Virus record (IMG/VR): IMGVR_UViG_3300034069_000411
Source: a virus
Length of the DNA: 64,000 bases
Strand: one strand, 5' to 3'
Both the position numbers and the translations under genes were made by a program. How positions within the stretch are numbered: position 1 is the stretch's first letter; each line of letters begins with the position of its first letter. Under the pieces are notes generated by a model. It had not been told where the DNA came from and did not search any database. It was given only the letters and a program-made list of their open reading frames with translations. Positions 1-64,000 of the stretch are shown here, piece by piece.

Positions 1-35
1 GCGCAAAGTAATCCCCACCACAGGAGCAACAGCAG

Positions 36-314
36 ATGATGAACAGATGGCAAGAGGAGGCGCTGATCGAGCGCATCCGCGAGATCCGGTCGCGCGCCGC
101 CGCCGGTGAGCGCACAAACCCCCGGCTCGAGGCGCTGATGACCGAGGCGCAGCGCCGAGCCGCTGACCACGAAGGCGCGGCCGATACGCACGTCAGCCCC
201 CTCGACACGGTCAGTTGCCGGTTCCGCCGGGAGTGGTCGCCGGAGTTCTACTTCTTTCACAACGGCGTCGCGATCGAGCAGGACCGCGCCTTCGAACTGA
301 CCTGCGGAGCCTGA
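36..314 (+). CDS. hypothetical protein (92 aa)
   Basis: ATG ORF preceded by the CCCCACCACAGGAGC leader/SD motif. No recognisable domain. Confidence 0.5.
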   Translation: MMNRWQEEALIERIREIRSRAAAGERTNPRLEALMTEAQRRAADHEGAADTHVSPLDTVSCRFRREWSPEFYFFHNGVAIEQDRAFELTCGA

Positions 315-316
315 CC

Positions 317-568
317 ATGGCAAGGAAGCGCGCCACCCCGCCGAAGCCGGTTGATAAGTTTGAATGCTGGGCCGCATTCGCCCGCGGGATCCTCTCGACG
401 TCGCGGCCCGATGTGAGGCCCCCGCTCCATCCAGTTCTGCAGGACGCCTACTACGACGGCCGATCCGCGGTGGTATCCGGTCATGCGGTGGTGGGTGATC
501 CCGATGCCCTCGCGGCCCTGATCGCGCACGTATGGGCGGGCAACCCGCCTCATACTCACCGGCCATGA
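317..568 (+). CDS. hypothetical protein (83 aa)
   Basis: Internal ATG of ORF 215..568, 3 nt after the previous stop. The upstream part of that ORF overlaps gene 36..314. Confidence 0.5.
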   Translation: MARKRATPPKPVDKFECWAAFARGILSTSRPDVRPPLHPVLQDAYYDGRSAVVSGHAVVGDPDALAALIAHVWAGNPPHTHRP

Positions 569-945
569 CACGCTGCCAGATCTGCGGTCGGCGTAAGCAT
601 CTGCGGAAGGATCAGGGCATCGCGCATCACCATGTCGGCGGGGTGCCATGCGCGGGCATAGGGCACCCCCCGATCGAGGTGGACGACGCGGCGCTTGTAG
701 CGGCGGTTTCAGCCGCCGAGGCTTCCGACCGCGCGCTGACCCGTCAGCTGGTCGAGCTATACGATCGCCGCGCGAACTTCATCGACCCGCAGCTGATCAG
801 CGCAATGATCGAAGCATCGGGGCGGCTCAACCGTCTACGCCGCCGCCTCGACCGTCATCGCGCGTGGCCCGCGCGATTTGCGCGCGAGATGGAACGGGAC
901 GGGTGGGGGTCACCGCCGCCGCAGTATCTGATCGATCGCGAGTAA
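565..945 (+). CDS. hypothetical Cys/His-rich protein (126 aa)
   Basis: ATGA overlap with the previous stop. The N-terminus reads CQICGRRKHL...HHHVGGVPC (zinc-ribbon-like). Confidence 0.55.
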   Translation: MTRCQICGRRKHLRKDQGIAHHHVGGVPCAGIGHPPIEVDDAALVAAVSAAEASDRALTRQLVELYDRRANFIDPQLISAMIEASGRLNRLRRRLDRHRAWPARFAREMERDGWGSPPPQYLIDRE

Positions 946-946
946 T

Positions 947-996
947 GCGGCGGTGGCAGCGATACCGCTTGCTGCCGCCGTGGCAGGGGAGCAACA
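947..996 (+). promoter_or_regulatory. promoter/operator cassette, copy 1
   Basis: Upstream arm GCGGCGGTGGCAG, then CTTGCTG-N-GGGGAGCAACA with the embedded palindrome CTGCCGCCGTGGCAG (972-986). Lies 50 nt before ATG 1046. Confidence 0.45.
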
Positions 997-1045
997 GGAT
1001 CGGGACGGGACCGCAAAGCGGCCCGGCCCCACCACGGAGACGACC

Positions 1046-1366
1046 ATGACCGAGACCCTGACCCACCACACCAGCCGCAAGATTGACCTCATCGTGCGCG
1101 ACTACGCGCTCCGCGACGCCAAGGGCCGCGAGATCGGCGGCCGGTTCTATATCAGCGAGGTCACCTATTACCCGAAGCCCGCCGAGGCGACTTGGGGCAG
1201 CTATCACCCGGTCGGAACCGTGATCACCGGCTGCCCGCAGGCAACCCGCGGCGGCCAGACCTACGGGGCCAGCCAGCACGCTAAGGAGTACCCGACGGTC
1301 GAGGACGCCCGCGCCGCCGCCGAGATCTACTTCACCAAGGCCGCGAAGCGCGCCGGTCACCGCTGA
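1046..1366 (+). CDS. hypothetical protein (106 aa)
   Basis: Internal ATG of ORF 953..1366 with leader CCACCACGGAGACGACC. Starts MTET like gene 3093. Confidence 0.6.
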   Translation: MTETLTHHTSRKIDLIVRDYALRDAKGREIGGRFYISEVTYYPKPAEATWGSYHPVGTVITGCPQATRGGQTYGASQHAKEYPTVEDARAAAEIYFTKAAKRAGHR

Positions 1367-1372
1367 CCCATC

Positions 1373-1388
1373 GGGGGCTTCGGCCCCC
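1373..1388 (+). terminator. GC hairpin (GGGGGC-TTCG-GCCCCC), weak terminator candidate
   Basis: 6-bp stem with a TTCG loop, 7 nt after stop 1366. No T-tract. Confidence 0.35.
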
Positions 1389-1407
1389 GCCCGCTACGGA
1401 GGCCGCT

Positions 1408-1626
1408 ATGCCCCATCCCACCGTCGTCATCCCCACCGATTTTGACCTGACCCCCGTCGGGAAGCGCCGGGTTAAGGTCAGGCCGTCACTGATCCGGTGG
1501 TTCGTATCCGGCCGCCGCTACCACGCGCTGCCGATCACCGCCGCCAACATTGCCCTGTCGCGTGAGTGGGTCGCCAACGCCGGCGCACCGAACCACCGCC
1601 CCCAGCCCCGGAGCCTGTTTCAATGA
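1408..1626 (+). CDS. hypothetical protein (72 aa)
   Basis: ATG ORF. Its stop overlaps the next start (ATGA). Confidence 0.5.
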   Translation: MPHPTVVIPTDFDLTPVGKRRVKVRPSLIRWFVSGRRYHALPITAANIALSREWVANAGAPNHRPQPRSLFQ

Positions 1627-2987
1627 CCACCGCCATCGCCTTTCCGACCACCGTCGCGGATCTGATCGAGGAGTACGCGGCCAAGGACGCCGCGATCGAG
1701 GAAAGCATCGCCGCGTTCGACCGCGCCTATGACGCTCTCGGCATGTCAGCCACCGTGCGCGGGACCTACGTCGAACCCATCGGTTCGAAGTCCTACCTCT
1801 ACCCGGCGTCGCTACGTAAGAACCTGCTGATCTCCGGCTGGCGCGCCGTCTACGAGCGTCTCCGGATCAAGACGATCGCGAGCGCGAACGACCGCAAGCT
1901 GTTCGACCGGGCGCTGGCGTCGCCGCCGCCGCTGACGATGGAGAATGCCAAGGCGACCTTCGGCGACTACCTGATCCGCCCGCGCTTCCACATCCTGCGC
2001 GGCCTCGCCGAAGTGTTCACCGGGCTCGACGCCGCGTACAAGTCGCACTCCAAGGTGCGGATCGGCGTCAAGGGTCTGCCTAAGCGCGTCATCCTGAATG
2101 GCTGGACGGGGTCGGGCGGTTTCGGTCGCGGTTACGGTCACGACCTCTTCCAGAACATGGCGAACGCTCTCGCCGCGGTGCGTGAGCAGCCGGGCCTAGA
2201 ATGGATCGAGATGATCGATCTGGACGATCAGATGAAGACCGGCGACGCCGTGATGGACGGCCGGACGCTGACCCAGACCGTGCACGGCGGCGAGGACCGG
2301 ATCTATCAGGCACCGAACCGCGGCCTGACGGTGCGTCGGTTCGGCAACGGCAACGCGCACGTCTTCTTCGACCAGGACGCACTCCTAGCCGTGAACAGGG
2401 GCCTCGCCGAGTTCTACGGCGAGGTGCTGCCGGACGCCGAGCCGGAGGGCGTCAGGCCGACCGCAAGCACCGCTGTGTCCAAGGACCTGCAATTCTACTG
2501 GACGTCGGCCGCCGTCGCCGAAGAGGCGCTGAACTTCGCCGGCTTGCCGAGCCCGCAATCCTACAGCGGGCGGTACCCGGCCCGCCGCGTGCTGGAGCCG
2601 TCATGCGGCGACGGCCGAATCCTCGACGCGATACGCGCGCGCGGTCACGACGCCCTCGGGATCGAGTACCACCCGGGCCGGGCGGCCGAGGCGCGCGCGA
2701 AAGGGCACGCCGTCCTGACCGCGAACTTCTTGGAGGAGCCCGCCACAGCCGACTTCGACACGGTGATCATGAACCCGCCCTTCTACGGCCGGCACTACCT
2801 CCTACACGTCAGGCATGCCCTCGGGTTCGTGAAGCCCGGCGGCACGCTGGTCGCCATCCTGCCGGCGACGGCGCGGTATGATCACGGCGAGTTGAGCGGC
2901 AGCTGGCGGGATCTACCGGTCGCCTCATTCGCCGATTCGGGAACAAACGTCCCGACGACGATGCTGCGGATCAGCAAACCGCGCTAA
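1623..2987 (+). CDS. N6-adenine DNA methyltransferase with a large N-terminal domain of unknown function (454 aa)
   Basis: C-terminal motif I VLEPSCGDG and motif IV IMNPPF (gamma-type order). The N-terminal ~290 aa are unassigned (possibly DUF4942-like). Confidence 0.8.
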   Translation: MTTAIAFPTTVADLIEEYAAKDAAIEESIAAFDRAYDALGMSATVRGTYVEPIGSKSYLYPASLRKNLLISGWRAVYERLRIKTIASANDRKLFDRALASPPPLTMENAKATFGDYLIRPRFHILRGLAEVFTGLDAAYKSHSKVRIGVKGLPKRVILNGWTGSGGFGRGYGHDLFQNMANALAAVREQPGLEWIEMIDLDDQMKTGDAVMDGRTLTQTVHGGEDRIYQAPNRGLTVRRFGNGNAHVFFDQDALLAVNRGLAEFYGEVLPDAEPEGVRPTASTAVSKDLQFYWTSAAVAEEALNFAGLPSPQSYSGRYPARRVLEPSCGDGRILDAIRARGHDALGIEYHPGRAAEARAKGHAVLTANFLEEPATADFDTVIMNPPFYGRHYLLHVRHALGFVKPGGTLVAILPATARYDHGELSGSWRDLPVASFADSGTNVPTTMLRISKPR

Positions 2988-2992
2988 ATCAT

Positions 2993-3039
2993 GCCGCCGT
3001 GGCAGTTTCCCTTGCTGCCACGGCGGCAGGGGAGCAACA
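2993..3039 (+). promoter_or_regulatory. promoter/operator cassette, copy 2
   Basis: GCCGCCGTGGCAG-tttccctt-GCTGCCACGGCGGC (13-bp inverted repeat), CTTGCTG...GGGGAGCAACA, and palindrome CTGCCACGGCGGCAG (3015-3029). Confidence 0.45.
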
Positions 3040-3092
3040 CGCTCATAGGCCGATTCGGGGAAACCGAGGGGCCACCCACCACGGAGACTACC

Positions 3093-3395
3093 ATGACCCA
3101 GACCGCTTCAACCCTCACGCTACTCGCCGCGATCGGACAGCTGGCGCACCGCGGCGAGTTCGCGCCGCTGACGCGCTCCGATCGCGCGGCCTTTTGCGAG
3201 GCCGCCGCCGATGCACAGATCGCCCACACCGGCCACGACGTTGGTGCTGCTCTCTGTGAGGTGACCGGCAAGTCCATCCTGATCGAGGGCAACGCAATCA
3301 TCGTGATCGTCAGCGGTCAGAGCGTCGAAGTGCACGCACACACGCCGGAGTTCGAAGACGTGACCGTCACCATCGACCTCGAAGTGGAGTGCTGA
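3093..3395 (+). CDS. hypothetical protein (100 aa)
   Basis: Internal ATG of ORF 2991..3395 with leader CCACCACGGAGACTACC. Starts MTQT. Confidence 0.55.
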   Translation: MTQTASTLTLLAAIGQLAHRGEFAPLTRSDRAAFCEAAADAQIAHTGHDVGAALCEVTGKSILIEGNAIIVIVSGQSVEVHAHTPEFEDVTVTIDLEVEC

Positions 3396-3398
3396 TCG

Positions 3399-3575
3399 AT
3401 GGCCCGACTGACCATCATCGCCCGCCTCGGCATCGTACTCGAGGCGGCCCGCGCCGAAGCCGCGTCAGCGTTCGTCGACCACACGGACGACGACGCCTTT
3501 GTCGCCCATAGGTCCGCTAACCGCCGCGCCCAGCGCTGCCGCCGCGCCCTTCGCACCCTCGGAGCCGTGGCCTGA
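3399..3575 (+). CDS. possible small ORF (58 aa)
   Basis: Hand-translated ATG ORF (MARLTIIARLG...) filling the gap after 3395. Below the ORF-track cutoff. Confidence 0.25.
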   Translation: MARLTIIARLGIVLEAARAEAASAFVDHTDDDAFVAHRSANRRAQRCRRALRTLGAVA

Positions 3576-3659
3576 CTGTCGCCACCTGACGGGCCGCGGG
3601 CCGACCCGTCTAGCGGCAACAGCCGGGGCACAAGCCCAACCCACCACCGGAGACCTACA

Positions 3660-4088
3660 ATGCCACACGACTCCAAAGACCTTCTCGAATCGACGACCGC
3701 AATAGCTGTCGCGATGGCTGCGGCCGGGACGCTGTCAAACGTCCGCGAGACGCCGGCACAGTCGATTGCCGCGATCTACGCGGCCCTCGCCGCCACCGCC
3801 GGGCCGGGCGCGCCCGAGATGGCCGAAGGCGATCACCGGACCTACGAGCCCGCCGTCACCAGCCGCAAGTCGCTGGCCTCCGACGAGCACATAATATCGA
3901 TGATCGATGGCAAGCCGTACAAGACCCTGCGCCGCCATCTCGCCGGGCACGGCCTCACCCCCGAGACCTACCGCGAGCGGTACGGCTTGCGCCCCGATTA
4001 CCCGATGGTCGCCAAGGCCTATTCGGAAAGCCGGCGCGCGATGGCGAAGAAAATCGGGCTGGGCAGGAAGCCGGCGTCGAACAGCTAA
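3660..4088 (+). CDS. MucR/Ros-family transcriptional regulator lacking the two zinc-binding Cys (142 aa)
   Basis: HIISMIDGKPYKTLRRHLAGHGLTPETYRERYGLRPDYPMVAKAY aligns gap-free with the Ros/MucR core. Same length as Ros (142 aa). Confidence 0.85.
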   Translation: MPHDSKDLLESTTAIAVAMAAAGTLSNVRETPAQSIAAIYAALAATAGPGAPEMAEGDHRTYEPAVTSRKSLASDEHIISMIDGKPYKTLRRHLAGHGLTPETYRERYGLRPDYPMVAKAYSESRRAMAKKIGLGRKPASNS

Positions 4089-4093
4089 ACCCC

Positions 4094-4116
4094 GGGCGGG
4101 GCTAACAGCCCCGCCC
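4094..4116 (+). terminator. hairpin after the mucR-like gene
   Basis: GGGCGGGGC-TAACA-GCCCCGCCC, 9-bp stem, 6 nt after the stop. No clear T-tract. Confidence 0.4.
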
Positions 4117-4291
4117 CAACACGGCAGGCAATGATGCTTACCCCCTCACAGATAGGTCACGAACATCACGCCGCCGGCCGCGCTCGTAAGGACAACCCCT
4201 ACCGCGTGAATCGCGATGCGGCTCGGGCGTGGACCGCCGCTTGGGATCTTGCCGAGAAGGCCGCCCGGCTTCGTCCGGTAGGGGGCCGCTG

Positions 4292-4495
4292 ATGGCCGCT
4301 GTTACATTCGAGGGCGAGGAGGTCGCGCGCGTGACCGGCTTTATAGCTCGCGCGTTGCCGATGCTCGATGGTGACGAGTTTGAGCTGGCTGACTTGATGC
4401 TCGACAAAGCCTTAGCCGGAATGGGTGGGCGAATTGCGCCGGACCTGCAGGCCATCCTGGACGATTTACGCAAGCGGCCGGAATCGCGCCGATGA
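4292..4495 (+). CDS. hypothetical protein (67 aa)
   Basis: Internal ATG (MAAVTFEGEE) of ORF 4229..4495, purine-rich upstream. Confidence 0.45.
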   Translation: MAAVTFEGEEVARVTGFIARALPMLDGDEFELADLMLDKALAGMGGRIAPDLQAILDDLRKRPESRR

Positions 4496-4710
4496 ACGGG
4501 ATCGATCTAGAGGCGCTGCGGGCGCTGCGCGATTGCGGCGTGGTTCGCGCCCGCCTTTTCGATGACCGTTATTCAGATCTCGTCGCGCGCGGCATCGCCG
4601 CCGCTATCCCGTTTCCACAGCATGAGGATGACCCGCACCCCCGCCGCGACTTTCACCTGACCACCCGTGGCGCGATCGTCGCCGATGCAATCCTGACCGT
4701 AGGACCCTGA
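4492..4710 (+). CDS. hypothetical protein (72 aa)
   Basis: ATGA overlap with the previous gene. Confidence 0.5.
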   Translation: MNGIDLEALRALRDCGVVRARLFDDRYSDLVARGIAAAIPFPQHEDDPHPRRDFHLTTRGAIVADAILTVGP

Positions 4711-4712
4711 CC

Positions 4713-4874
4713 ATGATCCTGATCTACTTCGCCCTCGCCCTCGTCATCTTTCGGGCGCTGTTCCGGCTGTTCGCCCCGGCGCACGCGCAGCAGGCGCTGG
4801 CCCTCGCGCGCCGCGACGACCTGATCTCCGTCGGCATCGGTGCCGGTGCGATCGCGCTTCTGGTGCTGCTGTGA
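4713..4874 (+). CDS. small membrane protein (53 aa)
   Basis: Hand-translated MILIYFALALVIF...GAIALLVLL with two hydrophobic segments. Its stop overlaps GTG 4871. Confidence 0.4.
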   Translation: MILIYFALALVIFRALFRLFAPAHAQQALALARRDDLISVGIGAGAIALLVLL

Positions 4875-5089
4875 AGCACCCCGACACCGCTGACCTCGCC
4901 AGCAAGGCGTTCACCGCGTCAGGCGCAAAGTCTCACCCCGAGTTCGTCGCGATCTTCGGCGATGCAGTCGGCCTGCGCACCTTCCGCGGCTGGCTCGCCG
5001 GTGAGCAGCCCGCGGCCCCGATCGCACGCCTGATGCTTCGCGAGTTCGTCGCGGGCTGGCGTCCAACGCTGCCCGAGACCAAGGCATGA
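4871..5089 (+). CDS. hypothetical protein (72 aa)
   Basis: GTG start overlapping the previous stop. Stop overlaps the next ATG. Confidence 0.5.
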   Translation: MKHPDTADLASKAFTASGAKSHPEFVAIFGDAVGLRTFRGWLAGEQPAAPIARLMLREFVAGWRPTLPETKA

Positions 5090-5670
5090 ACGCCGGCACC
5101 GGGTTTGCCGGCTTTCAGGCGTGCATCGCCGCGATCACCGACGCGCTCGGCGAGCCAACCCTCCAGCCCGCGGTCGCCAAGCATGCCATCGCGTGCCTAG
5201 AGATTGAGGCGCGCGCGGCCCGGGGCCTTCGGTCATGGGGACGGCTCGACTGGGGTACGTGGTGGACGACGGCGACGGTCGCCGAGTTCGATCAGGCTAC
5301 ACGGCGTACACAGACCACGCTCGCGCTTGCGCGGTCGACTCTGGGCCCCAACGCCCGGCCCACCGCCGAGGGCGTGTGGCGGGGCACTGTGATGCGGTTG
5401 CGAGGCTGTGCCGTGTGGGCCGAGGGGGGAGGCTATAAGCTGCACGTCGCGTCGTGTTCGAAGGGTCACCCCCGCTACGATCGCGCGAAGCGCAGGGACG
5501 TCGATCAATGGCAGGTCAGCCTCGACACGGATTTTCTCAATGCGGCCCGCGGCGGGTTCCGCGACGAGAGCAAGGCCAAGTCGACACACGCCTTGTCCGA
5601 GGCCGCGGGGGTCAAGGCGATGCGGCGGATGATGCGCGACTTCTACGAGGTCGACCTGACAGATATTTGA
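5086..5670 (+). CDS. hypothetical protein (194 aa)
   Basis: Last ORF of the rightward arm, followed by an intrinsic terminator. Confidence 0.6.
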   Translation: MNAGTGFAGFQACIAAITDALGEPTLQPAVAKHAIACLEIEARAARGLRSWGRLDWGTWWTTATVAEFDQATRRTQTTLALARSTLGPNARPTAEGVWRGTVMRLRGCAVWAEGGGYKLHVASCSKGHPRYDRAKRRDVDQWQVSLDTDFLNAARGGFRDESKAKSTHALSEAAGVKAMRRMMRDFYEVDLTDI

Positions 5671-5754
5671 TCGGGTACTGACAACGCCGGAGAGCGCCGC
5701 TATATCGGCCTCTGTTTCCCGTGGTGGGGGAACCTCCGGCGCAAGCCACATACT

Positions 5755-5782
5755 GGCCTCGACGAAAGTCGGGGCCTTTTTT
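5755..5782 (+). terminator. rho-independent terminator of the rightward arm
   Basis: GGCCTCGAC-GAAA-GTCGGGGCC followed by TTTTTT. Confidence 0.8.
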
Positions 5783-5891
5783 CGTATAAGTCGGGAAGCG
5801 TAGGAGCCCCGATACGGCGCTCCCGGTGTCTGACCGGGCCGACGCGGCGCGATTACCGGCGCTGCGCTCTGTTGGCGATCTGTGGGGAGGC

Positions 5892-5911
5892 GGGGCGGCT
5901 GTCACCGCCCC
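5892..5911 (-). terminator. hairpin ending the leftward arm
   Basis: GGGGCGG-CTGTCA-CCGCCCC, 8 nt after stop 5919 on the minus strand. No U-tract. Confidence 0.45.
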
Positions 5912-5918
5912 GGGGAGG

Positions 5919-6101
5919 TCAGAGCGACTGCGCGGCCTGATGCGCGGCGGCGGCGTCAGCCAGAGCGGCCTCATAGGACGTCTGCAGCTTCTCCTGATCA
6001 GCCGGCTCGAATAGACCGATCACCTGGTCGAGCAGCTGCTTGTAGGCGGGAAGGTTTGACCCGATCAGGGCCATGGTCTTGAGGATTGCGTTCAGATCCA
6101 C
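5919..6101 (-). CDS. hypothetical protein (60 aa)
   Basis: Last minus-strand ORF, helical-looking sequence. Confidence 0.45.
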   Translation of the reverse strand: MDLNAILKTMALIGSNLPAYKQLLDQVIGLFEPADQEKLQTSYEAALADAAAAHQAAQSL

Positions 6102-6110
6102 GGCGGGCTC

Positions 6111-6488
6111 CTATCGAACAAGGGTGTTGATGTCAGCGACCGCGGCGTTCACCCGGTCGATCGCGGCGGTGTAGCTGGTGGCGTTGCCGGCGTCATACGC
6201 CGCCTTGACGGCGGTGATCGCGGCATAGCCCTTGGCGTCGAGCGCCTTAAACCTCGTCTTGTCGATCAGCCCGGCGCGGGCGAGCGCGGTGCCGAGCCGG
6301 GAGGCGGCGGTGTAGCCGATCGTCGCGCCAATGCCGAGGCGCTCGTCGAGCGTCGTCTTGCTGGCTACGTCGGCCGGCTTGATCGGGACAGCCGCATCGA
6401 TCACCGGGCCGGCCGCGGATCGGGCCATCGTGTTGCAGCCGGGCAGGGCCAGCAGGGCGGCGGATAAGAGGATCAGGCCGAGGCGCAT
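6111..6488 (-). CDS. lipoprotein, o-spanin candidate (125 aa)
   Basis: Signal peptide plus lipobox MRLGLILLSAALLALPGC. TAATG overlap with the upstream membrane protein. Lies in the lysis cassette. Confidence 0.6.
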   Translation of the reverse strand: MRLGLILLSAALLALPGCNTMARSAAGPVIDAAVPIKPADVASKTTLDERLGIGATIGYTAASRLGTALARAGLIDKTRFKALDAKGYAAITAVKAAYDAGNATSYTAAIDRVNAAVADINTLVR

Positions 6489-6814
6489 TATCGTGGCTCC
6501 GTGGTTGAGGACTGGATGATGTCGGCGCGGCTCTCACCGGTAGCCGTGGCGACTTTGTCGGTGATCGGCTGCGTCCCCATCGCCTGCTTCGCGACATCCT
6601 TGACCGTCACCCCGGCCGTGACGCGGCTCGCGACCTCGGCCCCGAGGATAGCGGTCAGCTGGCGCACAAAGCCCCAGAACCCGACGGCGTCGTCAGGAAT
6701 GCGGCGGGTGATCGCGCGGCTCGCGACGTTGACGACGACGACCCAGAAGACGAGCGTGCTTGGCGCGATGCCTAGCGCCGCGGCGATCTGGGGGATCATT
6801 GTGAAGGGGTCCAT
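6488..6814 (-). CDS. membrane protein, i-spanin or holin-like (108 aa)
   Basis: N-terminal TM segment APSTLVFWVVVVNVA. Directly after the endolysin. Confidence 0.5.
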   Translation of the reverse strand: MDPFTMIPQIAAALGIAPSTLVFWVVVVNVASRAITRRIPDDAVGFWGFVRQLTAILGAEVASRVTAGVTVKDVAKQAMGTQPITDKVATATGESRADIIQSSTTEPR

Positions 6815-6823
6815 CGGTTGCTC

Positions 6824-7540
6824 CTACTTTCCGCCGAACGACTGGTAAGCCGCGGCCATTTTCTCATGGTACCGGTTCACCTTGTACGCCGTCCCGTTGT
6901 ACCGGCGCGCGACAGGCTCCCAGCTGGCCGGGGTGCGGTCCACCTTACGCAGGAAGGGTAGGATTCCGGCGCTGCTCACGAAACCCTCGAAGGCGCGCAG
7001 CTGCGTATCCTCGTCGCGGGCCATCGCCTCGGCGAACGCCATGGCCGACGGGTACCCGCAGGCGGCGTAATTCTCGCCCATGATCTGTGGCGCGCCGTAG
7101 CTGGCTGACCCGAACCCCGCGTCTACGTCGAGCCCGATCATCTGCAGCAGGACGTCATACCGGGCGTCCTGCGATACCGGGTAAGGCCGCGCGCCCCAAT
7201 TCGGGTAGCTGATCTGCGGGTGCGTCTTGTCGAACCGGCCGCCCGTCGCGCGTGAGAAGCGGTGCGGTTCCGGCAGGATCTTAGGACGGCCCGCGAAGAA
7301 CCCGGCCCCGTTGGCCTCCGTCTTCCAGAACGCCTTGATCGCGGCCGGCGCGACCAATAGGCGCTCACCCGCCTCCTTGAAGTTGGCCTCCGTCAGCGCC
7401 GTGTCCGGCCCGTCGGTCAGCATCAGCAGCACGCCGGCTTGCGTGAGTCGACCGTACCAGTACGGCTTGCTGCCATCGATCGCACCGGCGTAGCGGCCGG
7501 TTTCTTTCATGTGGGTCTGTAGCTGTACGGGCGTCGTCAT
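6824..7540 (-). CDS. endolysin, N-acetylmuramidase (DUF3380/PF11860-like) with N-terminal PG-binding-like repeat (238 aa)
   Basis: RPKILPEPHRFSRATGGRFD...GAPQIMGENYAACGY...RRYNGTAYKVNRYHEKMAAAY matches the family consensus as I recall it. Confidence 0.85.
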   Translation of the reverse strand: MTTPVQLQTHMKETGRYAGAIDGSKPYWYGRLTQAGVLLMLTDGPDTALTEANFKEAGERLLVAPAAIKAFWKTEANGAGFFAGRPKILPEPHRFSRATGGRFDKTHPQISYPNWGARPYPVSQDARYDVLLQMIGLDVDAGFGSASYGAPQIMGENYAACGYPSAMAFAEAMARDEDTQLRAFEGFVSSAGILPFLRKVDRTPASWEPVARRYNGTAYKVNRYHEKMAAAYQSFGGK

Positions 7541-7588
7541 AAGGGCCTCCCCGGGGTGCGGCTGCCTAGCACGCGCCCGGGGGGCCTG

Positions 7589-7996
7589 TCACGTCGCCGG
7601 GGGCGGGCCCCCGGGGATACCGCCGCCGCCCCTGAACAGCGCGACGACACGGTCGCGGAGCAAATCATACAGGACGATCCCTGACCCGCCGACGCCGATA
7701 CCCCACGCGATTGCGACACCGGGGCCCGGCTGACGCTCGACGACGAGGCCGAACAAGATCATCACAAGCACGCCGGTGAGATACCGCCCGCCGGGGGCCA
7801 TGCCCTCCCGCGCTGCGCTGACGCCGCGCGCCATCGCGAGGCCGACCATCGACAGCGCCATGGACGCGATCGGGATGTTGACGCCGAACAACTCCACGGC
7901 CGGCGGCCCCCAGACCGGGATCGTCGCGGGGGCCACAGCCGGGAGGCTGACAACGGCAGCGTTTGCGGCTGCCCGCGCGAGTTCAGCGACCTGCAT
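7589..7996 (-). CDS. holin candidate (135 aa)
   Basis: 3-4 hydrophobic helices, immediately upstream of the endolysin. Confidence 0.5.
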   Translation of the reverse strand: MQVAELARAAANAAVVSLPAVAPATIPVWGPPAVELFGVNIPIASMALSMVGLAMARGVSAAREGMAPGGRYLTGVLVMILFGLVVERQPGPGVAIAWGIGVGGSGIVLYDLLRDRVVALFRGGGGIPGGPPPAT

Positions 7997-8567
7997 GCTC
8001 TAGCCACAGCACATATTTGCCCGTGGTAACAGCCGCCGCGCCGACCGCGCTGTACGCAAGCAACTGAAGCGGCACGGTCTTGCTGTCCCAGACGGCCCGG
8101 ACGTCGTTTACGACGCCGTTGAGCGTGATCGTCGGCGACCTACGCAGCACACCGATATGACACAGCCAGTTGAGGACGATCGTCGGGAACAGCGCGCAAA
8201 GGAACGGGATGACACTGATGGCATCGAGCAGGCGGGAGATCAGCAGGACGATCGACGTGGTGGCGTTGCTGACCTCATTCCAAACCAGATACGTCAGCAC
8301 ATCGCTCGTAGAGCCGATCAGCGCCGCCCATAGAAACGCGGTGATCACGGCGCGGTGATAGAACACGGGGTGGTTGCCCGGCAATTTGTCGACGCGCGCT
8401 TTGCTCGACATCCGCGCCAGCGTTGCCGCCGCCAGCAGCATGATCAGGAGGCGGGCGAACAGCGCCCATCCGAAGATCAGCGGGTTGTTATCGAAACTGG
8501 GCGGGTAAGGGCTGACGGCGAAGTCAACCGCCCGGCCGATCATGTCCCCGTGCTTGATCACCGTCAT
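7983..8567 (-). CDS. polytopic membrane protein, unknown function (194 aa)
   Basis: About 5-6 TM segments, visibly lower GC3, cargo position. Confidence 0.55.
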   Translation of the reverse strand: MTVIKHGDMIGRAVDFAVSPYPPSFDNNPLIFGWALFARLLIMLLAAATLARMSSKARVDKLPGNHPVFYHRAVITAFLWAALIGSTSDVLTYLVWNEVSNATTSIVLLISRLLDAISVIPFLCALFPTIVLNWLCHIGVLRRSPTITLNGVVNDVRAVWDSKTVPLQLLAYSAVGAAAVTTGKYVLWLEHAGR

Positions 8568-9073
8568 CGGCCGCTCCCGTCCTGATCACGCGCCACATCG
8601 CGAGCGCCTGATGCGTAATCCATGCCCCGGCGGGGAGCGCGAGAACGAAAGCTGCGGCAGACCACATCGTAAATCCCGGGAACCCCTACAAGCAGGCATT
8701 GCAGGAGGAAGATGATGTTCGAAGCCCACCCGAGCAGGATTGCCGCTGCCCGCTCCGTGACTGTGCCGCTGATCAGTGACCACGACAGCACGCCGGCAAC
8801 AGCTACGTCCGCGGCGGCAAGGATGACGATCACCGCCGACCAGGGTGACCGAGATCCGCGAAAGGCGATGCGCGCCGTGAAGGTCACGCACAGTCCCTGA
8901 CAGATTTCGAGGACAAGCCTCGAATCGAATGACGACCCGAAATAGGCCGCGCTGGTCACCAGCGAGCAGACGAGGAGCGCGAGACCGATGACCGCCTCGG
9001 CCCGATGCCAAGACGCCCGGGTGCACACGGCGGCGAACACCGCCCATGCGATCATCTGCGAAACATCGGTCAC
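8564..9073 (-). CDS. polytopic membrane protein, unknown function (169 aa)
   Basis: GTG start with GGGGAGG SD 7 nt upstream (refined from ORF 8564..9196). About 5 TM segments. Confidence 0.5.
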   Translation of the reverse strand: MTDVSQMIAWAVFAAVCTRASWHRAEAVIGLALLVCSLVTSAAYFGSSFDSRLVLEICQGLCVTFTARIAFRGSRSPWSAVIVILAAADVAVAGVLSWSLISGTVTERAAAILLGWASNIIFLLQCLLVGVPGIYDVVCRSFRSRAPRRGMDYASGARDVARDQDGSGR

Positions 9074-9092
9074 CGCGCTACCTCCCCTGCTG

Positions 9093-9311
9093 TTAGGCGT
9101 CGGACGGCTTAGGATTGCCACCGCGCGCCATGGTGCCCGCGGCTCCGATCTCTTCAAGGTCGCCCTCGTCGAGCCCCAACGCACCTGCCTGCTCATCGAG
9201 CCCGGCCTTCATGCTGGCGTGCAGGACATCGAGTTCGGCGCTCTTTCCTACCGCGGCATGGGCGGCCTGCAGCTTGCGGCTGATATCGATCACGCGGTCT
9301 TTAGCGTTCAT
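9093..9311 (-). CDS. hypothetical acidic protein (72 aa)
   Basis: ATG ORF with an AT-rich upstream region. Confidence 0.45.
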   Translation of the reverse strand: MNAKDRVIDISRKLQAAHAAVGKSAELDVLHASMKAGLDEQAGALGLDEGDLEEIGAAGTMARGGNPKPSDA

Positions 9312-9358
9312 TTTTCATCCAGTATTACGGGGTTGGTGAATTACAGGGATTACGCCGC

Positions 9359-9571
9359 TTACGCGGTTTTGAAAGCCACAATATCCTCGCCCGGATCGCT
9401 GGCGTTTCGTCCCCAATTAAACTTTTGAGCCGCGCCCTTTCGCCACACCGCCATACCGCCATCGGTCTTTCGGAGGATGATGATCACAATGGTTTGAGCG
9501 GGGACCGGGCAGCTTCCGCCTTCCCATGAGGTCCAAGGCGAGGACGCCTCGTCTATATTTTCTTCGGCCAT
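9359..9571 (-). CDS. hypothetical protein coupled to the tailspike (70 aa)
   Basis: TAATG overlap with the tailspike stop. Possible fibre chaperone by position only. Confidence 0.45.
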   Translation of the reverse strand: MAEENIDEASSPWTSWEGGSCPVPAQTIVIIILRKTDGGMAVWRKGAAQKFNWGRNASDPGEDIVAFKTA

Positions 9572-12324
9572 TACATTTTCTCCACACGAATTTTAAACGC
9601 CGCGCTTGCAAGATCGACGGTCCCGTTAGGGTTTCCCGTTGGGTTTGTAATGAAGAACTTCACAGTGTTTGCGGCGCTCACTCTCGCATGGATCGTCAGC
9701 CCCTTACTATCGCCGGGGTACGTCATACGAACGCTATCGCCGACGACCGCGCCGGTAACAGTAACCGTTTGCTCCGCGTCTACGGCCCCGGGCGCAAGGC
9801 TCGGCACGTCATAGGCTGCCGTCACCGCGTCGATGAAGAGCGCGCCCGACTTATACCATACAGCTTCTGTCGTGACGGTGGTCGACGTTTCGCTAGGCAT
9901 GACCGTGGCGACCGCGCACGAATAGCCAAGGCACTTGTAGAAGGCCGGGTTTGACGTGAACGCAAACTCGCCAATGGCATAGTCTTGCCCGGTGGGTGGC
10001 GTGTTGACGTACTGGTGGATCTTTCGCCCGTTGCCATCATTCCGAAGCACAAAGCCGTTTGGAAATACTGTTGTGACGTTGTTTAGGTTGTTGGCGGCGG
10101 TATTACGCACGACGGGGCTTGAGCGCCCGTAGCGGGAGGTATCGCCCCTAGCGGCGAAACCGATGGGACTTACCGAGTTTGCAAACGTGACGGTGAAGCC
10201 CCCGTTATTGGCCTTCAGAACAAAGCGCAGGTCTTCATTAAACTGCGAACCGGCTCTGTAAATCTCACCCGGGTTCGCTCTATCAGCGGTGTTGTAAGAA
10301 TAGACGTAGTCACCAAACGAAACTTTGGCAGCAGCGGTTTTCGTATAGGCAAACGCGCCCATGCCTACGTTTGCGGCAAAAGATCCGCCCGTCCCTGCCG
10401 AGACGGCCATCCACGGCGTGCGATCCGTATAGCCGGTATCGTTCTGGCCTCCGATGATCATCGACGGTGCGATTACATGGCCAACGCAAGTACCGCCCTC
10501 GATATAAAGATCAGTGAACACCGAGCGCGCGTTGCCGTTGTTGCTGAATACGCAATTCGAAGCGATGTACGTCCCCGTATTCGACCACAGCGGGGTCAGC
10601 CAATAGAAGGCGTAGTTATCGCCAACACCGAAGGCTGTGCCGGTCATGGTAAAGCTAAAGCCGGGCCCATTGAACTGCTGGTTGATAGTGCCCGTACCGA
10701 CCAGCGCGCCGCTGTTCTGGATAGTTACCGTAAACTCGGTCGTACTGGTCGCGGTGACGATATACGTGGCCCCAACATTAGCGGTCGCGTCGCGCGTCAG
10801 GTTTGAAAGGACTCCGTTACCGGTATTGGTGTGGCCGTTGAAGCTGTCCCTGTACCCATAGGTATAAGCGCCCATGTCATACCAGACATTCTCGTTTGTT
10901 CCGGGAACGGTCGAGGTTCCGATGCCATCAGTGATGCTGACAAGATCATAGGTTCGGTCGTTGTAGACGACACGACCGAGTTGGCGTCCGTTAGTTCCGT
11001 GGACCGCGCAGCCGGTCCAGCAGTTGCCCAGGAACGACACGTCCATGATGCCGCCGCAGCCCGAGCCAAGCACCTCTACCCCGACGCAATGGCCGGCATT
11101 TGCATCGATCCCGGCGACGTAGATGGCGTGAAGACCGGAATTCGCAATGCTGACGCGCGTGAGCTGGAAATCGTTCGCGTTGCCCGCGGTCAGGTTAGTA
11201 CCGAGATTGCCGTCCGTACTGCTGTTGGCAACGATGTTCAGATTGTTGCCCGGAAACCCATTTATGAACACGTCCTCAAAAGTTGCGCGGGCCCGCATCC
11301 AGACACCATGCTTCGTCCGATCAGTGCCCCCTAGGCTTTCGATAAGCATGTCCTTGTAAGACGAGCCATCGGCGGCGCGAACCGTACCCCGCGTAACAAC
11401 CTGCTCCATGTCAGTGTTGTTGCGATTGACGACGATGCCGTGAATATTCTGCGCGAATACCAAACTCGTATTTGCCGCGCCGGCCATCCCGCCCCCGGCC
11501 CCGCGGAAGTCCCACCGGGCGTGAAGATTGTGGGGACGAGTATGGTAGAACCGTCCCGGACCAACACTAACTTTGCGGCCACTAAATCCGTAAAGGATCA
11601 ACCCGATGGCCGGGTATGCATTGTTCAGCGCCTGCATCTCATCAAATGCGGGTGAGCAGTCGTTCGCCGCGGTTGCCGTGCCGGTATAGGGCACAGAGCC
11701 GAACGCCTCGTAAGCCCACTCCTTGTCCGCATACAGCGCCCAGCGGGTCACATTGCCGGCTTCATCCTTGGCCTTGAAGGACGAGCGCGGGTAGGCGGCA
11801 AGATAGGCGTCGTCGATGTCATTGCGGCGCTCATAGAACGCCCGACCATAACGGGCGGTCGTGTGAAAAGCAGTCATCACCATGGTAGTACCCGACGGGA
11901 TAACCTGCGGGTTCGCCCCGGCTCCGCTCGTTCGGACCGCGACGAATGACGGGATGGACATGATGTTGCCGCCCGGGTCGCCCTTGTAATAATTAGGGAG
12001 GCTCATGACCCGCTGCAGAGCGGTGTTCGCCCAAAACTTCGCGCCACGCGAGGTGCTGTCGGGCGCGCCGGAGATGGGCGCGTCGTCATTGTTGTTGGCG
12101 TACCGGCTGGCGAGCGCGGCGCTGTTCGTCGCCTTTTCCTCCTGGACGACGATCGCGGCGATCATGTTCGCCATCGTCTTGACCAGCCGCCCCAGCCGTG
12201 TCGTTACCGTGCCCGGGGGGTTGCCCGGATTGTTGCGGTCCGGCGCGCCGTTGACGACCTCCGCCAGATCATCCGCGTCGCGCTTTGCGTTTTCCATGTC
12301 CTCGGGGGTGATCAGGTCAGCCAT
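9571..12324 (-). CDS. tailspike/tail fibre with right-handed beta-helix-like central region (917 aa)
   Basis: Position after the J-like gene. N/G/T-rich repeats (NNLNIVANSS...GNANDFQLTRVSIANSGLHAIYVAG) typical of pectate-lyase-fold depolymerases. Confidence 0.7.
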   Translation of the reverse strand: MADLITPEDMENAKRDADDLAEVVNGAPDRNNPGNPPGTVTTRLGRLVKTMANMIAAIVVQEEKATNSAALASRYANNNDDAPISGAPDSTSRGAKFWANTALQRVMSLPNYYKGDPGGNIMSIPSFVAVRTSGAGANPQVIPSGTTMVMTAFHTTARYGRAFYERRNDIDDAYLAAYPRSSFKAKDEAGNVTRWALYADKEWAYEAFGSVPYTGTATAANDCSPAFDEMQALNNAYPAIGLILYGFSGRKVSVGPGRFYHTRPHNLHARWDFRGAGGGMAGAANTSLVFAQNIHGIVVNRNNTDMEQVVTRGTVRAADGSSYKDMLIESLGGTDRTKHGVWMRARATFEDVFINGFPGNNLNIVANSSTDGNLGTNLTAGNANDFQLTRVSIANSGLHAIYVAGIDANAGHCVGVEVLGSGCGGIMDVSFLGNCWTGCAVHGTNGRQLGRVVYNDRTYDLVSITDGIGTSTVPGTNENVWYDMGAYTYGYRDSFNGHTNTGNGVLSNLTRDATANVGATYIVTATSTTEFTVTIQNSGALVGTGTINQQFNGPGFSFTMTGTAFGVGDNYAFYWLTPLWSNTGTYIASNCVFSNNGNARSVFTDLYIEGGTCVGHVIAPSMIIGGQNDTGYTDRTPWMAVSAGTGGSFAANVGMGAFAYTKTAAAKVSFGDYVYSYNTADRANPGEIYRAGSQFNEDLRFVLKANNGGFTVTFANSVSPIGFAARGDTSRYGRSSPVVRNTAANNLNNVTTVFPNGFVLRNDGNGRKIHQYVNTPPTGQDYAIGEFAFTSNPAFYKCLGYSCAVATVMPSETSTTVTTEAVWYKSGALFIDAVTAAYDVPSLAPGAVDAEQTVTVTGAVVGDSVRMTYPGDSKGLTIHARVSAANTVKFFITNPTGNPNGTVDLASAAFKIRVEKM

Positions 12325-12382
12325 CTGTCGCTCCTATGTCTCTGCCCGGGCTATATCGGCAAAGGCATAGACGCGACAGGGC

Positions 12383-15300
12383 CTAGCGGCTGGCCATGTA
12401 GACGACGCGGACCTCGGTGTCGGTCAGGGCACGGCGGTAGAGCCTCACGTCGTCGAACCGGCCGATCAGCCCGGACAGCACGGCGAGATTGCTAAGCAAG
12501 CCGCGCGCGATGCCGGACGCCCGGCCAATGCGCCTGCCGTCGGCATACAGCGTCATTGTGCCGTCCGGGGCATAGCTGACCGCGACGTGGTGCCACTCGG
12601 CCGCGGGGGGCATCGGGGCCGCGACTTGAACAGACCCGTGACCGGCGACGAGATTGCCGGCACCGTCATACCCGAACCGCTCCGATGCTGAGCCCCCACC
12701 GATAATGTCGCCGGCCGCGCCGGCCGCCGGCTTGACCCACGCCATCTTCGTGTAACCGACGGGCGCGATCAGATTGACGACGCTGACACCCGCGCCCCCG
12801 GCGGTGGCCGAGTAGACGAAACCGCGCGAGCCGGCCTCCTCAATGGTGGAGGCCCCGCCGATTAGCGCGGCTGACTGCGCGCGGACGCTTTCGTCTATGA
12901 CGTCGCCGTTCGTAAAGGGCAGCCAGAGCGTCAGCTGGTCGTGCTGATAATACAGGAATGTATAATTCACCGCCCGCACCGTCTCGGTGAAGTCGCTGTT
13001 CGGCTCTCGCTCACTGACAATAAACGCGCGCGATTGCACGTCCTGCTCGGGGGCGATCGAGTAGATCGTTCGCACCCCGGCATTCGGGTCAGTGATCAGC
13101 GGCAGACGCGGCAGAGCGGACAGGCTGACCCGGTTCGGGTCGGCGCTCTCGCCCGCCGGTGGCTGCCACGCCGTCACGCCGATAGCCTGCACCGTCGCGT
13201 CGGGCAGCTGGACGAACATCGTGTAATCGCGATCGGGGTCGAGATCGACCTGGTCGGTGAGCGTCAGCACTGTTCCGTCCTGCCCCTTCACCTGCCCGGA
13301 TAGATGATCGGGGCGGGTCATATCGGTGATCAGCACCCGCTCCTGCGGTAGAACTAGAGCCGCTTCCTCTGTCGCCTCGAGTTCGACGGACACGTTCTGG
13401 TACCGCATCCTGTTCCACGCGCGCTGAGCGTGCCAGTAGCCGAGGGTGCCGGTGCCGATGCCCGGTAGCTCGACATTCCGCGGGCTGGTCGGGGTGTAGC
13501 CGGTTGGCAACGTGATAGTCAGCTTCGCGCCGTCCCGGGGCACCGTATAGGCCAGTTCGACGCCATCCTGATCATCGAGGATCCCGAAGCGCACGGTGCG
13601 GGTCTGGCTATCCGGCAAGACGTTGCGATGATTGAACAGCAACGCGGGGTCCTCGGTGGCCCGCTCAAACGCCACGCGGATGAGGCTGCCCTTGCGGTAG
13701 GCCTGACAAAATACCGCCTGGGCGACGGTCTGAATGGTCTCCTCAAAGGACGTGTTGTCGTCGTCGAACGTGTAGCTGAACTCGCGCGCGAGGCTCGACC
13801 CGAAATACTCGGCTACCTCGTCGCTGACCGCGCGAAGCAGCGGCAGATCGATGTCGCTGACACCCCGGGCCCCGATGTACGGGTCGAGCGTCACGGCGGC
13901 CATGATGTCGGCGGCGTCGTCGCTTCCGATCTCCGCGCTTAGCGTGCCATCGGCGAGGATTCGCGGGACACGACGCCTCGCGCGGAGGTTCAGCTTGCGC
14001 TCTTTTTGTGATGTCGCGCCGCTGGTCGCATACGTCTTCGACAGCACCGTCGTGACGTTGCCGAAGTGCTGCCTGTCGACGAGCGCGCCGCCATAGGCGT
14101 CTCTCCATTTCACGTCGTCGACCAGCGTGCCGTCGTAGTCGAGATCGGTGGGCGTGGTACGCATGGACCGCAGCTTGCAGGGCCCGGTGAAAGTAGGGAT
14201 CCCGTCCAGCGTCAATCCGACCAACTCTTTGTCATCGGCGCTCCCGATCAGCGTGCCGGCGAAGGTCTCCGCTGGGCCGGTGGCGTTCCCGTTGCTGTCA
14301 ACCGGGGTTAGCTCAAGCACGATGCCGACGCGGAGCGCGCCCTGCTTTCCCTTCTTGTTGATCGAGTAGAGACCGGAGAGCGCGACGTAATTTGTGATCA
14401 CCCGGTCGAGGTCGTCGAGATTGACCGTGAACGGGCCGACCCATCGCTCACCCGACGTTGACAGGCTCGGGCTGCCGTAGGCCGTCCGCCCGTCCGGAAG
14501 GCCCTGCAGATTGAGCCACGCCGCATTGACGTTGGACGGGTTGCTAAGGGTGATCGCTTTCGCCTCGACGGCGAGCGCAACGTATGTACCGGCGAGATTG
14601 AGCGACGAGGTCGGCGTAGGCACCGAGAATTGAACCGTGCGGTAGCCGGTGCGATCACTGTCCAGTTCGTCGAGTTTGTCCCAATCGGTGTTGATGTCAC
14701 CCGGGTTCGTCAGGGTCACGGTCCGGTCCGACCCGCTGATCGCGGTGATCGGGTAGCCCCCGGATAGATCAACATAGATGGTCGACGAGATCCCGTTGCT
14801 TTCCGCCCAGCCGGCGTTGCTGACGGTCAGGAACTGGCCCGCCGCAAACACCGTCGTCGGGTCAAAGTTTTCGAAGCGGATCACCCCGCCGAACTCAAAC
14901 CGCGCGGATACCATGACGGTGGTAGATCCGACCGCGCCGCTGTTACTGAAATCGGCACCGCCGATCGTCAGATCGTCACCGGCGTCGAATAGCTCGGTGA
15001 AGTCAATCTTGCTGCTCTTTGTCTCGATGCGGTCGGGATAGACAAACCGGATGTCGTCGTCGCCGCGCGCATTGTTTGCGTTGGGCGGGCGCAGCAGCTG
15101 ACCGTTGACGCCGGTGACCGAAACGATCGACAGCACCGGCGCGCCGATCTCGCTGCCGATGCGCAGCTGCGGCGCGCCAAACCCGGGCGCTGTAAAGGGC
15201 GCGTAGAACTCGACGGCGGATCCAGCGATAGAGGCGATCAGGCTGTCGCCGTCCCTGACGTCCGACAGATCGAACGCGCCGCGGCCGACGCACATCAGCG

Positions 15301-15814
15301 CGATCTCGAACTCGAGGTTTCCGGCGAACCGGCGGTAGGGCACCGCGATCAGCGAAGGCACCGATCTGACGCTGCCGAAGTGATCCTCGATCCGCATCAG
15401 CGGCCGGGCCTTGTTGGACCGGTCCGAGAGCGACTTGCTCGCGGACGGCGTGTTGTCAGCCCCCGGGGGCTTTGGCATCAGGAACAGCCCGATCGCAACC
15501 GCGGCGAGGGTCACGGCGACCGTGATCGCGGCGGTGATCGGGTCGTTGGGCTCAAGCGTGATCAGCAGGGGCCCCGCGGCGGCCTCTAGGCGCGTGACAT
15601 CGCCGCCCACGGGGGTGACATCCCTTGCAGCCAGCGATCGGGCCGCGGCGAGGGCCACAGCACGGTCGGGATGCCCGATGCCATCCAGATCGTAGATCCG
15701 CCCCAGCGACGGCCACGTCGGGAACTCGGCGCGTAGGGTGGCCGCGACGTTGTCGGTCTCGACCTGGTCCCACGACCCCGGGTCCATCGGGTTGCGCACG
15801 ATCCAAATGATCAT
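12383..15814 (-). CDS. central tail fibre / host-specificity protein (J-like) with C-terminal LamG-like domain (1143 aa)
   Basis: Size and position after the NlpC/P60 gene. C-terminus WHHVAVSY...LYADG...DDVRLYRRALTDTEV is LamG/concanavalin-like. Confidence 0.75.
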   Translation of the reverse strand: MIIWIVRNPMDPGSWDQVETDNVAATLRAEFPTWPSLGRIYDLDGIGHPDRAVALAAARSLAARDVTPVGGDVTRLEAAAGPLLITLEPNDPITAAITVAVTLAAVAIGLFLMPKPPGADNTPSASKSLSDRSNKARPLMRIEDHFGSVRSVPSLIAVPYRRFAGNLEFEIALMCVGRGAFDLSDVRDGDSLIASIAGSAVEFYAPFTAPGFGAPQLRIGSEIGAPVLSIVSVTGVNGQLLRPPNANNARGDDDIRFVYPDRIETKSSKIDFTELFDAGDDLTIGGADFSNSGAVGSTTVMVSARFEFGGVIRFENFDPTTVFAAGQFLTVSNAGWAESNGISSTIYVDLSGGYPITAISGSDRTVTLTNPGDINTDWDKLDELDSDRTGYRTVQFSVPTPTSSLNLAGTYVALAVEAKAITLSNPSNVNAAWLNLQGLPDGRTAYGSPSLSTSGERWVGPFTVNLDDLDRVITNYVALSGLYSINKKGKQGALRVGIVLELTPVDSNGNATGPAETFAGTLIGSADDKELVGLTLDGIPTFTGPCKLRSMRTTPTDLDYDGTLVDDVKWRDAYGGALVDRQHFGNVTTVLSKTYATSGATSQKERKLNLRARRRVPRILADGTLSAEIGSDDAADIMAAVTLDPYIGARGVSDIDLPLLRAVSDEVAEYFGSSLAREFSYTFDDDNTSFEETIQTVAQAVFCQAYRKGSLIRVAFERATEDPALLFNHRNVLPDSQTRTVRFGILDDQDGVELAYTVPRDGAKLTITLPTGYTPTSPRNVELPGIGTGTLGYWHAQRAWNRMRYQNVSVELEATEEAALVLPQERVLITDMTRPDHLSGQVKGQDGTVLTLTDQVDLDPDRDYTMFVQLPDATVQAIGVTAWQPPAGESADPNRVSLSALPRLPLITDPNAGVRTIYSIAPEQDVQSRAFIVSEREPNSDFTETVRAVNYTFLYYQHDQLTLWLPFTNGDVIDESVRAQSAALIGGASTIEEAGSRGFVYSATAGGAGVSVVNLIAPVGYTKMAWVKPAAGAAGDIIGGGSASERFGYDGAGNLVAGHGSVQVAAPMPPAAEWHHVAVSYAPDGTMTLYADGRRIGRASGIARGLLSNLAVLSGLIGRFDDVRLYRRALTDTEVRVVYMASR

Positions 15815-16155
15815 CGGTAAAATCCCACCTTATCCCAGCCGGTCGTAGCTTCTTCGACCGGGCGGAAGCTGTAGCGTCCGCCGGCCAGCTGCAACACCTT
15901 CCCGCGCATGAAGACGCCGACATGCGGCACCACGCCGGGTGAGCGCATCAGTACGATCGATGGGTCGACCGGCCCGCTCTGCTGCTCAAAGCCGGGCACA
16001 TCGGTGTCGAACCGGGATAGCAGCGCTTCCTTGGCAATGCGCTCCGGCGTCCGGTCGCCGAGGTCGACTCCGGTCAGATCCAGCCAGATCATCTGTACCG
16101 CCTGCCAGCAGTTTTCCCCGCGGGGGCGGCGCGTCAGATAGGCGTCGATGTTCAT
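15811..16155 (-). CDS. NlpC/P60-type tail-tip peptidase (K-like, 114 aa)
   Basis: Cys motif GENCWQAV and His motif VPHVGVF. ATGA coupling on both sides. Confidence 0.65.
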   Translation of the reverse strand: MNIDAYLTRRPRGENCWQAVQMIWLDLTGVDLGDRTPERIAKEALLSRFDTDVPGFEQQSGPVDPSIVLMRSPGVVPHVGVFMRGKVLQLAGGRYSFRPVEEATTGWDKVGFYR

Positions 16156-16673
16156 CGCAGGAAACCCCGCAGCATCGGAAACCGCTCGACGGTGTAGCGT
16201 TCGCCGGTCTTTGTCGTGTTGAGGGCCGGCGCGCGCGCGTCGATCGATGACACCGTACCGTCGAAATTGATCGTCGGAGCCTCAAGATTCACTGGGCCGA
16301 GGATCGGGGCTGTCAGGTCATCAGACCGGAACACGAAGTATCGCACCCGAGGTTTGATCAGCAGCCCCCCGGCCTCGGTCACCGCGTCCATCTCTTGAGG
16401 CAGGATCTCACCCAGATCGCCCAGATTGATGTTGATCTGATACTCGAGGTCGTCGCGCGCGCCTTTGCCGCGGAACTGGGCCGGGTAATACTGAAACCGC
16501 ACATCGGGCTCCGTGCCCGACAGGGTCACCGTGACGCCGTTTGGGTCCGCCGGGTCAACCGGGTTTCGGACGATCCTGTATGGCTGCGTAAAGTTTGGGT
16601 GGGTGAGCTCAAGAAGCTCTAGGCCGGCGACATCCCGCCGGCTCGCGAGGAAATAGTCGGCTAGATCGCTCAT
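16152..16673 (-). CDS. minor tail protein (L-like / DUF1833-like, 173 aa)
   Basis: Position in the tail-tip cassette. ELLELTHPNF...YRIV pattern. Confidence 0.55.
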   Translation of the reverse strand: MSDLADYFLASRRDVAGLELLELTHPNFTQPYRIVRNPVDPADPNGVTVTLSGTEPDVRFQYYPAQFRGKGARDDLEYQININLGDLGEILPQEMDAVTEAGGLLIKPRVRYFVFRSDDLTAPILGPVNLEAPTINFDGTVSSIDARAPALNTTKTGERYTVERFPMLRGFLR

Positions 16674-17152
16674 TATGCCAGCACCGTAAGGTCCTCATTT
16701 ACCAGCTTGGCGAGCCGCTGCAGGACCGTTCCAGCGTCCTCGCCATAGGCCGCATAGAGCCAGATCATTGTCATGTCAGCATCGGCGTCCGCCGCCTGCG
16801 GTACGACCTCGGCCTGCGCCCTGACAGTCATTAGGTGACCCTGCACGCTGACGAGGGATGGTGGCCCCCCGACGAGGTGGACCTCGTACTCCTGCAGGAG
16901 CGCGCTATCGAGGATCAGGTCGCAAAGGAAATACAGCGACCAGTTCGACACCACGCTCCGGCCGAACGCCATCAGATACTGATATTGGATCGGCGAGCAG
17001 GCCCACTGGATGTTGATTGTTGCCGGCGCATTGGCACTGTCGAGGCGAAAGCGTGACGCCCCGGATCCGAGTTTGGCCTGCTTGAACGTCTCACCCGGCG
17101 CGGCCGAATAGCCGCCCTGTGCTGGCGGCAGCATGAGTTTAGGCAACGGCAT
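16673..17152 (-). CDS. minor/distal tail protein (159 aa)
   Basis: First gene after the tape measure, 1-nt overlaps on both sides. Confidence 0.5.
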   Translation of the reverse strand: MPLPKLMLPPAQGGYSAAPGETFKQAKLGSGASRFRLDSANAPATINIQWACSPIQYQYLMAFGRSVVSNWSLYFLCDLILDSALLQEYEVHLVGGPPSLVSVQGHLMTVRAQAEVVPQAADADADMTMIWLYAAYGEDAGTVLQRLAKLVNEDLTVLA

Positions 17153-20100
17153 CAGGAACGCCTCCGTCCGGCGAGGGTGTTACGGGTGATCGAGCGCGAC
17201 AGCCGCGAGTTCGGGTCAGCCATGGTACGCGCGGCGGCGGGCCCCGCCTCCTCGCGCACGACGCGCCGGGCGATGAAGGTCATATCGTCATCAGACGTCT
17301 GCTGCTGATCCCACGCGATGCCGGGCACATCGCTGCTATCGATCCTGACGTTCATCGGCCGGGCCGAGCCGCCGCCCCCGCCTCGATTGTCATTGGACGC
17401 CGCGCGCGTCTGTCGCATCGTCGACCCGGAGTTGATCGCCTCCAGCAGCGCCCGGTTGTTCGCGGTCGCCCGAGCGTTGACGACGAACTCGCCGTTGGAG
17501 AGGTTCGCCGGCACGCTGTCCGATCGCGGCCCGCCCGGCCCGCGCACCATCCCGCCGTCGGCGAGGTTGAGCGCGACCGACTGGATGTTGGAGATGATCG
17601 ACGCCGTCGATGCAGCCACCGCGGCAATCGCCGGGAGATTGGCCGGGAATGGCAGCGCGGCGGCCTGCGCGATGCCCTGCTGGATCTTGATGATCGCGTC
17701 GGCGATGGCGAACGCCTTGGAGGCCACGAACAGCGCCTTATAGACCGCGTTCTGCTTTCCGATGCTCGCCTCCGCGATCGTCATCAGGCTCTCCGCCGTC
17801 GACTGCGCCGCGTTGATCGCGACCGACTTTCGCGCCTGATCGATCTTGTTCAGGTTGTCGATGTGCTTGCGACGCGCCGCCTCCTCCAGCGCGTCGTAGT
17901 CGACGCCCAGTTTCAGAAGTTCCTCGCGGTTGGCCGCCATCAGATCCTGCTCGCGGGCGTAGCGCGCATCCTCGTCCGCCGTCGCCCCGATGTCCGAGTA
18001 GGTCTGGCCGCTCTTTGGATCGACGCCGGGCATGTCGGAAAGGATGCCTCGCGCGGTACCGCCAAGATCCGAGATCCGGGCGTTGTACTGGGTCTGGTTG
18101 ATCGCGCCCTCGGCGAGCAATTTGTTGAGATCCCGGACGCGGTTTGCGTAATCCTCCTGGGGCTGCCTGACACTTTCGAGGATGGACTGCTGACGCTGCA
18201 GGGCGTCGCTCTGACGCACGGCATTTTCGATCATCTGCGCCTCGGTAGGCGTGAGGGCGCGGCCCAGCCGGTCAGTTTCCTCCAGCTGGCGGTTCAGCAC
18301 CTCGCGGTCGATCCCGGTCTTGCCCTGTACCGCGCGCAGACGGTCCAACGGCTTGACGTAGGCGTTGTCGAACCGTTCCGCGGTCTCGCGCGCCTCGGCG
18401 TCGGTCAGCGCGCCGGTGACTTTCTTGAGGTCCTCGGGGCTGATCGATTCATTGAACCGCCGCTTGTAGTCCTCCTGCACCTTTCCGATCCGTGCCGAGA
18501 GTGCCTCGGAACGGTTGCCGTTGCCGCGGGAGTTCGCCTCGGTGATCGCGCCGGAGACAAAATCCCTCTGCTGCTCGGCCTTGGTCGCCTCGGTCTTTTC
18601 CTCGCGGTTCACCTGCGCCTCACCGGAGGCGTTCGTGGCCTTGCCGACGATCGTAGTCGGTGCCTCGACGTGCAGGTGATCGCGGTGCTGGTCGCTCCCC
18701 CTGATCGGGCCCGTAGGCCCGCTGCCGCCTGCCTCGTAGACCTTGCCGTTCCACAGGACCCGGTAACCGCGCGCCTGATAGCGCCGGGCCAGCGCCTCAA
18801 ACTTGGCGCGCAGATCGGGGACGTTCGATTCGATCACGCCGGTGCCGCTGTTGACGTCGATCGCGTTTTGATGGCCCGACTTGTGCGCGCCCGGCGTGAT
18901 CCCGCCGAACTGCTCATTTTCGCTGACGCGCAGGCCCTGCCCCTGCAACTCCCGGCCGGCGATGCCGATCGCTTGCGCGCGGGTACGGAACCGCGAAACG
19001 CCGTCGCTTGCGTTCGCCGCTTTCTTTTCGTCGGCCGCCGCCTTGATCTGGGCATCGCGTAGTTTGCCGATCCGCAGCAGTTCCTTGCGGTACTCGGCCT
19101 CGCTGATCCCGTTCAGGATCTGCCCCGACTTGCTCCCAGTCTTGCCATCGACCAGCGCGAAATCCTGCCTGCCGGCACCGATCGCCAGTTGGCGGTTCAG
19201 CTTACCGAGCGCCTCGGTGTAACGCAGCGTCGCCGCCGCCTTCTTGTCGAGAGAGGCCTCGACATCGGACTGGATCAACGGCTGCTGCGCCTCACGGACC
19301 GCGCGCTGCCCGTTGGCGATCGAGGTGTCGAGGTCGCTAAGCTGGGCCTTGAGGCGCTGTAGCTCCTGCGCGGCGTTCCGGGCCGCGAGCGCGACACCGG
19401 CCTCGGCCGCGGGGTCGCCGCCGATCGTCGGCACCTTGTAGCCGTCGACCGTCTTCTGCTGCGCCGCGATCCTTGCAACCAGACCGGTTCGGCTATCCTG
19501 CTGACGGGAAACCGATTGCCGGGCGCTCGATAGCGTCAACTGCGCCTGCTGGCGCTGCGTCAGGATTGACCGGTCGAGTTCATCGTTCAGCCGCTTCTGG
19601 GCGTCGATCTGTCCCTCGATCGTCTTCGTGAACGCCTCATGCGCGGTGCGCGCAACGTCAGCCTCGTGCGCATCCTTCTTGAGTTTGTCGGCCATGTTGT
19701 CGGTCTCGTTACCGGCCTTGTAGGCGCTGTAAGCGAGGTTACCGAGGACCGACACGGCGGCGAGGATCAGCGAGCCGAACGGGCCCGCCATGTAGGTCGC
19801 GACCTTGCCGGCCGTACCCGCGGTGCCGAGAGCAAGCGACAGCGCCGACGCGGTCTGACCGCCCTGCTGCGCCAATACGACGAGCGGGTTGATGCCCAGC
19901 GCAAGCGTCTGGGTGATGTCCTGAATCTGGAAACCTAGCTGCGTGTACCCGGCGCGCTGCTGACCGATCGAGACCGTGTTGCTCCGGCCCGCCTGCTCCG
20001 ACAGCCTTTGGACCTGGCCGTACCGCTCCTGCGTGATCACGCCGGCATCGAGCAGCACCTTGGCGTCGGCGAGTAGCATGTTGAGGCGCTGCTGCCCGGC

Positions 20101-20505
20101 CGCCTCGGCGTCGGTCGCCTGCAGGACGCGGCGTAGCGCGGCGTCGAGCGAGGCCTGCCCCTTCGCCGCGTTCCCCGCCTGCCGGCCCAGATCCTCGGTC
20201 GATTTGCCCGCGCGGATGCCGGACGCGGCCAGCTGATCGAGCGAGGCCGCTACGGTCTTGTTCGATGACGCGACGGTGGCCGATTGCCGGCTGACATCGG
20301 CAAGGCTGCCCTCAAGGCTGTCGAGCCGGCTGATCAGGTTGCCGACAGAGCGATCGAACCCCGAGGGGTCGAACGCCCTGTCGATTGCCGTCTTGGTGGC
20401 CGTCGCCTCCTGCGCCACCTGACGCAGATCCTGCTTTACCTTCTGCGTGCCCTGGGTGACGCCGGCCGCGTCGACCTTGGCGTAGATGGGATATTCAGCT
20501 GCCAC
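17152..20505 (-). CDS. tape measure protein with embedded LAS/M23-like peptidase motifs (1117 aa)
   Basis: Length, coiled-coil and Ala/Gln-rich composition, position after the G/G-T genes. HKSGHQNAIDV ... HRDHLHVE. Confidence 0.85.
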   Translation of the reverse strand: MAAEYPIYAKVDAAGVTQGTQKVKQDLRQVAQEATATKTAIDRAFDPSGFDRSVGNLISRLDSLEGSLADVSRQSATVASSNKTVAASLDQLAASGIRAGKSTEDLGRQAGNAAKGQASLDAALRRVLQATDAEAAGQQRLNMLLADAKVLLDAGVITQERYGQVQRLSEQAGRSNTVSIGQQRAGYTQLGFQIQDITQTLALGINPLVVLAQQGGQTASALSLALGTAGTAGKVATYMAGPFGSLILAAVSVLGNLAYSAYKAGNETDNMADKLKKDAHEADVARTAHEAFTKTIEGQIDAQKRLNDELDRSILTQRQQAQLTLSSARQSVSRQQDSRTGLVARIAAQQKTVDGYKVPTIGGDPAAEAGVALAARNAAQELQRLKAQLSDLDTSIANGQRAVREAQQPLIQSDVEASLDKKAAATLRYTEALGKLNRQLAIGAGRQDFALVDGKTGSKSGQILNGISEAEYRKELLRIGKLRDAQIKAAADEKKAANASDGVSRFRTRAQAIGIAGRELQGQGLRVSENEQFGGITPGAHKSGHQNAIDVNSGTGVIESNVPDLRAKFEALARRYQARGYRVLWNGKVYEAGGSGPTGPIRGSDQHRDHLHVEAPTTIVGKATNASGEAQVNREEKTEATKAEQQRDFVSGAITEANSRGNGNRSEALSARIGKVQEDYKRRFNESISPEDLKKVTGALTDAEARETAERFDNAYVKPLDRLRAVQGKTGIDREVLNRQLEETDRLGRALTPTEAQMIENAVRQSDALQRQQSILESVRQPQEDYANRVRDLNKLLAEGAINQTQYNARISDLGGTARGILSDMPGVDPKSGQTYSDIGATADEDARYAREQDLMAANREELLKLGVDYDALEEAARRKHIDNLNKIDQARKSVAINAAQSTAESLMTIAEASIGKQNAVYKALFVASKAFAIADAIIKIQQGIAQAAALPFPANLPAIAAVAASTASIISNIQSVALNLADGGMVRGPGGPRSDSVPANLSNGEFVVNARATANNRALLEAINSGSTMRQTRAASNDNRGGGGGSARPMNVRIDSSDVPGIAWDQQQTSDDDMTFIARRVVREEAGPAAARTMADPNSRLSRSITRNTLAGRRRS

Positions 20506-21309
20506 CGCTTTCCGCCTTGATCTGTTCTACCCGCCACCGCCGTTCGGTACCGTCCATGCGGGAGATAACAGACCAGAGGGCGTTTGCCACGTCCGGCGCG
20601 AGTAGCTTACGGGCCGCGTAATCCATGGTCCTATCCCAAGGGATCGGGCCGTCGGGGTGCCTGCAGGTGCCGAGGTCACGGTAGGCCTCGTAAAAGAACT
20701 CACACCCGACCGGCTGGGGCGGCTCATTGAGCGACCAATGGTCGGGTGGGAGTTTGCGCCGTTTCTTTTTCGCCGACCGGACGGAGTACCCGTCGCGCTC
20801 GTAACGCAACTCCCACTGGAGGCGGTCGGCTAGGAGTTTCCCAGCGCGGCGGCCTGCACTTCGCTGATGGTCTTGCCGTCGATGAAATTGTGAATGTTGG
20901 CGACGAAATTGCGCAGCGGGTCGAACATCCAGAGCGGCACAGCTTTGAAGAACGCGTAACAGTTGTCGGCGCTGAAATCGGGCTCCTCACCGTTCACGTC
21001 TTTAGGTGGGGTGCCCCACTTCTTTGCGCACGCGCGCGAGAGCAGCTTGCGGTCCACCTCGCGATCGGCCTCGATCTGGGCGGCCATCTGCTCTGGCGTC
21101 AGGGGCCCCGGCTTCGTTCCCCGGGGCTCCTTTGCGATCCGTTCCGACGACGCGATCGACAGCCGCATGCGCTCGTTGATGAAGTCCTTGTTGCTGTCGA
21201 CGGCCGGCGCAAACCAGATCGACGGCGAGCCCGGAAGGTCACCGAACACATACTCCCGCAGAGTTTCCTCGGTGGGGTTGAACGCGGAATAGTCGAACGT
21301 GACGGTCAT
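20495..21309 (-). CDS. tail assembly chaperone G-T fusion via -1 frameshift
   Basis: The -1 frame is open across the G stop from at least 20860 down to 20495. Slip site G GGA AAC lies 2 codons before TAG. Confidence 0.6.
20830..21309 (-). CDS. tail assembly chaperone (G-like, 159 aa)
   Basis: Lies between the tail tube and tape measure genes and ends just after the slippery heptamer. Confidence 0.7.
   Translation of the reverse strand: MTVTFDYSAFNPTEETLREYVFGDLPGSPSIWFAPAVDSNKDFINERMRLSIASSERIAKEPRGTKPGPLTPEQMAAQIEADREVDRKLLSRACAKKWGTPPKDVNGEEPDFSADNCYAFFKAVPLWMFDPLRNFVANIHNFIDGKTISEVQAAALGNS
20836..20842 (-). other. programmed -1 frameshift heptamer GGGAAAC
   Basis: X XXY YYZ in the zero frame (CTG GGA AAC TCC TAG). 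Compare lambda G GGA AAG. Confidence 0.65.
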
Positions 21310-21327
21310 GTGGCGATGCCTTTCAGA

Positions 21328-22842
21328 TTAAGCGCAGGGCTGCGCGGGGAGGGCGGGGAAGAACGACCAGCCGCAGGTGAAGCCGATAGGCTCCTCCTGA
21401 TGCGCCGCAAAGGTGTCATTCAGCAGCACGGACTGATTGGCGGGATAGTCACGGCCACCGCCGGTCAGAGTGCCCGTCGGGAGATCCATCGCGACGCCGC
21501 CGTCACCATTGCGCAGCACCCAGTCGAAGCCGACCGTCTTGTTGCAGCGGACGCGCTCGATAACGTCCGCGTTCGTGAACAGCATCTGGTTTTCGACGTC
21601 GACCTCAATGTCACCCGCGTTAAGGTATTTCGGCCCGAGGCGGGCCAGCACCTTCTCACCGGCGACGTTATTGGTGAGCGTGAAAGTCGCCGACTTGAAG
21701 TCGGTCGTTAGGCCCTCTTCGTCGACATCCTGTACGCGGAGGCGCGCGATATCCGACGCGGTACCGAACGCCTCGGTCTGCCCGCCGACCTTGGCATCGG
21801 CGGCATTCGCGGCGCGGGCCGACGTCGGGTTGAGCGTGTTGACGCCGACGAAACCCAGCGTAACCGTCGCCTTGCCCGACAGCGGGATCGCGATCGAGAT
21901 ACTGTCAGCCCAGTTGCCGATCGAGTACTCGTATCCCGTGAGCCCGCCCGGCATGAGGTTCGGGCTCGCCAGCTCAAACTGCGCGCTCGGCTGGAAGAAG
22001 TCGGGGTGGTCGATGTCGACGTTGCGCACGAATTGGCCGAACAGGATGTCGACCGCGATACCCGTGCCGGCGTCTGCGACAAAATCCTGATCGCGCTTAG
22101 CGAGCGTCAGCTTGTGAGCCGCGATCTGGGAGACGCGGGCAAAGCCGAAGTTCTCGTCGTTCGCGAACTGATTTAGCAGGTCGAGGCCGCCGATGTGGAT
22201 CACCTGCCCGGCGACGATGCCCAGCGTCGTGAAGTCGAGCGCAACCGACAGCAGGTTACCCGCGCCGTCGATCGAGAGGTCGCCGGTCGCGGCTCGGACA
22301 CCCGCCACCGACACCTCGACCAGATCGTCGATCGCCGGGGTCTCGGTAGCTAGCCCGGCCACCGTGATGACAGACGAGCCCGCGGCCGAGGCGGCTGCGA
22401 GAGGCTTGACGCCGTTGTTCCCGTCGATCGCGAAGCCGCGGCCATGAACGAGGGTCTTGGCACCCCCGGCGCTGTAGATCAGGCGCGACGCCTGCTGCGC
22501 CGACAGTGCGGGGATCGAGTAGGCGGCATTGGTGGCCCCGAGCGGCGCGAAGGCGTCGCCGCCGACATAGCGCGCAAACATGAAATGCTCGGCGAACAGG
22601 CGAAGGTGCGTCAGGGTGACGTCCGCCTCGATCTCGACCGCGCTGTCCAGGTCGGTGATCACGCCCTTGCGTCGCGCGCGGGCTTTGCTGATCGGCGTGC
22701 GGTTCGTCTTGGAGATGGTGGTACCGAACGAGTTGATCGTGTTCGGCTCGAGTTCGAACCACTGCGGCGTCACGGGAAGCACACCGAGGCTGGCCTCCCG
22801 CGCGAACGACAGCGACATTCCGTTGGTCAATACGCGGCCCAT
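21328..22842 (-). CDS. major tail (tube) protein, unusually large (504 aa)
   Basis: Position between the tail-terminator-like gene and the chaperones. No motif-level confirmation. Confidence 0.65.
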   Translation of the reverse strand: MGRVLTNGMSLSFAREASLGVLPVTPQWFELEPNTINSFGTTISKTNRTPISKARARRKGVITDLDSAVEIEADVTLTHLRLFAEHFMFARYVGGDAFAPLGATNAAYSIPALSAQQASRLIYSAGGAKTLVHGRGFAIDGNNGVKPLAAASAAGSSVITVAGLATETPAIDDLVEVSVAGVRAATGDLSIDGAGNLLSVALDFTTLGIVAGQVIHIGGLDLLNQFANDENFGFARVSQIAAHKLTLAKRDQDFVADAGTGIAVDILFGQFVRNVDIDHPDFFQPSAQFELASPNLMPGGLTGYEYSIGNWADSISIAIPLSGKATVTLGFVGVNTLNPTSARAANAADAKVGGQTEAFGTASDIARLRVQDVDEEGLTTDFKSATFTLTNNVAGEKVLARLGPKYLNAGDIEVDVENQMLFTNADVIERVRCNKTVGFDWVLRNGDGGVAMDLPTGTLTGGGRDYPANQSVLLNDTFAAHQEEPIGFTCGWSFFPALPAQPCA

Positions 22843-22889
22843 GGTGCCCTCCTGAAAAGCCCGCCGCCCCGGCGCTTTTCCGGCGCGGC

Positions 22890-23318
22890 CTATCGGATGT
22901 CTTCGTAGTCGAATCGGCCCTCCACCACAACGGCGCGGTATCGGCCCCCGTCGCTGTCGAAGGTGTCACCGGGCTCGACCGTCCCGAACCGCACATCGTG
23001 TACCGTCAGGAGGCGGCAATTCTCGAAGATCCGGGCCGCGCGTTCGCCCGCGATCGTCAGCCGCTCGACGCCGTCACCCGGCGGCACGAACAGCTGCACG
23101 TACACGACCCCGACGCGGTCCATCTTTCGGTTGCCCGGCCGCCCGATCGTACCGGGCCCACCGGGGCGGCGTTTCACGCTGAACCGCGCCCAGAGCCCCT
23201 CCGGCGGATCGAAGGTCTCGTCCTCAAAGCAGTAGGGGGTAGCGGGCTCGCCGCCATCTACCCACGCATCGGTCCAACGCTGATACAGCGCCTCCTGCAC
23301 CTCACCCCAGACCGTCAC
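22890..23318 (-). CDS. tail terminator-like protein (142 aa)
   Basis: Synteny only, possibly DUF4128-like. Confidence 0.5.
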   Translation of the reverse strand: MTVWGEVQEALYQRWTDAWVDGGEPATPYCFEDETFDPPEGLWARFSVKRRPGGPGTIGRPGNRKMDRVGVVYVQLFVPPGDGVERLTIAGERAARIFENCRLLTVHDVRFGTVEPGDTFDSDGGRYRAVVVEGRFDYEDIR

Positions 23319-23803
23319 CGCGCTCTCCTCTTAGATTGCCGCGCCTTAGCCGCCCTGCGGGCCCGTGTCGCCTTTGACGCGCCCGCGGAGTAGGTCTCGC
23401 GGATAGCCTTCTCGATGGCGATCTGCACGAACCCCCTGGGCGACTGTGTGCTGTGCCCGTTGTTGAGCGGCTGGATGTACGGGACGCTGTTGGTGATGAA
23501 GATTGACCCGTCGGCCGGCTTCCACGCCAGCAGCGCGTTCCGGCCGGTATCGGCGACCGCGGCACGGGCCGCGATGTCAGCCGACGACGGATCCTTTTTG
23601 TCGCTGTCGAGAAACTTGGGCTCCCCGATGCTGGGGACCCAGTTTGCGCTCGCCCACCCGGTGTCGATCGGGGTGCCGCCGGGTGGGCTGTCGCGAAGGT
23701 TCGCGTCCACGTTCAGTGATAGCGCGACGATCTCAAGGCGGGTGAACCGCTCGAGGTCGGCGACGATGAAGTCGATCTCCTCGAGTTCGGTTTCCTTCGC
23801 CAT
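23315..23803 (-). CDS. HK97 gp10-like head-tail joining protein (162 aa)
   Basis: DTGWASANW and ITNSVPYIQPLN motifs. Basic C-terminal tail. Confidence 0.6.
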   Translation of the reverse strand: MAKETELEEIDFIVADLERFTRLEIVALSLNVDANLRDSPPGGTPIDTGWASANWVPSIGEPKFLDSDKKDPSSADIAARAAVADTGRNALLAWKPADGSIFITNSVPYIQPLNNGHSTQSPRGFVQIAIEKAIRETYSAGASKATRARRAAKARQSKRRAR

Positions 23804-24301
23804 TTAGCCCTCCGAGGTGCCGCCCCCGGTACCCGTCCCGGGCTCGCCGCCGGTCAGGTTATCGGTCACCACAGCCGTCGGTTGCGCGTCACCCTCCGGC
23901 TCCGGATCGATGTCCGCGGGCAGCGGCTCAACGCCCGTGTCGATGCCGTGCTGCACCACCTCGGCGCGCAGCGCGTCAGCCGCTTCCCGGCCCTGTACCT
24001 TCGTCGGCCGGATCCACGGGGCCCGGACCATGAACCAGTTACCGCGGAGCGGCTCCAGTTCGGTCAGACGCTCCGCAGCGTCGGCTACGCTCTCGACCGG
24101 GGTCGGGCGTGCCTGATTGCGGTAGATGACGCGCTTGGACCGCCAGAGACGCTCGGCGACGGCCTCAAGGATCTCTCCGCGCTGGTCGCTCTCCTCGTCG
24201 ACGATGACGATGCGGTCACCGGCGTGCAGGTCGTAGCCATTGAGGGTGCCGAACTTCGCCATAACGAGCGGCTGGGTCGGGTCGAACGTGTCGGTGGACA
24301 T
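23804..24301 (-). CDS. hypothetical head-tail module protein (165 aa)
   Basis: Synteny only. Gly/Thr-rich C-terminus. Confidence 0.4.
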   Translation of the reverse strand: MSTDTFDPTQPLVMAKFGTLNGYDLHAGDRIVIVDEESDQRGEILEAVAERLWRSKRVIYRNQARPTPVESVADAAERLTELEPLRGNWFMVRAPWIRPTKVQGREAADALRAEVVQHGIDTGVEPLPADIDPEPEGDAQPTAVVTDNLTGGEPGTGTGGGTSEG

Positions 24302-24340
24302 GGGATGCTCCTTTCGATCTTGGGGCCCTGATACACCAAC

Positions 24341-24370
24341 GGCCCGCCCCCCGGATATAGGGGACGGGCC
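24341..24370 (-). terminator. conserved bulged-A hairpin (family copy 1)
   Basis: GGCCCGCCCC-loop-GGGGACGGGCC, 22 nt after stop 24392. The minus-strand read is followed by GTTGGTG. Confidence 0.45.
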
Positions 24371-24391
24371 GTCGGGCGGTTGGCGGGCTGA

Positions 24392-25192
24392 TCAGCCCTC
24401 GTTGTCGGTGGGGGGCTCCCAGCCCTCGGGCGGGCCGGCGTCACGGATCTCGTCGGCCGCGGCGTTGGCGTTGTCCTCGCCCTCGATCGTGACCGGCTCG
24501 TCAAGCCATGCCGCGGTGATGACGAACGTGCCCTCGTCGGTGCCGGCCGTGATCGTCACGGGATCCGCCGGGGGGCCCTCGGCGCGCCACTGGGTGGCAA
24601 GATCCCGGGCGGCCTCCTCACCCTGCACCTTGGCGACGTTTTCGGGATCCCAGTTTGCCGAGACGCCCCACCAGCCGTTTTCGCCGGGGGTCAGCGTGAC
24701 GCCGTGATGATATGCGGGCTCGCCGACATCGTGCAGCTGACGCTGTGCCTTCTCCGCATTCTCGCGGCCCTGATAGGCGATTGGCTCATCCAGCCACGGC
24801 GCGTCGACGTGGTACCAGCCGCCGTCGTTGGGGCCGTCGATCGTCGTCAGGGTGCCGCCCGCGATCCAGCCGAGCGGCGGGCCATCCTTGCGCAGCTGCG
24901 CGGCGGCCTCTTCCATCTTGGCCTTGCCGCGGGCGCGGATCGGCTCGTCGAGCCACGGTGCGGAGACGTTGTAATAACCGCCGCTGACCTGGACTACCGA
25001 GACCGGATCCGCATCGGCCGTCTTCTCCGGCGCGAAGTTGATCATGCGGCTCTCGTACATCATCGACAGGCGGGTCGGGGTCGCCGCGGTCTTATCGAAT
25101 GTGTCGCCGGAACCGTGATCGGTACCGGCGAAGGTGAAGCCCCGGGCAGCGACGAAGTCGCGGGCGGGATCGAAGCGAGGACGGACTGCCAC
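24392..25192 (-). CDS. head-module protein with four tandem ~45-aa repeats (266 aa)
   Basis: Directly downstream of the capsid gene. Repeat core G-W/Y-Y-x-V-x-A-P-W-L-D-E-P...GPP. Confidence 0.6.
   Translation of the reverse strand: MAVRPRFDPARDFVAARGFTFAGTDHGSGDTFDKTAATPTRLSMMYESRMINFAPEKTADADPVSVVQVSGGYYNVSAPWLDEPIRARGKAKMEEAAAQLRKDGPPLGWIAGGTLTTIDGPNDGGWYHVDAPWLDEPIAYQGRENAEKAQRQLHDVGEPAYHHGVTLTPGENGWWGVSANWDPENVAKVQGEEAARDLATQWRAEGPPADPVTITAGTDEGTFVITAAWLDEPVTIEGEDNANAAADEIRDAGPPEGWEPPTDNEG
24419..25000 (-). repeat. 4 x ~45-aa coding tandem repeat
   Basis: YYNVSAPWLDEPIRARG.., WYHVDAPWLDEPIAYQG.., WWGVSANWDPENVAKVQG.., FVITAAWLDEPVTIEG.. Confidence 0.7.
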
Positions 25193-25222
25193 GGGGCTTC
25201 CTTTTCAGTTTAGGCGGCGCGC

Positions 25223-26239
25223 TTAGTTGCGCACCGCTCCGTTGATGAACACGGCCATGTCGTCGGCGACCTTCTTGAAGCCGAACGCCTGACGGCTGTG
25301 GAAGTAGTCGCTGTAAGCGCGCCCGTCACGCCCCCGGCTGATCACGCCGCCCATGTCGTTGGTCTGCCCCGGGACGAGGCTGTCCCACGCGAACATCGCG
25401 ATCGAGGTCGGGCTGTTGAGCGACGGGTTGCGATCGATGTAGCCGAGCCACGCGCTGTTCGGATCGACGATGTACGACAGATCCTTGCCGCCCATGTTGG
25501 TGCCGTCGTTCTTGTTCGGGATGCGCTCCGCCGCCGTGTTGTAGAGCGCGCGGGCGACCCGGACCTCCTCGACCTCGAACAGCGCCGCCATGATCGCGTT
25601 CGTGATCGCGGCCGACGACGTGTACTTGGTGCGGTCGATGAACTCGGGGTGGTTCTTCAGCCGCTTGCGCGTGTTCGACCCGAGGATTAGGACGTTCGGC
25701 TCCATGCCGGTTGCGGCGCGGATCAGTTCCTTCCAATCCTCGATGTCGCTGATCGGCGTCGAGGCGGCGTCATCCCAGTACAGGAACTGGTCCTGACCCG
25801 GGTTGGCCGCGGCACCGTCGACCTGCATGCCCCAGACGCCGGCCTTGAAGAACTGCGTCGCCCAGAGGCGGTCGGCGCGGATCATCTGCTTGCCGGTCAG
25901 CAGGCGGGTTGCATTCTCGTCGATGCGGCCCTGCTGGCGGCTGTTCTGGCGGGTGCGGTCATCGACCACATGCTCCAGCGCCCATTCCTCGGCGCTGTAG
26001 GTGTCCTCGGACATGCCGTAGGTGACCTGGACGGGTCGGCCGCCGAGCGGGCGGACCTGCGCTTCGTCGCGCCAGAAATAGCCGGGCGGGTACACGTCGT
26101 ACTTGCCCGATTCCTGCGTCACGGTGATACGCGACGAGCCGGCACCGGCGACGAAAGTCGCGGCATCGGCCTGCAGCGAGTAGCTGAAGTTGGTCAGGTA
26201 AGCATCGGGGTTCGTGTCCCCGGAGATTGCCTTCGGCAT
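25223..26239 (-). CDS. major capsid protein (338 aa)
   Basis: Size and position after the scaffold and decoration genes. Upstream intergenic hairpin GGAGCC-ccaa-GGCTCC. Confidence 0.75.
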   Translation of the reverse strand: MPKAISGDTNPDAYLTNFSYSLQADAATFVAGAGSSRITVTQESGKYDVYPPGYFWRDEAQVRPLGGRPVQVTYGMSEDTYSAEEWALEHVVDDRTRQNSRQQGRIDENATRLLTGKQMIRADRLWATQFFKAGVWGMQVDGAAANPGQDQFLYWDDAASTPISDIEDWKELIRAATGMEPNVLILGSNTRKRLKNHPEFIDRTKYTSSAAITNAIMAALFEVEEVRVARALYNTAAERIPNKNDGTNMGGKDLSYIVDPNSAWLGYIDRNPSLNSPTSIAMFAWDSLVPGQTNDMGGVISRGRDGRAYSDYFHSRQAFGFKKVADDMAVFINGAVRN

Positions 26240-26303
26240 ATTCTCGTCCTTCTCTCTCTAGGTCACGGAGCCCCAAGGCTCCGGCTGATCCCCGGCGGGG
26301 GAA

Positions 26304-26687
26304 TTACGCCGCCGCGTTGCCGGTCTTGGTGAAGTCGACCTCGACCAGCTCATCCGCCGCGGCCTGATTGATCGCCTCGCCCGCGATGATCTCGCCGGCC
26401 GCTGCGACCTTCGCCGCCCCGTTGGCGTCGGAGGCGACCTTCTGGCCCGGGTTGATCGCCGCGGATGCGACGACCTTCAACTGGTTGCCGGTGTCAACCG
26501 AGGTATGGAGGCCGACGGCCTTACCCTCGCTGATAACGCCGGCCATCTGCTGACCTGCGCCGCAAATGTCGAACCGCGATTCACCGCCCGCATTGACGCG
26601 CTTGGCGAAACGATACTCCTTGCCGGTGAGGTCGGAGTTGGAGGGCTTGGCGTCGGTCTGCGAACCGACCTGCCGGGTAACTGCCAT
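26304..26687 (-). CDS. head decoration / DUF2190-like protein (127 aa)
   Basis: Size, Ala/Gly-rich beta-type sequence, position immediately before the capsid gene. Confidence 0.65.
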   Translation of the reverse strand: MAVTRQVGSQTDAKPSNSDLTGKEYRFAKRVNAGGESRFDICGAGQQMAGVISEGKAVGLHTSVDTGNQLKVVASAAINPGQKVASDANGAAKVAAAGEIIAGEAINQAAADELVEVDFTKTGNAAA

Positions 26688-26725
26688 AATGTCGTCTCCT
26701 TGACGTTTTTCGGGGTCGGTGAGGC

Positions 26726-27976
26726 TTACGCCTCGTCGGCGTCCACGGGGGCGGGGTAAGCCTCGAGGAACAGGGCCTCATGCTCGGTGCGGGCCTTCGA
26801 CATCGCGTCAGCGCGCGGGATGCTGTCGCGCTTGGCGATCTCGGTGACCTTGCCTTCGAACGACTGGCGGGCCTTCTGGATGTCGCCGCTACCCTCGCCG
26901 CTGGCACCGGTTTCCTCGGTCGAGCCCAGCGACTTAAACAGGGCCTTGGAGCCCTTGTTCATCGTGTCGAGCGACTTGAGGATCGCCTTGCCAGCCTCGC
27001 TGTCGGCACCGACGGTGTCGACCGACTTCAGCATTTCCGAGGACACCGCTTTGGCGATGTTCGGATACGCCGCGGCGCGCTTCTCGATCGAGGCCCCGGT
27101 CGTCTCGGCCCGCAGGCCCTTGATCACCTCGTCCTGCTCGTCGGCGCGCTTCGCCATGCGGGCGGCAAACGCACCGTCCGACTTGCGGATCGCGGTGCCA
27201 TCCGCGCAGGTGTAGATGATCGGGTCGCCCTTCTCGATCGCGTCGACATCGGCCTGACGGCCCGCGGCGTCCTTGGCGATGAACGCGTCCTGCCCGGCCT
27301 TGTCGAGCCCGTCATAGTGCTTGCGGATGTTGGCAGGCATCTCGGCGACGTCGACGCGACGCTTGAGGACGGCCAACTCGGGGTCGGCGGTCGTGACAGT
27401 GATTGCCAGCACGCCCTCGGCCGGAAGGAGACCGGTTTCGCCCAGGGCGATTGCGCTTTCCTTGATGTCGACGACGTCCTGCGCGGTCGCCTTAGCGATG
27501 GCGAAGCCCGCGACGGCCGACTGCAGCGCGGCCTTGGTGGTGAACTTGTGCATGGTCTGCTCCTGCTGGTTTAGCCAATCTTCGGCTACGTCGGTAAAGG
27601 CCTTTGCGAGCGTTTCCGGCGTAATCTGCGCCGCTCCGGCCGCCCTCACGGTGGTCACGGCGCGGTCGACCAACCCGGTCAGCCACGCCTTGAAAGCGTC
27701 CGCCGCAACGTCACCGTCACCGCCCGCCGTGAACTCGTCTATCAGGGCGGTGCGGAACGCATCCTTGCCCTCGTAAATGTTGTCGAACGCGCTGTAGAAG
27801 GCGTCGCGAACCTGATCATTGAGCAGCGTATTGCCGAGCGCCTGCTGAAAGGTCTGCTTGAGAATAGCGGTCGGCGCGCGCTTGATGATCGCGAAGGTCG
27901 CGTGCTCCTGACAGGGCTTATCGACGGCAGCGATCTTGTCGAGACGGATCGATGTAAGCTTGCGGCGCGTAGCCAT
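26726..27976 (-). CDS. scaffolding-like protein (416 aa)
   Basis: Ala/Asp/Lys-rich helical sequence between the protease-like and decoration genes. Confidence 0.5.
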   Translation of the reverse strand: MATRRKLTSIRLDKIAAVDKPCQEHATFAIIKRAPTAILKQTFQQALGNTLLNDQVRDAFYSAFDNIYEGKDAFRTALIDEFTAGGDGDVAADAFKAWLTGLVDRAVTTVRAAGAAQITPETLAKAFTDVAEDWLNQQEQTMHKFTTKAALQSAVAGFAIAKATAQDVVDIKESAIALGETGLLPAEGVLAITVTTADPELAVLKRRVDVAEMPANIRKHYDGLDKAGQDAFIAKDAAGRQADVDAIEKGDPIIYTCADGTAIRKSDGAFAARMAKRADEQDEVIKGLRAETTGASIEKRAAAYPNIAKAVSSEMLKSVDTVGADSEAGKAILKSLDTMNKGSKALFKSLGSTEETGASGEGSGDIQKARQSFEGKVTEIAKRDSIPRADAMSKARTEHEALFLEAYPAPVDADEA

Positions 27977-28446
27977 CAGACCTCCTCCTCCTCGTATGCA
28001 ACCCGGCCGCCGGTCATCGAGAAGCCGGTGTATTCGCCGCTCTCGAACTTCTTGAGGACCGCGGCCTCGGGGTGATAGCCGACCAGCAGGCCCAGCTTCG
28101 GCGCGTCGATGCCGAGCGCCTTTGCGATGTCCTCGGTCAGCGGGAACATGAACGGATAGCTGCCGGTGTCCGGGCCGGCGTGCATCTCATCGCCGACCAT
28201 GTGCGTGCCGGCGGCGGACGCTTCGACTACGGCCTTGAGGATCGCGTCATCGGTGATCGCCTCGGGGACCGGCTTGCCCTTGTGTACGCCCTCGGTGTCG
28301 ATGTTGAGGTCGTAGTAATCCTCGTAAACACCGGCCGCGTTCTTGACCTTCGACACGATCGCAAAGCCGAAGACGATACCGTGCGCGGCATCGACCTGAA
28401 CGTCGTCTTGGACCTTCATGATCCCGGGGGCTGGCTTCGTCGTCAC
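27976..28446 (-). CDS. XkdF-like putative prohead protease (156 aa)
   Basis: GTG start with AGGAG SD (refined from ORF 27976..28518). C-terminal GEYTGFSMTG pattern. Confidence 0.5.
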   Translation of the reverse strand: MTTKPAPGIMKVQDDVQVDAAHGIVFGFAIVSKVKNAAGVYEDYYDLNIDTEGVHKGKPVPEAITDDAILKAVVEASAAGTHMVGDEMHAGPDTGSYPFMFPLTEDIAKALGIDAPKLGLLVGYHPEAAVLKKFESGEYTGFSMTGGRVAYEEEEV

Positions 28447-28567
28447 GGGTCGCTCCTGTGCCCGGGCTGGGCGGCGGTGCTTCCGAGGGTGGGGCAGGCC
28501 GCGTCTGTTCGACGTCAATCCCTGTCGCGTCTCATATCGCGACTCGGCTGCCGTGCATAGTGGGGGC

Positions 28568-29539
28568 CTAGCGGCGCTGCTTGATGCGGGTGAGGAGCGC
28601 GCACCGACACTGCACCGTTTCCGAAGCCGGCGCGTCGGGGTCTCCGGGGTAAGCGATCTCGCCGTGCTTCGTCATCCACGTCTCACCCCATGCCCGCTTC
28701 TGACCGTTGAGCAGGAGGTGGGTTTTGCGCTCCCGGCCGTCCAGCCGGGTTCGCCATGTGCGTTCGATCAGATCGGGGTTGATCGTCCCGTCGGCGATGG
28801 CCTGCCGGTACATCTCCTCGTTGCCCTGATGGACGGCGCGCAGGGCCTCGGTGCGGCCGATGACCTCGGCGCGGTGCTTCACATAACGGGCCGTGTACCG
28901 CTCGACGAGCCAGTCGATCTTAGCCGGGGGCAGCGCGGTTCCCGCCTTGGCGGCGCGCCTGACCTGACTGTCACCGCGGCCATCGCGCAGCGCGCGGCCG
29001 ACAGCATTGGCGGCGGCCTCGGGATCTGCGTGGGCGCGGTCGAGCGCGGCGCGGTAACTGGCGACGTGCGTCCACTGCGTCTCGGTCAGGCCGACGCTGT
29101 CGCGGAAGTTGCGCGCCTGCGCGATCGGGTTGACGCCGGATTCAACGCCGGAGACCAGAGCGAGTGAGGTGGCGCGGCGCTGTTCCGCCGTGAACTCGCG
29201 GATCAGCGTCAGACTGTTTGCCTGCATCGCGGCGACCGCATTGAGGTTGACCTGATTGAACACGACCCGGCCGACGTTCGCACCGGTGAGGAAGTCGGCC
29301 GTCGACTGACCGGAGGTCACGAACGCTACGTTGGTCGCCGCGCCCAGCGCCTCGGCCGCGTGCTGTAGCCGGTCGAGCGCATCGCCTACCCGCCCCTGTG
29401 CGATCAGGTCGGCTAGATCCTCCAGGTCGATCTCATCCTTGAGCGCGGCGACGGCGGTTCGAAAGATATTGGCGATCCGCGCCTCCTGCACGTCGAGCAA
29501 GTCATTCAGCCGCTGTTCGCCGTCGATGATGTCAGCCAC
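28568..29539 (-). CDS. head morphogenesis protein, Mu F / SPP1 gp7 family (323 aa)
   Basis: C-terminal ...YPGDPDAPASETVQCRCALL typical of the family. Lies in the portal-proximal head module. Confidence 0.75.
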   Translation of the reverse strand: MADIIDGEQRLNDLLDVQEARIANIFRTAVAALKDEIDLEDLADLIAQGRVGDALDRLQHAAEALGAATNVAFVTSGQSTADFLTGANVGRVVFNQVNLNAVAAMQANSLTLIREFTAEQRRATSLALVSGVESGVNPIAQARNFRDSVGLTETQWTHVASYRAALDRAHADPEAAANAVGRALRDGRGDSQVRRAAKAGTALPPAKIDWLVERYTARYVKHRAEVIGRTEALRAVHQGNEEMYRQAIADGTINPDLIERTWRTRLDGRERKTHLLLNGQKRAWGETWMTKHGEIAYPGDPDAPASETVQCRCALLTRIKQRR

Positions 29540-29542
29540 TGC

Positions 29543-29953
29543 CTAGACCTTGTCCGGGCCGCGCCGATCGCGGCACAAATAGCTAAAGACGGCGGCGGCC
29601 GGGTCGCGCGCAAGATCCTGCACGCAGTACAGCGTCACATCGCCGGCCTCCTCATGCACCGTGCAGGCGTCGTTGTACTCGGGGAAGCCGCCGGGCTGTA
29701 CGGTATCCCCGATCAGGACAAGCTTGCGGTCGGTCACCTGCAGATCGGTACCGGGCGGGACCGAGTTGGGATTGATGTCGTCGAAGAAGCCGATGCAATC
29801 GAACGGCGTCGGCGTACTTGAGCGCCCCGCGGTCAGCTTTCCCGGGACGCGCGCGCCACGGATGTCGCGGACGATCGTCACCCCGAGCAGGCCGTCGCCC
29901 ATCACGTCAGCGATGATCCCGGCGATGTCGACGCCGAATAGCTCGTTACCCAT
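29543..29953 (-). CDS. hypothetical head-module protein (136 aa)
   Basis: Coupled ORF between the portal and MuF-like genes. Confidence 0.55.
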   Translation of the reverse strand: MGNELFGVDIAGIIADVMGDGLLGVTIVRDIRGARVPGKLTAGRSSTPTPFDCIGFFDDINPNSVPPGTDLQVTDRKLVLIGDTVQPGGFPEYNDACTVHEEAGDVTLYCVQDLARDPAAAVFSYLCRDRRGPDKV

Positions 29954-30495
29954 CAGTCACGGTCCTCGGCGAGCCAGCCATCGCGGCGATAGTCAGCATA
30001 GCGGCCCTCGTAGGGGCGGCACCCGTCCGAGGCACCGCTGACATACGCGCCGGAGTTCGTGCCGTCATCGTCAGCGCCCGGCGGGCAGAGGAGCCCGGCC
30101 CCGAGCAGCATCTTCCACAGCGCCGACGGGATCGGGGGCCCGCCCTCGACCGCGGCGAAGAACTCGACCTGCGCCGATCCGGCCTTGGCGATCTTCACGT
30201 TGCTGTTGCCGCTGGCGTCAGCGAACAGCTTAGGCTTGGTGAGCAGATCACAGGCCAGCATGGCGGTCACCTCCTGCACGACGGCGGGCTGCTCCAGCGC
30301 GGCCGGATCCGGCGCGGTACCGCACCACGGGAGGGTCATCATCATGCGGGTCGCCGACACGATGCCCCGCCCATGTGCGTCGGCCTGTTTCAAAGCCCAG
30401 AGCGTTGCGCGGCTGACATCGCCGGCAAGGTACCGGGTGGCGTTCTCGATGGTCGTCAGCGCGTCGAACTCGAGTTGCCCGATCATAACCTTCAT
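29953..30495 (-). CDS. hypothetical head-module protein (180 aa)
   Basis: ATGA overlap with the portal stop. Confidence 0.55.
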   Translation of the reverse strand: MKVMIGQLEFDALTTIENATRYLAGDVSRATLWALKQADAHGRGIVSATRMMMTLPWCGTAPDPAALEQPAVVQEVTAMLACDLLTKPKLFADASGNSNVKIAKAGSAQVEFFAAVEGGPPIPSALWKMLLGAGLLCPPGADDDGTNSGAYVSGASDGCRPYEGRYADYRRDGWLAEDRD

Positions 30496-32087
30496 CGACG
30501 TGCCCTCCGCTTCGCCATTTTCGTTCGTGACCGTAGGACCTTCGTGATCCGCCGGGCGTCAGCGTTGCCCTCGACACCGTCCGCGGGATCCGGCGCGGTC
30601 CCGCTGTTGCGCCCCGGGTTCAGCGACAGATCCATTTCGTCGACCCGCTCGGGCGGGCGTGATAGGCCCCAGATATCGTAGATCTCGCCGACGGCGGGAT
30701 CGTCAGGCATGACGGGCGCGCCGGCCTGCGCCAGTTTCGCCAGACCGTCCAGCAGCTGCTCGACGTCGCGGTCGCTGATCTCGTTCACGCCCATCTCGGG
30801 GCGCAGTTCCTCCGGCCACCCGTTCAGATCCGCGATCGGGGTCAGCACATCGCGGTCGATCACTTCGACCAGGTCGAGCAGGGTCGACGTGATCGTCAGG
30901 TAAAACGTGCCTACCTTTGACCGCGCCAGCGCGAGAGAGCCCGACCCGTCGGCACCCAGCAGCAGATGCTCGACGCCGAGGACGCGGGCCAACTCCTGAT
31001 TCGTGCGGGTGATCGCGGCGGCGATGTCGGCGAAACTGCTGCTGTCGCCGGTGAGCAGTTCCAGCCCCCATTTCGGCACCGCGGACGGCGTCGTCGCTTT
31101 GTCGGTGCCCTGACCGATGAACGGATCCGACGGGAGCATGACGCCGGTTTTCTTGTTGCGGACGTGCTTGTCGATGAAGTCGCGCAGGGGCCGTAGCATC
31201 GCGGCGCGACGGCCCTCGGCCTTGGCGCGCTCCGGGGATCCTACCCCGCCGGCCGCCTCTACCTCGGCCTTCAATTCGCCGAGCGGCGCGCGCGCGATCG
31301 GGATCCCGCGCAGATCCGTGGTGAAGCCGATGTTCTCAAGCTCGAGCAGCTGACGTAGCCGTTCCGCGCTTTCGGCGAGGTGGCGGTAAAGCCCCATGCC
31401 CTCGGGGCTGTCGGTCAGGGTGTCGTCGACCGCGTAGACGATCTTCGCGCGGGGCAGGGGGACCTCGTTGAGGCCGGGCACCCGCTGCACCACCCCGAGG
31501 ACGGTGCCCGAGGCATCGCGCAGCCAGCGCGCGATCGAGCGTTGCGGCCGATGCTCGATGTCCTTGAGGCCGATCGACCCGTCCTCATTCCGCTTGGCGG
31601 TCCACTCCATGATGGAGAAGCCCTGCAGGCGGTACGCCGCGATCTTCTTGATGACCGACGACCAAGGCGTCGTCATGTCGAACAGCATGTCATAGGCGGC
31701 GTCGGCGTAGCCCTGGGCGATCGGGGCCTCGTTGTCGTTCAGGCCCTCGGGCGGGTTCACCGTCCAGACCGCGTTCGCGATGAGGTTGAGAAAGACGCGG
31801 ACGCCGGCGGAAACGATCGATACATCGCGGACCAGCCGGTCGTATTCGTCGAACCGGGCTGATCCGACCAGCGAGACGCGCGGATCGTTGTAGCTACCGG
31901 AGTAGCCCGACAGATCCGCCGCGGAATCGAGGCTCGACCCCAGCGTGTTGGTCGACCCGCCGTCGGCCTTCTGGATCTCGTCGCCGGTGCTGATCACGGC
32001 GTCGACCATGGGATCGCTGATGGCGTCGGATCGCGCGTCACCGCCGAACCAACTCCCCATGCGCTCGAAAATGCTGTCCTCGGCCAA
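30492..32087 (-). CDS. portal protein (531 aa)
   Basis: Size and position (first structural gene after the terminase, followed by MuF-like). TTG start with GGGAG SD. An ATG alternative exists at 32060. Confidence 0.65.
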   Translation of the reverse strand: MAEDSIFERMGSWFGGDARSDAISDPMVDAVISTGDEIQKADGGSTNTLGSSLDSAADLSGYSGSYNDPRVSLVGSARFDEYDRLVRDVSIVSAGVRVFLNLIANAVWTVNPPEGLNDNEAPIAQGYADAAYDMLFDMTTPWSSVIKKIAAYRLQGFSIMEWTAKRNEDGSIGLKDIEHRPQRSIARWLRDASGTVLGVVQRVPGLNEVPLPRAKIVYAVDDTLTDSPEGMGLYRHLAESAERLRQLLELENIGFTTDLRGIPIARAPLGELKAEVEAAGGVGSPERAKAEGRRAAMLRPLRDFIDKHVRNKKTGVMLPSDPFIGQGTDKATTPSAVPKWGLELLTGDSSSFADIAAAITRTNQELARVLGVEHLLLGADGSGSLALARSKVGTFYLTITSTLLDLVEVIDRDVLTPIADLNGWPEELRPEMGVNEISDRDVEQLLDGLAKLAQAGAPVMPDDPAVGEIYDIWGLSRPPERVDEMDLSLNPGRNSGTAPDPADGVEGNADARRITKVLRSRTKMAKRRARR

Positions 32088-32228
32088 CGCCCGGCTCCCT
32101 GTGCTGCTCGGGGTGGTCTTATCGCAGGGGCGGGGCGGGGGATAGTCGGCGGCGTGGGCCTCGAACCCTACGGGGCCGCATCAGCCCTATCACCTGCCCG
32201 TCGTGCGCTTCGGGACGCCGCCTCGATG

Positions 32229-32302
32229 TTGCGGGGACAGGATTCGAACCTGTGACCTCCAGCGCATGAAGCTGGCGAGCTACCGGGCTGCTCCACCCCA
32301 CG
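32229..32302 (-). tRNA. tRNA-Met (anticodon CAT), initiator-like acceptor/D arm with non-initiator anticodon arm
   Basis: Hand-folded cloverleaf. C1 opposite A72, A11:U24, anticodon stem CCAGC/GCTGG, loop TTCATGC, T arm ACAGG-TTCGAAT-CCTGT. No encoded CCA. Confidence 0.85.
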
Positions 32303-32319
32303 GGGGCTGGATGGCAAAC

Positions 32320-32347
32320 GGCCCGCCCTCGGTCAAGAGGACGGGCC
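32320..32347 (-). terminator. conserved bulged-A hairpin (family copy 2)
   Basis: GGCCCGCCCTC-ggtcaa-GAGGACGGGCC. The minus-strand read is followed by GTTTGCC. Lies 17 nt upstream of the tRNA 5' end. Confidence 0.45.
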
Positions 32348-32642
32348 GTCAGTATCGCACCGCCAATTCGGGCGACGGTGCCGTGTGAGCCGGTCGTTAC
32401 CCCGGCGATGTGTTTCCCGTTGGTCCCGAGGGACTTTCAGAGCGGAGCGGCCACCTACCTGCCTAAAGCCCCCGGCTGATCTTTATCGGCCCCGGGGGAG
32501 CCTAGCCCGTCTCCGGAATATCCGGGCTGTCACACGGCGGTCCCTGCTACCGAGGGGCCGACCAACCTACCCCTGCCGGCGCGTCCGCCGCGTGATCCCG
32601 GTGTTCCTACCGGGGCCGCCTCTGGCGAGGCGTCGGACCCGG
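32320..32642 (-). ncRNA. candidate structured ncRNA or long structured tRNA leader (~300 nt)
   Basis: Bounded by a promoter-like motif and a hairpin. Many local helices and a 9-bp long-range pairing. No credible ORF. Confidence 0.35.
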
Positions 32643-32648
32643 GAACGG

Positions 32649-32677
32649 CGTTGCTCCCCACCGTCCCGATTCGCAAG
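32649..32677 (-). promoter_or_regulatory. promoter-like motif CTTGCGA-N-GGGGAGCAACG (minus-strand copy)
   Basis: Same CTTGC-N13-GGGGAGCAAC spacing as 968-996 and 3011-3039. Confidence 0.4.
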
Positions 32678-32690
32678 CTGAAACGTAAAC

Positions 32691-32719
32691 GGCCCGCCCC
32701 CTGTGCAGAGGGACGGGCC
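32691..32719 (-). terminator. conserved bulged-A hairpin (family copy 3)
   Basis: GGCCCGCCCCC-loop-GGGACGGGCC. The minus-strand read is followed by GTTTACGTTT. Downstream of gene 32798..33055. Confidence 0.45.
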
Positions 32720-32797
32720 GGCCAGCCGGGGGCTCAAGATACCCCGACCTACTTCCACCGCGTGCGGGCCTAACACCCGGGCGCGATGGCTATCTGG

Positions 32798-33055
32798 TTA
32801 TCGCTTGCGATCCGACGAGTAGCGCGGGACGCCGGCTTCGTGCCGGAGGCCGTTCTGGATGCCGCGGGGAAGTGCGTTGCCGTCGATCCGGATGGTCAGG
32901 CCGAACGTGTCGGTCGCGAGGCGCGTCGGTTCCGGGCTGAACAGGGCGGCGCAGTCGCGCATGAACGCCCCGGCGCGTGCGATCGTGGATGCGAAGGCGG
33001 CGTAGGCCGAGAGCGCGGGGGCGATGATCAGGGCGAATAGCAGGCTGCGACGCAT
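32798..33055 (-). CDS. small secreted protein (85 aa)
   Basis: AGGAGA SD 5 nt before the ATG. Signal peptide MRRSLLFALIIAPALSAYA. Lies between the terminase and portal genes. Confidence 0.55.
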   Translation of the reverse strand: MRRSLLFALIIAPALSAYAAFASTIARAGAFMRDCAALFSPEPTRLATDTFGLTIRIDGNALPRGIQNGLRHEAGVPRYSSDRKR

Positions 33056-33116
33056 GACGGTCTCCTAACAGGGTGGCGGGTGCCGGAGGCGAACCTGCGT
33101 CAGACCGGGCTCGGGG

Positions 33117-34781
33117 TCAAGCCGCGCCCCACGGGTCGTCGTCATAGCCGGCCTCGGCCATCGCATCGGCCAGCACCTGCTCATCGCTGCCCGGCTCGAC
33201 GACCTCGGGCCCGGCGTTGACCGTCACCTCGGCCATGTCGATGATCTCGCCATAGGCGCGGCTGCTCGCGTCGATCTGATCCTTGAAGGCACCCGCGGGG
33301 AACGTCCGCATTTCCTCGACATAGTCGTGGTTCCACGCACCCTTCACCAGCCGCACCATCCCGAGGCCCACCTGTGAGGCGAACGGCTCGGCGCGACCGA
33401 TCTTGTCGAGGCGGCCCTCGGTCGTGATCCGGAGATTGAACTTGCCGAGGTGTTCGGCGAGGTCGTGCTTCTGAACTTTGCCGGCCGAGGCGGGATCTTG
33501 CGGCAGCGACTGCAGGGTGCGCGGGTCGATATCGAAATCGGCCTGGGCGACCGCCTTGATGTTGGTGCGCAGCTCATCCGGGCCCCAGCGGTCACGGCGG
33601 ACATCGGCGATGTAGATCAGGCCGTTGACCCGCTTCATTTTGACGCCGGCCGTGAAGGCTGACCGGCGGTCCTTCGAGGCGGCAAGATCCCAGCCGCGGA
33701 CCCATGACCCGCCGCTCGGCGCGAAGTCGACGTATCCGATCTGGCCGACCTTGAACATGCCGCCCTCGCGCGGGGCCGGGCGCTGCAGGTACTGACCGTT
33801 GTACGCATACTCGCCGATCTTTTTCAGCTGCTCGATCGCGGCCGGGGGCACGCGGACCGGGTCCATCGGCTCGCCCATGTAAGAGCGCGGGTCGGTCCAG
33901 TCGGTCTTGCCGCCCGCCCCGTCGTCGACCTTGAGCGGCGTGGTGCAGCGCCGGTCCGGTTCGAACTCCATCGGGATCATCAGGTGGACGAACCCGAACT
34001 CGCGCGCGAGCAGCACGCCGGTCAGATCCTTCTCATGCAGGCGCTGCATGACGATGACGATCGCGGACGTCTCCCAGTCGTTCGTTCGGTTCAGGCCGCC
34101 CTCGATGAAGGCCTGCACCGCGCCGTCGCGCTGTACCTCTGATTCCGCGCCCTTGAGGTTGTGCGGATCGTCGACGATCAGGCGGTCGCCGCGCTTGCCG
34201 GTCACGCCGTAGAAGCTGACGCCGAGGCGGGTGCCGGTGTCGTGATTGCCGAACGACAGCTTGCCCGCCGTCTTCATCCTGACCTCGGGCCACAGCGACT
34301 GGAACCATTCGGACCGGACCACGTCGAGCGTCTTGCCGGTGTCGCGCTTCACGTTGCCCAGATCGAACGACGTCGTGACATAACGGAGGTGGCGTCGGCC
34401 GAACGGGCCCCATTCCCATGCCTGCCACAGGACGGTGACGATCGTCGATTTCGACGAGCCCGGGGGGACGTTGATGATCAGGCGGGGGTGCAACTGGCCG
34501 CGGCTGATCGCCTCCAGATGATCGCACATCGCCTGCATGTGCCAGTTCCACCGCAGGGTAGTGCCCGGCTCGATGATCTTCCACGCGTACCGGACGAACC
34601 CGGCGAAGGTCTGGCATTCGGCGCGGACCCGGTCAGCGTCGCGCTCGACCTCGTCCATCATCGCTTCGTGCTGTCGCCGCGCTATCTCGCGCTTGTAGGC
34701 CGCAACCGACAGCGGCAGTTCGTTGCGGGGCGTCCAGCCGGTCGCGACCGGCGAGTCGTCAAGGCTCGCCAGTGATGTCAT
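33117..34781 (-). CDS. terL: terminase large subunit (554 aa)
   Basis: Walker A VPPGSSKST, Walker B RLIVDDPH, C-terminal nuclease-type region. Synteny with TerS and the portal. Confidence 0.9.
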   Translation of the reverse strand: MTSLASLDDSPVATGWTPRNELPLSVAAYKREIARRQHEAMMDEVERDADRVRAECQTFAGFVRYAWKIIEPGTTLRWNWHMQAMCDHLEAISRGQLHPRLIINVPPGSSKSTIVTVLWQAWEWGPFGRRHLRYVTTSFDLGNVKRDTGKTLDVVRSEWFQSLWPEVRMKTAGKLSFGNHDTGTRLGVSFYGVTGKRGDRLIVDDPHNLKGAESEVQRDGAVQAFIEGGLNRTNDWETSAIVIVMQRLHEKDLTGVLLAREFGFVHLMIPMEFEPDRRCTTPLKVDDGAGGKTDWTDPRSYMGEPMDPVRVPPAAIEQLKKIGEYAYNGQYLQRPAPREGGMFKVGQIGYVDFAPSGGSWVRGWDLAASKDRRSAFTAGVKMKRVNGLIYIADVRRDRWGPDELRTNIKAVAQADFDIDPRTLQSLPQDPASAGKVQKHDLAEHLGKFNLRITTEGRLDKIGRAEPFASQVGLGMVRLVKGAWNHDYVEEMRTFPAGAFKDQIDASSRAYGEIIDMAEVTVNAGPEVVEPGSDEQVLADAMAEAGYDDDPWGAA

Positions 34782-35325
34782 CAGGGTCCAAGCCCTCGGC
34801 GATCGCGGAGAGGCGGCCGTAATTCTTCAGATCCGCTGGCGACAGGCGCGACAGGTCGACGCTACCGCCGAACGGTTCAGACGCCTTCGGCCCGGCGTCG
34901 ATCTTCGTCGTCCATCCGCCGAGGCGGGCGAGGATGAACTTTTGCGCGTCCAGGTCGCCCTTCGCGATCGGCTTCCCGTCAGCCCCGACAGCGTCGACAT
35001 TGATCGCGCGGTTGATCACCTGCGCGCCGACCGCGGCCAGCATCTCGGCGCGGCCCAGTTCCATGTCGTCGGCGTGGTGACGCCGTAGCGTGCTGGTACT
35101 GATGCCGACGAGGCGGGCGATCAGATGCTCGCCGTGCAGCGGGAAGGTCTTTGCGTAGTCGCGGACCTTCTTTCGCTGTTCCTCGCTGGGGATGTACGGG
35201 GCCTGCCCGATCCGGCCGCCGTGGGGCGGGGTCACGGTCCCGGTGCCGGGCTTCGCGCCGCGCGCGTCGTCGGGGCGGACCTTGGGGTTTGAGGCTGTTG
35301 GGGTCTGTGGCGGTCGATCAGACAT
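34759..35325 (-). CDS. terminase small subunit candidate (188 aa)
   Basis: HTH-like LIARLVGISTSTLRRH. Immediately upstream of and overlapping terL. Confidence 0.6.
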   Translation of the reverse strand: MSDRPPQTPTASNPKVRPDDARGAKPGTGTVTPPHGGRIGQAPYIPSEEQRKKVRDYAKTFPLHGEHLIARLVGISTSTLRRHHADDMELGRAEMLAAVGAQVINRAINVDAVGADGKPIAKGDLDAQKFILARLGGWTTKIDAGPKASEPFGGSVDLSRLSPADLKNYGRLSAIAEGLDPDDITGEP

Positions 35326-35388
35326 CGGGGCGTCATAGGCCGACAGATTTGCCCGGTCGAGTCCTAGACGCCCCTGTGGCTTCCCGAC

Positions 35389-35826
35389 TTATTCGGGAAG
35401 GTGACGGGCCACTTCGGCGAGGGTTGCGGCGTCCGGTTTCCAGAAGAGCGGCGCTACGGTGCCCCGGCAGGGGATGAAAGGCAGCGCGATCGGGTTGCGC
35501 AGGACCAGCGCGCGCGGCCCCATCCACCACGGACTCGTGCTTTCGGTAACGGCGTCGACGATCTCGACCGCGCCGACGATGCCGCCGCGTTTCAGGTCAT
35601 CGAAATGGGGCCGCCCGCCGTGCCGCTTGAAACCGGTCGCGTTCATCGCGTGGCCCATGAACTCGATCGCGGTGTCGTATTCCTCGCGGGTCATACCGGC
35701 GGACGCGTGAATAAGGGTCAGGCCGCGGTGGCTGAACAGCGACTTGCGGTTCTCCAGGTCTTTGCCGTCGTGGATGATCGCCCAAGCCCAAGGCTGGCGG
35801 ACGGAGAGGGCAAGGAGCGAGGCCAT
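35389..35826 (-). CDS. ASCH domain protein (145 aa)
   Basis: N-terminal LSVRQPWAWAIIHDGKDLENR...LTLIHAS matches the ASCH consensus as I recall it. Confidence 0.75.
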   Translation of the reverse strand: MASLLALSVRQPWAWAIIHDGKDLENRKSLFSHRGLTLIHASAGMTREEYDTAIEFMGHAMNATGFKRHGGRPHFDDLKRGGIVGAVEIVDAVTESTSPWWMGPRALVLRNPIALPFIPCRGTVAPLFWKPDAATLAEVARHLPE

Positions 35827-35834
35827 GTCGCCGC

Positions 35835-36500
35835 CTACTCCCCGTCACGGCGGGTGACAATCGTGAACCGCTCCGCGATCCGGTCGGCCCCCGCGGTCAG
35901 CTGCGGCAGGTCAGGGCGGTCGGCCGGGGGGCGATCCCAAGACGGCTCCCATGTCGCGCAGGCCTCGTCCTGCGGTACGCGGACCAGCCGCCCGGCGTCG
36001 AGGTCGGCGAGGACAGAGACGATCAGCCGCACCCCCATCGGGAACAGCGCCTCGCGCCACAGATCCGAGGCGCGCGTGCCCGGTCGGATCATCACCCAGT
36101 CGGCCGCCGCGATCGGACCGCCATCGACCCGGGGTGACAGCCAATAGATCGACCCGCCGGTGACCGGGTCGCCCATGTGGCACGCCCACTTCACGGCGTC
36201 CCGGCCGCGGTGGCGTGGTAGCAGTGACGGGTGGTACCCGATGCCGCCCAGCAGCGTGCGCGACAGGGCGCGGTCGCTGACGATGACGTGAGCGTGTGCG
36301 CAGACGATCAGGTCGAGCCCCTCGGGCAATTCGTCGGCGGTGAGGCGGGCCGCGCTGACCGGGATGCCGAGACGGCGGGCCTCCCAGTCGAGGCGGTCGT
36401 CGATCGGCGCGAACACGGCGGCCACATCGTGCCCGGCCTCTACGATCGCGCGCAGCGCCGCGGCCCCGAAACTCCGCTGTCCAACCAGAGCAACCCTCAT
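35835..36500 (-). CDS. formyltransferase, Fmt/PurN-like catalytic domain only (221 aa)
   Basis: Start refined to the ATG in the ATGA overlap (ORF 35835..36857). MRVALVGQ, HPSLLPRHRG, PQDEACATW linker. No Fmt C-terminal domain. Confidence 0.8.
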   Translation of the reverse strand: MRVALVGQRSFGAAALRAIVEAGHDVAAVFAPIDDRLDWEARRLGIPVSAARLTADELPEGLDLIVCAHAHVIVSDRALSRTLLGGIGYHPSLLPRHRGRDAVKWACHMGDPVTGGSIYWLSPRVDGGPIAAADWVMIRPGTRASDLWREALFPMGVRLIVSVLADLDAGRLVRVPQDEACATWEPSWDRPPADRPDLPQLTAGADRIAERFTIVTRRDGE

Positions 36501-37687
36501 GCCGCCGCCTTCTCCAATGCTTTGCGGGCGGCCCATGCCTCCCCGCGATATTTGAACCCCTGCACGGCGCGGAAGTGCCCGCCGTACCCGGCAACGCCGG
36601 ACTCGAAATTGCCCTTTTTCTCGGTCTGTTTCCGCTCCGACTTCTTGAGCGACGCGATCGACTTCGACCTCGACGACCCGTGGAGGGACGCGCTGATCTG
36701 TTCCCACCTGGGATCGCGGCGCAGCGCGGCGCATAGGCCGGGGTGGCTGGTGTGGAAGAAGCCGCACTTCACGCGGTCGCCAAACTGGCCGAGGCCGGTC
36801 ACCTCGCGCTCCATGACCCAGTTTAGGAACTTCATCCCCACGCCGGCCCCCTGCCACTCGGGCATGATCACCATGCGGCAGCCGCGAATCCCGCCGGTGT
36901 TCAGGCGGGGCGCGATCCCGAGGTGGGCGACCGGCTCGCCGTCGACGAACGCGACGAAATACCGGCAGGCCACCATGCGGGGCAGTTTCAGATAGTGATG
37001 CGGCTCAAAGAGGTCCCAGTAGGAGCCGTCGACCTGCCGAATCTCAAGTTCGATAGGAGGTCTTCGCCTAAGACGCCTCCCTGCGGCATCCCGCTCGAAC
37101 ACGCCTGTCGACGTGTCAAAAATCCAATCGGGCTCGAGCCAGTCGAGGACGTCGTAGTGGCATGACAGCAGCACCGCCTTACCCGGGGTGCGCCGCCACG
37201 CCTTTTGGAACGCGAGCGCGCCCACCTTCGCGATCTGGCGGTCGACGACGGACGTGAACTCGTCGATCACGACCGCGGCCGGCTCCTCGGCGACGATCCG
37301 CGCCAGTTCGGCCCGGAACTTCTCGCCGTTCGACAGCACCCCATAGGGCCGCAGCCATGACGGGACAGAGCCCAGCCCGACGGCTGACAGAGCGGCGGTA
37401 ACGGAATTGAAGTCGCCCCCGGGCGCGATGGCGTCGACGATCGGGGCGTCGTCAGGCCAGACCCCGCCGGTCCACAGCGCCTCTTCGCCGAGGATGCGAC
37501 GACCTAGCGAGGTTTTGCCGGATCCAGACGGGCCGACGACGACGCCGACTTTCCAGTCATCGTCATCGATCGCTAGATCGGCGTCCAGGTCGAACGCCTG
37601 ACCGGACTCGGCATTGAACAGGGATTGCACCCGAGCAGCGCGATAGCTCTCGTAGTGCGGGCATCGGTTTCGGATCTCGATTTTCAT
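36497..37687 (-). CDS. ABC-type ATPase fused to a GNAT acetyltransferase domain (396 aa)
   Basis: Start refined (GGAGG SD, MKIEIRN). GPSGSGKT, LSNGEKFR, VVIDEF, then the GNAT motif RMVIMPEWQGAGVGMKF. Confidence 0.7.
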   Translation of the reverse strand: MKIEIRNRCPHYESYRAARVQSLFNAESGQAFDLDADLAIDDDDWKVGVVVGPSGSGKTSLGRRILGEEALWTGGVWPDDAPIVDAIAPGGDFNSVTAALSAVGLGSVPSWLRPYGVLSNGEKFRAELARIVAEEPAAVVIDEFTSVVDRQIAKVGALAFQKAWRRTPGKAVLLSCHYDVLDWLEPDWIFDTSTGVFERDAAGRRLRRRPPIELEIRQVDGSYWDLFEPHHYLKLPRMVACRYFVAFVDGEPVAHLGIAPRLNTGGIRGCRMVIMPEWQGAGVGMKFLNWVMEREVTGLGQFGDRVKCGFFHTSHPGLCAALRRDPRWEQISASLHGSSRSKSIASLKKSERKQTEKKGNFESGVAGYGGHFRAVQGFKYRGEAWAARKALEKAAA

Positions 37688-37722
37688 GCGGCCTCCGGGG
37701 GCCGCCATACGCCAGATGCAAA

Positions 37723-37760
37723 TGACCCGCCAGTCCGGGAGGGGGTGGACTGGCGGGTCA
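37723..37760 (-). terminator. strong hairpin between the parB-like and ATPase-GNAT genes (terminator/attenuator candidate)
   Basis: GACCCGCCAGTCC-N10-GGACTGGCGGGTC, a perfect 13-bp stem. The minus-strand read is followed by ATTTGCATC. Confidence 0.5.
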
Positions 37761-37820
37761 CCTTGGGCCGCACCGCGCGAAAGGGGGGGACGCGTCGGGC
37801 ACCCCCACCATATCACCGGA

Positions 37821-38498
37821 TCAGACGACGACAACCTTGACGTTTTCGGCCCCGTAGATCTCGCGCAGGCTGTTGAAGCAGGACTCCTGCTCGCCCTCTG
37901 ACGCGCACTTCACGATGACGGCAAACTGGTCGACGTGCTGATAGTCGCTGTCGTTTTCGGTACCGCCGGTCTTGCGGGTAGAGCCGGTGCCGGCATCACC
38001 GCCGCCCATGTCGACGAGAGCGTCAGCGCCGAAGCCCAGCGGGGCCATGTCGAAGTCGACCGCGGCGAGGGCGTCGAGCTCTCCGGTCAGGATCTCGATG
38101 TCCCAGCCGGCATTCTCGGCGATCCGGTTGTCGGCGAGCGCGTAGGCGCGCCGCTCCTCATCGGTCCATCCCTCGCACCCGATGACGGGTACAGCCCCGT
38201 CGGGGAGCAGCGTGCCGCCCCTGTCCTCGCCCGGGGCCATGTAGATCCGGCCGCCCTCGCCGTAGATCACCTGCGCAGCTGCGCGCCGGCCGTGCCCGGC
38301 CCTGATCAGGTCATCGGCGAGGATCGGGTTCGTCCAGCCGAACCGGCGGATCGACGCAACGATCTCGGCGATCTGCTCGGGGCTGTGCGTGCGGGCGTTG
38401 CGGGGATCCGGCGTCAGGTCCTCGACCTGGCGTAGCTGGATGGCGGGCTTCCGAGCGGCGGGTTTCGTCATGGGCGCAATCGGTAGACCCAGTGCCAC
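37821..38498 (-). CDS. ParB/Srx-like N-terminal domain protein (225 aa)
   Basis: DPRNARTHSPEQIAEIVASIRRFGWTNPIL...GHGRRAAA. GTG start, with an ATG alternative at 38471. Confidence 0.8.
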   Translation of the reverse strand: MALGLPIAPMTKPAARKPAIQLRQVEDLTPDPRNARTHSPEQIAEIVASIRRFGWTNPILADDLIRAGHGRRAAAQVIYGEGGRIYMAPGEDRGGTLLPDGAVPVIGCEGWTDEERRAYALADNRIAENAGWDIEILTGELDALAAVDFDMAPLGFGADALVDMGGGDAGTGSTRKTGGTENDSDYQHVDQFAVIVKCASEGEQESCFNSLREIYGAENVKVVVV

Positions 38499-38562
38499 CG
38501 CTGATCAATCAGGACCATGCGGCGCTCGATCCAGCGCAGCCATGGGCGAAGGGGCTGCCACG

Positions 38563-38865
38563 TCATCGCCGGCCTCGTTTCCGGGGGCGCATGCCGCGCG
38601 GGATCGCGAACCGCTGAACGGATAGGCCGTCGCCCGATCGCAGGACCATCACGTCAGGGATCGGGCCGAGGACGGCGTCCCATCCCTCCCGCTCGGCGCG
38701 CGCCTCGATCGCCTGCTGCTCTAGGAACTTCTCGCGGTGACAGTGCCCGCAGAACTGCCCCGGCCTCCATTTGGGGCCGACGGCATGCCCCGCGTCGCAG
38801 ACCTTGGGGGCCTTCTTCGGGATGGTGCGGGGCTTTGGGGCGGCGGTCTTAAGGGTGGTGGCCAT
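38563..38865 (-). CDS. hypothetical zinc-ribbon-like protein (100 aa)
   Basis: CDAGH...CGHCH motif. Confidence 0.5.
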   Translation of the reverse strand: MATTLKTAAPKPRTIPKKAPKVCDAGHAVGPKWRPGQFCGHCHREKFLEQQAIEARAEREGWDAVLGPIPDVMVLRSGDGLSVQRFAIPRGMRPRKRGRR

Positions 38866-38897
38866 CCCGGGAGAGCAGCACGCGCGCCCCTATCGGG

Positions 38898-39101
38898 TCA
38901 AGGGCTGCTGTCGGGGTCGTCTTCGGGGATCGGTACGACCCGCTCCAGCGCGTCGAGCGCCGGCTTTATCCAGAGGTTCTCGAATCCGGCGCGCAGGCTG
39001 TTGGCGGTGTTTCGCCATGCAGGGCCCATGCGATCGAACTCGGCGGCGTAGGCCTCTCGGGCCTGCTGTCTTGCGCGTGTCACGGTCCGGCGCGGTAGCA
39101 C
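38898..39101 (-). CDS. hypothetical protein (67 aa)
   Basis: ORF in the operon strand only. Confidence 0.4.
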   Translation of the reverse strand: MLPRRTVTRARQQAREAYAAEFDRMGPAWRNTANSLRAGFENLWIKPALDALERVVPIPEDDPDSSP

Positions 39102-39124
39102 CGGCCCCGGTCAGCGTCGAGTGG

Positions 39125-39337
39125 CTATAGCAGCGAGCCTTGCCCGGCATCAGCGGTCGGCAGGCCGGCAAAGGGGTCGGTGACAGGCATGGGCTCGGCC
39201 TTAGCGTTGCAGCGCGCACAACGCCACGGCGTGCCCTCCTTGCCCCCGTCCAGGTTGAACGACGGGTGGCGCTTCGGGCAGTCGGCGCACACCTTTGGTT
39301 TCCATTTCGGCCCGGCCGCGCGCTCCGCTTTGCTCAT
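39125..39337 (-). CDS. hypothetical zinc-ribbon protein (70 aa)
   Basis: CADCP...CARCN pairs. Confidence 0.5.
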   Translation of the reverse strand: MSKAERAAGPKWKPKVCADCPKRHPSFNLDGGKEGTPWRCARCNAKAEPMPVTDPFAGLPTADAGQGSLL

Positions 39338-39735
39338 AGCCCCGCTCTCCTCAATTCCTCACGCAGCCCCGGTGGCAGCGCCACATCGTCAGGCCGCTCG
39401 TCGCCCGATCCGATCCTGACGCACCGCGCCCAGACGGACCGGATCAGGCGCTCGGTTTTGACCAGCCGGATCCGCCTGGGCGATCCCGGCGGCAGTTCCC
39501 AGAGCGAGGTCACCTTCCCGCGGCGCATCACCGCGCGCCAGTGCGCGATCAGCTTGCGCCGGCGGGTCTTGACCAGCGCGGGCACCCGCCGCCAGTGGGG
39601 CCCGCACATCCAGCCCGGGTCCTTGGTGCCGGTCTCAAGCCAGACCCAGCCGTCGGCCTGCGGGATCCGCGTCGTGCCCCGGGTGCAGCCGGGCACGCTA
39701 CAGCTGACGCGCGGGTGGCCGCTGGTCTTAGCCAC
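39334..39735 (-). CDS. hypothetical Cys-rich protein (133 aa)
   Basis: GTG start refined from ORF 39334..39963, whose 5' part overlaps gene 39728..39973. CSVPGC...CGPHW. Confidence 0.45.
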   Translation of the reverse strand: MAKTSGHPRVSCSVPGCTRGTTRIPQADGWVWLETGTKDPGWMCGPHWRRVPALVKTRRRKLIAHWRAVMRRGKVTSLWELPPGSPRRIRLVKTERLIRSVWARCVRIGSGDERPDDVALPPGLREELRRAGL

Positions 39736-39973
39736 GGGGGTCCTTGCACGCCGAGCAGGTGGTCGACACCATAGCGCGGTGATCGATGGTGCAGGCGTGC
39801 CCGACGATGTCAGCGCGCGCCTCGGCCTCCATGCGATCGGCGGCCAGCCGGTAGCAGGCGGCGAAGGCGTGGAGCATGCCGGATACCGCAGGGTCATCGT
39901 CAAGCGCGGCGTCATGGCTGAACGCCTCGGCGACGATGCGGGCGGCGCGTGCGTGGTCGGCAAGGTGGCTCAT
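39728..39973 (-). CDS. hypothetical protein (81 aa)
   Basis: Coupled ORF. Confidence 0.45.
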   Translation of the reverse strand: MSHLADHARAARIVAEAFSHDAALDDDPAVSGMLHAFAACYRLAADRMEAEARADIVGHACTIDHRAMVSTTCSACKDPRG

Positions 39974-40365
39974 AGTTTGGATGCCCGGATGCGCCGCAAC
40001 CGACGCGCCACCCTTGATAACAGAGACGGCCGATTAGGAAGCGGAGCCGGGGATAGCTTGGCCTCGGCCCGGTGAATGACGTTTCGCGCGATGTGAGCCG
40101 CGCCCTCCTCGGCAAGATCGCACTGCCGGTTCCAAACCTCCAGCGGGACGACCGCGTATCCGACGAGGTTGACCTGCATCCGGCCCGGCTGATCGTTGGG
40201 TAGAACGCTGAACAGATGCGCGTCATCGCCTTCCCGAACTGATAAATAGCAGTCCATGATCCGGCTTTCATTGTATCTGAGCGGCCCATAATCACGGGCT
40301 GTGCGGAAGTCTGTCTTGCGAAAGAATCCGGGGTCCTCGATCCCCTTTCCGGACGGACGGCTCAC
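39970..40365 (-). CDS. hypothetical protein (131 aa)
   Basis: ATGA coupling. Locally lower GC. Confidence 0.5.
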   Translation of the reverse strand: MSRPSGKGIEDPGFFRKTDFRTARDYGPLRYNESRIMDCYLSVREGDDAHLFSVLPNDQPGRMQVNLVGYAVVPLEVWNRQCDLAEEGAAHIARNVIHRAEAKLSPAPLPNRPSLLSRVARRLRRIRASKL

Positions 40366-40580
40366 TTCGGTATCTCCTCGAATATGTCGTTGCCGCTGTA
40401 GACGGACGGCGGGTGGTCGGCCCCATGCCGCGCGAATACGACGGTGTCACCGGGCGCGATGTCACGCTGCGCCCGGCGATCCCAGTTATAGTGGACGAAG
40501 TCGGGTGTGCCCCAGACGCGCCGCGCCGCGCTGTACTCGTCGCCGCGGAACCCGACGAAGTGGACGGCCGGGCGGCTCAT
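40362..40580 (-). CDS. hypothetical protein (72 aa)
   Basis: Start refined to the ATG in the ATGA overlap with the upstream stop. Confidence 0.5.
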   Translation of the reverse strand: MSRPAVHFVGFRGDEYSAARRVWGTPDFVHYNWDRRAQRDIAPGDTVVFARHGADHPPSVYSGNDIFEEIPK

Positions 40581-40780
40581 TCGTCTGCGGCGGTCAGCGC
40601 GGCCCGCCCGGCGTTCGTCAGCACCCACCGGGATGGGTCGGGCTGGTTGGGTGCGACGCGGATCTGACGATCGCGGATGGCGGTGCGGCGAACCGGCGTG
40701 TCGACGGCGAGTATCGGGTCGCCCCGGTCCTCACCGTCGCGGGTCTCACGGAGCAGCAGCATGACGTCGTGTGCGATCAC
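40577..40780 (-). CDS. hypothetical protein (67 aa)
   Basis: GTG in a GTGA overlap, GGAGG upstream. Confidence 0.4.
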   Translation of the reverse strand: MIAHDVMLLLRETRDGEDRGDPILAVDTPVRRTAIRDRQIRVAPNQPDPSRWVLTNAGRAALTAADE

Positions 40781-41343
40781 GCCTCCTCCCTCCAGCCGCA
40801 CCGCTGACATTCCGGCATGGTCGACGTGCAGTAGCTGCAGGGCGGGTGGCGCATCGCGTGACAGCCGCACCCGCCAAGGTCCTCATCGGGCAGGTAGATC
40901 AGCGATCCCAGACAGGTCTCGCCGCGCCCGTCGATCCGGAGGCACAGATCGCCCTCGTCGTCGCCCGGCGTGGGGGTGACGATGCGGCCCCGCATGACAG
41001 GGGCGGGCACCCTGACATCGCGCGGAAAGGCCGCCGGCTGGCCCTCGACGTAGATGGGCCACCAGCTGATCGGTATCTCGCCGGCATAGCGATGCTCGGG
41101 CGGGTAGGGAGCGCCGTATCGGCCCAGCCACCAACCGCCGGGGCCGCGCCGCTTCCAGACCTTGCCCTCGGGCGTCCCGGTGGGAAGCGAGTGCGAGTAC
41201 TCCATCAGGGCGGCTACGGCCGGGCGGGTCAGGGGGATCGACCCGTTGGCCATCAGGGCGTGGATCGGGGCGGACAGGCGAGCAATGTCGCGATCGGGGA
41301 CGCCATAGGGGCTGCGGAGGTGCAGATGCGCTGCGCGGGTCAT
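40777..41343 (-). CDS. hypothetical protein with Cys-rich C-terminus (188 aa)
   Basis: ATGA-coupled start. C-terminal GGCGCH...CSYC...CQRC. Confidence 0.5.
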   Translation of the reverse strand: MTRAAHLHLRSPYGVPDRDIARLSAPIHALMANGSIPLTRPAVAALMEYSHSLPTGTPEGKVWKRRGPGGWWLGRYGAPYPPEHRYAGEIPISWWPIYVEGQPAAFPRDVRVPAPVMRGRIVTPTPGDDEGDLCLRIDGRGETCLGSLIYLPDEDLGGCGCHAMRHPPCSYCTSTMPECQRCGWREEA

Positions 41344-41708
41344 TCGGGGTCCTTTGCGGTGAAGAGGGGGTGACCCATTTCGGTCAGCATCCGAGCCATC
41401 TTGTGCATCGTTTCCTCGGCCGATCGGCAGGCGAGCCACCCGTCCTCGTCGCCTTTGCCGGCAAGCAGGGTGCCCAGCGCGTCAAGCCCGGCCATGTCCC
41501 GGTTCACCTCGACGCGGTCAGGCCCGGGGGGTGATGGGTTGGCTTCGCGCGGCGGGTCGATAGCCCTGATAATGGCGAAAGTGATTCGCCTGCGCAGGAC
41601 CCGAACAACGGGGGCGGCGATGCCCTGTCCCATGCGCCAGCCGAAGCCGAGGGCCATGGTGATCCACCACAGGTTCGCGGTTTGGTGCCACGTCAGGTGA
41701 TCAATCAT
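41340..41708 (-). CDS. hypothetical membrane-anchored protein (122 aa)
   Basis: N-terminal hydrophobic segment WWITMALGFGW. Confidence 0.5.
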   Translation of the reverse strand: MIDHLTWHQTANLWWITMALGFGWRMGQGIAAPVVRVLRRRITFAIIRAIDPPREANPSPPGPDRVEVNRDMAGLDALGTLLAGKGDEDGWLACRSAEETMHKMARMLTEMGHPLFTAKDPE

Positions 41709-42004
41709 GCTGAGCGCCCCTTGATGTCCCGCAGGCTGTACCCCTGACTGTGACGCAATTCGACGGGTATGCCCTTTGCGCGCAACCAGCCGACGATCAT
41801 CCTGACCTGACCCAGCGCATTCTCGGGCTCCTGGTCGGGGTCAGGCCAGACCGCAGCGATAATCTCGTCGTGCGTCGCCAACCCGGGGCGGGCGAGCAGG
41901 AGGCGCTCCAACACGCGGGCCTCCTGCGGGAACAGAGCGACCTCGACGCCCTCGATCGACGCGCAGCTGCGGCGCGACTGGGGCATGGTCATGGTGACGG
42001 TCAC
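41705..42004 (-). CDS. winged-helix (OmpR/PhoB C-terminal-like) DNA-binding protein (99 aa)
   Basis: EARVLERLLLARPGLATHDEII...NALGQVRMIVGWLRAK...GYSL pattern. GTGA-coupled start. Confidence 0.5.
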   Translation of the reverse strand: MTVTMTMPQSRRSCASIEGVEVALFPQEARVLERLLLARPGLATHDEIIAAVWPDPDQEPENALGQVRMIVGWLRAKGIPVELRHSQGYSLRDIKGRSA

Positions 42005-42732
42005 GGCTTCACCTGTGCGCGGACGAGGGCGGCAGCAAGGCGGTCGAGAACAGTCTGATCGACCTCTTTGTGGTGGATCCACACATCATCGTGTTCGCCG
42101 AACTGCATGCGCGCGCCAGGACGGTCAGCATTGTCCAGCACCGCCTGTGCAGCCTCCCGCAAGTCCTCCGACAGGGTGGGAGGCGTCGGGGAATCCGGAA
42201 CACAATGCGCGCAAGATAGGTCGTGCTCATCAGGATTTGCGAAGTTATCCGGGTCGCACGGACATCTTGGGGTGGGCGGCGTCGGGGTGGCGGCGAACAG
42301 CGGCGTTTCCGTCCAGCCGTCCGCATTCGACCAGCGATATGCGGCGGACTCTATAATTGCATGCTCGCCTCGCACATACCGATAGGCCAGCGCCTCCCCC
42401 TCCAGCGACGTTGCGGGCTGGGTAGCGAATAGCTCGCGAAGGTAACTGTCCCTCTCACCGGCTATGATGCTGTCAGCGTCGCAGTCGTATCCACAGTCGC
42501 GGTAGGCCCGCCCCACAATTACGCGCAACCGCTCCACATCCCCCGCCTGATTGGTCGCGGGTACAGCAGGCGCGGCGAACGCAATCATCGCGCGGACCGC
42601 CGTGTTGACGGGGATGGTGACGTATTTGCTCCCGGCGCGGATCTTGTCCGGGGCGGCGGTGCCCTTGGGGCCGAACGCATCGGCGAGGGCGTTGCGAGCG
42701 CGCTGCTCGTCTGTCTGTTTGGTGTCGGTCAC
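42001..42732 (-). CDS. hypothetical protein (243 aa)
   Basis: Coupled ORF, no motif. Confidence 0.55.
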   Translation of the reverse strand: MTDTKQTDEQRARNALADAFGPKGTAAPDKIRAGSKYVTIPVNTAVRAMIAFAAPAVPATNQAGDVERLRVIVGRAYRDCGYDCDADSIIAGERDSYLRELFATQPATSLEGEALAYRYVRGEHAIIESAAYRWSNADGWTETPLFAATPTPPTPRCPCDPDNFANPDEHDLSCAHCVPDSPTPPTLSEDLREAAQAVLDNADRPGARMQFGEHDDVWIHHKEVDQTVLDRLAAALVRAQVKP

Positions 42733-42944
42733 TGATCATCCTCCGGTGAGGGGGCCCAATAGTCGGTGAGGTAGGTCCACAGGCTCTCGTAAATCGCGTC
42801 CTGCTCGGCCTGTGTGGTGTCGATCCCGAACAGGATCGTCTCGGTGTCGAACCACCACAGGATGACCCCGTCGCCCTCGTATTCAAACTCGACGGTGCGC
42901 TTAGCCCCGCGGAAGTCGATCTCGGTGCTGTGGGGGTCGGTCAT
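42729..42944 (-). CDS. hypothetical protein (71 aa)
   Basis: Start refined to the ATGA overlap (ORF 42729..43349 is mostly artefactual extension). Confidence 0.45.
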   Translation of the reverse strand: MTDPHSTEIDFRGAKRTVEFEYEGDGVILWWFDTETILFGIDTTQAEQDAIYESLWTYLTDYWAPSPEDDQ

Positions 42945-43153
42945 ACGTCGGTCGCCTGCTCCATAGCGTGGGCAAAGCAGACCCGGCCCTTGGGGGTCTG
43001 ATACCGCTGCCGCTTGTGACAGCGGACGACGATCGGGTGGCCGGGGTTCATGACGTGAACGCAGATCCCGCCGCGCAGGTGACGGGGCAGGGTGCTGATC
43101 CCGTCCCGCTCCATCTGGGCCGCGCAACGGAGCCGGGCGTAGGACCGGCTCAT
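42941..43153 (-). CDS. hypothetical protein (70 aa)
   Basis: ATGA-coupled start. Confidence 0.4.
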   Translation of the reverse strand: MSRSYARLRCAAQMERDGISTLPRHLRGGICVHVMNPGHPIVVRCHKRQRYQTPKGRVCFAHAMEQATDV

Positions 43154-43389
43154 GCCGCAGCCGGCGGCGGGCCGCCCCGCAACCAGTCGCCCCAGCCGAT
43201 CGCGTCGAGTTCGCGCGTGATCTTGCGCGAGCAGCCGGTGCAGAGCGTGATGCTGTGGTCGGCGGTACCGCGCCCGCATTCGTGACAGCGGCAGGACCCC
43301 TGCGCGACGAGCGCGTCGACCTGCCTGTACCGCTCTGCCTCGGCATCACGGTCGAACGTCGGGTCGGTGATCGGCTTGCCCGGGATCAC
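43150..43389 (-). CDS. hypothetical zinc-finger protein (79 aa)
   Basis: CRCHEC...CTGC. Confidence 0.5.
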   Translation of the reverse strand: MIPGKPITDPTFDRDAEAERYRQVDALVAQGSCRCHECGRGTADHSITLCTGCSRKITRELDAIGWGDWLRGGPPPAAA

Positions 43390-43640
43390 AGCCGGGCCGC
43401 CATGCGCTCGACCAGCATGGCGTCGGCCATCTGATACGACAGGTGGGCGACCGCGGCAGCGAACCCGCCGTTATCGGTTGGGCTACAGCCGGGGACGGAC
43501 TCGAGCACCAGCAGGATCGTCTGGGGCAGGGCTTCACCGGCGAAGTAGTCGCGCAGCGACATGCCGGGCTCGCTCGACGGGTGGCCGGGGTCACCCAGAC
43601 AGACGCTGGGGAAGGCGGGCGGGTTGTAGGGGGCGGTCAC
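43386..43640 (-). CDS. hypothetical protein (84 aa)
   Basis: GTGA-coupled start. Confidence 0.4.
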   Translation of the reverse strand: MTAPYNPPAFPSVCLGDPGHPSSEPGMSLRDYFAGEALPQTILLVLESVPGCSPTDNGGFAAAVAHLSYQMADAMLVERMAARL

Positions 43641-43927
43641 AGCTTCCACCCCGCGGCGATCCGCGCAGCGCCCGCGGCGAACACGCGCTCGGCGTGGGGG
43701 TGATCCATTTCGCGGCCGAGGCTGTCGAAGCAGGTCTCGCCCGCCGGTACGTCGCAGATCGCGCAAACCGCGGCGTCTACCACCTCGCGGGGGGTGAGTT
43801 CCTCGCCCGCGTACTCCTCGGCGACTTTCCACCTGGACAGGCGATCGTTCCAGTCGGGATTGCGCCCGTGTTCGTTCGGGGTGCGCCGAATGCGGACGCC
43901 CGCCTTCGACCAGTCTATTTTTGCCAT
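43637..43927 (-). CDS. hypothetical protein (96 aa)
   Basis: Leader CCCCACCAAGGAGC upstream of the ATG. Confidence 0.5.
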   Translation of the reverse strand: MAKIDWSKAGVRIRRTPNEHGRNPDWNDRLSRWKVAEEYAGEELTPREVVDAAVCAICDVPAGETCFDSLGREMDHPHAERVFAAGAARIAAGWKL

Positions 43928-43991
43928 CTCTGTTTCGCTCCTTGGTGGGGCCGCCGCTCCGTATCGGAGTCGGCGGGTCAGCGTTACTCCG

Positions 43992-44963
43992 TCAGCGGCG
44001 ATACTGCCAGCGCCGCAGCGCGCGGGCCTTGCCCCGGAGGCGGCGATAGGCGCGCTTTGTCAGGTGCGGCCTGATCATCGCGAAGGCCCGGCTATTGAGC
44101 GAGCCCTGACCGGCGCGGATGGCGCGGAGCAGGGCGGGGTTCTGAAAGTGGGCCGTGATCGTACCCGACACGTCGAAACTACCCGACTCCGGTACCCGCG
44201 TAAGTCGGGAAGGCGGGAAGCCCTCCACACCGCGCGCGGCCTTTAGCAGCGCATCATCGATCCGCTTCGACAGGGCCGCACCCCGGCGGGCCGTTTCCCG
44301 GTGGAACGCCTCGGCGGGCACGGACTCGCGCAACATTTGCTCGGTGACCCCCATCACGTCGATCACTCGGCGGGTCATCGTATCCAGCACCTCGGCGATC
44401 TGACCACCCGACTGGCGCATCAGGGTCAGGGGCCGCTCAGTCTCCGGCATCCCGGGCCAGACGTAGTCGCCCCTGCAGTTGAACCGGCCAAGGTGGAACG
44501 GGGGCGGCTCCGGCGCGTCATCCCACCACGTCGAGGCGAACCCGAACGCGCCATGATCAGCGCGAACCCGGGGATCCAGCTTAGGCTCCCAGCGGACGTA
44601 GAGGTCCTCCCTCCTGTAATCCGCCCCGTCGACCGTCACGACATCGACATCCCTGCCGCTCGCTTTGATCAGGTCGGCGATCTCGCGGTGGCGGTCTGAC
44701 CCGCCGTTCAAGACGAGGACGCACCGGCCCTCGCTCAATCCTCCGGCGAGGTCCCAGCCCCTCACCATGTCGGGTCCGCTCTTGGTCTGTACCTCCTTGC
44801 GGGCGGCATCCATCGCCGCGATCGGATGCATCGGCACACACTCGTAGCAAGGCGCGCCGAACCGGCTTTCGCGGGCGTCCTTCTGGCACTGCGGGCAGGG
44901 CGTGTAGTGCGGGTCGTCGATCACCAGCCGGTCGCCGCGGTCCCTCTTACTGTCATCGGTCAT
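43992..44963 (-). CDS. hypothetical protein (323 aa)
   Basis: Start refined to the ATGA overlap. N-terminal CPQC...CYEC. Confidence 0.55.
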   Translation of the reverse strand: MTDDSKRDRGDRLVIDDPHYTPCPQCQKDARESRFGAPCYECVPMHPIAAMDAARKEVQTKSGPDMVRGWDLAGGLSEGRCVLVLNGGSDRHREIADLIKASGRDVDVVTVDGADYRREDLYVRWEPKLDPRVRADHGAFGFASTWWDDAPEPPPFHLGRFNCRGDYVWPGMPETERPLTLMRQSGGQIAEVLDTMTRRVIDVMGVTEQMLRESVPAEAFHRETARRGAALSKRIDDALLKAARGVEGFPPSRLTRVPESGSFDVSGTITAHFQNPALLRAIRAGQGSLNSRAFAMIRPHLTKRAYRRLRGKARALRRWQYRR

Positions 44964-45136
44964 CGTGGCCTCCTGTTGGGCGTTCCCCGCCATCCGTTTT
45001 CGTCTCGGCCCCAGACCTCACCTTCGGCGAGCGGCTGGATCTGACCCGCGCACTTCGGCCAGTCGCAGGCCGTACCGGGCGGGCACCGGAGGATGCTGTC
45101 GCTGCGGACGCACCCCCTGATCGTCTTGACGGTCAC
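44960..45136 (-). CDS. possible small Cys-rich ORF (58 aa)
   Basis: Hand-translated. GTGA and ATGA coupled at both ends. Below the track cutoff. Confidence 0.3.
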   Translation of the reverse strand: MTVKTIRGCVRSDSILRCPPGTACDWPKCAGQIQPLAEGEVWGRDENGWRGTPNRRPR

Positions 45137-45453
45137 TGCCGCACCGCCACGTCAGACGCATCGGCAATCGCCTGCGCCTCGGCCATCTTGTCGATCAGGA
45201 TCTCGACCAGCGTCATCGCGTCGGCATGCCGCAGGATGGTCGCGAGGCTGTCGGTGTCGGCGTGCTTGACCTGCAGGATCAGGCGGGGCTGGCCGGTCGG
45301 GAGGGTGACGACCCCTATCCCGATCGTCCCCAGCTGATCGGTGCGCGGTTTGTTCGATTGCACGCTGTGCTGCACCTCGCACCGGAAGCCCTCCAGTTCG
45401 GGGTGGCTAAAGAGGACCGTTGTGCCGTTGACGATCGTACCCTCGGCGCTCAT
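45133..45453 (-). CDS. hypothetical protein (106 aa)
   Basis: ATGA-coupled start. Confidence 0.45.
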   Translation of the reverse strand: MSAEGTIVNGTTVLFSHPELEGFRCEVQHSVQSNKPRTDQLGTIGIGVVTLPTGQPRLILQVKHADTDSLATILRHADAMTLVEILIDKMAEAQAIADASDVAVRQ

Positions 45454-45701
45454 GCGTTCAGCGCCCGGTCGAGCGCGTCGGTCACCAGCGCCACGGCATT
45501 GCGCGGCCTGTCCTGATGTCCGGCAAACTCGCGCCAGTCGACCTCGACGGCGTGGCGGAACACTCTCGGGGGCCGGCTGGCGTCGCGGCCCCTGACGATC
45601 ACGCCGTCCTCGGTCAGCACGATCTCGACGACGCGGTCGCTGTTCAGCACCGATGAGGCGGTGCGGGCGGCGCGCGCCGCGGCCTGCAGGGCGGCGATCA
45701 C
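45450..45701 (-). CDS. hypothetical protein (83 aa)
   Basis: ATGA-coupled. Confidence 0.45.
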   Translation of the reverse strand: MIAALQAAARAARTASSVLNSDRVVEIVLTEDGVIVRGRDASRPPRVFRHAVEVDWREFAGHQDRPRNAVALVTDALDRALNA

Positions 45702-46045
45702 TGATCCGCCTCCTCAATCCGCTTTAGCTCGCCGATCAGGGTCTCGGTCGGCCCGGCGGTGCGCTGGTCGGTGCCGCGCTCGATCTCGACCCTCTCACCG
45801 TAGCGCGCGACAGCTGCGTCTCGGATCTCGCGCCAGTTATCCGCGGTAGCCTCCATGGGGAAGTCGGGCAGCTGCGCCGGGATGACCTCGCGCGCCCTGT
45901 CCCCGGCGCGGCCCATCTCATGGGTCCATACCGGGTGACCGCAGACGGCCTCGGCCGCCTCCCCTACCCCGGCGAAGCCCTCGACCATGACGATCCCGGG
46001 CGTCAGGGTGGCGAGGGCGGCGGTGCTTACGGTGACTCGGGTCAT
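45698..46045 (-). CDS. hypothetical protein (115 aa)
   Basis: ATGA-coupled start. Confidence 0.45.
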   Translation of the reverse strand: MTRVTVSTAALATLTPGIVMVEGFAGVGEAAEAVCGHPVWTHEMGRAGDRAREVIPAQLPDFPMEATADNWREIRDAAVARYGERVEIERGTDQRTAGPTETLIGELKRIEEADQ

Positions 46046-46629
46046 GACTGGGGCTCCCATCCCTTGCGCTGTTCGTCCGTGGCGGCCCTGACCGGCATTC
46101 GCGGCCCGAGTTCGCGCAGGGCGTTCTTGAACTGGATCGACCCGACCTTCATCGGGTGTTCGTGACCGTCGCGCTCGCGGATCTCGACTATCGCGCCGTC
46201 GGGGAAGGGGCTGCTCTCCCATGCGACAAAGTCGGGGCGCGGATTGGGAGGCGGCGATACCGAACCGATAACATCAGCGAACGCCACGATGCGCCATGCG
46301 TCCTCGTCGCCCTCATGGGCGAGTTCCGCATCCTCCCGCCGGGCATAGCGCGTCGCCTCCTCGCGTACTTCGGTCCAGTCAGGCGACCCGCCGCTGAAAG
46401 TGCGCCACCGGGTGCCCATCCCGTTACCGACGATCCAGCCCGCGTCGGTAGCCGCCAGCGCCCGGTTGATGATCTCGGCGAACAGGGGGGCGTGCATCCC
46501 GACGAGGACGCCGGTCAGCGGGTCGTTCTTGGATCGAAGGACGCCGGGCATGTTGTGAGGGTCGACGTGCACGCCGCCCCAGTCACGGCGCAACTGGGCC
46601 AGCCCGAACGCATAGGTTTTCTCGTCCAT
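46042..46629 (-). CDS. hypothetical protein (195 aa)
   Basis: Coupled ORF. Confidence 0.55.
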   Translation of the reverse strand: MDEKTYAFGLAQLRRDWGGVHVDPHNMPGVLRSKNDPLTGVLVGMHAPLFAEIINRALAATDAGWIVGNGMGTRWRTFSGGSPDWTEVREEATRYARREDAELAHEGDEDAWRIVAFADVIGSVSPPPNPRPDFVAWESSPFPDGAIVEIRERDGHEHPMKVGSIQFKNALRELGPRMPVRAATDEQRKGWEPQS

Positions 46630-46925
46630 CAGTTCCTCCTCAATGACGGGGTAGCGTTGATCGCGGCCCGGCCGCTGTCGAGGCGCTTGGCGTCCTCGAC
46701 GCTGTTGCGCATCAGGATGATCAGGGCCTCGACCTCGTCGTGATCGATGATGTCGATGACCGCCTTCCCGTCAGGCCCCGGGTTGGAGTGAACGAGCGCG
46801 GTGAAGTGCCCCTCGGGCAGCGACACGGTATGCACCGCGCATTCGGTCATCGTCAGGCACCGCTTGACGATGCCGTTGTGGGTCGGGGCCTCCATGGAGG
46901 GGGCCACGGTGCGGGCGCGGGGCAT
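46629..46925 (-). CDS. hypothetical protein (98 aa)
   Basis: TGATG-type 1-nt overlap with the upstream stop. Confidence 0.45.
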   Translation of the reverse strand: MPRARTVAPSMEAPTHNGIVKRCLTMTECAVHTVSLPEGHFTALVHSNPGPDGKAVIDIIDHDEVEALIILMRNSVEDAKRLDSGRAAINATPSLRRN

Positions 46926-47914
46926 CAGCCCAGCACCCCGCCCAGACCCACGAAGGCGTCGCGCGCCTCGCGGTAGTCGGCGACGGTCAGGCGCACCTTC
47001 ATCCACTCGTCGCCCTCCTCGTCATCCCTGATCTGGGCGGCGGCCTTGGCGAACGGCTCCAGCGCCTCGCGCACCTGATCGACGTCAACCCCGCCGATGA
47101 ACGTGTCGTCGGCCGACAGATGGGTGATCACCTCATCCAGCGCCTGCCGGCTGACGGTCACCCGCTCGCCGCCCTCGTCGGCCTGCTGCTGGTGATCGCG
47201 CAGGTTGGTGATCGCGCCGAGGATCGGGGTCACGTCGAAGTGGGTCACGCCCCGATCGAACGCGGCCGACATAGCCCGGATCGCGGTCATGCGGTCGACG
47301 GCCAGCACGCCGATCGCACCCGCGGTCTCGTCGAGCAGGCCGCCCATGCTCGATTCCCGGCACTTCGCTACCGGGGCGACCATAGCGGGATCGGGCGCGG
47401 TGGGGTCAGGGGCCGAGCGGGTGAGGGGGCCGCCTGGGCGAAGGCTGACATAGGGCGGGACGGTCGGGGTTGGCTGGAAGCCCCAGTCGCGCAACAGGCG
47501 GGTCACCGTCGGCAGGGCGTCAGGCCAAACCATCGGCTTACCGAGGGGCCCGTGGCGGCGATCGTCGCCGTCGATGTACGTCCGCATCCACGTCATCGCC
47601 TGTGGCGTCTCGGGGATGACGAGGCCGCCGAGGATCAGGGTGCGAAAGATCCGCGCCACCAGCTTGGTCAGGACAAGCTCATCGCTGAATTGGCGGGCGT
47701 CGGCGAGGACCTGGTTGACCGGGGGAACGCCGGGGACGATCCAGCCGCCCTCGAGCAATTCGTACATCACGGCGCGGTTCTGGAAGTGGGTCAGGTGCTG
47801 CTCGGGGGGGCGGCTCTCACCCAGCACGACGCCGGGGTCCCGGATGGCGCGCAGGAGCAGGGCGGACAGATCAGCCCGCTGGGTCTCAGGCTCGGGCGTC
47901 GGGGTGTCAGACAT
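46925..47914 (-). CDS. hypothetical protein (329 aa)
   Basis: Leader CTCCCACCAAGGAAC upstream. Confidence 0.55.
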   Translation of the reverse strand: MSDTPTPEPETQRADLSALLLRAIRDPGVVLGESRPPEQHLTHFQNRAVMYELLEGGWIVPGVPPVNQVLADARQFSDELVLTKLVARIFRTLILGGLVIPETPQAMTWMRTYIDGDDRRHGPLGKPMVWPDALPTVTRLLRDWGFQPTPTVPPYVSLRPGGPLTRSAPDPTAPDPAMVAPVAKCRESSMGGLLDETAGAIGVLAVDRMTAIRAMSAAFDRGVTHFDVTPILGAITNLRDHQQQADEGGERVTVSRQALDEVITHLSADDTFIGGVDVDQVREALEPFAKAAAQIRDDEEGDEWMKVRLTVADYREARDAFVGLGGVLG

Positions 47915-47949
47915 GGTTTGTTCCTTGGTGGGAGGTAGGTGGGTCGGGG

Positions 47950-48132
47950 TCAGCCGCGCGCGGTCTTGGACCAGTTCGCGATGTCCCGCTCCTGACGGAC
48001 GCGGGTGAGGGTGGCGCGCATCTGGCGGTGACGGCGGCGCAGGTGGATCAGGCTTGCGGCCAGACCGAGGCAGGTCAGGGCAAGGGCCATCAGCGTGACG
48101 GAAACGGCAAACGCGGTCGGTGCTTCAAACAT
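47950..48132 (-). CDS. small single-pass membrane protein (60 aa)
   Basis: Start refined (MFEAPTAF...). TM segment plus a basic tail. Leader CCCCCACCAAGGAGAC. Confidence 0.4.
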   Translation of the reverse strand: MFEAPTAFAVSVTLMALALTCLGLAASLIHLRRRHRQMRATLTRVRQERDIANWSKTARG

Positions 48133-48274
48133 CGGTGGTCTCCTTGGTGGGGGTGGCACGGCGGGCGCGCATGTTGCGGACCCTGATCCGGGAGAGGACC
48201 CGAGACCGGAGGCGTCGCCCCTCGGTCATCAGTTCCTCGGCCCGGGCCAGATCGATTGAGTCGCTTTCCGTCAT
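48125..48274 (-). CDS. possible small ORF (49 aa)
   Basis: Hand-translated MTESDSIDLARAEEL.... Overlaps the next start. Confidence 0.25.
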   Translation of the reverse strand: MTESDSIDLARAEELMTEGRRLRSRVLSRIRVRNMRARRATPTKETTDV

Positions 48275-48318
48275 GTTACGCCGCCCATAGGCACCGTAAC
48301 GTAACGCAGCAAGGGGCG

Positions 48319-49413
48319 TTACGCGCCGTCATGGGTCTGGCGCAGGGCCTCTACGACCTCGGGATCGAACCCGCCCGGCGGGAACAGACGGGCCTCGACG
48401 CGCTTGCCAGACAAGCGGGCCTCGGTGATCCCCGGGATCAGCCCCCCGGCCACCGCCGCCTCGATGGTGCGGACCGTAGCGGCTGGGTCGGCGTCCTGGT
48501 CGTCATCCGGGCGGGTGCCGGCGTTGACCATCGCCACCTCGCGCGGGATCGGGCCGTCGACGTCGTAGGACGGGGCGGTGCGGCGGGCATACGGGCCGGG
48601 CAAACCCGCGGCCCGCGCTGCCGCCTCACCGGCCGCGCCGGGCTCGACCACACCGACATAGTCGACGCCCTCATGCCTGACCGTCACACGATCGCCCGGC
48701 TCGGGCCAGCCCGGGTGGGAGTCACGCGGGGGAAACATGCCGTCGAGCGCCTCGCGCAGATCTTCATACGATCCGAGCCATTCCTCGAACTCGCCGCCAA
48801 CCAGCAAGGACGCCCAAGGCGCGACATCCCCATTGCGGTGAAGGCCGTACACCCCGTCGCTATCGCTGATCAGCGCGTCCAGGTCTTGACAGAGCGACAG
48901 GGCCAGCAGGGCGATCTTGTCGCGCGGCACGGCGTCATGCAGCAGATAATCCTCAAACCGCTTGGCGATCTCGGCGTTGCGCTCGGCCTTGTTCGTGCTG
49001 TCGAAAGCGTCGTCGCTTAGGTTCTCGCGGCGGTTAGGCTCGGCGAAGGCGGCGGCGTGGCGAAAGCCCTCGGCCTTGGCGCGGTGGCTCTTCTCGTACT
49101 CGCGGAACCGGCGCGCGCCCTCCGAAAGCAGCAGCACCGCGCCGAACAGCGTCGGGGCCGTTGCCTCGACCTGATGTGCCCGACCGGCTGCGAACGCCGC
49201 CAACACGATGTCGCGCCCGAACTGATGATGCTCGGTGGTCTCCCCGATCAGGCCGTGGCCATCCCGCGGGTTGTACCCCGCCAGCCAGTCCAGCGCGATC
49301 CGGTCGGCCTCGGGCGAGCGCGCGCACGCGTGGTTCTGGCTCATGGGATCGAGCGAGTCAGCGTCTGGCCCCGTTTTCGGGCCCGCATCGGCTCCGTTGT
49401 TATCCTGTATCAT
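48319..49413 (-). CDS. hypothetical protein (364 aa)
   Basis: ATGA-coupled to the upstream gene. Confidence 0.55.
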   Translation of the reverse strand: MIQDNNGADAGPKTGPDADSLDPMSQNHACARSPEADRIALDWLAGYNPRDGHGLIGETTEHHQFGRDIVLAAFAAGRAHQVEATAPTLFGAVLLLSEGARRFREYEKSHRAKAEGFRHAAAFAEPNRRENLSDDAFDSTNKAERNAEIAKRFEDYLLHDAVPRDKIALLALSLCQDLDALISDSDGVYGLHRNGDVAPWASLLVGGEFEEWLGSYEDLREALDGMFPPRDSHPGWPEPGDRVTVRHEGVDYVGVVEPGAAGEAAARAAGLPGPYARRTAPSYDVDGPIPREVAMVNAGTRPDDDQDADPAATVRTIEAAVAGGLIPGITEARLSGKRVEARLFPPGGFDPEVVEALRQTHDGA

Positions 49414-49955
49414 GTTCGGTTCCCTCTCTGTGTGGTGTCTGTGGTGTGGGTAGCGTCAAGCGCCCGCCGGGCTGCGTCACCTGCGGAGGTGGTGCCCCTG
49501 CTATCGGGCTTCCCCCTATCCGGGGGCCTGTCCTCATCGCGTGACTGGTAGGCGAGGGCGGGTGTACCTCCCCGGGCTGCGCTGGCGATGAGGCTGTTGA
49601 TGCGGGACAGCCTCCACTTACGCCGGGCGAGTTCGCCGCAGAGCGCGCGCAGTTCAGCGACAGTGGGGAAGAACGTGCGGGTCTTGATCGCGGTCTTGTA
49701 GGCGTCGGTCAGGATGTCGATCGGGATGTCGTCGAGGCCCTCGGTGTACTGCTCGATACGGACATCGGCCTCGTCGTCGCTTAACTTCTGCTGGGGAAAG
49801 GCGATGGCGAGTTTGCCGACCATCGTGACGATCCGGTGCGGGGGCGCGGGCTCGAGGCTTTCGGTGATCAGGGCCGCGGCGTGGCGCAGCGCGGGCAGCT
49901 GATCGGCGGGGACGACGGTAGTGAGCGAGGGATAGGCCCTGGCATCATCGATCAT
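49410..49955 (-). CDS. possible helicase-loader-like protein (G39P-like N-terminus, 181 aa)
   Basis: RIEQYTEGLDDIP...FFPTVAELRALC resembles the loader motif. Follows the initiator gene. Confidence 0.4.
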   Translation of the reverse strand: MIDDARAYPSLTTVVPADQLPALRHAAALITESLEPAPPHRIVTMVGKLAIAFPQQKLSDDEADVRIEQYTEGLDDIPIDILTDAYKTAIKTRTFFPTVAELRALCGELARRKWRLSRINSLIASAARGGTPALAYQSRDEDRPPDRGKPDSRGTTSAGDAARRALDATHTTDTTQRGNRT

Positions 49956-50754
49956 CGCGAGCAGCTTGGGATCGCAGGGCTGCGCGAACGAGAGGGCTGA
50001 CGTGGGTTTCTGAACGACGAGATTTGTCACGGGGGGCTGCCTTCTGCGCGGCGAGTTTCGCCATGGTGGGGTTGAAGTATCGGAGGCTGTGTCGAGGCGG
50101 GCCCTCTCCGCGGGCATCGGCTTCGAGAGCGGGTATGATCTCGGTGTCGGGATCTAGACCGAGGTCGACCCATCCCCTGACGATCGCGAGGACGTCGGCG
50201 AACCCCTTGGTGTCGGGAAAGACGATCACCCCGGCTGCCTGCGCACACCGGTTCGTCAGCTTGCCGATGGGGCCGAACGGATCGACGGGCTCGGGCTTCA
50301 CGGGCCCGCCCGCGACTCCGTCTAATTTATTCCCTTGATTCCCTTCTTTATCGTTTGCGGTGCCGCCGCGGCGATCCTGCGGTGCTGCTGCGGCGGCCGG
50401 TGCGGTGCCATACTCCGGGCGGGCCTGATATTTGTCGTAATTACAGATACTTATGACGGTCTGTCCTGCGGCGGTAGCTGCGTCGATTATTTCCGCCTTC
50501 TGTAACGATGCGATAAACCGCCGCACCTTCGATTCCTCCCATTTCCACGCCTTCGCCATGAAGCGGTAGCTGTGACCCAGCTGGCCGCGGTCGAGCGTGA
50601 CCTCCCCGCTGGGCATGGCGACGCGGCGCTGCAGATAGGCCGCCTCCTCTATCATCCAGACGAAGGCGTCGCGTTTCGAGAAGGCCTCGCCGCGGAATAC
50701 GGGGTGATCCTGCCAACCCCTGTGCATCAGATAGAAACCGTCCTCGCCTGCCAC
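49945..50754 (-). CDS. replication initiator-like protein (269 aa)
   Basis: N-terminal winged-helix-like WQDHPVF...FSKRDAFVWMIEEA. AT-rich linker-coding patch. Confidence 0.5.
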   Translation of the reverse strand: MAGEDGFYLMHRGWQDHPVFRGEAFSKRDAFVWMIEEAAYLQRRVAMPSGEVTLDRGQLGHSYRFMAKAWKWEESKVRRFIASLQKAEIIDAATAAGQTVISICNYDKYQARPEYGTAPAAAAAPQDRRGGTANDKEGNQGNKLDGVAGGPVKPEPVDPFGPIGKLTNRCAQAAGVIVFPDTKGFADVLAIVRGWVDLGLDPDTEIIPALEADARGEGPPRHSLRYFNPTMAKLAAQKAAPRDKSRRSETHVSPLVRAALRSQAARDDR

Positions 50755-50756
50755 GG

Positions 50757-51428
50757 TCAGCGCCTCCCGTCGCGCAGCAACGCGGCGTCGATCAGGGCGC
50801 GGGTCTTGGCGTCGTACTTCGGTTTGCGAACCGACTTAGTCGGGTTCGATACGGGGGCCACTGTGCCCTTGAGGGGTTTTGACACGGGCTCGGAGACCTT
50901 GCGCTTGGCGGGCGGCGCTAGGACCGCGTCCCAGCCCTCGGTCTCGATACGCTTCTCGAGCCGGCGCTGTCCGGGGGTGATCTCGTCGGGCCGCTGCGGC
51001 AGGGCCTCGACGGTGATCTCGGTGCGTTGCGGGTAGCCGTAGCGTTTGGCGCTGTTCGGGTAGCCGACGACCTGATTGTCATCGACGTAGGCGATGCCCT
51101 TGAGCGCGTCCTTTGCCTGTTTGACGATCTGGTCGAGGTCGGGGTCGGCTACGTGCATGACGCGCGCCTGCTTCGCCGCGGCGATGAGGGCCTTGGGCCA
51201 GCTAGGCGGAATCTCAAAGATCCCGATGACCCTGACGAGGACGGGACCGGTGAACGGACGCTGCGACCCGAAAGCCTGCTTGGCCGCCCACGCGATCCTC
51301 TCCTTGCCGGCTTCGGCCTCGGGATCCGTGAAGCGCATGGCGCGCCCGGTGCGGGGGTCGATCCCCTGCCCCGGACGCTGCCAGCGCGACGGCTTCCCGT
51401 CGACCGTGATAGCGACACGCGTCTTCAC
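50757..51428 (-). CDS. rusA: RusA-family Holliday junction resolvase with basic C-terminal extension (223 aa)
   Basis: ADPDLDQIVKQAKDALKGIAYVDDNQV matches the RusA catalytic core. Confidence 0.8.
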   Translation of the reverse strand: MKTRVAITVDGKPSRWQRPGQGIDPRTGRAMRFTDPEAEAGKERIAWAAKQAFGSQRPFTGPVLVRVIGIFEIPPSWPKALIAAAKQARVMHVADPDLDQIVKQAKDALKGIAYVDDNQVVGYPNSAKRYGYPQRTEITVEALPQRPDEITPGQRRLEKRIETEGWDAVLAPPAKRKVSEPVSKPLKGTVAPVSNPTKSVRKPKYDAKTRALIDAALLRDGRR

Positions 51429-51670
51429 GCCAGTCGGCGCTCAACCAGCTGCTGCCAGTCGCCGACGGTCTCGCACGCCTCGACCTCGTCATCGGTGAGG
51501 CGAAGGCTGAACGCCTGCTCAACCGCCATGGTGATGTCGACCCCGTCGAGGACGTCACCGCCCAAGGAGTCGGTGATCGTGGCCTCGGGTACAGCGGTGT
51601 CGGCGTCGACCCCGAGGATGTCTATGATGATCAGGCGCACCTGCTCATTGTTGGCTACGGTATCGGGCAT
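51425..51670 (-). CDS. acyl-carrier-protein-like protein (81 aa)
   Basis: Gap-free alignment to E. coli AcpP over ~70 aa, LGGDVLDGVDITMAVEQAF vs [19 protein letters not shown]. Confidence 0.6.
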   Translation of the reverse strand: MPDTVANNEQVRLIIIDILGVDADTAVPEATITDSLGGDVLDGVDITMAVEQAFSLRLTDDEVEACETVGDWQQLVERRLA

Positions 51671-51723
51671 TGGATCCTCCGTGGTGGGGTAGCGGCGGCC
51701 GGGTCAGCCGCCGCCGGGTCTTA

Positions 51724-52425
51724 TCAGTCCGGGTCGTCACCCCCTGCCTCGAACCCCATGCCGTGCTGGTCAGGGTCGGTCACGGCCTCACGCGCGTTGC
51801 CGCTGTAGTCGTCGACGCTCGCGATCGTCAGCATGACGTGCTTGCCCCGGGCGCTATGCAGCAGGGCGACAGCGCGGTCCTCCTCGTCCTCGGCGAACGT
51901 CTTGACCTTGCCAGCGATCACGATGTCATCGCCCAGGGTGACTTTGGTGAGCAGGACCCGGATCGGCTCCTTGCCGTCGGCGGCGATGGCCTCGATGATC
52001 TTGCGGACGAGTTCGCGGCCGGCATGCTCGCAGGCGGCGACGACGTCGCGCTGTTCGGCGTTTGACGTCCCCGACCAAGGTTTCGGCCGGGCCTTGATCT
52101 GATCGACCAAGAAGTCGCGGACGTCGTAGACCAGCGACTTATCATCCAGCACGGCTTCGGCCGCCATGTTCTCCATCCGGACGATCGAGGCGTTATGGGC
52201 CCCCTCGCTCAAGTCGTGACCGTCGGTACCGGCCCCGGGCTGGGCGTCGATCGCGGAGCCAAGCCCGGCGAGCGCGCCCTTGACGTCCGAGTCCGGCTCG
52301 GCGGTACCGAGGTGAGTCTTGGCGGCGGCGGTGGCCGCGGCCTTCTTCGGGGTCTTATTCCGGGCCGCCTTCGCGTCCTCGTTCAGTAGCCGCGCCGTGG
52401 CGTCGAGCGGATCTTCAGTTGCCAT
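51724..52425 (-). CDS. hypothetical protein (233 aa)
   Basis: ORF on the operon strand. Leader TCATCACGGAGAAG. Confidence 0.55.
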   Translation of the reverse strand: MATEDPLDATARLLNEDAKAARNKTPKKAAATAAAKTHLGTAEPDSDVKGALAGLGSAIDAQPGAGTDGHDLSEGAHNASIVRMENMAAEAVLDDKSLVYDVRDFLVDQIKARPKPWSGTSNAEQRDVVAACEHAGRELVRKIIEAIAADGKEPIRVLLTKVTLGDDIVIAGKVKTFAEDEEDRAVALLHSARGKHVMLTIASVDDYSGNAREAVTDPDQHGMGFEAGGDDPD

Positions 52426-53146
52426 GTTCTTCTCCGTGATGACCGGGCCGTTGCGGCGCGGTTGGGTACTGACCCGGCGGGAGCCAGATCAATTCGGTGC
52501 GATGACGGTGCGGCCGGGTGAAGATGACGGCGCAATAATCCGCCATCCCCCCCTCATAGGGCCTCTCCATCTGATCGATTAGGTGACCCGGGGGCATGGT
52601 GTGCCGCTCCCGGTAGATACAGACCTGCGACGGCTTCCAGCGCATCAGGCGGCCCCGGCCCCACCGCTCCTGTGAGGCGAGGAACGCGATCGGCAAGATG
52701 AACGCGGCGCGGCGGACCGGGAAGGTCTCGACGATCCGGGTGATGATCTTCTCCGCGATCTCGGGCTCGTAGCTGTACGGCGGGTTGCAGATGATTGAGG
52801 TCGCGCGTCCCTCCAGCACCGGCATCTTGGACACGCTTTTCAGGATGTTCCCGACCCGGAACGGGTGGCGGGGATGCCGGTCGACGACGTCTGACCCGAA
52901 GGTCTTGTGGCCGTACCGTTTGGCGACGTCGAGGACGTTACCGCCGCCGCAACACGGATCCCAGATCAGGTCATTGCCGAAGCTGACGCCCGCCGCGGCG
53001 AGGCCGTGGAACAGCTGCTCGACCGCGCGAGGGCTCTCCCGGTACCAATCATACGGGGAGCGTTCCCACTTCTTGGAACGGTCGCCGCCTGCAGGACGGT
53101 TGCTCAAGAGCGCACCGGCGCGGATCTGGTTGGGGTGTGGCCGCAC
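52415..53146 (-). CDS. N6-adenine DNA methyltransferase (243 aa)
   Basis: Motif I IWDPCCGGGN, motif IV IICNPPYS. GTG start 1 nt after the upstream stop. Confidence 0.8.
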   Translation of the reverse strand: MRPHPNQIRAGALLSNRPAGGDRSKKWERSPYDWYRESPRAVEQLFHGLAAAGVSFGNDLIWDPCCGGGNVLDVAKRYGHKTFGSDVVDRHPRHPFRVGNILKSVSKMPVLEGRATSIICNPPYSYEPEIAEKIITRIVETFPVRRAAFILPIAFLASQERWGRGRLMRWKPSQVCIYRERHTMPPGHLIDQMERPYEGGMADYCAVIFTRPHRHRTELIWLPPGQYPTAPQRPGHHGEEHGN

Positions 53147-53147
53147 A

Positions 53148-53342
53148 TCATGCCGCCAACCTGGCTGCGATGCGATCGAGCGCCTCGGTCAACGCCCGGA
53201 TCGTGGACACCCGCGGGTTCCAGTCAGGATCTTCTAGGCCGGACAGGGTCTCGGCCCTGATCTTGGCCTCGGCCGCGAGGGCGGACTTCTTGAGGCCGTC
53301 TGTCGTGACGGCCCGGCGGATGCGGGCGATGGCTTCGTTCAT
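53148..53342 (-). CDS. small HTH regulator, Cro-like by position (64 aa)
   Basis: First gene of the leftward arm. LKKSALAAEAKIRAETLSGL is HTH-like. Confidence 0.5.
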   Translation of the reverse strand: MNEAIARIRRAVTTDGLKKSALAAEAKIRAETLSGLEDPDWNPRVSTIRALTEALDRIAARLAA

Positions 53343-53475
53343 AGCCCGCCACTAAGCGCAATATTTCTTTGCCGCAATAGGGTTCTAAACTACGGATACC
53401 GCTTGCCACCACGGCAGCGAGGCGACTAATCGGGGCGCAGGAGTCGGACACCGACCCACCCACCACGGAGGCATC
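53343..53475. promoter_or_regulatory. divergent early control region
   Basis: 133-bp gap between divergent first genes. AT-rich. GCAATA direct repeat. Leftward TTGCGG-N17-TTAGTG. Rightward CTTGCC...CTAATC with palindrome TGCC-N5-GGCA. Confidence 0.5.
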
Positions 53476-53787
53476 ATGCCGGAACGCAAAGCACAGACGC
53501 AGGCCCTGCCCGGGGACCTCGTACAGATCACCGCACCGGGCCACACCTTTCGCGCCGCTGTCGCGATGGTGACCGAGACCCACAACTGGGGCATCGGTGC
53601 CAACATTCTTGCAATCGTCGACGGCCAGACCGCGGAGGCGTATCAGCGTCTCCGCTTCGGCCGCGGCAGCCGGCCTGACGAGTTTGTGATCGTCGGTGCC
53701 GCGCAGCTGATGCCCCCCGAGGTCTACAAGGCCCGCGCCGCCGCGATCGAGACGGCGCGGCTGGCCGCCAAGGATGCTGCGCAGTGA
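53476..53787 (+). CDS. hypothetical protein (103 aa)
   Basis: First rightward gene. Leader CCCACCACGGAGGC. Confidence 0.5.
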   Translation: MPERKAQTQALPGDLVQITAPGHTFRAAVAMVTETHNWGIGANILAIVDGQTAEAYQRLRFGRGSRPDEFVIVGAAQLMPPEVYKARAAAIETARLAAKDAAQ

Positions 53788-54005
53788 GCGCGGCCCGCAG
53801 CTACAGCGACTTCGTGCCGAACCGCTTTCGCGACGAGAAGCCCCCGGTCCTGACGCCGGACCCCGGCACGGTCATCATCACATCGAGCGGCGCTTTCGTC
53901 GTCGGGCTGGACGGCAAACACCGCCCCCGCGCGCGCGCCGCCGTCAACAATTCGGGGCCTGTCGCCCCGGAGAAGCGGAGGAAGAAATGGGTATTTTTCG
54001 GATGA
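53784..54005 (+). CDS. hypothetical protein (73 aa)
   Basis: GTGA/ATGA-type coupling. Confidence 0.45.
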   Translation: MSAARSYSDFVPNRFRDEKPPVLTPDPGTVIITSSGAFVVGLDGKHRPRARAAVNNSGPVAPEKRRKKWVFFG

Positions 54006-54277
54006 CTATCGCGGGCCGTAAGGCTCCGTTGCTGGTCAAGGGTGCCGGCATGCGCGAGGCGAAGGACCGCATCATCACGGCCTGCGACCCGCTGAACGCC
54101 GACGAGATGGAGACGGCGCTGACGAACGGCGAGACGGTCTGGCGGGAAGGTGACGACTTCCCGGCCGATGAGGGCCAGCTGTCGATCGTCGGTGATCAGC
54201 TGCTGCTCGACGGCAAACCGCACCCCGGCGTGAAGTCGATCGTGTTCGTCGCGGCCGACGAGGCAGATCAGGACTAA
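53987..54277 (+). CDS. hypothetical protein (96 aa)
   Basis: ATG after the GGAGGAAG SD. An alternative ATGA-coupled start exists at 54002. Confidence 0.5.
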   Translation: MGIFRMTIAGRKAPLLVKGAGMREAKDRIITACDPLNADEMETALTNGETVWREGDDFPADEGQLSIVGDQLLLDGKPHPGVKSIVFVAADEADQD

Positions 54278-54284
54278 AACTACC

Positions 54285-54305
54285 GGGCCGGCACCCCGCC
54301 GGCCC
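54285..54305 (+). terminator. GC hairpin
   Basis: GGGCCGGC-ACCCC-GCCGGCCC after stop 54277. No T-tract. Confidence 0.4.
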
Positions 54306-54326
54306 GCCCCACCACAGGAGCGGAAC

Positions 54327-55757
54327 ATGCGCGTCAACGGCCTCATGGTTGAGAATTACAAACGGATTAAGCTGGTCGACATCACGCCCGAGGGCGGGAT
54401 CGTCACGATCGGCGGCAAGAACGAGCAGGGCAAGAGCAGCCTGCTCGACGCGATGTACACCGCGATCAAGGGCCGCAGCGCCAACGCCCCGGTGCCGGTG
54501 CGCGCCGGTGAGGAGAAGGCGACCATCCGCCTCGACCTCGGGGAACTGATCATCACGCGCACGTTCACGGTCAAGGAGGGCAAGCCGTACACCGACACGT
54601 TGAAGGTCGAGCGCGCCAACGGTGACCGGCCCGGCAACCCCCAGGCCATTCTCGACGCGTTGCTCGGCGAGATCGGTTTCGACCCGTTCGAATGGGCCCA
54701 GAAGAAGCCGAAGGATCAGGTGGCGCGGATCCTCGAAATGGTACCGCTGACGGTCGACCTCGACGAACTCGCCGAGCAGGACATCAGCGACATCGCGAAC
54801 CGCCGCGACGTGAACCGCGAGATCACGGCGCTGCAGGGGCAGCTGCAGGGCATCCCCAAGGAGGATGTCCCCGCCGACGCGCCTGACCGTGACGCCCTCA
54901 CCCAGCGGCTCGCATCGGCGTCGGAAACGAACACCGCGATCGCGACCGAGGCTGCGGCGCGCGATGCGCGGCGCGCGCGGATCGACGGCGCGATCACCAC
55001 GCGCGACGAGCGGCGGGCACAGGCCGAGGCCCTGCGTGAGCAGGCCGCTCTGCTGGACACCGTGGCTGACGAACTGAACACGAAGATCGTCACCGCCGAG
55101 GCGGAACTGACCGCTCTTCCCGCGCTCGACACGCCGGTCGAGGTCGCCGCGATCCAGACCGAGTTGCGCAACGCCGACACCGTACTGGCGGCGATCGAGC
55201 GTCAGGCGCGCCGCGGCCGGGTCGAGGCGGATCTCGCCGCTAAGGAGGCCGAGTCAAAGGCCTTCACCGACGCTATCGCTGCCCGCGCGAAGAAGCGCAC
55301 CGACGCGCTGGTCAAGGCCCCGATGCCGATTGAGGGCCTCGGGATCAGCATCAACGACAAGGGCGAGCCGTTCCTGACGTGGCATGGCCTGCCGTTCGAC
55401 AAGGATCAGATCAGCACGGCGGTCAAACTCAAGGTCAGCACCGCGATCGGCATGGCGGCCAACCCCACCCTGCGCGTCCTGTCGATCAAGGACGGGTCGC
55501 TGCTCGACGAGGACTCGATGGCGATGCTGGCCGAGATGGCCGACACAGAGGACTTCCAGCTGTTCGTCGAGGTGGTCGGTACCGGCGGCGTCGGCATCAT
55601 CATGGAAGACGGGTCGGTTCGGGGCACAGAGGCCTCCCCTGACGCCAAGGCCCAGACGGGCGCGGACGAGGGGCAGGGCGCTGACAAGGCTCCTGTGGCG
55701 AAACCGACTAAGTCGAAGAAGGCAGCCGCGCCCAAGACCGAGGGCGGCCTGCTGTGA
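54327..55757 (+). CDS. SMC/RecF/SbcC-like AAA ATPase (476 aa)
   Basis: N-terminal Walker A GGKNEQGKSS, long central coiled coil, C-terminal ATPase half. Confidence 0.7.
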   Translation: MRVNGLMVENYKRIKLVDITPEGGIVTIGGKNEQGKSSLLDAMYTAIKGRSANAPVPVRAGEEKATIRLDLGELIITRTFTVKEGKPYTDTLKVERANGDRPGNPQAILDALLGEIGFDPFEWAQKKPKDQVARILEMVPLTVDLDELAEQDISDIANRRDVNREITALQGQLQGIPKEDVPADAPDRDALTQRLASASETNTAIATEAAARDARRARIDGAITTRDERRAQAEALREQAALLDTVADELNTKIVTAEAELTALPALDTPVEVAAIQTELRNADTVLAAIERQARRGRVEADLAAKEAESKAFTDAIAARAKKRTDALVKAPMPIEGLGISINDKGEPFLTWHGLPFDKDQISTAVKLKVSTAIGMAANPTLRVLSIKDGSLLDEDSMAMLAEMADTEDFQLFVEVVGTGGVGIIMEDGSVRGTEASPDAKAQTGADEGQGADKAPVAKPTKSKKAAAPKTEGGLL

Positions 55758-56053
55758 GCGACGAGGCGAACGATCAGGCATTGCGCGACGGGTTGGAGCC
55801 CGTCGCGCTCGCGTGCCACCTCTACACCGGCGACCCCCTGTTTGCCGCCAGCATGGCGGTGAGCGCGAAACGTCAGGCCGACGCGCTGGAGCAGATTGCC
55901 GGGGTGCTGCAGGGGTTCGGCGATCACCCCGACAACGCCAACAGCTACGGCGAGACCGGCATGCGGGCGGTGCAGGGCACGCTGGAGCGCACCGCGAGCA
56001 GCATCGTCAACGAGGTGAGCTTGGCGCTCCACCACATGAGAGGCAACCGATGA
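55754..56053 (+). CDS. hypothetical protein (99 aa)
   Basis: GTGA-coupled between the ATPase and nuclease genes. Confidence 0.5.
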   Translation: MSDEANDQALRDGLEPVALACHLYTGDPLFAASMAVSAKRQADALEQIAGVLQGFGDHPDNANSYGETGMRAVQGTLERTASSIVNEVSLALHHMRGNR

Positions 56054-57792
56054 CGAAGAAGGATTACGAGGACGCGATCAGCAGGGAGGTCGAGCAGTGG
56101 CCCGGCGTCCAGGTCGAGTTCGTGACCGGGGGCAAGCACCCCAAGGCGAAGCTGACCTACACCCCCTCGGAGGAGGGCGCGGATCCTCTGCAGATGTCGC
56201 GCCCCTACGCCGGCACACCGAGCGACGCGGCCCGCGGTGTCCACCAGACGCTTAGCGATATGCGCAAGGTGATGAAGCAGCTGGGCGCGACGCGCGCCAA
56301 GCCCGCCCCCTCACAGGAAGAGGACGAGGCCCCGTACCGCAAGCCGAACGAGGGCCGCGCCAAGCGCCCGGACCCGGTCAAGGCCGGCCCGACCCCGGAG
56401 CAGCCGAACGTCATCGACCAGCTGCTGGCGGCCGGTGCCGTCACCCAGAAGCAGGTCGACAACGTCGTGATCACGGAGGACCCCAGCCTGATTACCCAGT
56501 TGGCGCTAGAGGGCGATCGGGCGGTGGTTAAGACGCTCGAATCCACGATCGACGAAAGCCGGGCAAAGGCGCGGCGGATCCTTGCCGACAAACCGCTGCC
56601 GGCGAGCCGCGAGATCAAGGACGTCGTGCTGGCCGAGGCCATGGCGCGGGTCGAGGCGATCGTCGACGGGGTCTATTTTGACCTGCCCGACGAGATCTAT
56701 CACGCCGTGCCCCGCCTGTCGGCGTCAGGGGTGCAGAAGATCTGCGCCAGCCCGGCTACGTTCTGGCGCGGTAGCTGGCTCGATCCGGAGCGGCCCCCGC
56801 TCGACGAGGAGCAGACCCTCGCGCAGCTGCTCGGCAAAGCCTATCACAAGGCCCGGCTCGAGCCCGATCTGTTCCTGTCGACCTATGTCCGCAAACTCGA
56901 CAAGACCGAGTTTCCCGACGCCCTGTTTACCGCTGATCACATGAAGGCGGTTTGCGAGGACATCGGCCTGTCGAAGACGGGAACCAAGGACGTCCTCGCC
57001 GACCGGCTCGTTGATCACGGCTACACCGATCGCCCGATCTGGACGGTGCTTGAGCGCGCATGGGAGGAGGAGCGCGGCGGGCGCATCCCCCTGGACGCCA
57101 AGCACTTCGATCAGATGGCGACCGACATGGGCCGGATCCGCCAGAACGGCGAGGTCGCGGCTCTACTCGTCGACGGGTTCGCCGAGGTCTCGATCTTCTA
57201 TACGGATCAGTACGGGATCAAGATGAAGTCGCGCGTCGATTATCTCGCGCTGACCCATTGGGCCGATTTTAAGACCTTCGAGAATAGCCGCCAGAAGGAA
57301 CTCGACACCGCGCTGGCCGACGCCATGCGGTACAACCGGTATTACATTCAAGCCGCGGTCTACCGGGAGGCTGTCGAGGCTGTACGGGTCGGCGGGCTTG
57401 ACGTCATTGGCAACGCTACCGACGCCCAGCGCGAGTTCATCACCAAGCTACGCCTGAGCCAGAGCGAATTGGAGTGCCACTACGTCTTTCAGGAGAAGGG
57501 CGGCGTACCTAACCTGCTCGCCTACGAGTACCCGTTCTACATGGTCCCCTACTCGACCATTTTCCATGAGGCGATCACCGAGGACGCCGAGCGCAAGGAG
57601 GCGATGCGCGAACTGACGCGCAACCGGACCCGGCTGTTCATGAAGGCGCAGCACGACGTGATCGAGGCGAAGAAGCTGTTCGTCCTCTATAGTCAGGTCT
57701 ACCCGGCCGGCACGCCGTGGTTCCCGCTCAAGGCCCGCCGTACCTTCAATGACGAGATGTTCTCGGCCTTCTGGCTGGAGACGTTTTCGTGA
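56050..57792 (+). CDS. PD-(D/E)XK exonuclease (RecE/RecB-like) with SAP motif (580 aa)
   Basis: Start refined to the ATGA overlap. SRVDYL...ADFKTF...QAAVY core. SAP-like MKAVCEDIGLSKTGTKDVLADRLVDHG. Confidence 0.7.
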   Translation: MTKKDYEDAISREVEQWPGVQVEFVTGGKHPKAKLTYTPSEEGADPLQMSRPYAGTPSDAARGVHQTLSDMRKVMKQLGATRAKPAPSQEEDEAPYRKPNEGRAKRPDPVKAGPTPEQPNVIDQLLAAGAVTQKQVDNVVITEDPSLITQLALEGDRAVVKTLESTIDESRAKARRILADKPLPASREIKDVVLAEAMARVEAIVDGVYFDLPDEIYHAVPRLSASGVQKICASPATFWRGSWLDPERPPLDEEQTLAQLLGKAYHKARLEPDLFLSTYVRKLDKTEFPDALFTADHMKAVCEDIGLSKTGTKDVLADRLVDHGYTDRPIWTVLERAWEEERGGRIPLDAKHFDQMATDMGRIRQNGEVAALLVDGFAEVSIFYTDQYGIKMKSRVDYLALTHWADFKTFENSRQKELDTALADAMRYNRYYIQAAVYREAVEAVRVGGLDVIGNATDAQREFITKLRLSQSELECHYVFQEKGGVPNLLAYEYPFYMVPYSTIFHEAITEDAERKEAMRELTRNRTRLFMKAQHDVIEAKKLFVLYSQVYPAGTPWFPLKARRTFNDEMFSAFWLETFS

Positions 57793-58502
57793 TCCGCGTG
57801 ATAGATTTTGAGGCGACCACCGGTGACGAGGGGGGCCGGGTGATCGAGGCCGGCTGGTGTGACCTCGCTCTCGATCCGGTGAGCCGCCGCTGGGTGATAG
57901 GCGCGAGCGGTGGGTACCTATGTGGGATCCCCGACGACGCACCTATGCCGGCTGACGCCCGGGCGGTGCATCACATCCGCCGGTCCGAACTGACGGGCAT
58001 CCCGCGCTTCGATCCTCGGCTGATGTACGAGGACGCGATGCAGGCCGGCGCGGTGTGCCTCGCGGCGCAGGGGGCTGACTTCGAGGCAAAGTTCATCATG
58101 GGCTCCCTGCCCCTGATCTGTACGTACAAGGCGGCCCTGCGGGTCTGGCCTGACGCGGTATCGCACAAGAACTTCGGCCTCCTCTACATGCTTGAGGACG
58201 CCGGGGTAGAGTTCGACCAGGACAGGGCATGGCCGCCGCACCGCGCCGAGGCCGACGCCTACGCCACCGCCGTCATCCTGCGGGAGATCATGGCGTCCGG
58301 GGTGACCGGGGCGGAACTGTTCGAATGGACCCGGATGCCGGCGATGCTGGCTCGGTGCCCGATAGGCAAGTACCGCGGCCAGAAGTGGGATCAGATCGAC
58401 AGCGGTTTTCTGACGTGGATCCTGCGCACCATCACCGACCGCGAGGACCTCCGGTACTGCGCGGCCCTAGAACTCGATCGTAGAGAGGACATCGAAGAAT
58501 GA
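57789..58502 (+). CDS. DnaQ-like 3'-5' exonuclease (ExoX-like) with DUF3820-like C-terminus (237 aa)
   Basis: VIDFEAT (Exo I), GADFEAKF (Exo II), HRAEADAYA (Exo III). C-terminal CPIGKYRGQKWDQI. Confidence 0.75.
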   Translation: MIRVIDFEATTGDEGGRVIEAGWCDLALDPVSRRWVIGASGGYLCGIPDDAPMPADARAVHHIRRSELTGIPRFDPRLMYEDAMQAGAVCLAAQGADFEAKFIMGSLPLICTYKAALRVWPDAVSHKNFGLLYMLEDAGVEFDQDRAWPPHRAEADAYATAVILREIMASGVTGAELFEWTRMPAMLARCPIGKYRGQKWDQIDSGFLTWILRTITDREDLRYCAALELDRREDIEE

Positions 58503-59533
58503 ACGACAAGACCGACATCGCTTTGACAGGGGGGCAGGGCATCGCCCCGGCTAATCTCGCCGCCTTCAACGCGACAACAATGATGCAGATGGTCGAGCGC
58601 CTCGCGCTGGACGAACGGGTCGACGCCGGCAAGTTGGAGACCGTCATGCGCGTCGCCAACCAGCAGCAGGATCGCGAGCGCGAGATCCAGTTCTATCAGG
58701 ACAAGAACCGCGCCGTCCGCGGCATGCCTCTGATCCGCAAAGACGGCCGAATCGTCATTCTCGACAAGGCCAACCCGGATGACATGAGCAAGGCGCGAAC
58801 GCAGGGGCATTTCGAGAAGTGGTCCGATGTTCAAGCCGCGATCACCCCGGTCCTCGACGCGAACTATCTGACGCTGACGCACAAGATCGACCACGCCGAC
58901 GGGCAAACGATCGTCATCGCGGTCCTGACGCATGACAACGGGTACCGTGAGGAAAGCGGCCCGATGCGGCTGCCGCTCGACACCAGCGGCGGCAAGAACA
59001 ATGTCCAGGGCGCGGGGTCGAGCCAGACCTACGGCATGCGCTACACCGCCCGCGCTATCTGCGGTCTCAAGCTGATCGGCGGCCAGCAGGATGACGACGG
59101 CAACCTGACGGCGATGTCCGACGAACCGCTGAACGATCAGCAGGCGCGGCGGCTGGAGGAGGCCCAGCGTGCCTATGACCGCGGCCCGGAGGCCTACATG
59201 ACATGGTTCGGCGGCATACCCGCTATCGATCGAGCGTGGATGATTCAGTCGGGACGGCACGCCGGATTTGGCGGTGGCGCGGCGCTGCCGGGCGCGGCAT
59301 CCGCCGGGGCAGGAACGGCGGGCGCGGACGCGCCGAAGCGTACCGCCCGCGGATGGACCGAGGATTACGAGCGGCTCTGCGCCGCGGCGGGATCGACCGA
59401 CGAACTGCTGACAATTCAGACTGACGCGGCCGACGACATCGAGCGGCTCAAGAAGGCCAACCCCGCGCTTCATCAGCGCGCAATCAAAGCCGGGAGTGAC
59501 GCCTATGCCCGCCTGACCGGAGGTGATCTGTAA
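58499..59533 (+). CDS. ERF-family single-strand annealing protein (344 aa)
   Basis: [21 protein letters not shown]...QQDDDG resembles the ERF core. Lies between the exonuclease and ssb genes. Confidence 0.6.
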
Positions 59534-60135
59534 TGGCCGGCTCCCTGAACAAGATGTGCCTGCTCGGCATGCTGGGTCGTGACCCCGAGGTGAAGAACTT
59601 CCAGAACGGCGGCAAGGTGGTCAACCTCCGTATCGCGACTTCGGAATCGTGGAAGGACCGCCAGTCGGGTGAGCGGAAAGAAAAGACCGAGTGGCACAGC
59701 GTCGCGATCTTCGCCGGGAGCAACGGTGACGGCCTCGCCGGCATCGCTGAGAAGTATCTGCGCAAGGGTTCGCAGGTCTACATCGAGGGCAAGCTACAGA
59801 CCCGAAAGTGGCAGGATAGCGCCGGTGCCGACCGGTATTCGACCGAGATCGTCCTGCAGGGTTTCGGCGCGGTGCTGACAATGATCGGCAAGGCCCCCGG
59901 CGGCGACAGCGGCGGGTCGCGCGACAGCGGCGGCGGTGATGACTGGGGCGGCAATGACAGCCGGGGTCGGTCGAACAGCAGTAGCGGCGGTGGCGGCGGC
60001 AACTTCAACGGCGGTGCCGGGCGCACCGGCGGGTTCGGCGGGGGCTTCTCTGATGACCTCGACGACGACGTCCCGTTCGCATCGTGCGACCCGGCCCATG
60101 ATACCCCACGGTCGCACCGGCCGCGGATCATTTAA
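59533..60135 (+). CDS. ssb: single-stranded DNA-binding protein with extension beyond the acidic tip (200 aa)
   Basis: OB-fold N-terminus ([15 protein letters not shown]...TEWH...KWQD), Gly-rich linker, DDLDDDVPF followed by 18 extra residues. Confidence 0.9.
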
Positions 60136-60137
60136 CC

Positions 60138-60155
60138 GGGCGGCTTCGGCCGCCC
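60138..60155 (+). terminator. hairpin after ssb
   Basis: GGGCGGC-TTCG-GCCGCCC followed by CCTTCCATTTG. Confidence 0.45.
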
Positions 60156-60177
60156 CCTTCCATTTGATGAGGACACG

Positions 60178-61107
60178 ATGGACAATTTTCCCGAACCTGT
60201 ACTCGCCCTGTTACGGCGAGAGGGCACCGGCATCAGCTGGACCCACCTGACCTTCAACCCGTGGATCGGGTGCCAGAAGGTCAGCCCGGCGTGCGCGGGA
60301 TGCTACGCCGAGATCGTCGCAAAGAACCGGCTGAACGTCGCGTGGGGCCCCGGCGCTGAACGCCGCCGTACCAAGCCGGCGACGTGGGCGAAGGTCCGAC
60401 GCTGGCAGCGCGTAGCGGCGGCCTCCGGGGTCACCCTGCGCGTCTTCTGCGCCAGCCTCGCCGACTGGGCCGACAACGCGGTCGACGATGCGTGGCGGGC
60501 TGACCTCGCCGCCGAGATAACGGCCACCCCCAACCTCCAGTGGCTGATGCTGACGAAGCGCATCGGAATTGCCCGGCGCGCGCTGGAGCGGATGTTTCCC
60601 GACGGGGTGCCGGCCAACGTCGCACTGGGCGTGACGATCGCCAACCAGGAGGAGGCGGACCGTGACATGCCGAAGGCTCTGTCGGTCAAGGCCGGGCTCG
60701 GTATCCGCCGCCTGTTCCTATCATGCGAGCCACTGCTGGGGCCGCTCGATCTGACGAAGTGGCTGGCGGTGCCCGGCGCGATCGACCTCGTCATTGCTGG
60801 CGGCGAGAGCGGTACAGAGGCTCGGCCGATGCACCCGGACTGGCCGTGGATCGTCCAGGGCGATTGCGAGGACGCCGGGGTGCCGTTTCACTTCAAGCAA
60901 TGGGGGGAGTGGAAGCCTTGGGCTCCGAGCGACCGGGGCCGGGTCAGGCACGTCAGCCTGCGCGACGGGGCCTCGGGCGACGAGCCCGGCCGCATTGACG
61001 GCGAGCGCAACCTTCGCGCCGACACGCGCCCGGTGAGCCGGGCTGGAACAGTAACTGCAGGCCGCACACTGCGCGGCAAAGAGCATCAGGAGCAGATCGC
61101 ATGCTGA
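60178..61107 (+). CDS. phage Gp37/Gp68 (DUF5131) family protein (309 aa)
   Basis: ISWTHLTFNPWIGCQKVSPACAGCYAE and GGESG..ARPMHPDW, FHFKQWGEW motifs. Confidence 0.75.
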   Translation: MDNFPEPVLALLRREGTGISWTHLTFNPWIGCQKVSPACAGCYAEIVAKNRLNVAWGPGAERRRTKPATWAKVRRWQRVAAASGVTLRVFCASLADWADNAVDDAWRADLAAEITATPNLQWLMLTKRIGIARRALERMFPDGVPANVALGVTIANQEEADRDMPKALSVKAGLGIRRLFLSCEPLLGPLDLTKWLAVPGAIDLVIAGGESGTEARPMHPDWPWIVQGDCEDAGVPFHFKQWGEWKPWAPSDRGRVRHVSLRDGASGDEPGRIDGERNLRADTRPVSRAGTVTAGRTLRGKEHQEQIAC

Positions 61108-61754
61108 ACGACACCATTAACGCCGCTGAGGCGGCGAAGCATATCTACGGCTCCACCATCGGCCTCGGCGACGGCAGCTATTTCGACTATCTCGACCCGG
61201 CCTCGACCGGGATGACGATGGAGGATTACGCCTACGCTCTGGCCTATACCTGCCGGTTCCGGGGCCAGACCTGGTCGAACGGCCGGCGGGTGTTCTACGG
61301 CGTCGGCCAGCACTGCGTCATCGGTACCGAGCGGATGCTTGTCGACGGGCACAGCGTGCGCGATGCGCTGGCCTTCCTGATGCATGAGAGCGACGAGGTG
61401 CCGTGGGGTGACTTCGCGAGCCCGGCGAAGCCGCTGATGCCTGCCGAGTTCCGCGCCCTGATCAAGTCGAACGGCAAGGCGATCGACCTGCACTTCGGCA
61501 TCGTCACGCCCGACCCTGACCTGATCAAGCGGTATGACATCCGCCTGTTCGCTACGGAGAAACGGGATCTGATGCCCCAGTTCAGCCGCCAGACTTGGAC
61601 GAAGGATCAGATCAGCACCGCCGCTGCCGAGGGGTACGAGCCGTTCGATTCCGTCATTACGCCGGCCGCGCACCCGGACGAGGCCGCGGAGCGGTTCCTG
61701 ATGCTCTATTCCGTCCTCACCGATCGCCTCGCACGCGAAGGCGCAGCCGCATGA
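61101..61754 (+). CDS. HD-superfamily hydrolase-like protein (217 aa)
   Basis: EDYAYALAYTCRFRG, VGQHCV, FLMHESDEVPWGD resemble phage HD/YfbR-like proteins, with HE in place of HD. Confidence 0.5.
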   Translation: MLNDTINAAEAAKHIYGSTIGLGDGSYFDYLDPASTGMTMEDYAYALAYTCRFRGQTWSNGRRVFYGVGQHCVIGTERMLVDGHSVRDALAFLMHESDEVPWGDFASPAKPLMPAEFRALIKSNGKAIDLHFGIVTPDPDLIKRYDIRLFATEKRDLMPQFSRQTWTKDQISTAAAEGYEPFDSVITPAAHPDEAAERFLMLYSVLTDRLAREGAAA

Positions 61755-63997
61755 GGCTCGCTCCTGTCACCAAGACCTACCGCGTCGGCCACCTGTTCTG
61801 CGGCGTCGGATCCGGCGCGGCCGGCTTCAACGATGCGAACCCGAGGGTCAACGGCGTCGCCGCGCGGTTCGTGTGCGCCGGGGGCGTCGACTCCGATCGC
61901 GGGGCTATCGACAACTTCGATCTGATCACCGGGTCGAAGGGCACCGTCATGGATCTGTTCGACCGCGAGCAGTTCATCTCCTTCCACGGTCACGAACCCC
62001 CGGCCGGTTGGCGGGAGGCCAACCCCGCCGACATCCGTCGGGCGCACGGCGACCTTCCGCTCGACGTGATGTTCCTGTCGGCCCCGTGCAAAGGCTTCTC
62101 GGGGCTGCTGTCAGCCAAGGCGTCGGGGGCTGACAAATATCAGGCGCTTAACGCCCTGACAGTGCGCGGCGTCTGGCTGACGCTTGAGGCGTACAAGGAT
62201 GACCCGATCAAGATCATCCTGTTTGAGAATGTCCCGCGGATCCTGACGCGCGGCCGGGCGCTGCTCGACAAGATCCAAGCTCTGCTCCGGGCCTATGGGT
62301 ATGTCTTTGCAGAGACGACGCATAACTGCGGCGAGATCGGCAACCTCGCCCAGAGCCGCAACCGGATGCTGATGGTTGCGCGGCACTCCGCGTCGGTGCC
62401 CCCGTTCCTGTACCAACCCGCAAAGTCCGCCCTGCGCGGCGTCGGTGAGGTCATCGGCCTGCTACCGCTCCCGGGTGACCCGATGGCGGGGGGCATGCAC
62501 CGCGTCCCGCAGCTGCAGTGGAAGACGTGGGTGCGCCTCGCGTTCGTCCCAGCCGGTAAGGATTGGCGCGCGCTCAATGATCTGGCTGTCGAGGACGGCC
62601 ACCTGCGCGACTACGGGATCGTGCCCGAGGTGAAGATGCGCGACAACCAGCTGGGCGTGCTGGACTGGGCTGACACCGCGCCCGTCCTGACCGGTCAGCG
62701 TTCGCCGGCACAGGGCCGTTTCAGCGTCGCGGATCCTCGAATCGAGAGCGTCCACAACGAGACGCTCGGCGTTCGCCCGTGGGAGGCCGCGGCGCGCGTC
62801 GTCGCCGGGGCGAGCCGGCCGGCCAACGGCGCGCATAGCGTCGCGGATCCCCGACCCCAGCAGGCCAACCAGAGTTTCGCCCAGTACGGGGTCAAACCAT
62901 GGGAGGAGACCGCGGCAACGGTCACCGGACAGGCGGCACCTGGAGGCGGGCCTAACTCGATCGCTGACCCGCGCCTCGGCCGCGTTGCCCATTCGAACGT
63001 CTACCGGATCGCTCGATTCGATCAGCCGTCGTCGGCGGTGACATCCAGCCGCGACACCGCCGTCGCGGATCCGCGCGCGACGACAGGATTCGAAGGGGCG
63101 GGCAAGTACAGGGTCACCGCCTACGGCGAGGCCGCCGGTACCGTCATCGGCGGGTCGACCACGGGACAGGGGGCGTTCGCGCTCGCTGACCCCCGGCCGA
63201 CACACGGGCCGAACGCCCACGCGACTAAGCACAAGGTGGTCGGGTACGATGACACGGCCCCGGTGGTCACCGGCAGCGACCGCGTCGGGTCCGGCGCGCT
63301 GTCAGTTGCTGACCCGCGCCCCGGGTACACCGACGCGCACCACAACGTCATGAAGGTCACGCCGTTTGACGAGCCTGCGGGCACCGTGACCAGCGGGGGC
63401 GGCCCCAGCAACGGGGCGATCAGCGTCGCCGACCCGCGGCCTGTCGGGCTCAATGCCGACGCCCGCGAGGGCTACGCGACGCAGGGGCACTACGGAGTGC
63501 TTGGCTGGGATGAGACGAGCAAGGCGGTGCCGGGGTACGCAAAGTACGATCGCGGCAACTGGTCGGTCGCTGACCCCCGGGATCTTGAAATGGAGGCCGC
63601 ACCCGCGCTGCCCGCCGCCAACACCCGCCTCGTCGCCCGCATCATCGCGCGCGACGGCACATGGCACCGGCCCTTCACGACGCTTGAGCTGGCGGCGCTC
63701 CAGTCGATCTTCGATCCCGAGGAGGTGTTCGCGGTCGACGAGGCAACCGGTCAGTGGACCCGGCGGGCCGAGTTCGATCTGATCGGGGGCAGTGATCAGA
63801 CGAAGCGCGAGTGGATCGGCAACGCGGTGCCGCGCGCCGCCGCCCGGGGCATGGCGGAAACGATCGGCGAGACGCTGCTTCTGGCGGAACAAGGCGAGAC
63901 GTTCGTGTTGTCGAGCCGGGCGATCTGGACGAAGCCTCTAGCCCTCGCGCTGGCCGTCGACCCGCGCCAGTCGGTGTGCGGCGAGGTGATCCTGTGA
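61751..63997 (+). CDS. DNA (cytosine-5) methyltransferase with eight tandem TRD-like repeats (748 aa)
   Basis: Start refined to the ATGA overlap. Motifs FCGVGSG, PCKGFS, ENV, QSRNR, GNAVP in order. Repeat array lies between motifs VIII and IX. Confidence 0.85.
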   Translation: MRLAPVTKTYRVGHLFCGVGSGAAGFNDANPRVNGVAARFVCAGGVDSDRGAIDNFDLITGSKGTVMDLFDREQFISFHGHEPPAGWREANPADIRRAHGDLPLDVMFLSAPCKGFSGLLSAKASGADKYQALNALTVRGVWLTLEAYKDDPIKIILFENVPRILTRGRALLDKIQALLRAYGYVFAETTHNCGEIGNLAQSRNRMLMVARHSASVPPFLYQPAKSALRGVGEVIGLLPLPGDPMAGGMHRVPQLQWKTWVRLAFVPAGKDWRALNDLAVEDGHLRDYGIVPEVKMRDNQLGVLDWADTAPVLTGQRSPAQGRFSVADPRIESVHNETLGVRPWEAAARVVAGASRPANGAHSVADPRPQQANQSFAQYGVKPWEETAATVTGQAAPGGGPNSIADPRLGRVAHSNVYRIARFDQPSSAVTSSRDTAVADPRATTGFEGAGKYRVTAYGEAAGTVIGGSTTGQGAFALADPRPTHGPNAHATKHKVVGYDDTAPVVTGSDRVGSGALSVADPRPGYTDAHHNVMKVTPFDEPAGTVTSGGGPSNGAISVADPRPVGLNADAREGYATQGHYGVLGWDETSKAVPGYAKYDRGNWSVADPRDLEMEAAPALPAANTRLVARIIARDGTWHRPFTTLELAALQSIFDPEEVFAVDEATGQWTRRAEFDLIGGSDQTKREWIGNAVPRAAARGMAETIGETLLLAEQGETFVLSSRAIWTKPLALALAVDPRQSVCGEVIL
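62647..63580 (+). repeat. 8 x 34-47-aa coding tandem repeat ending in S-V-A-D-P-R
   Basis: ADPR codons recur from 62729 to 63569. Units share ..GV.xW(D/E)..A.TVTG......G..SVADPR. Confidence 0.8.
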
Positions 63998-64000
63998 CGG

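Follow-up and report, generated by a model that had tools for sequence, protein, structure and literature searches.

Does a phage-borne tRNA(CAU) that combines an initiator-type body with a non-canonical anticodon arm serve as a translation initiator, and, if so, why was its anticodon arm remodelled? The gene that raises this question lies at 32229-32302 on the minus strand of the window, by which we mean the whole 64,000-nucleotide stretch of the IMG/VR record IMGVR_UViG_3300034069_000411 that was analysed, and its 74 nt have the same sequence as quoted in the first-pass annotation. The window represents a tailed-phage genome with 67% GC, and exact protein matches assign it to a 67-kb JGI metagenome contig and to a 41-kb Logan contig. 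In addition to the genes listed below, it encodes a MuF-like head protein, a major head protein, a tape measure, a J-like tail protein, ERF, SSB, RusA and several DNA methyltransferases. At positions 8000-12400 the GC content falls to 0.58-0.61, compared with about 0.67 elsewhere; a 917-aa ORF at 9571-12324 (minus strand), which adjoins the J-like tail protein and has no PHROG match, may encode an exchanged receptor-binding protein. The features surrounding the tRNA are the following:

30492..32087, minus strand: Mu-type portal protein (context)
32147..32222, minus strand: tRNA-like remnant, degenerate; its 7-bp acceptor stem is perfect, and one segment resembles a T arm
32229..32302, minus strand: initiator-type tRNA-Met(CAU), based on ARAGORN, Rfam, conservation in the related contig L471 and covariation
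32306..32349, minus strand: GC-rich hairpin with an 11-bp stem, loop UUGACC and a short U tail
32677..32720, minus strand: intrinsic-terminator-like hairpin, the upstream copy of the repeat, 3' of orf85
32798..33055, minus strand: 85-aa ORF (orf85), weakly homologous to ZS04_15 and R6L gp99
33117..34781, minus strand: terminase large subunit, TerL (context)

The tRNA had been described as sitting in a non-coding island between the terminase and portal genes. Its position between the two holds, but the interval also contains the conserved 85-aa ORF, two hairpins and a tRNA-like remnant. The hairpins are paralogous, being copies of a 35-nt direct repeat (77% identity) with short T tails. The tRNA-proximal one (32306-32349) ends 16 nt upstream of the tRNA and shows compensatory changes in L471, a closely related JGI contig of 68,949 bp whose proteins fall into the same 90% protein clusters as those of the window. 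At the DNA level it reads TTGACC-17 nt-CATCCA-5 nt-tRNA +1, a geometry conserved in L471, and the element is possibly a promoter, or else a terminator or processing signal. The remnant (76 nt, with the T-arm-like GGGTTCGAGGCCC) directly follows the tRNA-Met and is called by ARAGORN at a relaxed threshold only; Rfam, run on the TerL-portal gap at a relaxed threshold, returned besides the tRNA-Met only sub-threshold chance matches and none for the remnant. In L471, its slot is taken by an intact tRNA-Trp(CCA) (L471:3865-3938).

The tRNA itself is confidently called. ARAGORN reports a single tRNA in the 64-kb window, a tRNA-Met(CAT) at 32228-32302, and Rfam gives a full-length match to RF00005 (tRNA) with 57 bits (cutoff 29; E=1e-9), the sole Rfam family at gathering threshold in the window. 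Both programs agree with the minus-strand cloverleaf proposed at first pass, and all four stems are perfect. By direct reading of the sequence, the acceptor has an unpaired C1xA72 (likewise in L471), G2:C71, U3.G70 and A73, and the D stem has A11:U24, so that the earlier assignment of an initiator-type acceptor and D arm stands. The near identity of the first ~26 nt to E. coli tRNA-fMet, noted at first pass, is also correct: of the 5' 27 nt, all but two match the metZWV initiator (25/27 identical), and metZWV, between mltA and amiC, is the best E. coli match for the whole tRNA (78.4% over 74 nt). Of the general initiator features, the cloverleaf with CAU anticodon is present, as are the formylation determinants G2:C71 and A73, with U.G instead of C:G at 3:70. 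The three consecutive G:C pairs at 29-31:39-41 are absent, since the anticodon stem (C27-G43, C28-G42, A29-U41, G30-C40, C31-G39) reads au/GC/cg at these positions and keeps only G30:C40. Absent too is the canonical loop CUCAUAA (C32-U33-CAU-A37-A38), replaced by U32 U33 C A U G37 C38 (UUCAUGC); the lack of the three pairs and the presence of G37 had both been read correctly before. Where an elongator tRNA-Met has a Watson-Crick 1:72 pair, Y11:R24 and A37, the window tRNA has C1xA72, A11:U24 and G37. The gene encodes no CCA. Its T loop, UUCGAAU, is as reported, but the diagnostic value attached to it as elongator-like is lost, as both T-loop forms occur among the 50 distinct UUCAUGC tRNAs described below (36 versus 14). 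We rejected this feature as significant given that it is precisely this base that distinguishes the T loops of the near-identical phages R6L and ZS04. In thermodynamic folding the minimum free energy structure differs from the cloverleaf (z = -1.05), which is uninformative for a GC-rich, unmodified tRNA.

Comparison with L471 indicates that the gene is maintained. Its tRNA (L471:3782-3856) is identical at 72 of 74 positions, and the only two changes, C27 to U and G43 to A, amount to one compensatory pair in the anticodon stem (C27:G43 to U27:A43), the loop UUCAUGC being unchanged. Identity between the window and L471 is 97.3% for the tRNA, 80.9% for the 47 nt immediately 5' of it, 57.7% from the tRNA to the portal start and 51.7% between the two hairpins, i.e., 52-81% across the non-coding flanks. 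In an alignment of ten lineage and reference sequences, 94.8% of the cells in the cloverleaf are paired, compared with 77.4% in shuffles and 41-52% in slid controls, and 12 of the 21 cloverleaf pairs show changes on both sides. Judged from these comparisons, the tRNA-Met is under purifying selection. Given its conservation, the compensatory pair and the covariation of the cloverleaf, a decaying pseudogene is unlikely.

A megablast search of the 2.5-kb region against GenBank phages gave no match. The nearest cultured phages are the Erythrobacter phages ZS04 and vB_EliS_R6L (TerL 63%, portal 71%), and the host of the window phage is thus probably an alpha-proteobacterium. Both phages have an initiator-type tRNA-Met between TerL and portal that is unannotated in GenBank (ZS04, L002:7841-7917, PV416405; R6L, L003:4045-4121, KY006853). 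In five IMG/VR relatives (L243-L247, TerL 57-63%) an initiator-type tRNA-Met lies just downstream of TerL, the portal being visible within the locus in L247 only. These seven tRNAs resemble that of the window in the initiator-type body, in G30:C40, which is invariant in 10/10 aligned sequences, and in the variability of 29:41 and 31:39, where G:C, C:G, A:U, U:A and even U.U occur. They differ from it by an encoded CCA and by the loop, which is CUCAUAA in all seven. Their 1:72 position is C1xA72 or a weak U1:A72, and ZS04, R6L and L247 have C11:G24 where the window has A11:U24. The stem of L244 (CCAG-U / U-CUGG) presents the CCAG/CUGG of the window on a canonical loop, which indicates that the non-initiator stem was largely inherited within the lineage; relative to L244, the arm of the window tRNA is changed at positions 31, 32, 37, 38 and 39. 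The earlier picture of a chimera with a non-initiator anticodon arm is therefore right in that the arm is non-canonical, but its label as non-initiator needs revision: the lineage was already without the three G:C pairs and retains G30:C40, and UUCAUGC itself recurs on phage initiator-type tRNAs. As the gene order is TerL-orf85-tRNA-portal in the window and TerL-tRNA-orf-portal in ZS04 and R6L, strict orthology with the tRNAs of these two phages is uncertain. The tRNA island downstream of TerL varies among relatives (L244:4951-5183; L245:4791-5535; L471:3782-3938), with sets of Met-Thr-Gly, Met+Pro, Met+Trp, or none, and in L249 the gap is without a tRNA. On the basis of these arrangements, the gap downstream of TerL is a tRNA hot spot.

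The loop of the window tRNA recurs widely in phages. Scanning IMG/VR for TTCATGC-N13-GGTTCRAATCC identified UUCAUGC in at least 120 contigs, representing 50 distinct tRNAs including the window's own. Among the matches listed, 42/50 lack a Watson-Crick pair at 1:72 (41 with unpaired bases in various combinations and one with a G·U wobble), A73 is found in 48/50, G2:C71 in 45/50, C3:G70 in 46/50 and A11:U24 in 40/50. The stems of these listed matches are mostly xxGGG/CCCxx or xxAGG/CCUxx, and their loci span a GC content of 0.29-0.68, most of them in tRNA-rich phages. The C31:G39 sub-class, to which the window tRNA belongs, comprises 13 IMG/VR contigs, seven of which fall within the first 120 matches, and a rough extrapolation from this proportion suggests roughly 200 UUCAUGC carriers in IMG/VR overall. 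A complete metagenome scan for C31-UUCAUGC-G39 recovered 30 loci only, a rarity that argues against an abundant cellular lineage with the same arm. The 16 distinct sequences of this metagenome subset divide into about eight initiator-type and about eight elongator-type (G1:C72, Y11:R24) tRNAs. In the sequences sampled, UUCAUGC is preferentially, though not exclusively, found on initiator bodies.

In a second sample, drawn from phage CAU tRNAs whose stems are GGG/CCC, with no constraint on positions 32, 37 and 38, the loops among the matches listed were CUCAUAA (83, about 69%), UUCAUAC (15), CUCAUAU (7), UUCAUAA (4), AUCAUAA (3), UUCAUGC (3) and a few others. Variation among these listed matches is limited to positions 32, 37 and 38, and G37 is seen only together with U32. 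The exact 17-nt arm of the window tRNA (CCAGC-UUCAUGC-GCUGG) is also present in L001 (2842-2918), L463 and L464 on bodies that are otherwise different: L001 has G1:C72 and an A2xA71 mismatch, and L464 carries it on an initiator-type body with C1xC72. Such sharing may reflect arm exchange or convergence. When the arm is left out of the comparison, 19 of 63 variant tRNAs have a canonical-loop tRNA as their nearest neighbour, which hints that the variant arms arose repeatedly or by arm exchange. BLAST searches of cultured phages with two abundant variant-loop tRNAs as queries gave no UUCAUGC example. Unannotated initiator-like tRNAs with other loops were seen in Aeromonas phage ZPAH1 (L475, 188056-188123, CUCAUUA) and Clavibacter phage CN1A (L476, 50111-50183, CUCAUAU), and the tRNA of Sinorhizobium phage phiLM21 combines U29:A41 in the stem with a canonical loop. 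A full-text literature search (UUCAUGC, phage initiator tRNA, G37) retrieved no account in which initiator tRNAs encoded by phages are treated as a class. By its sequence, the window tRNA is thus a member of a recurrent phage class for which the search found no description.

With regard to function, we consider it likely that the gene encodes a functional phage initiator tRNA. For charging, host MetRS would recognise the CAU anticodon and A73; formylation by host Fmt and avoidance of EF-Tu would be made possible by the unpaired C1xA72 together with G2:C71 and A73; and the retained G30:C40 would allow passage through the P-site/IF3 checkpoint. Judging by E. coli identity studies, charging by MetRS may be less efficient with U32 and G37, and U3.G70 may weaken formylation. 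In comparison with bacterial tRNA-fMet (E. coli metZWV/metY), the window tRNA has the same CAU, C1xA72, G2:C71, A73, A11:U24 and G30:C40; it differs in being phage-borne, in the lack of CCA, and in having UUCAUGC, au/GC/cg and U3.G70, where the E. coli initiator has CUCAUAA, GC/GC/GC and C3:G70. Mutagenesis in E. coli showed that, among the three G:C pairs, G30:C40 is the essential one; initiators of the au/GC/GC type occur naturally in alpha-proteobacteria, and E. coli can grow on a cg/GC/cg mutant, although this works poorly (PMC5389676). Since G30:C40 is the essential pair and relaxed variants function, the au/GC/cg stem of the window tRNA would be compatible with an initiator role. More generally, initiators relaxed at the three pairs, whether natural (alpha-proteobacteria, mycoplasmas) or engineered (cg/GC/cg, au/GC/gu; Shetty et al. 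2017, PMC5389676), keep G30:C40 and change the first and/or third pair. The natural ones keep the purine:pyrimidine orientation, whereas the window tRNA has a reversed third pair, C31:G39, together with an altered loop.

As to why the arm was remodelled, we lean towards the view that the tRNA is an expressed, functional phage initiator that would resist a host anticodon-arm nuclease and so sustain phage initiation. CUCAUAA is the loop normally found in each of the three CAU tRNA species. In the proposed scheme, the phage would supply an initiator tRNA unrecognised by such a nuclease, so that phage translation initiation could continue while host tRNA-fMet is depleted. VapC of Shigella and Salmonella cuts tRNA-fMet at A38|C39 (PMC4105405), and a Leptospira VapC cleaves initiator tRNA in the anticodon loop (PMC5175351). 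The alpha-proteobacterium Bosea has a VapC that cleaves tRNA-fMet, the anticodon stem-loop of which is identical to that of E. coli, and growth is restored in part by additional tRNA-fMet (PMC8522696). According to the literature, phage defence involves many other nucleases that target anticodon loops. It has been suggested that phage tRNAs evade anticodon nucleases through mutations in the loop; the same paper, however, reported a general avoidance of tRNA-fMet genes by phages (PMC10264068). In the window tRNA, the remodelled loop (U32, G37, C38) and the relaxed stem (A29:U41/G30:C40/C31:G39) would surround the bond that VapC cuts, and the differences at 31, 32, 37, 38 and 39, scored against the canonical loop and the relatives rather than the host tRNA, flank A38|C39. 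It is this bracketing of the VapC site by the changes relative to L244 that favours a nuclease-insensitive initiator. Similar cases, for which such an escape has been either proposed or shown, are the tRNAs of mycobacteriophage C1 versus VapC (PMC10264068), the T5 tRNA-Lys versus PARIS (PMC11464382) and the T5 tRNA-Tyr versus Retron-Eco7 (PMC11555353), all of them phage-encoded copies of tRNAs with differences in the anticodon arm near the cleavage site. Unlike in those systems, the target here would be the initiator, and the cognate nuclease is putative.

Nevertheless, UUCAUGC is found on elongator-type CAU tRNAs as well (about 8/16 distinct sequences of the C31:G39 subset). Given that the VapCs of Shigella and Bosea spare elongator tRNA-Met, a VapC-specific account is incomplete, and the elongator-type carriers imply that whatever exerts the selection may recognise the CAU loop generally rather than the initiator specifically. 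That the arm was remodelled to escape a nuclease is plausible, though tentative. A broader idea, less likely than not, is that phages of many host groups carry dedicated initiator tRNAs, with loops rewritten at 32, 37 and 38 (UUCAUGC, UUCAUAC and others), as a counter-defence against toxins or nucleases that cut tRNA-fMet, the window tRNA being an extreme member.

Several other explanations were weighed against an escape initiator. One is that of a specialised initiator that alters start-site choice, in which G37, C38 and U32 would extend codon-anticodon pairing or alter IF3 proofreading in favour of phage mRNAs. Positions 32, 37 and 38 are those proposed to face mRNA positions -1/-2 and +5, and UUCAUGC recurs on initiator-type bodies; we nonetheless regard this as unlikely, since the 64 predicted starts of the window, which are crude start calls, show no GC-AUG enrichment (-2 G in 9/64, -1 C in 19/64), and the loop is spread across phages of 0.29-0.68 GC and is carried by elongator-type tRNAs too. 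That same presence on both initiator-type and elongator-type CAU tRNAs, which points to a reader of the CAU loop itself, is what speaks for a non-translational decoy or inhibitor binding a host factor (a toxin, nuclease or sensor), or for a modification-independent loop common to phage CAU tRNAs. We hold either to be improbable: a decoy would have no need of the aminoacylation and formylation determinants and of G30:C40, all of which are conserved, and, as A37 is unmodified in bacterial initiators, escape from t6A dependence fails to explain the initiator cases.

A redundant tRNA copy that drifts neutrally or decays as a functionless relic would account for the missing CCA, U3.G70, the loss of the three G:C pairs and the non-canonical loop, and it would fit with the adjoining degenerate remnant and the varying tRNA content of the gap among relatives. 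However, 97% identity next to flanks of 52-81%, the compensatory stem change in L471, four perfect stems with a covariance model score of 57 bits, and the same 7-nt loop in at least 50 distinct phage tRNAs, which is not expected from drift, make this reading quite improbable.

It is very unlikely that the gene encodes an elongator tRNA-Met or a lysidine-dependent tRNA-Ile2 for codon compensation. The CAU anticodon is common to all three species, and ARAGORN, put forward at first pass as a check, says simply Met and leaves the CAU type undistinguished. The initiator marks C1xA72 and A11:U24 argue against both, as does the fact that the tRNAs downstream of TerL in the relatives are canonical initiator-type. 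The elements used by E. coli TilS and IleRS are C4:G69, C5:G68, A37 and A38, whereas the window tRNA has G4:C69, G5:C68, G37 and C38. Moreover, AUA amounts to only 1.2 per 1000 codons in the window. The tRNA-Ile2 option, which the first-pass annotation had offered as an alternative, is thus disfavoured by the acceptor, the loop and the rarity of AUA.

Finally, the probability is negligible that the gene is a leftover attP site or other trace of integration by a tRNA-targeting integrase, for although anticodon stem-loops are classic crossover sites and the 17-nt arm is identical in unrelated contigs, the tRNA is complete, lies amid the packaging/head module, and no integrase was found among the about 55 window ORFs scanned. 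The prior judgement that no integrase lies nearby and that a functional phage tRNA is likelier than an att remnant is in line with the full-length, conserved gene. When genome contigs were searched for the 17-nt arm (at least 120 matches), no tRNA occurred among the first 120 listed, and these matches are due to chance.

The phage also encodes two enzymes that had been considered as possible partners of the tRNA:

35835-36500, minus strand: formyltransferase, N-domain only (Formyl_trans_N)
36497-37834, minus strand: ATPase-GNAT (phrog_11143), an ABC-type ATPase with a generic GNAT domain

They belong to a stretch of four minus-strand genes (35389-38498) coding for a ParB-like nuclease-domain protein, the ATPase-GNAT, the formyltransferase and a phrog_3193 protein. 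The formyltransferase is not a Met-tRNA formyltransferase (Fmt): its score with TIGR00460 is 48 bits (cutoff 201.5), with the ArnA and PurN models scoring similarly, and only Formyl_trans_N was found in it, the C-terminal tRNA-binding domain of Fmt being absent. Its product of 221 aa (with the gene call taken from L471) compares with 315 Fmt model positions, and about 120 codons into the window ORF there is an in-frame start, M-R-V-A-L-V-G. In the ATPase-GNAT, none of the TmcA helicase, GNAT_acetyltr_2 or tRNA-binding domains were detected. Homologues of these two genes lie upstream of TerL in loci without a tRNA-Met (L272, L288, L316), those of the ATPase-GNAT in L272 and L288. The link of either protein to the tRNA was consequently rejected on domain content and lack of co-occurrence. 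The ParB-like nuclease domain, adjacent in the window, is fused to a large DNA methyltransferase in ZS04. From its gene content, the four-gene cluster is probably a DNA or nucleotide-modification module and not a set of tRNA partners.

Few RNA elements of bacteria are as conserved as the anticodon arm of the initiator tRNA, which is the target of VapC toxins. If the proposed function is true, the window tRNA would show that, of the rule of three G:C pairs, G30:C40 alone is needed by a working initiator. If escape from a nuclease is true as well, the idea of phage tRNAs as a counter-defence would extend to translation initiation, and cleavage of the initiator tRNA would be a relevant anti-phage strategy. 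The tRNAs of this class would also offer natural variants for probing what MetRS, Fmt, IF3 and the 30S P site need from the anticodon arm.

Follow-up and report, generated by a model that had tools for sequence, protein, structure and literature searches.

A repeat-bounded non-coding cassette upstream of tRNA-Met in the terminase-portal slot of a siphophage, and the accessory RNA it may encode

Does the ~300 nt that lies between a promoter-like motif and a tRNA gene in the terL-portal interval of a tailed phage give an RNA of its own, or is it the leader of that tRNA or a by-product of recombination? The window (the whole stretch of 64,000 nt that was analysed, also contained in the Logan assembly of SRR23972082) comes from a high-G+C tailed phage whose terL is 79% DNA-identical to that of the Erythrobacter phages vB_EliS_R6L and ZS04. 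The genome is that of a siphophage related to these two, and the slot that carries the cassette, from terminase to portal, is hypervariable. Read along the minus strand, the elements are terL (34781-33117), a small ORF of 85 aa with a secreted look (33055-32798), hairpin 1, the promoter-like motif, the ~300 nt in question, hairpin 2, tRNA-Met (anticodon CAT; 32228-32302, identified by ARAGORN and by the Rfam tRNA model with 57 bits) and the portal gene (32087-30492).

The slot and its non-coding content

Using portal- and terL-guided searches, we gathered ~100 related loci (designated here by L numbers), in which the length of the terL-portal slot varies between about 0.1 and about 4.2 kb; in L122 (terL 75% identical) the sequence stops right past its hairpin. 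Related terminases encoded on Logan and IMG contigs number roughly 1,800. The slot spans ~3.7-4.4 kb in L045, L047 and L051, and its contents differ from relative to relative: some have a 919-aa ORF, others additional tRNAs (Thr, Gly, Gln, Trp), small ORFs or 250-400 nt of non-coding DNA, the last of these behind a similar promoter-like motif. Hypervariability is also seen at L004 (1162-3921) and L046 (4216-4517).

In the window, codon-position GC displays no periodicity over 32800-32300 (spread of at most 0.18, versus 0.30-0.48 in terL, the small ORF and the portal gene), and the ORF list has no ATG-initiated ORF in the cassette. The first-pass annotation had seen no convincing ORF in the terL-portal stretch apart from a small secreted protein and had taken the overlapping ORFs for artefacts; both views are upheld, the first by the non-coding profile of 32800-32300 and the second because codon-position GC is without periodicity. 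Although both strands have ORFs of 48-98 aa that overlap the region, a small protein gene or a decayed pseudogene is hardly credible: the neighbouring genes are strongly periodic where the cassette is not, and the overlapping ORFs are Arg/Pro/Gly-rich, start within the promoter or the hairpin and have no ribosome-binding sites. The coding reading was therefore rejected.

Known RNA families were likewise not recovered. ARAGORN found neither a tRNA nor a tmRNA inside 32320-32677, its only call being the neighbouring tRNA-Met, and among the Rfam 15 models at gathering thresholds tRNA alone passed in the window. When the threshold was relaxed to E ≤ 10 over 32000-33200, the best model other than tRNA was Termite-flg, with 22 bits against a cut-off of 40; in L004, L042 and R6L, tRNAs alone passed under both settings. 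The earlier statement that the RNA matches neither RNase P, tmRNA and 6S nor the riboswitches is thus confirmed down to E ≤ 10, where no family but tRNA reaches its cut-off. Membership in GOLLD, ROOL, an alphaproteobacterial sRNA or any other Rfam 15 family was rejected, as no covariance model other than that of tRNA came near its gathering score. An unsystematic look for a group II intron or a retron revealed no adjoining reverse transcriptase gene and no intron-like sequence, and the cassette contains no tandem or ToxI-like repeats.

Boundaries of the cassette and its distribution among relatives

The cassette opens with a promoter-like motif (CTTGCGAATCG-N-GGGGAGCAAC, 32650-32677 on the minus strand) whose boxes are conserved and whose spacer is variable. 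The pattern CTTGC-N13-GGGGAGCAAC has exactly three copies in the window (968-995 and 3011-3038 on the plus strand, 32677-32650 on the minus strand), where shuffled sequences lead one to expect no copy at all, and allowing three mismatches adds a single weak site. The claim that this motif shares its spacing with two other copies was accordingly correct, and these copies (at 968 and 3011) lie ~50 nt upstream of small ORFs having ribosome-binding sites. Both boxes are identical in the window, L121 and L042, while in the alignment the spacer carries five changes in L121 and two in L042; in L004 the first box is unchanged and GCAAT replaces GCAAC. With two boxes kept while the spacer varies, the cassette start behaves like a promoter at the sequence level. 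A related CTTGCCAATC...GGCAAC also follows terL in L046, ahead of ~270 nt of non-coding DNA, a hairpin and a small ORF.

A 13-bp element, GCCGCCGTGGCAG, was observed at 947-959 (an imperfect copy), 974-986, 2993-3005 and 3015-3027 of the window, in direct or inverted orientation, that is, upstream of the other two promoter-like copies and within their spacers; the copy before the cassette has none. The element is operator-like in appearance, and a gene for a Ros/MucR-family regulator lies nearby (3660-4088).

Two hairpins and a direct repeat frame the cassette. Hairpin 1 (32690-32720, minus strand), found by the terminator scan, consists of 12 bp followed by GUUUACGUUUC; it is terminator-like and may close the terL/small-ORF transcript. 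Its 3′ half forms part of the upstream copy of a 35-nt direct repeat, which the first-pass annotation had missed and which a repeat search placed at 32677-32711 with its partner at 32306-32340 (77% identity between copies, 371 nt from start to start). Hairpin 2 (stem 32347-32320 which, with its GUUUGCC trailer, spans 32313-32347 on the minus strand; pair probability 1.00) is where the cassette RNA is predicted to have its 3′ end or to be processed. It had been described as a conserved bulged-A hairpin located 17 nt before the tRNA 5′ end: the hairpin exists, and the distance is right given tRNA-Met at 32302-32228, but there is no bulged A, the stem being a perfect 11 bp with one G-U pair (GGCCCGUCCUC / GAGGGCGGGCC). 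Its loop, CUUGACC, is common to L003, L004 and L042.

G+C-rich hairpins of this type (GGCCCGUCCCC...GGGGGCGGGCC, then GUUG or GUUU) recur in the window at 32320-32347, 32690-32720 and 24340-24369 (minus strand). Since copies stand at 32720-32690 and 24369-24340, hairpin 2 belongs to a generic hairpin of this phage and is not specific to the cassette; and since the 24369-24340 copy lies between late genes, such a hairpin would be read through, or would stabilise or process mRNA instead of acting as a full terminator. Hairpin 2 may consequently not terminate, as it has a GUUU tail only and its type stands between late genes that need read-through.

The L003 and L041 phages (portal 74-75% identical) proved informative in this respect. 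In both, the small ORF is followed by one hairpin, the orthologue of hairpin 2, and then by tRNA-Met, with a single copy of the repeat; the DNA between the two copies is missing, and the extra DNA of the window amounts to 371 bases placed exactly between the repeat copies. The cassette is therefore a real, discrete, non-coding and repeat-bounded indel. Because L003 and L041 do without it, it does not count among the conserved core elements of the terminase-portal spacer; on the same ground we rejected an essential cis site (pac, cos or origin) and an indispensable packaging RNA of the phi29 pRNA kind. Moreover, L003 and L041 leave no space for a tRNA promoter after the hairpin, which implies that there the hairpin is read through.

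These observations bear on an alternative in which the motif is a promoter for tRNA-Met, and possibly for the portal/head genes, independent of the terminase operon, the 300 nt being a functionless leader that is processed away and hairpin 2 a weak terminator or an mRNA-stabilising/processing element. We consider this unlikely, though it is the main rival reading. The need to transcribe through the hairpin in L003 and L041, the same hairpin between late genes, the proximity of hairpin 2 to the tRNA together with its poor U-tract, and the weak structural signal of the body (see below) all point in its direction, as does the Erythrobacter phage R6L group, where CTTGCCA stands in front of tRNA-Met; indeed, in R6L, ZS04, L045, L047 and L051 a related promoter-like motif directly precedes tRNA-Met without a long leader. 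The same relatives also count against it, since the tRNA manages without any such unit in L003 and L041 and without a long leader in the R6L group. In addition, the units of L121 and L004 end in their own terminator, ahead of extra sequence or ORFs that precede the tRNA. Given these terminators, and given that L054 has a unit containing the type A motif (see below) but no tRNA close by, such units are not simply tRNA leaders.

Sequence conservation argues more directly against a functionless leader. L121 (terL 92% identical, small ORF 74%) carries the cassette, and over 4.27 kb it diverges from the window by 14.1% (21-97 mismatches per 300-nt window). Over 32644-32345, however, only 3 mismatches occur (two in the loop of the 5′ module and one in the 3′ module, as defined below), whereas the 78 nt just upstream of the body contain 16, of which 5 fall in the inter-box spacer. 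A leader under no constraint should diverge by 14-20%, like its flanks, and 1% is observed; the body is conserved with a tightness comparable to that of the neighbouring tRNA. In L042 (portal at least 90% identical), the promoter boxes are kept and the 67 nt from 32647 to 32581 are identical, so that conservation begins at the same boundary as in L121, the start of the predicted transcribed part. From a breakpoint at 32580, L042 continues with a different and shorter sequence (the type A motif described below) before it rejoins the window at hairpin 2 and the tRNA. Among the relatives, L121 has a near-identical body, and L003 and L041, two of the closest, have no cassette. Overall, related phages conserve and exchange this piece of DNA as a discrete unit.

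The same data may also be read as mosaic junk, i.e., a by-product of recombination between repeated hairpins and promoter boxes that two phages came to share recently and that has no function apart from its promoter and terminator. The size and contents of the slot vary widely (tRNAs, ORFs, non-coding pieces), direct repeats flank the cassette, L042 has its mosaic breakpoint at 32580, and the 99% identity with L121 could come from recent recombination rather than from selection in so mosaic a region. Nevertheless, we regard this reading as rather improbable, given that the high-identity tract of L121 extends from the predicted start to the terminator with no spill into the flanks, that its 5′ boundary is common to two independent comparisons, and that the minus-strand transcript folds better than each of 100 shuffles.

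The cassette has few homologues, a point in favour of recombination junk, and its sequence is known solely from metagenomes (Logan SRR23972082 and JGI 3300055142). Blastn of the unit against phage records returned tRNA matches only, and against plasmids no match. Exact-pattern scans of viral contigs (GRTAARGRTCAG-N19-AGGTGG, CGTTTCRG-CTTGCGAATCG and a 24-mer from the 5′ module) added nothing beyond L004's own contig and chance matches in coding DNA; portal-guided searches of genome contigs gave no unit, and none of the 8 relatives found by a protein-guided scan of metagenome contigs has one. Within the gathered loci, L004 resembles the window only in hairpin 1, the first promoter box and a GCAAT box; after the boxes it has a non-coding stretch of its own (250 nt, z = -3.1) and a terminator of its own, and two small ORFs then precede the tRNA. 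A likeness between the units of the window and L004 (both contain GRTAARGRTCAG...AGGTGG and hairpins that resemble each other) was withdrawn, as the local-alignment z did not exceed 1.

Predicted fold and a sibling motif

The body comprises two modules on the minus strand. The 5′ module (32581-32647, ~67 nt) contains the hairpin CGCCUC-GCCA-GAGGCG and the segment UCACGCGGCGG. The 3′ module (32349-32580, ~230 nt) is specific to the window and L121, has no significant similarity to any other unit, and holds the 9-bp complementarity that had been noticed by eye. Compared to shuffled sequences, the folding z is -2.1 for 32680-32303 and -3.76 for the predicted transcript with its terminator, which lies below all 100 shuffles; the plus strand reaches -2.13, and this better folding of the minus strand was counted in favour of a minus-strand RNA. 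Without the terminator the body drops to -1.82, and the last 197 nt (3′) alone give -0.54. The body is therefore only slightly above shuffles, and the argument from its richness in helices is weak.

Regarding individual helices, the Boltzmann ensemble of the predicted transcript assigns a pairing probability of 0.87 to CGCCUC/GAGGCG, and a probability of 0.99 to an 11-bp helix between 32595-32585 and 32540-32530. All helices listed in the first-pass annotation are present as complementary segments at the right coordinates, although most are out-competed in this ensemble (e.g., 0.00 for CCCCCGG/CCGGGGG, 0.01 for CCGGA/UCCGG and 0.12 for CCCGGU/ACCGGG). The long-range pairing of 32538-32530 with 32388-32380 also has a probability of 0.00, because its 5′ strand is engaged in the 11-bp helix, and the fold first proposed is not supported in this prediction. 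As modelled, the helices picked by eye appear close to chance expectation at 69% G+C, and the predicted fold is unstable, the minimum free energy structure having a frequency of ~0 in the ensemble. Covariation in relatives had been proposed as a check; the window version is known from 2 lineages, the window and L121, which differ at 3 sites (2 predicted unpaired, 1 predicted paired) and show no covariation.

Competing pairings of this kind could also belong to a leader that acts in cis, by attenuation or by processive antitermination (as in riboswitches, lambda PR'/tR' or HK022 put), and that would decide whether polymerase continues beyond hairpin 2, and beyond later hairpins, to reach the tRNA and the portal/head genes. 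The order of promoter, structured leader, terminator-like hairpin and genes recurs in the window, L004, L046 and L054; CCGCCGUGUGA can pair with either 32595-32585 or 32388-32380 in a mutually exclusive manner; GGAGACGGGCU within the unit can pair, by eye, with the 5′ arm of hairpin 2; and the 67-nt promoter-proximal module is the best-shared part. We find such a regulatory leader very improbable all the same. Alternative pairings are frequent by chance at this G+C content, Rfam at E ≤ 10 yields no known riboswitch, aptamer or leader family, the downstream cargo is heterogeneous, and L003 and L041 have the same downstream genes without the leader.

The sequence that takes the place of the 3′ module in L042 belongs to a sibling motif, here called type A, found at 7 loci: L042 (3618-3737), L001 (KY006853, R6L; 3879-4003, at about 61,673-61,797 of KY006853), L002 (ZS04; 6611-6735), L045 (1358-1480), L047 (1399-1521), L051 (697-821) and L054 (1019-1137). 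It is ~110 nt long with four helices, namely a closing helix and three hairpin arms, one of them with a stem interrupted into two parts. Among 5 distinct sequences, 12 of the 30 pairs are changed on both sides and 98.7% of the cells are paired, a compensatory level that 0 of 500 shuffles reach, with at most 2 such pairs in slid controls. As no Rfam family matches it, type A looks like an undescribed structured RNA motif, judging from the pattern of substitutions.

Among relatives of the window's phage, type A is usually found on the upstream side of tRNA-Met. In the L042 cassette it comes between the 67-nt module and hairpin 2/tRNA-Met; in the R6L group it stands between the terL stop and the promoter-like motif; and in L054 it is part of a non-coding unit of ~400 nt with a terminator at its end and without a tRNA in the vicinity. 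It shares with the window 3′ module its position in the cassette, and both were counted as closed by a long-range helix. Unlike the window 3′ module, type A has covariation support. Its covariance model R1, run with cmsearch on the window and 92 loci, scored the members at 102-143 bits and gave no match in the window at E ≤ 10; with neither a covariance-model match nor significant sequence similarity, membership of the window 3′ module in type A was rejected. Note that type A occurs in two cultured phages (R6L and ZS04) besides five metagenomic relatives, and is thus directly testable in the laboratory.

A candidate accessory RNA and its counterparts in other phages

Altogether, we favour, with about even confidence, the reading in which the cassette yields an autonomous accessory non-coding RNA of ~330 nt, as a non-coding element of the 'moron' type. 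Three observations suggest that the transcribed sequence itself matters: two independent comparisons place a conservation boundary at the predicted start of transcription, the body is conserved like the tRNA, and a sibling module in the same position covaries. In the proposed mechanism, a sigma-70-like promoter (CTTGCGA-N17-CAACGC), whose boxes are common to two other phage promoters, would start transcription near 32645 on the minus strand, and the ~330-nt transcript would run to hairpin 2. Its 3′ end would arise either by termination at hairpin 2 or through RNase P, which would cut 17 nt beyond at the tRNA-Met 5′ end, so that tRNA-Met is either co-transcribed with the cassette or insulated from it. 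The product would be a stable RNA guarded by its 3′ stem-loop and of modular build, with the 67-nt promoter-proximal module joined to an exchangeable 3′ module. Such an RNA would most likely act in trans, as a useful yet dispensable accessory of the phage.

A bolder version of this accessory-RNA reading, which we hold to be doubtful, treats the slot as a docking site for interchangeable structured RNAs, with the 330-nt RNA of the window as a functional trans-acting accessory under near-total sequence constraint. A Sphingomonadales-type siphophage family may then carry three kinds of RNA (window type, type A and L004 type) behind a family-conserved promoter, and these may be swapped by recombination at promoter boxes and terminator hairpins. 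By analogy, they may be small counterparts of the tRNA-linked GOLLD and ROOL, serving, for example, translation takeover or anti-defence. If the RNA is made and functional, it would represent a new small family among the poorly understood non-coding RNAs that travel with tRNAs in phages; if the cassette is merely a leader or a recombination scar, it would be an ordinary feature of a mosaic phage slot. In either case, relatives with the cassette (L121), with a hybrid (L042) and with none (L003, L041) provide a natural experiment.

The term 'moron', due to Hendrix and colleagues, denotes an autonomous promoter-gene-terminator insertion between genes that are adjacent in related phages. The cassette is indeed inserted between elements that are adjacent in L003 and L041, and it has a promoter-like motif and a terminator-like hairpin with a short U-tract, whose activity is predicted from the letters of the DNA. 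Its distribution is sporadic, which makes it dispensable. It differs from morons in its cargo, which is non-coding instead of a protein gene.

Stable RNAs beside tRNAs are familiar from T4, whose 'species 1 and 2' (rnaC, rnaD) are co-transcribed and processed with the T4 tRNA cluster; to our knowledge, their function has still not been established. The cassette RNA would resemble them as a structured and stable RNA next to a tRNA, plausibly freed by tRNA-processing enzymes, but it has no sequence relationship to them, and the cassette has a promoter-like motif to itself and precedes just one tRNA.

GOLLD and ROOL are large, ornate RNAs of phages and prophages, of unknown function, that often occur near tRNA islands, and the GOLLD env-38 RNA lies downstream of a Met-tRNA (PMC12286853, PMC5737381). 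The cassette is similarly phage-encoded, non-coding, located beside tRNA-Met, possibly co-transcribed with it, and modular with one half more conserved. However, it measures ~330 nt compared to ~580 to more than 800 nt, shows no Rfam match at E ≤ 10, and in its window version has neither a conserved tertiary-structure signature nor covariation support.

In Stx phages, the short transcript of the lambda-type PR'-tR' region yields the sRNA StxS (PMC7547250). The arrangement is comparable in that a promoter is soon followed by a terminator upstream of late genes, with a possible short trans-acting non-coding RNA; the cassette differs by its absence from close relatives and by its place amid morphogenesis genes rather than at the start of the late operon, and an unsystematic look revealed neither a Q-like antiterminator nor a qut site. 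The cassette is a member of none of GOLLD, ROOL, the T4 stable RNAs and StxS, and would form a new small family.

As for the tRNA neighbourhood, tRNA-Met has initiator-like features, with C1 mismatched to A72 and a D-arm that resembles the one in E. coli tRNA-fMet; its anticodon stem is without the three G-C pairs, and its anticodon loop (UUCAUGC) is unusual. Just downstream, a tRNA-like remnant (32148-32222, minus strand) displays a perfect 7-bp acceptor-like helix (GGCGGCG/CGCCGCC) and a GGGUUCGAGGCCC segment, at the place where L042 has an intact tRNA-Trp. Since neither ARAGORN nor the Rfam tRNA model calls it, this remnant is probably a decayed tRNA gene.

Follow-up and report, generated by a model that had tools for sequence, protein, structure and literature searches.

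A widespread phage cassette of a ParB-like protein, an ABC-ATPase::GNAT protein and a formyltransferase as a candidate system for acyl-CoA-dependent DNA modification

Proteins in which an ABC-type ATPase is combined with a GNAT domain have been predicted to acylate DNA nucleobases (Iyer, Zhang, Burroughs & Aravind, NAR 2013), a prediction restated later (Viruses 2021, PMC7824862), and the function of this family comes from computational prediction only. The GNAT Mom acts on dsDNA after replication, where it modifies adenine with Gly-tRNAGly as the donor (PMC13219725). Moreover, a DNA thymine dioxygenase is activated on dsDNA by phage ParB proteins in which no DNA-binding domain is obvious (PMC13229309), and ParB/Srx folds also have proteins and metabolites as substrates (PMC12704722).

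The DNA analysed here (the window, a 64,000-nucleotide stretch from IMG/VR record IMGVR_UViG_3300034069_000411) is a near-complete siphophage with a GC content of 66.5%, related to Erythrobacter phages. It encodes an ABC-ATPase::GNAT protein, hereafter AG, which, as judged from its domains, is a further member of the kind already predicted in 2013 and 2021 and still uncharacterised. The statement of an earlier sequence-only reading, that no system with this gene set had been described, is too strong in view of that prediction.

Gene order and features of the locus

All four open reading frames proposed in that reading are present (Table 1), and both the ATGA overlap between the AG and formyltransferase genes (36497-36500) and the 8-nt gap between the formyltransferase and ASCH genes (35827-35834) were confirmed base by base. 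AG and the formyltransferase appear from the sequence to be translationally coupled, since the ATGA unites the stop of the first gene with the start of the second. The AG start at 37687 (MKIEIRN), with GGAGG 6 nt upstream, fits the N-termini of the homologues, with which a longer TTG-initiated frame from 37834 conflicts. The genes terS and terL provide the context of the cassette and lie outside the cassette proper, and the tRNA-Met(CAT) gene noticed about 3 kb downstream is indeed there, followed by a Mu-type portal gene.

Table 1. Positions of the cassette genes, the hairpins and the neighbouring features in the window.
Feature	Position	Strand	Description
ParB-like gene	37821-38498	(-)	225 aa
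Perfect 14-bp inverted repeat	37723-37760	(-)	loop of 10 nt; between ParB-like gene and AG
6-bp GC hairpin	37688-37705	(-)	GCGGCC-CCCGGA-GGCCGC; holds the GGAGG Shine-Dalgarno and abuts the AG start codon
AG (ABC-ATPase::GNAT)	36497-37687	(-)	
Formyltransferase	35835-36500	(-)	221 aa
ASCH gene	35389-35826	(-)	145 aa
terS	34759-35325	(-)	packaging gene after the cassette; terS and terL: Terminase_6C, PHROG 38
terL	33117-34781	(-)	packaging gene after terS
tRNA-Met(CAT)	32228-32302		past terL

The inverted repeat between the ParB-like gene and AG, previously described as a 13-bp hairpin, exists with a perfect stem of 14 bp (37760-37747 with 37736-37723). It is mostly kept in one relative (L086) and missing from another (L087), and the RNA of the region 37670-37825 folds with -78.4 kcal/mol (z = -2.84). 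Its tail is TTT only and the terminator scan was negative, so that it is no canonical terminator; over 34500-39500 on the cassette strand, the scan gave no promoter-like or terminator-like site. RNA structure, weak terminator and protein-binding site are all candidate roles. The 6-bp GC hairpin, whose sequence is also kept in L086, may limit the translation of AG.

The encoded proteins and their conservation

AG, the putative core enzyme of the cassette, consists of an ABC-type ATPase (residues ~1-200) and a GNAT acyl-CoA N-acyltransferase domain (~205-396), an architecture recognised from the letters and borne out by Pfam (ABC_tran, 1e-7; Acetyltransf_1, 21.8 bits against a cut-off of 20.7; also Acetyltransf_7), by full-length membership in PHROG 11143 ('ABC-type ATPase fused to acetyltransferase', 2.9e-143), by invariant motifs and by structural modelling. 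Relatives with 54-65% identity are found across many phyla, and the family comprises 537 clusters (50% identity) at E<1e-30. The alignment of homologues shows no variation in the Walker A, the LSxGE signature, the Walker B D-E, the H-loop His or GNAT motif A (R-x-V-x-x-P-E-W-Q-G-x-G-x-G) with its acyl-CoA pyrophosphate-binding Q-G-x-G-x-G. The AF2 model of the GNAT domain (pLDDT 85.7) retrieves only acyl-CoA GNATs among its best 50 Foldseek matches in the PDB, the closest structures being acetyltransferases of small molecules and proteins (among them PA2578, IAA-AT, SpeG, RimI and GCN5), with no tRNA-dependent FemX-type transferase within these 50. The ATPase domain is nearest, by sequence and structure, to transporter and ABC-F ATPases, and its best PDB sequence matches include the ribosome-binding ABC-F proteins ExpZ and EttA. 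Domain searches of AG gave no recognisable DNA-binding domain, and the search of PADLOC and anti-defence families gave generic ABC matches only.

The formyltransferase core proposed at the locus is supported by Formyl_trans_N (2.7e-16). The family profile reaches 145 bits with the N-domain of 10-formyl-THF dehydrogenase (FDH), 93 with Fmt, 67 with ArnA, 49 with PurN and 45 with HypX/HoxX (E 6e-11), and the protein scores 50 bits in the Fmt equivalog model, whose cut-off is 201.5. The family is formed by stable short proteins of about 215-247 aa, in which the tRNA-binding C-domain of Fmt is never present, the catalytic residues His90 and Asp126 never vary, and Gly takes the place of the Asn of N-x-H. 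This constant short length and the higher score with FDH rule out the truncated Fmt that had been suggested, and the protein seems to be a short formyl-THF-dependent transferase of the FDH N-terminal/HypX type. FDH passes the formyl group to its own 4'-phosphopantetheine thiol, and HypX is described as converting formyl-THF and CoA into formyl-CoA. The phage protein is probably a formyl-CoA synthase that makes the donor, but it could also formylate an amine after transfer or merely hydrolyse formyl-THF.

The ParB-like protein has its ParB domain (NxRTHS...AGHGRxxAA) at the N-terminus, joined by a linker to a small, conserved domain at the C-terminus; no HTH is recognisable. The single protein has no match in Pfam; its earlier assignment to the ParB/Srx type is sustained by PHROG 498/620 (1e-37) and by the family profile, which finds Noc, ParB, Spo0J and sulfiredoxin in the PDB (best 1e-13, with Noc). 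In PADLOC, a type II MTase model is matched over its N-terminal part (2e-21), and the N-terminal domain of ParB-DNA-methyltransferase fusions is homologous to this ParB family. The gene is placed directly 5' of AG in 42 of 80 viral (IMG/VR) and 20 of 75 genomic (GTDB) loci, and full-length ParB-like::AG fusions occur as well (P0391 and P0410; hhalign 97.2% and 99.35%). The protein is regarded as a probable adaptor or activator of the acyltransferase.

A formyltransferase gene lies directly 3' of AG in 71 of 80 IMG/VR loci, six of the remaining nine stopping at a contig edge, and in 63 of 76 GTDB loci, with hosts from more than 10 phyla; reciprocally, AG directly precedes all three formyltransferase relatives checked, its stop overlapping their start. 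Judged in this way, the ParB-like protein, AG and the formyltransferase make up the conserved core of a very widespread phage cassette, in which the catalytic motifs of AG and the formyltransferase are invariant across phyla. The supposed unit of four genes holds for this core and fails for the ASCH gene, which is syntenic in L086 and L087, absent from all 160 main-clade loci, and found again beside AG in Jace, L107, L109 and L125. The ASCH protein has no match in a direct Pfam search; its assignment stands on homologues at ~50% identity, many of which carry PF04266, on a weak match to the ASC-1 ASCH domain (E 0.013) and on PHROG 3193 (5e-36). This PUA-like protein appears to be a sporadic, lineage-specific accessory and not a member of the conserved set. 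In a sister clade, an aspartate decarboxylase (PanD) and a CoA_transf_3-like gene are found instead of the formyltransferase (~19 loci), the donor-type accessory enzymes co-varying with the AG clade, and accessory enzymes are lacking altogether in ~15% of AG loci and in entire clades (LE4, Pmp13, streptococcal phages).

The cassette adjoins terminase genes in unrelated phage types and is directly upstream of terS/terL in many siphophages, whereas in Mu-like and Porphyromonas phages it ends the tail genes, far from the terminase. ParB-less loci contain a Com zinc-ribbon gene ~120-130 nt upstream of AG (15 IMG/VR loci plus phiE255, and 17 GTDB loci), which never occurs together with ParB and whose product in Mu-like phages matches Zn_ribbon_Com (Pfam, 3e-16). 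In phiE255, com-AG-formyltransferase closes the tail gene block; in phage Mu, where Com controls the DNA-modifying gene mom, com-mom occupies the right end, past gin and the tail-fibre genes. Moreover, in ZS04, a related Erythrobacter phage, the slot upstream of terS is taken by a DNA MTase fusion.

Predicted DNA acylation and alternative explanations

The reading preferred here, held with middling confidence, is that of a mobile cassette for the N-acylation of bases in phage DNA, dependent on acyl-CoA, driven by ATP and assisted by ParB, with formyl-CoA as the probable donor. The cassette would be expressed together with the packaging genes, and the phage's own dsDNA would be modified after replication through N-acylation of an exocyclic base amine, which would make it resistant to host nucleases in the manner of Mom in phage Mu. 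The ParB-like protein would bind AG and activate it on duplex DNA, AG would dimerise around ATP like other ABC ATPases to engage the DNA or expose the base, and the GNAT domain would transfer the acyl group from acyl-CoA. The formyltransferase would use N10-formyl-THF and CoA to produce an unusual donor, formyl-CoA, in which case this clade would carry an N-formyl mark, while in the sister clade the aspartate decarboxylase and the CoA-transferase-like enzyme could provide, for instance, beta-alanyl-CoA. YqfB-type ASCH proteins hydrolyse N4-acetylcytidine, and the ASCH protein could possibly read N-acylated bases or nucleosides or, as an amidohydrolase, cleave them. Acyl or formyl modification of DNA bases, one of the two options of the sequence-only reading, is favoured by all the contextual evidence (ParB adjacency and fusions, the Com slot and the MTase swap), and CoA-linked chemistry is indicated by the invariant GNAT motif A, the acyl-CoA GNAT neighbours, the PanD and CoA_transf_3-like genes and the affinity to FDH/HypX. 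The earlier, independent prediction for the ABC-GNAT system points the same way (PMC7824862). N6-acyl-adenine has been reported to be unstable (PMC13219725) and, therefore, a plain N-formyl mark on adenine may not last, so that the target base or the final product could differ. Inferring a donor from folds is also risky, since the aminoacyl-tRNA donor of Mom was predicted by nobody, and no modified base has been reported in the literature for cassette-carrying phages. The failure to find a DNA-binding domain in AG, the transporter and ABC-F ATPases and the small-molecule and protein acetyltransferases as the nearest matches of its two domains, and the loci without an accessory enzyme also speak against this reading.

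The cassette could also acylate something other than DNA, such as a protein (of host or phage), a nucleotide, a second messenger or another small molecule, for host takeover or anti-defence, with the ParB/Srx protein as an NTP-binding regulator and the formyltransferase supplying or tailoring the acyl group. The acetyltransferases closest to the GNAT domain, the ABC-F proteins among the ATPase matches, the wider substrates of ParB/Srx folds (PMC12704722) and the failure to detect a DNA-binding domain are consistent with such a target, which is nevertheless rather unlikely: the ParB family of the window is the one fused to DNA methyltransferases, the Com-controlled slot is common to the cassette and mom, this slot swaps with a DNA MTase, the terminase neighbourhood recurs in unrelated phage types, and the PADLOC and anti-defence matches are generic. 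That AG takes the amino acid of a charged tRNA, perhaps Met or fMet, and attaches it to a base, the formyltransferase formylating the alpha-amine on the tRNA or the DNA, is quite improbable, even though Mom uses Gly-tRNAGly on dsDNA adenine (PMC13219725), amines are the typical formylation target of Formyl_trans_N enzymes, and the initiator-like tRNA-Met of this phage could be the donor. Against it, tRNA genes are found in 0 of 60 related loci, the acyl-CoA-binding Q-G-x-G-x-G never varies and the closest structures are GNATs that depend on CoA, AG and Mom lack profile similarity (hhalign 0.1%), the sister clade has CoA-linked accessory genes, and the formyltransferase, without the tRNA-binding domain of Fmt, is 50 bits nearer to FDH than to Fmt.

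The same tRNA count bears on the other option of the earlier reading, a tRNA-Met translation-remodelling module with TmcA-like writing of ac4C, Fmt-like formylation and a YqfB-like eraser. The combination of ATPase and GNAT is analogous to TmcA, the known YqfB activity would suit an eraser, and a tRNA-Met gene is nearby in the window phage only; however, the cassette does not track such a gene, the ATPase is of the ABC type and not the RecD-like helicase of TmcA, which is only 48th in the fold search, the formyltransferase is far below the Fmt equivalog cut-off, ASCH is missing from the main clade, and neither the ParB fusion nor Com control is given a place. This module is largely refuted by comparative genomics and is hardly credible. 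It is also very improbable that the cassette is a packaging accessory without base chemistry, in which the ParB-like protein and the ATPase help the terminase to recognise or organise DNA and the GNAT and formyltransferase domains are regulatory or degenerate. ParB-like nucleases are common near terminases and the cassette is immediately 5' of terS/terL in many siphophages, but all three enzymes keep their catalytic motifs unchanged from phylum to phylum, the dedicated donor-type enzymes co-vary with the AG clade, and Mu-like and Porphyromonas phages keep the cassette at the end of the tail genes. The observations of the sequence-only reading are confirmed as a whole and its interpretation is partly supported, with DNA-base acylation as the preferred reading.

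Comparison with described systems

The window protein has the two-domain architecture of the predicted ABC-ATPase and GNAT system, with all motifs intact and in a phage or prophage setting; it is structurally no different and simply a member. TmcA/NAT10, which perform the ATP-dependent N4-acetylation of cytidine in tRNA/rRNA, are a chemical precedent for ATP-assisted base acylation, in which an ATPase-coupled GNAT acylates an aromatic exocyclic nucleobase amine. However, the RecD-like helicase domain, the DUF1726 and the tRNA-binding tail of TmcA are all absent from AG, whose ATPase is of the ABC type, and the two resemble each other in fold only over the generic core of the GNAT domain (rank 48, E 1e-4). 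In the structural database, the best relatives of the phage formyltransferase family are the N-terminal hydrolase domain of FDH (ALDH1L1) and the N-domain of HypX/HoxX. Both enzymes take formyl from 10-formyl-THF and load it onto the thiol of pantetheine or CoA, the activity proposed for the phage enzyme. The YHPSLLPRHRG motif and the catalytic His/Asp are common to this enzyme and FDH, but the phage protein is a bare ~220-aa catalytic domain with its own conserved tail (SWDRPP..RPDL), without the ACP/ALDH domains of FDH or the enoyl-CoA-hydratase-like domain of HypX.

As in the 5mYOX and ParB system (PNAS 2026) and in ParB-DNA-MTase fusions, a short ParB is found beside or fused to a DNA-modifying enzyme, often by the terminase, and consists of a nucleotide-binding domain and a C-terminal domain without an obvious DNA-binding domain. 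The dioxygenase of the 5mYOX system depends on ParB for its activity on dsDNA; the partner in the window is an ATPase-acyltransferase instead of a dioxygenase or methyltransferase, for which ParB would play a similar activating role. Finally, AG and Mom share the GNAT fold, the position of AG-formyltransferase at the end of the late (tail) genes of Mu-like phages resembles that of mom in Mu, and the expected role, late post-replicative protection of phage DNA, would be the same. Mom acts alone and uses Gly-tRNAGly, whereas AG carries an ABC ATPase, usually has a formyltransferase partner and retains the acyl-CoA-binding motif, and in the window ParB stands in place of Com; the cassette is analogous and not homologous to Mom.

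Gene order and neighbouring elements

The window represents the nearly complete genome of a siphophage (66.5% GC), whose terminase region shows 76% DNA identity to the Erythrobacter phages vB_EliS_R6L and ZS04, and close relatives are found in Sphingomonadales-type metagenome bins. The products of two of its genes have identical counterparts on contigs 26 kb and 67.4 kb in length. A cassette formed by a ParB-like gene, a gene for an ABC-ATPase::GNAT fusion protein (AG) and a formyltransferase gene is followed by an ASCH gene and by the packaging genes.

Coordinates of the cassette and of the genes that follow it in the window
Feature	Coordinates	Strand
ParB-like gene	37821-38498	-
AG (ABC-ATPase::GNAT)	36497-37687	-
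Formyltransferase	35835-36500	-
ASCH gene	35389-35826	-
terS	34759-35325	-
terL	33117-34781	-
tRNA-Met(CAT)	32228-32302	-
Portal, Mu type	30492-32087	-

The four genes proposed in the sequence-only reading and their junctions are real, including the ATGA overlap at 36497-36500 and the 8-nt gap at 35827-35834, and the hairpin at 37723-37760 is indeed a perfect stem, but of 14 bp and not of 13 bp. A scan of the coding strand of the cassette revealed no promoter-like or terminator-like site, so that co-transcription into the packaging genes seems plausible. Two smaller stems are also present: a 6-bp GC hairpin (37688-37705), conserved in the related locus L086, encloses the GGAGG ribosome-binding site just before the AG start codon, and an 8-bp hairpin (CTTCCCGA/TCGGGAAG, 35381-35401) spans the ASCH stop codon, beyond which terS begins after a 63-nt gap. 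A stretch of ~1 kb (32088-33116) separates the terL stop from the portal start; it contains the tRNA-Met(CAT) and no convincing ORF. Elsewhere in the window, likely DNA-modification genes encode a DUF5131 protein (60178-61107), a protein combining DUF4942 and a methyltransferase (1566-2987), and an 800-aa C5-cytosine methylase (61595-63997) that runs to the window end.

Domains and relatives of the cassette proteins

The N-terminal domain of AG matches Pfam ABC_tran (1e-7) and contains a complete set of ABC motifs, namely Walker A GPSGSGKTS, signature LSNGE, Walker B VVIDEF with the catalytic Glu, D-loop SVVD and the H-loop His; the alignments show no variation in GPSGSGKTS, LSNGE, VVIDEF or H177. 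In some AG homologues (P0494 and P0496, outside the window), this ABC ATPase domain is split by inteins composed of Hint and a LAGLIDADG homing endonuclease; inteins usually mark functionally critical, highly conserved sites. The C-terminal domain scores above the gathering cut-off of Acetyltransf_1, and its acyl-CoA-binding GNAT motif A (R-x-V-x-x-P-E-W-Q-G-x-G-x-G) is invariant across AG clades. AG is a full-length member of PHROG 11143, which covers residues 1-384 (E 2.9e-143). Foldseek matches to the full-length AlphaFold (AF2) model (pLDDT 79) were ABC nucleotide-binding domains and no other fold. Residues 202-396 modelled on their own (pLDDT 85.7) matched solely acyl-CoA-dependent GNAT acetyltransferases, with probability 1.00. 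Against PDB sequences, the GNAT profile gave only weak, generic GNAT matches.

AG does not belong to the TmcA/NAT10 family, as the RecD-like helicase ATPase, DUF1726 and the tRNA-binding C-terminal domain are all missing and Pfam recognizes ABC_tran/AAA and GNAT only; in the GNAT fold search, TmcA (2zpa) ranked 48th, via the GNAT core only. Membership of the Mom family was likewise rejected, as hhalign gave a probability of 0.1% when the AG GNAT profile was compared with Mu Mom, and PADLOC assigned the cassette to no defence system.

The formyltransferase had been taken for a truncated methionyl-tRNA formyltransferase (Fmt), an assignment that does not hold. The protein has 221 aa and consists of the N-domain only, without the C-terminal OB-fold tRNA-binding domain, and such shortness is a constant feature of the family: all 120 relatives among the matches listed have 173-247 aa, most of them about 215-247. 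It scores 50 bits against the Fmt equivalog TIGR00460, whose cut-off is 201.5. The family profile is closest to the N-terminal hydrolase domain of 10-formyl-THF dehydrogenase (FDH; 145 bits, E 2e-41), some ~50 bits ahead of the best Fmt (92.7 bits), followed by ArnA (67 bits), PurN (49 bits) and HypX/HoxX (45 bits, E 6e-11). The catalytic His90 and Asp126 are invariant in the family and both align with FDH, while the Asn position of the Fmt Asn-x-His...Asp triad is Gly88 in the phage enzyme and Ile in FDH. FDH and HypX pass the formyl group to a pantetheine or CoA thiol. Judging by these closest relatives, and by the CoA-transferase-like gene found at the equivalent position in a sister clade, the phage enzyme would be predicted to transfer formyl to a 4'-phosphopantetheine/CoA thiol.

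The identity of the ParB-like protein rests on its family profile, since the single sequence found no match in Pfam or, by phmmer, in the PDB. This profile matches Noc, ParB, Spo0J, sulfiredoxin and a ParB nuclease, i.e., the ParB/Srx fold, and the family conserves AGHGRxxAA, corresponding to the ParB GxxR(x)xA motif. In ParB-DNA-methyltransferase fusions, the N-terminal domain is a homologue of this protein, and in some AG proteins the whole ParB-like protein is fused N-terminally to AG. ParB folds are frequently fused to methyltransferases, PUA-like/ASCH domains and acetyltransferases (PMC12704722), and phage ParBs with no obvious DNA-binding domain activate a thymine dioxygenase on dsDNA; NTP binding and such activation of a partner enzyme have been shown for dioxygenase-associated ParBs only (PMC13229309).

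Conservation and spread of the cassette

The AG family comprises 537 clusters (50% identity) at E<1e-30, with more than 575 matches in IMG/VR and more than 575 in GTDB, both lower bounds. Among the matches listed, relatives at 54-65% identity come from Pseudomonadota, Bacteroidota, Planctomycetota, Verrucomicrobiota, Chloroflexota, Acidobacteriota, Bacillota, Actinomycetota, Desulfobacterota and others, an unusual degree of conservation for a phage gene. AG is directly followed by the formyltransferase in 71 of 80 viral loci (six of the nine exceptions being contig ends) and in 63 of 76 genomic loci; reciprocally, AG is directly upstream of all three formyltransferase relatives checked, with overlapping stop and start. 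The ParB-like gene precedes AG in 42/80 viral and 20/75 genomic loci. In another 15 IMG/VR loci, in Burkholderia phage phiE255 and in 17 GTDB loci, this place is taken by a zinc ribbon of the type of Com, the controller of mom in phage Mu, which never occurs together with ParB. The com homologue of phiE255 is unannotated (L001:4638-4868, about 21311-21541 of CP000622; Pfam Zn_ribbon_Com 3.3e-16) and opens the order com, gp28, gp29 (AG), gp30 (formyltransferase) at the end of the tail genes. Among cultured phages, the Gordonia phages NHagos, Yago84 and BiggityBass carry ParB-AG-formyltransferase. The cassette usually adjoins terminase genes. It is well supported that ParB-AG-formyltransferase is one functional unit, and equally that this unit is mobile and travels among very different phages.

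The accessory enzyme varies between clades. In a sister clade, represented by the Rhodococcus/Gordonia phage Jace and about 19 IMG/VR loci, AG is 30-40% identical to that of the window and ParB-AG is kept, but the formyltransferase is replaced by an aspartate decarboxylase and a CoA-transferase-III-like protein. Against the PDB, the Jace CoA-transferase-like protein gave a weak match to a family III racemase only, and nothing pointing specifically to formyl-CoA transferase. Still other clades, namely those of Leptospira phage LE4, Pasteurella phage Pmp13 and streptococcal phages, have ParB-AG and lack any accessory enzyme. In four loci, among them L118:3123-3509 and L126:364-789, all on phage contigs encoding a family B DNA polymerase, a distant AG homologue is immediately preceded by an AdoMet-decarboxylase-like (pyruvoyl) gene, possibly a third kind of accessory enzyme. 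Erythrobacter phage ZS04 has a DNA-methyltransferase fusion, and not the cassette, in the slot upstream of terS. This 812-aa protein (L088:9790-12228, PV416405) combines N6/N4 DNA methylase and PLP-dependent enzyme (PALP) domains, adjoins a PAPS-reductase-like remnant and may be another DNA hypermodification enzyme.

The ASCH gene is correctly named, through indirect membership, since proteins about 50% identical to it bear PF04266 and are named ASCH by NCBI; the window protein matches the ASC-1 ASCH domain with E 0.013, and its homologue beside AG in locus L125 scores 2.7e-5 against Pfam ASCH. As a core member of the gene set it was rejected, as it appears in 0 of 160 main-clade loci, keeps its synteny in the lineage of the window alone (L086, 70% identity; L087, 49%) and persists in L134/L135, where AG is deleted. 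In this 64.6-kb relative (L134/L135, 4576-5498), a 136-aa formyltransferase remnant is left and the ASCH and terminase genes are retained. In Jace, L107, L109 and L125, a homologue is located no more than about 1.5 kb from AG (order ParB-AG-ASCH in the last of these). Since the window-type ASCH is rare, present in just 96 of 50,697 phage records, and yet recurs near AG, its functional association with AG is read as real but sporadic.

Proposed target and donor, and comparison with Mom

Two roles had been put forward for these genes, translation remodelling centred on tRNA-Met and acyl or formyl modification of DNA bases coupled to packaging. The former had drawn on the tRNA-Met gene of the window, but ARAGORN found a tRNA gene in 0 of 60 AG loci, so that this gene is incidental to the cassette; with the TmcA and Fmt memberships also rejected, translation remodelling is not supported. 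The DNA role stands in outline, and the phage's own DNA is the best supported target, on contextual evidence: the ParB family is shared with DNA methyltransferases and fused to AG, putative Com control and the late-operon position resemble mom in Mu-like phages, a methyltransferase takes the same slot in ZS04, the cassette is usually beside the terminase, and a prior prediction was made independently. This prediction, by Iyer et al. (NAR 2013, restated in PMC7824862), has an ABC-ATPase + GNAT system acylating a DNA nucleobase. The claim that no such system had been described was therefore overstated, and the window cassette is a further member of a family that is known computationally and biochemically uncharacterised. 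No experimental work on any AG family member was found in the literature: the phiE255 paper names gp29 an ABC transporter and gp30 a formyl transferase and proposes no function, and the LE3/LE4 paper contains no DNA-modification data. DNA-nucleobase acylation by AG is, here as in the literature, a prediction, to be set against the reported instability of N6-acyl-adenine (PMC13219725), the lack of any recognisable DNA-binding domain in AG and the nearest GNAT structures to its modelled domain, which act on small molecules and proteins.

As for the acyl donor, we infer that the accessory genes may make it, given that the GNAT domain keeps its CoA-binding motif, that the accessory genes of the sister clade are CoA-linked and that FDH and HypX, the closest characterised relatives of the formyltransferase, deliver formyl to such thiols. 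In the window's clade, this would point to formyl-CoA and an N-formyl mark. A tentative and, on balance, rather unlikely model would be a CoA-thioester-dependent counterpart of Mom, in which ParB would guide, and ATP drive, a GNAT that places a hitherto unknown N-formyl mark on the bases of phage DNA, with formyl-CoA made on site from 10-formyl-THF by the dedicated phage enzyme; in the sister clade, the mark could be an N-beta-alanyl or a rearranged carbamoylethyl group. The tRNA donor of Mom, which came as a surprise, counsels caution about any such donor.

If the N-formyl reading is true, it would add to the DNA modifications known from nature, make AG the first GNAT to use formyl-CoA and reveal a modular "donor-synthase + writer + ParB adaptor" logic across phages of more than 10 bacterial phyla. 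Base acylation by AG, if borne out, would constitute a new chemical class of DNA modification, add another case of ParB proteins as adaptors for DNA-modifying enzymes and offer new tools for restriction-resistant DNA. Should the prediction fail, a widespread phage enzyme pair, from a very large family whose system was predicted in 2013, would still need explaining.

A parallel is offered by Mom, which transfers glycine from Gly-tRNAGly to N6-adenine in dsDNA (PMC13219725), and beside whose tRNA-based route AG would provide a second, CoA-based one. In Mu, com-mom follows gin and the genes for the tail fibre at the right end, and in phiE255 com-AG-formyltransferase ends the tail genes. Moreover, the GC hairpin at the AG start of the window resembles the translation-blocking stem-loop of mom; however, the window lacks com and carries ParB instead, whereas phiE255 and more than 30 other loci have a Com homologue ahead of AG.
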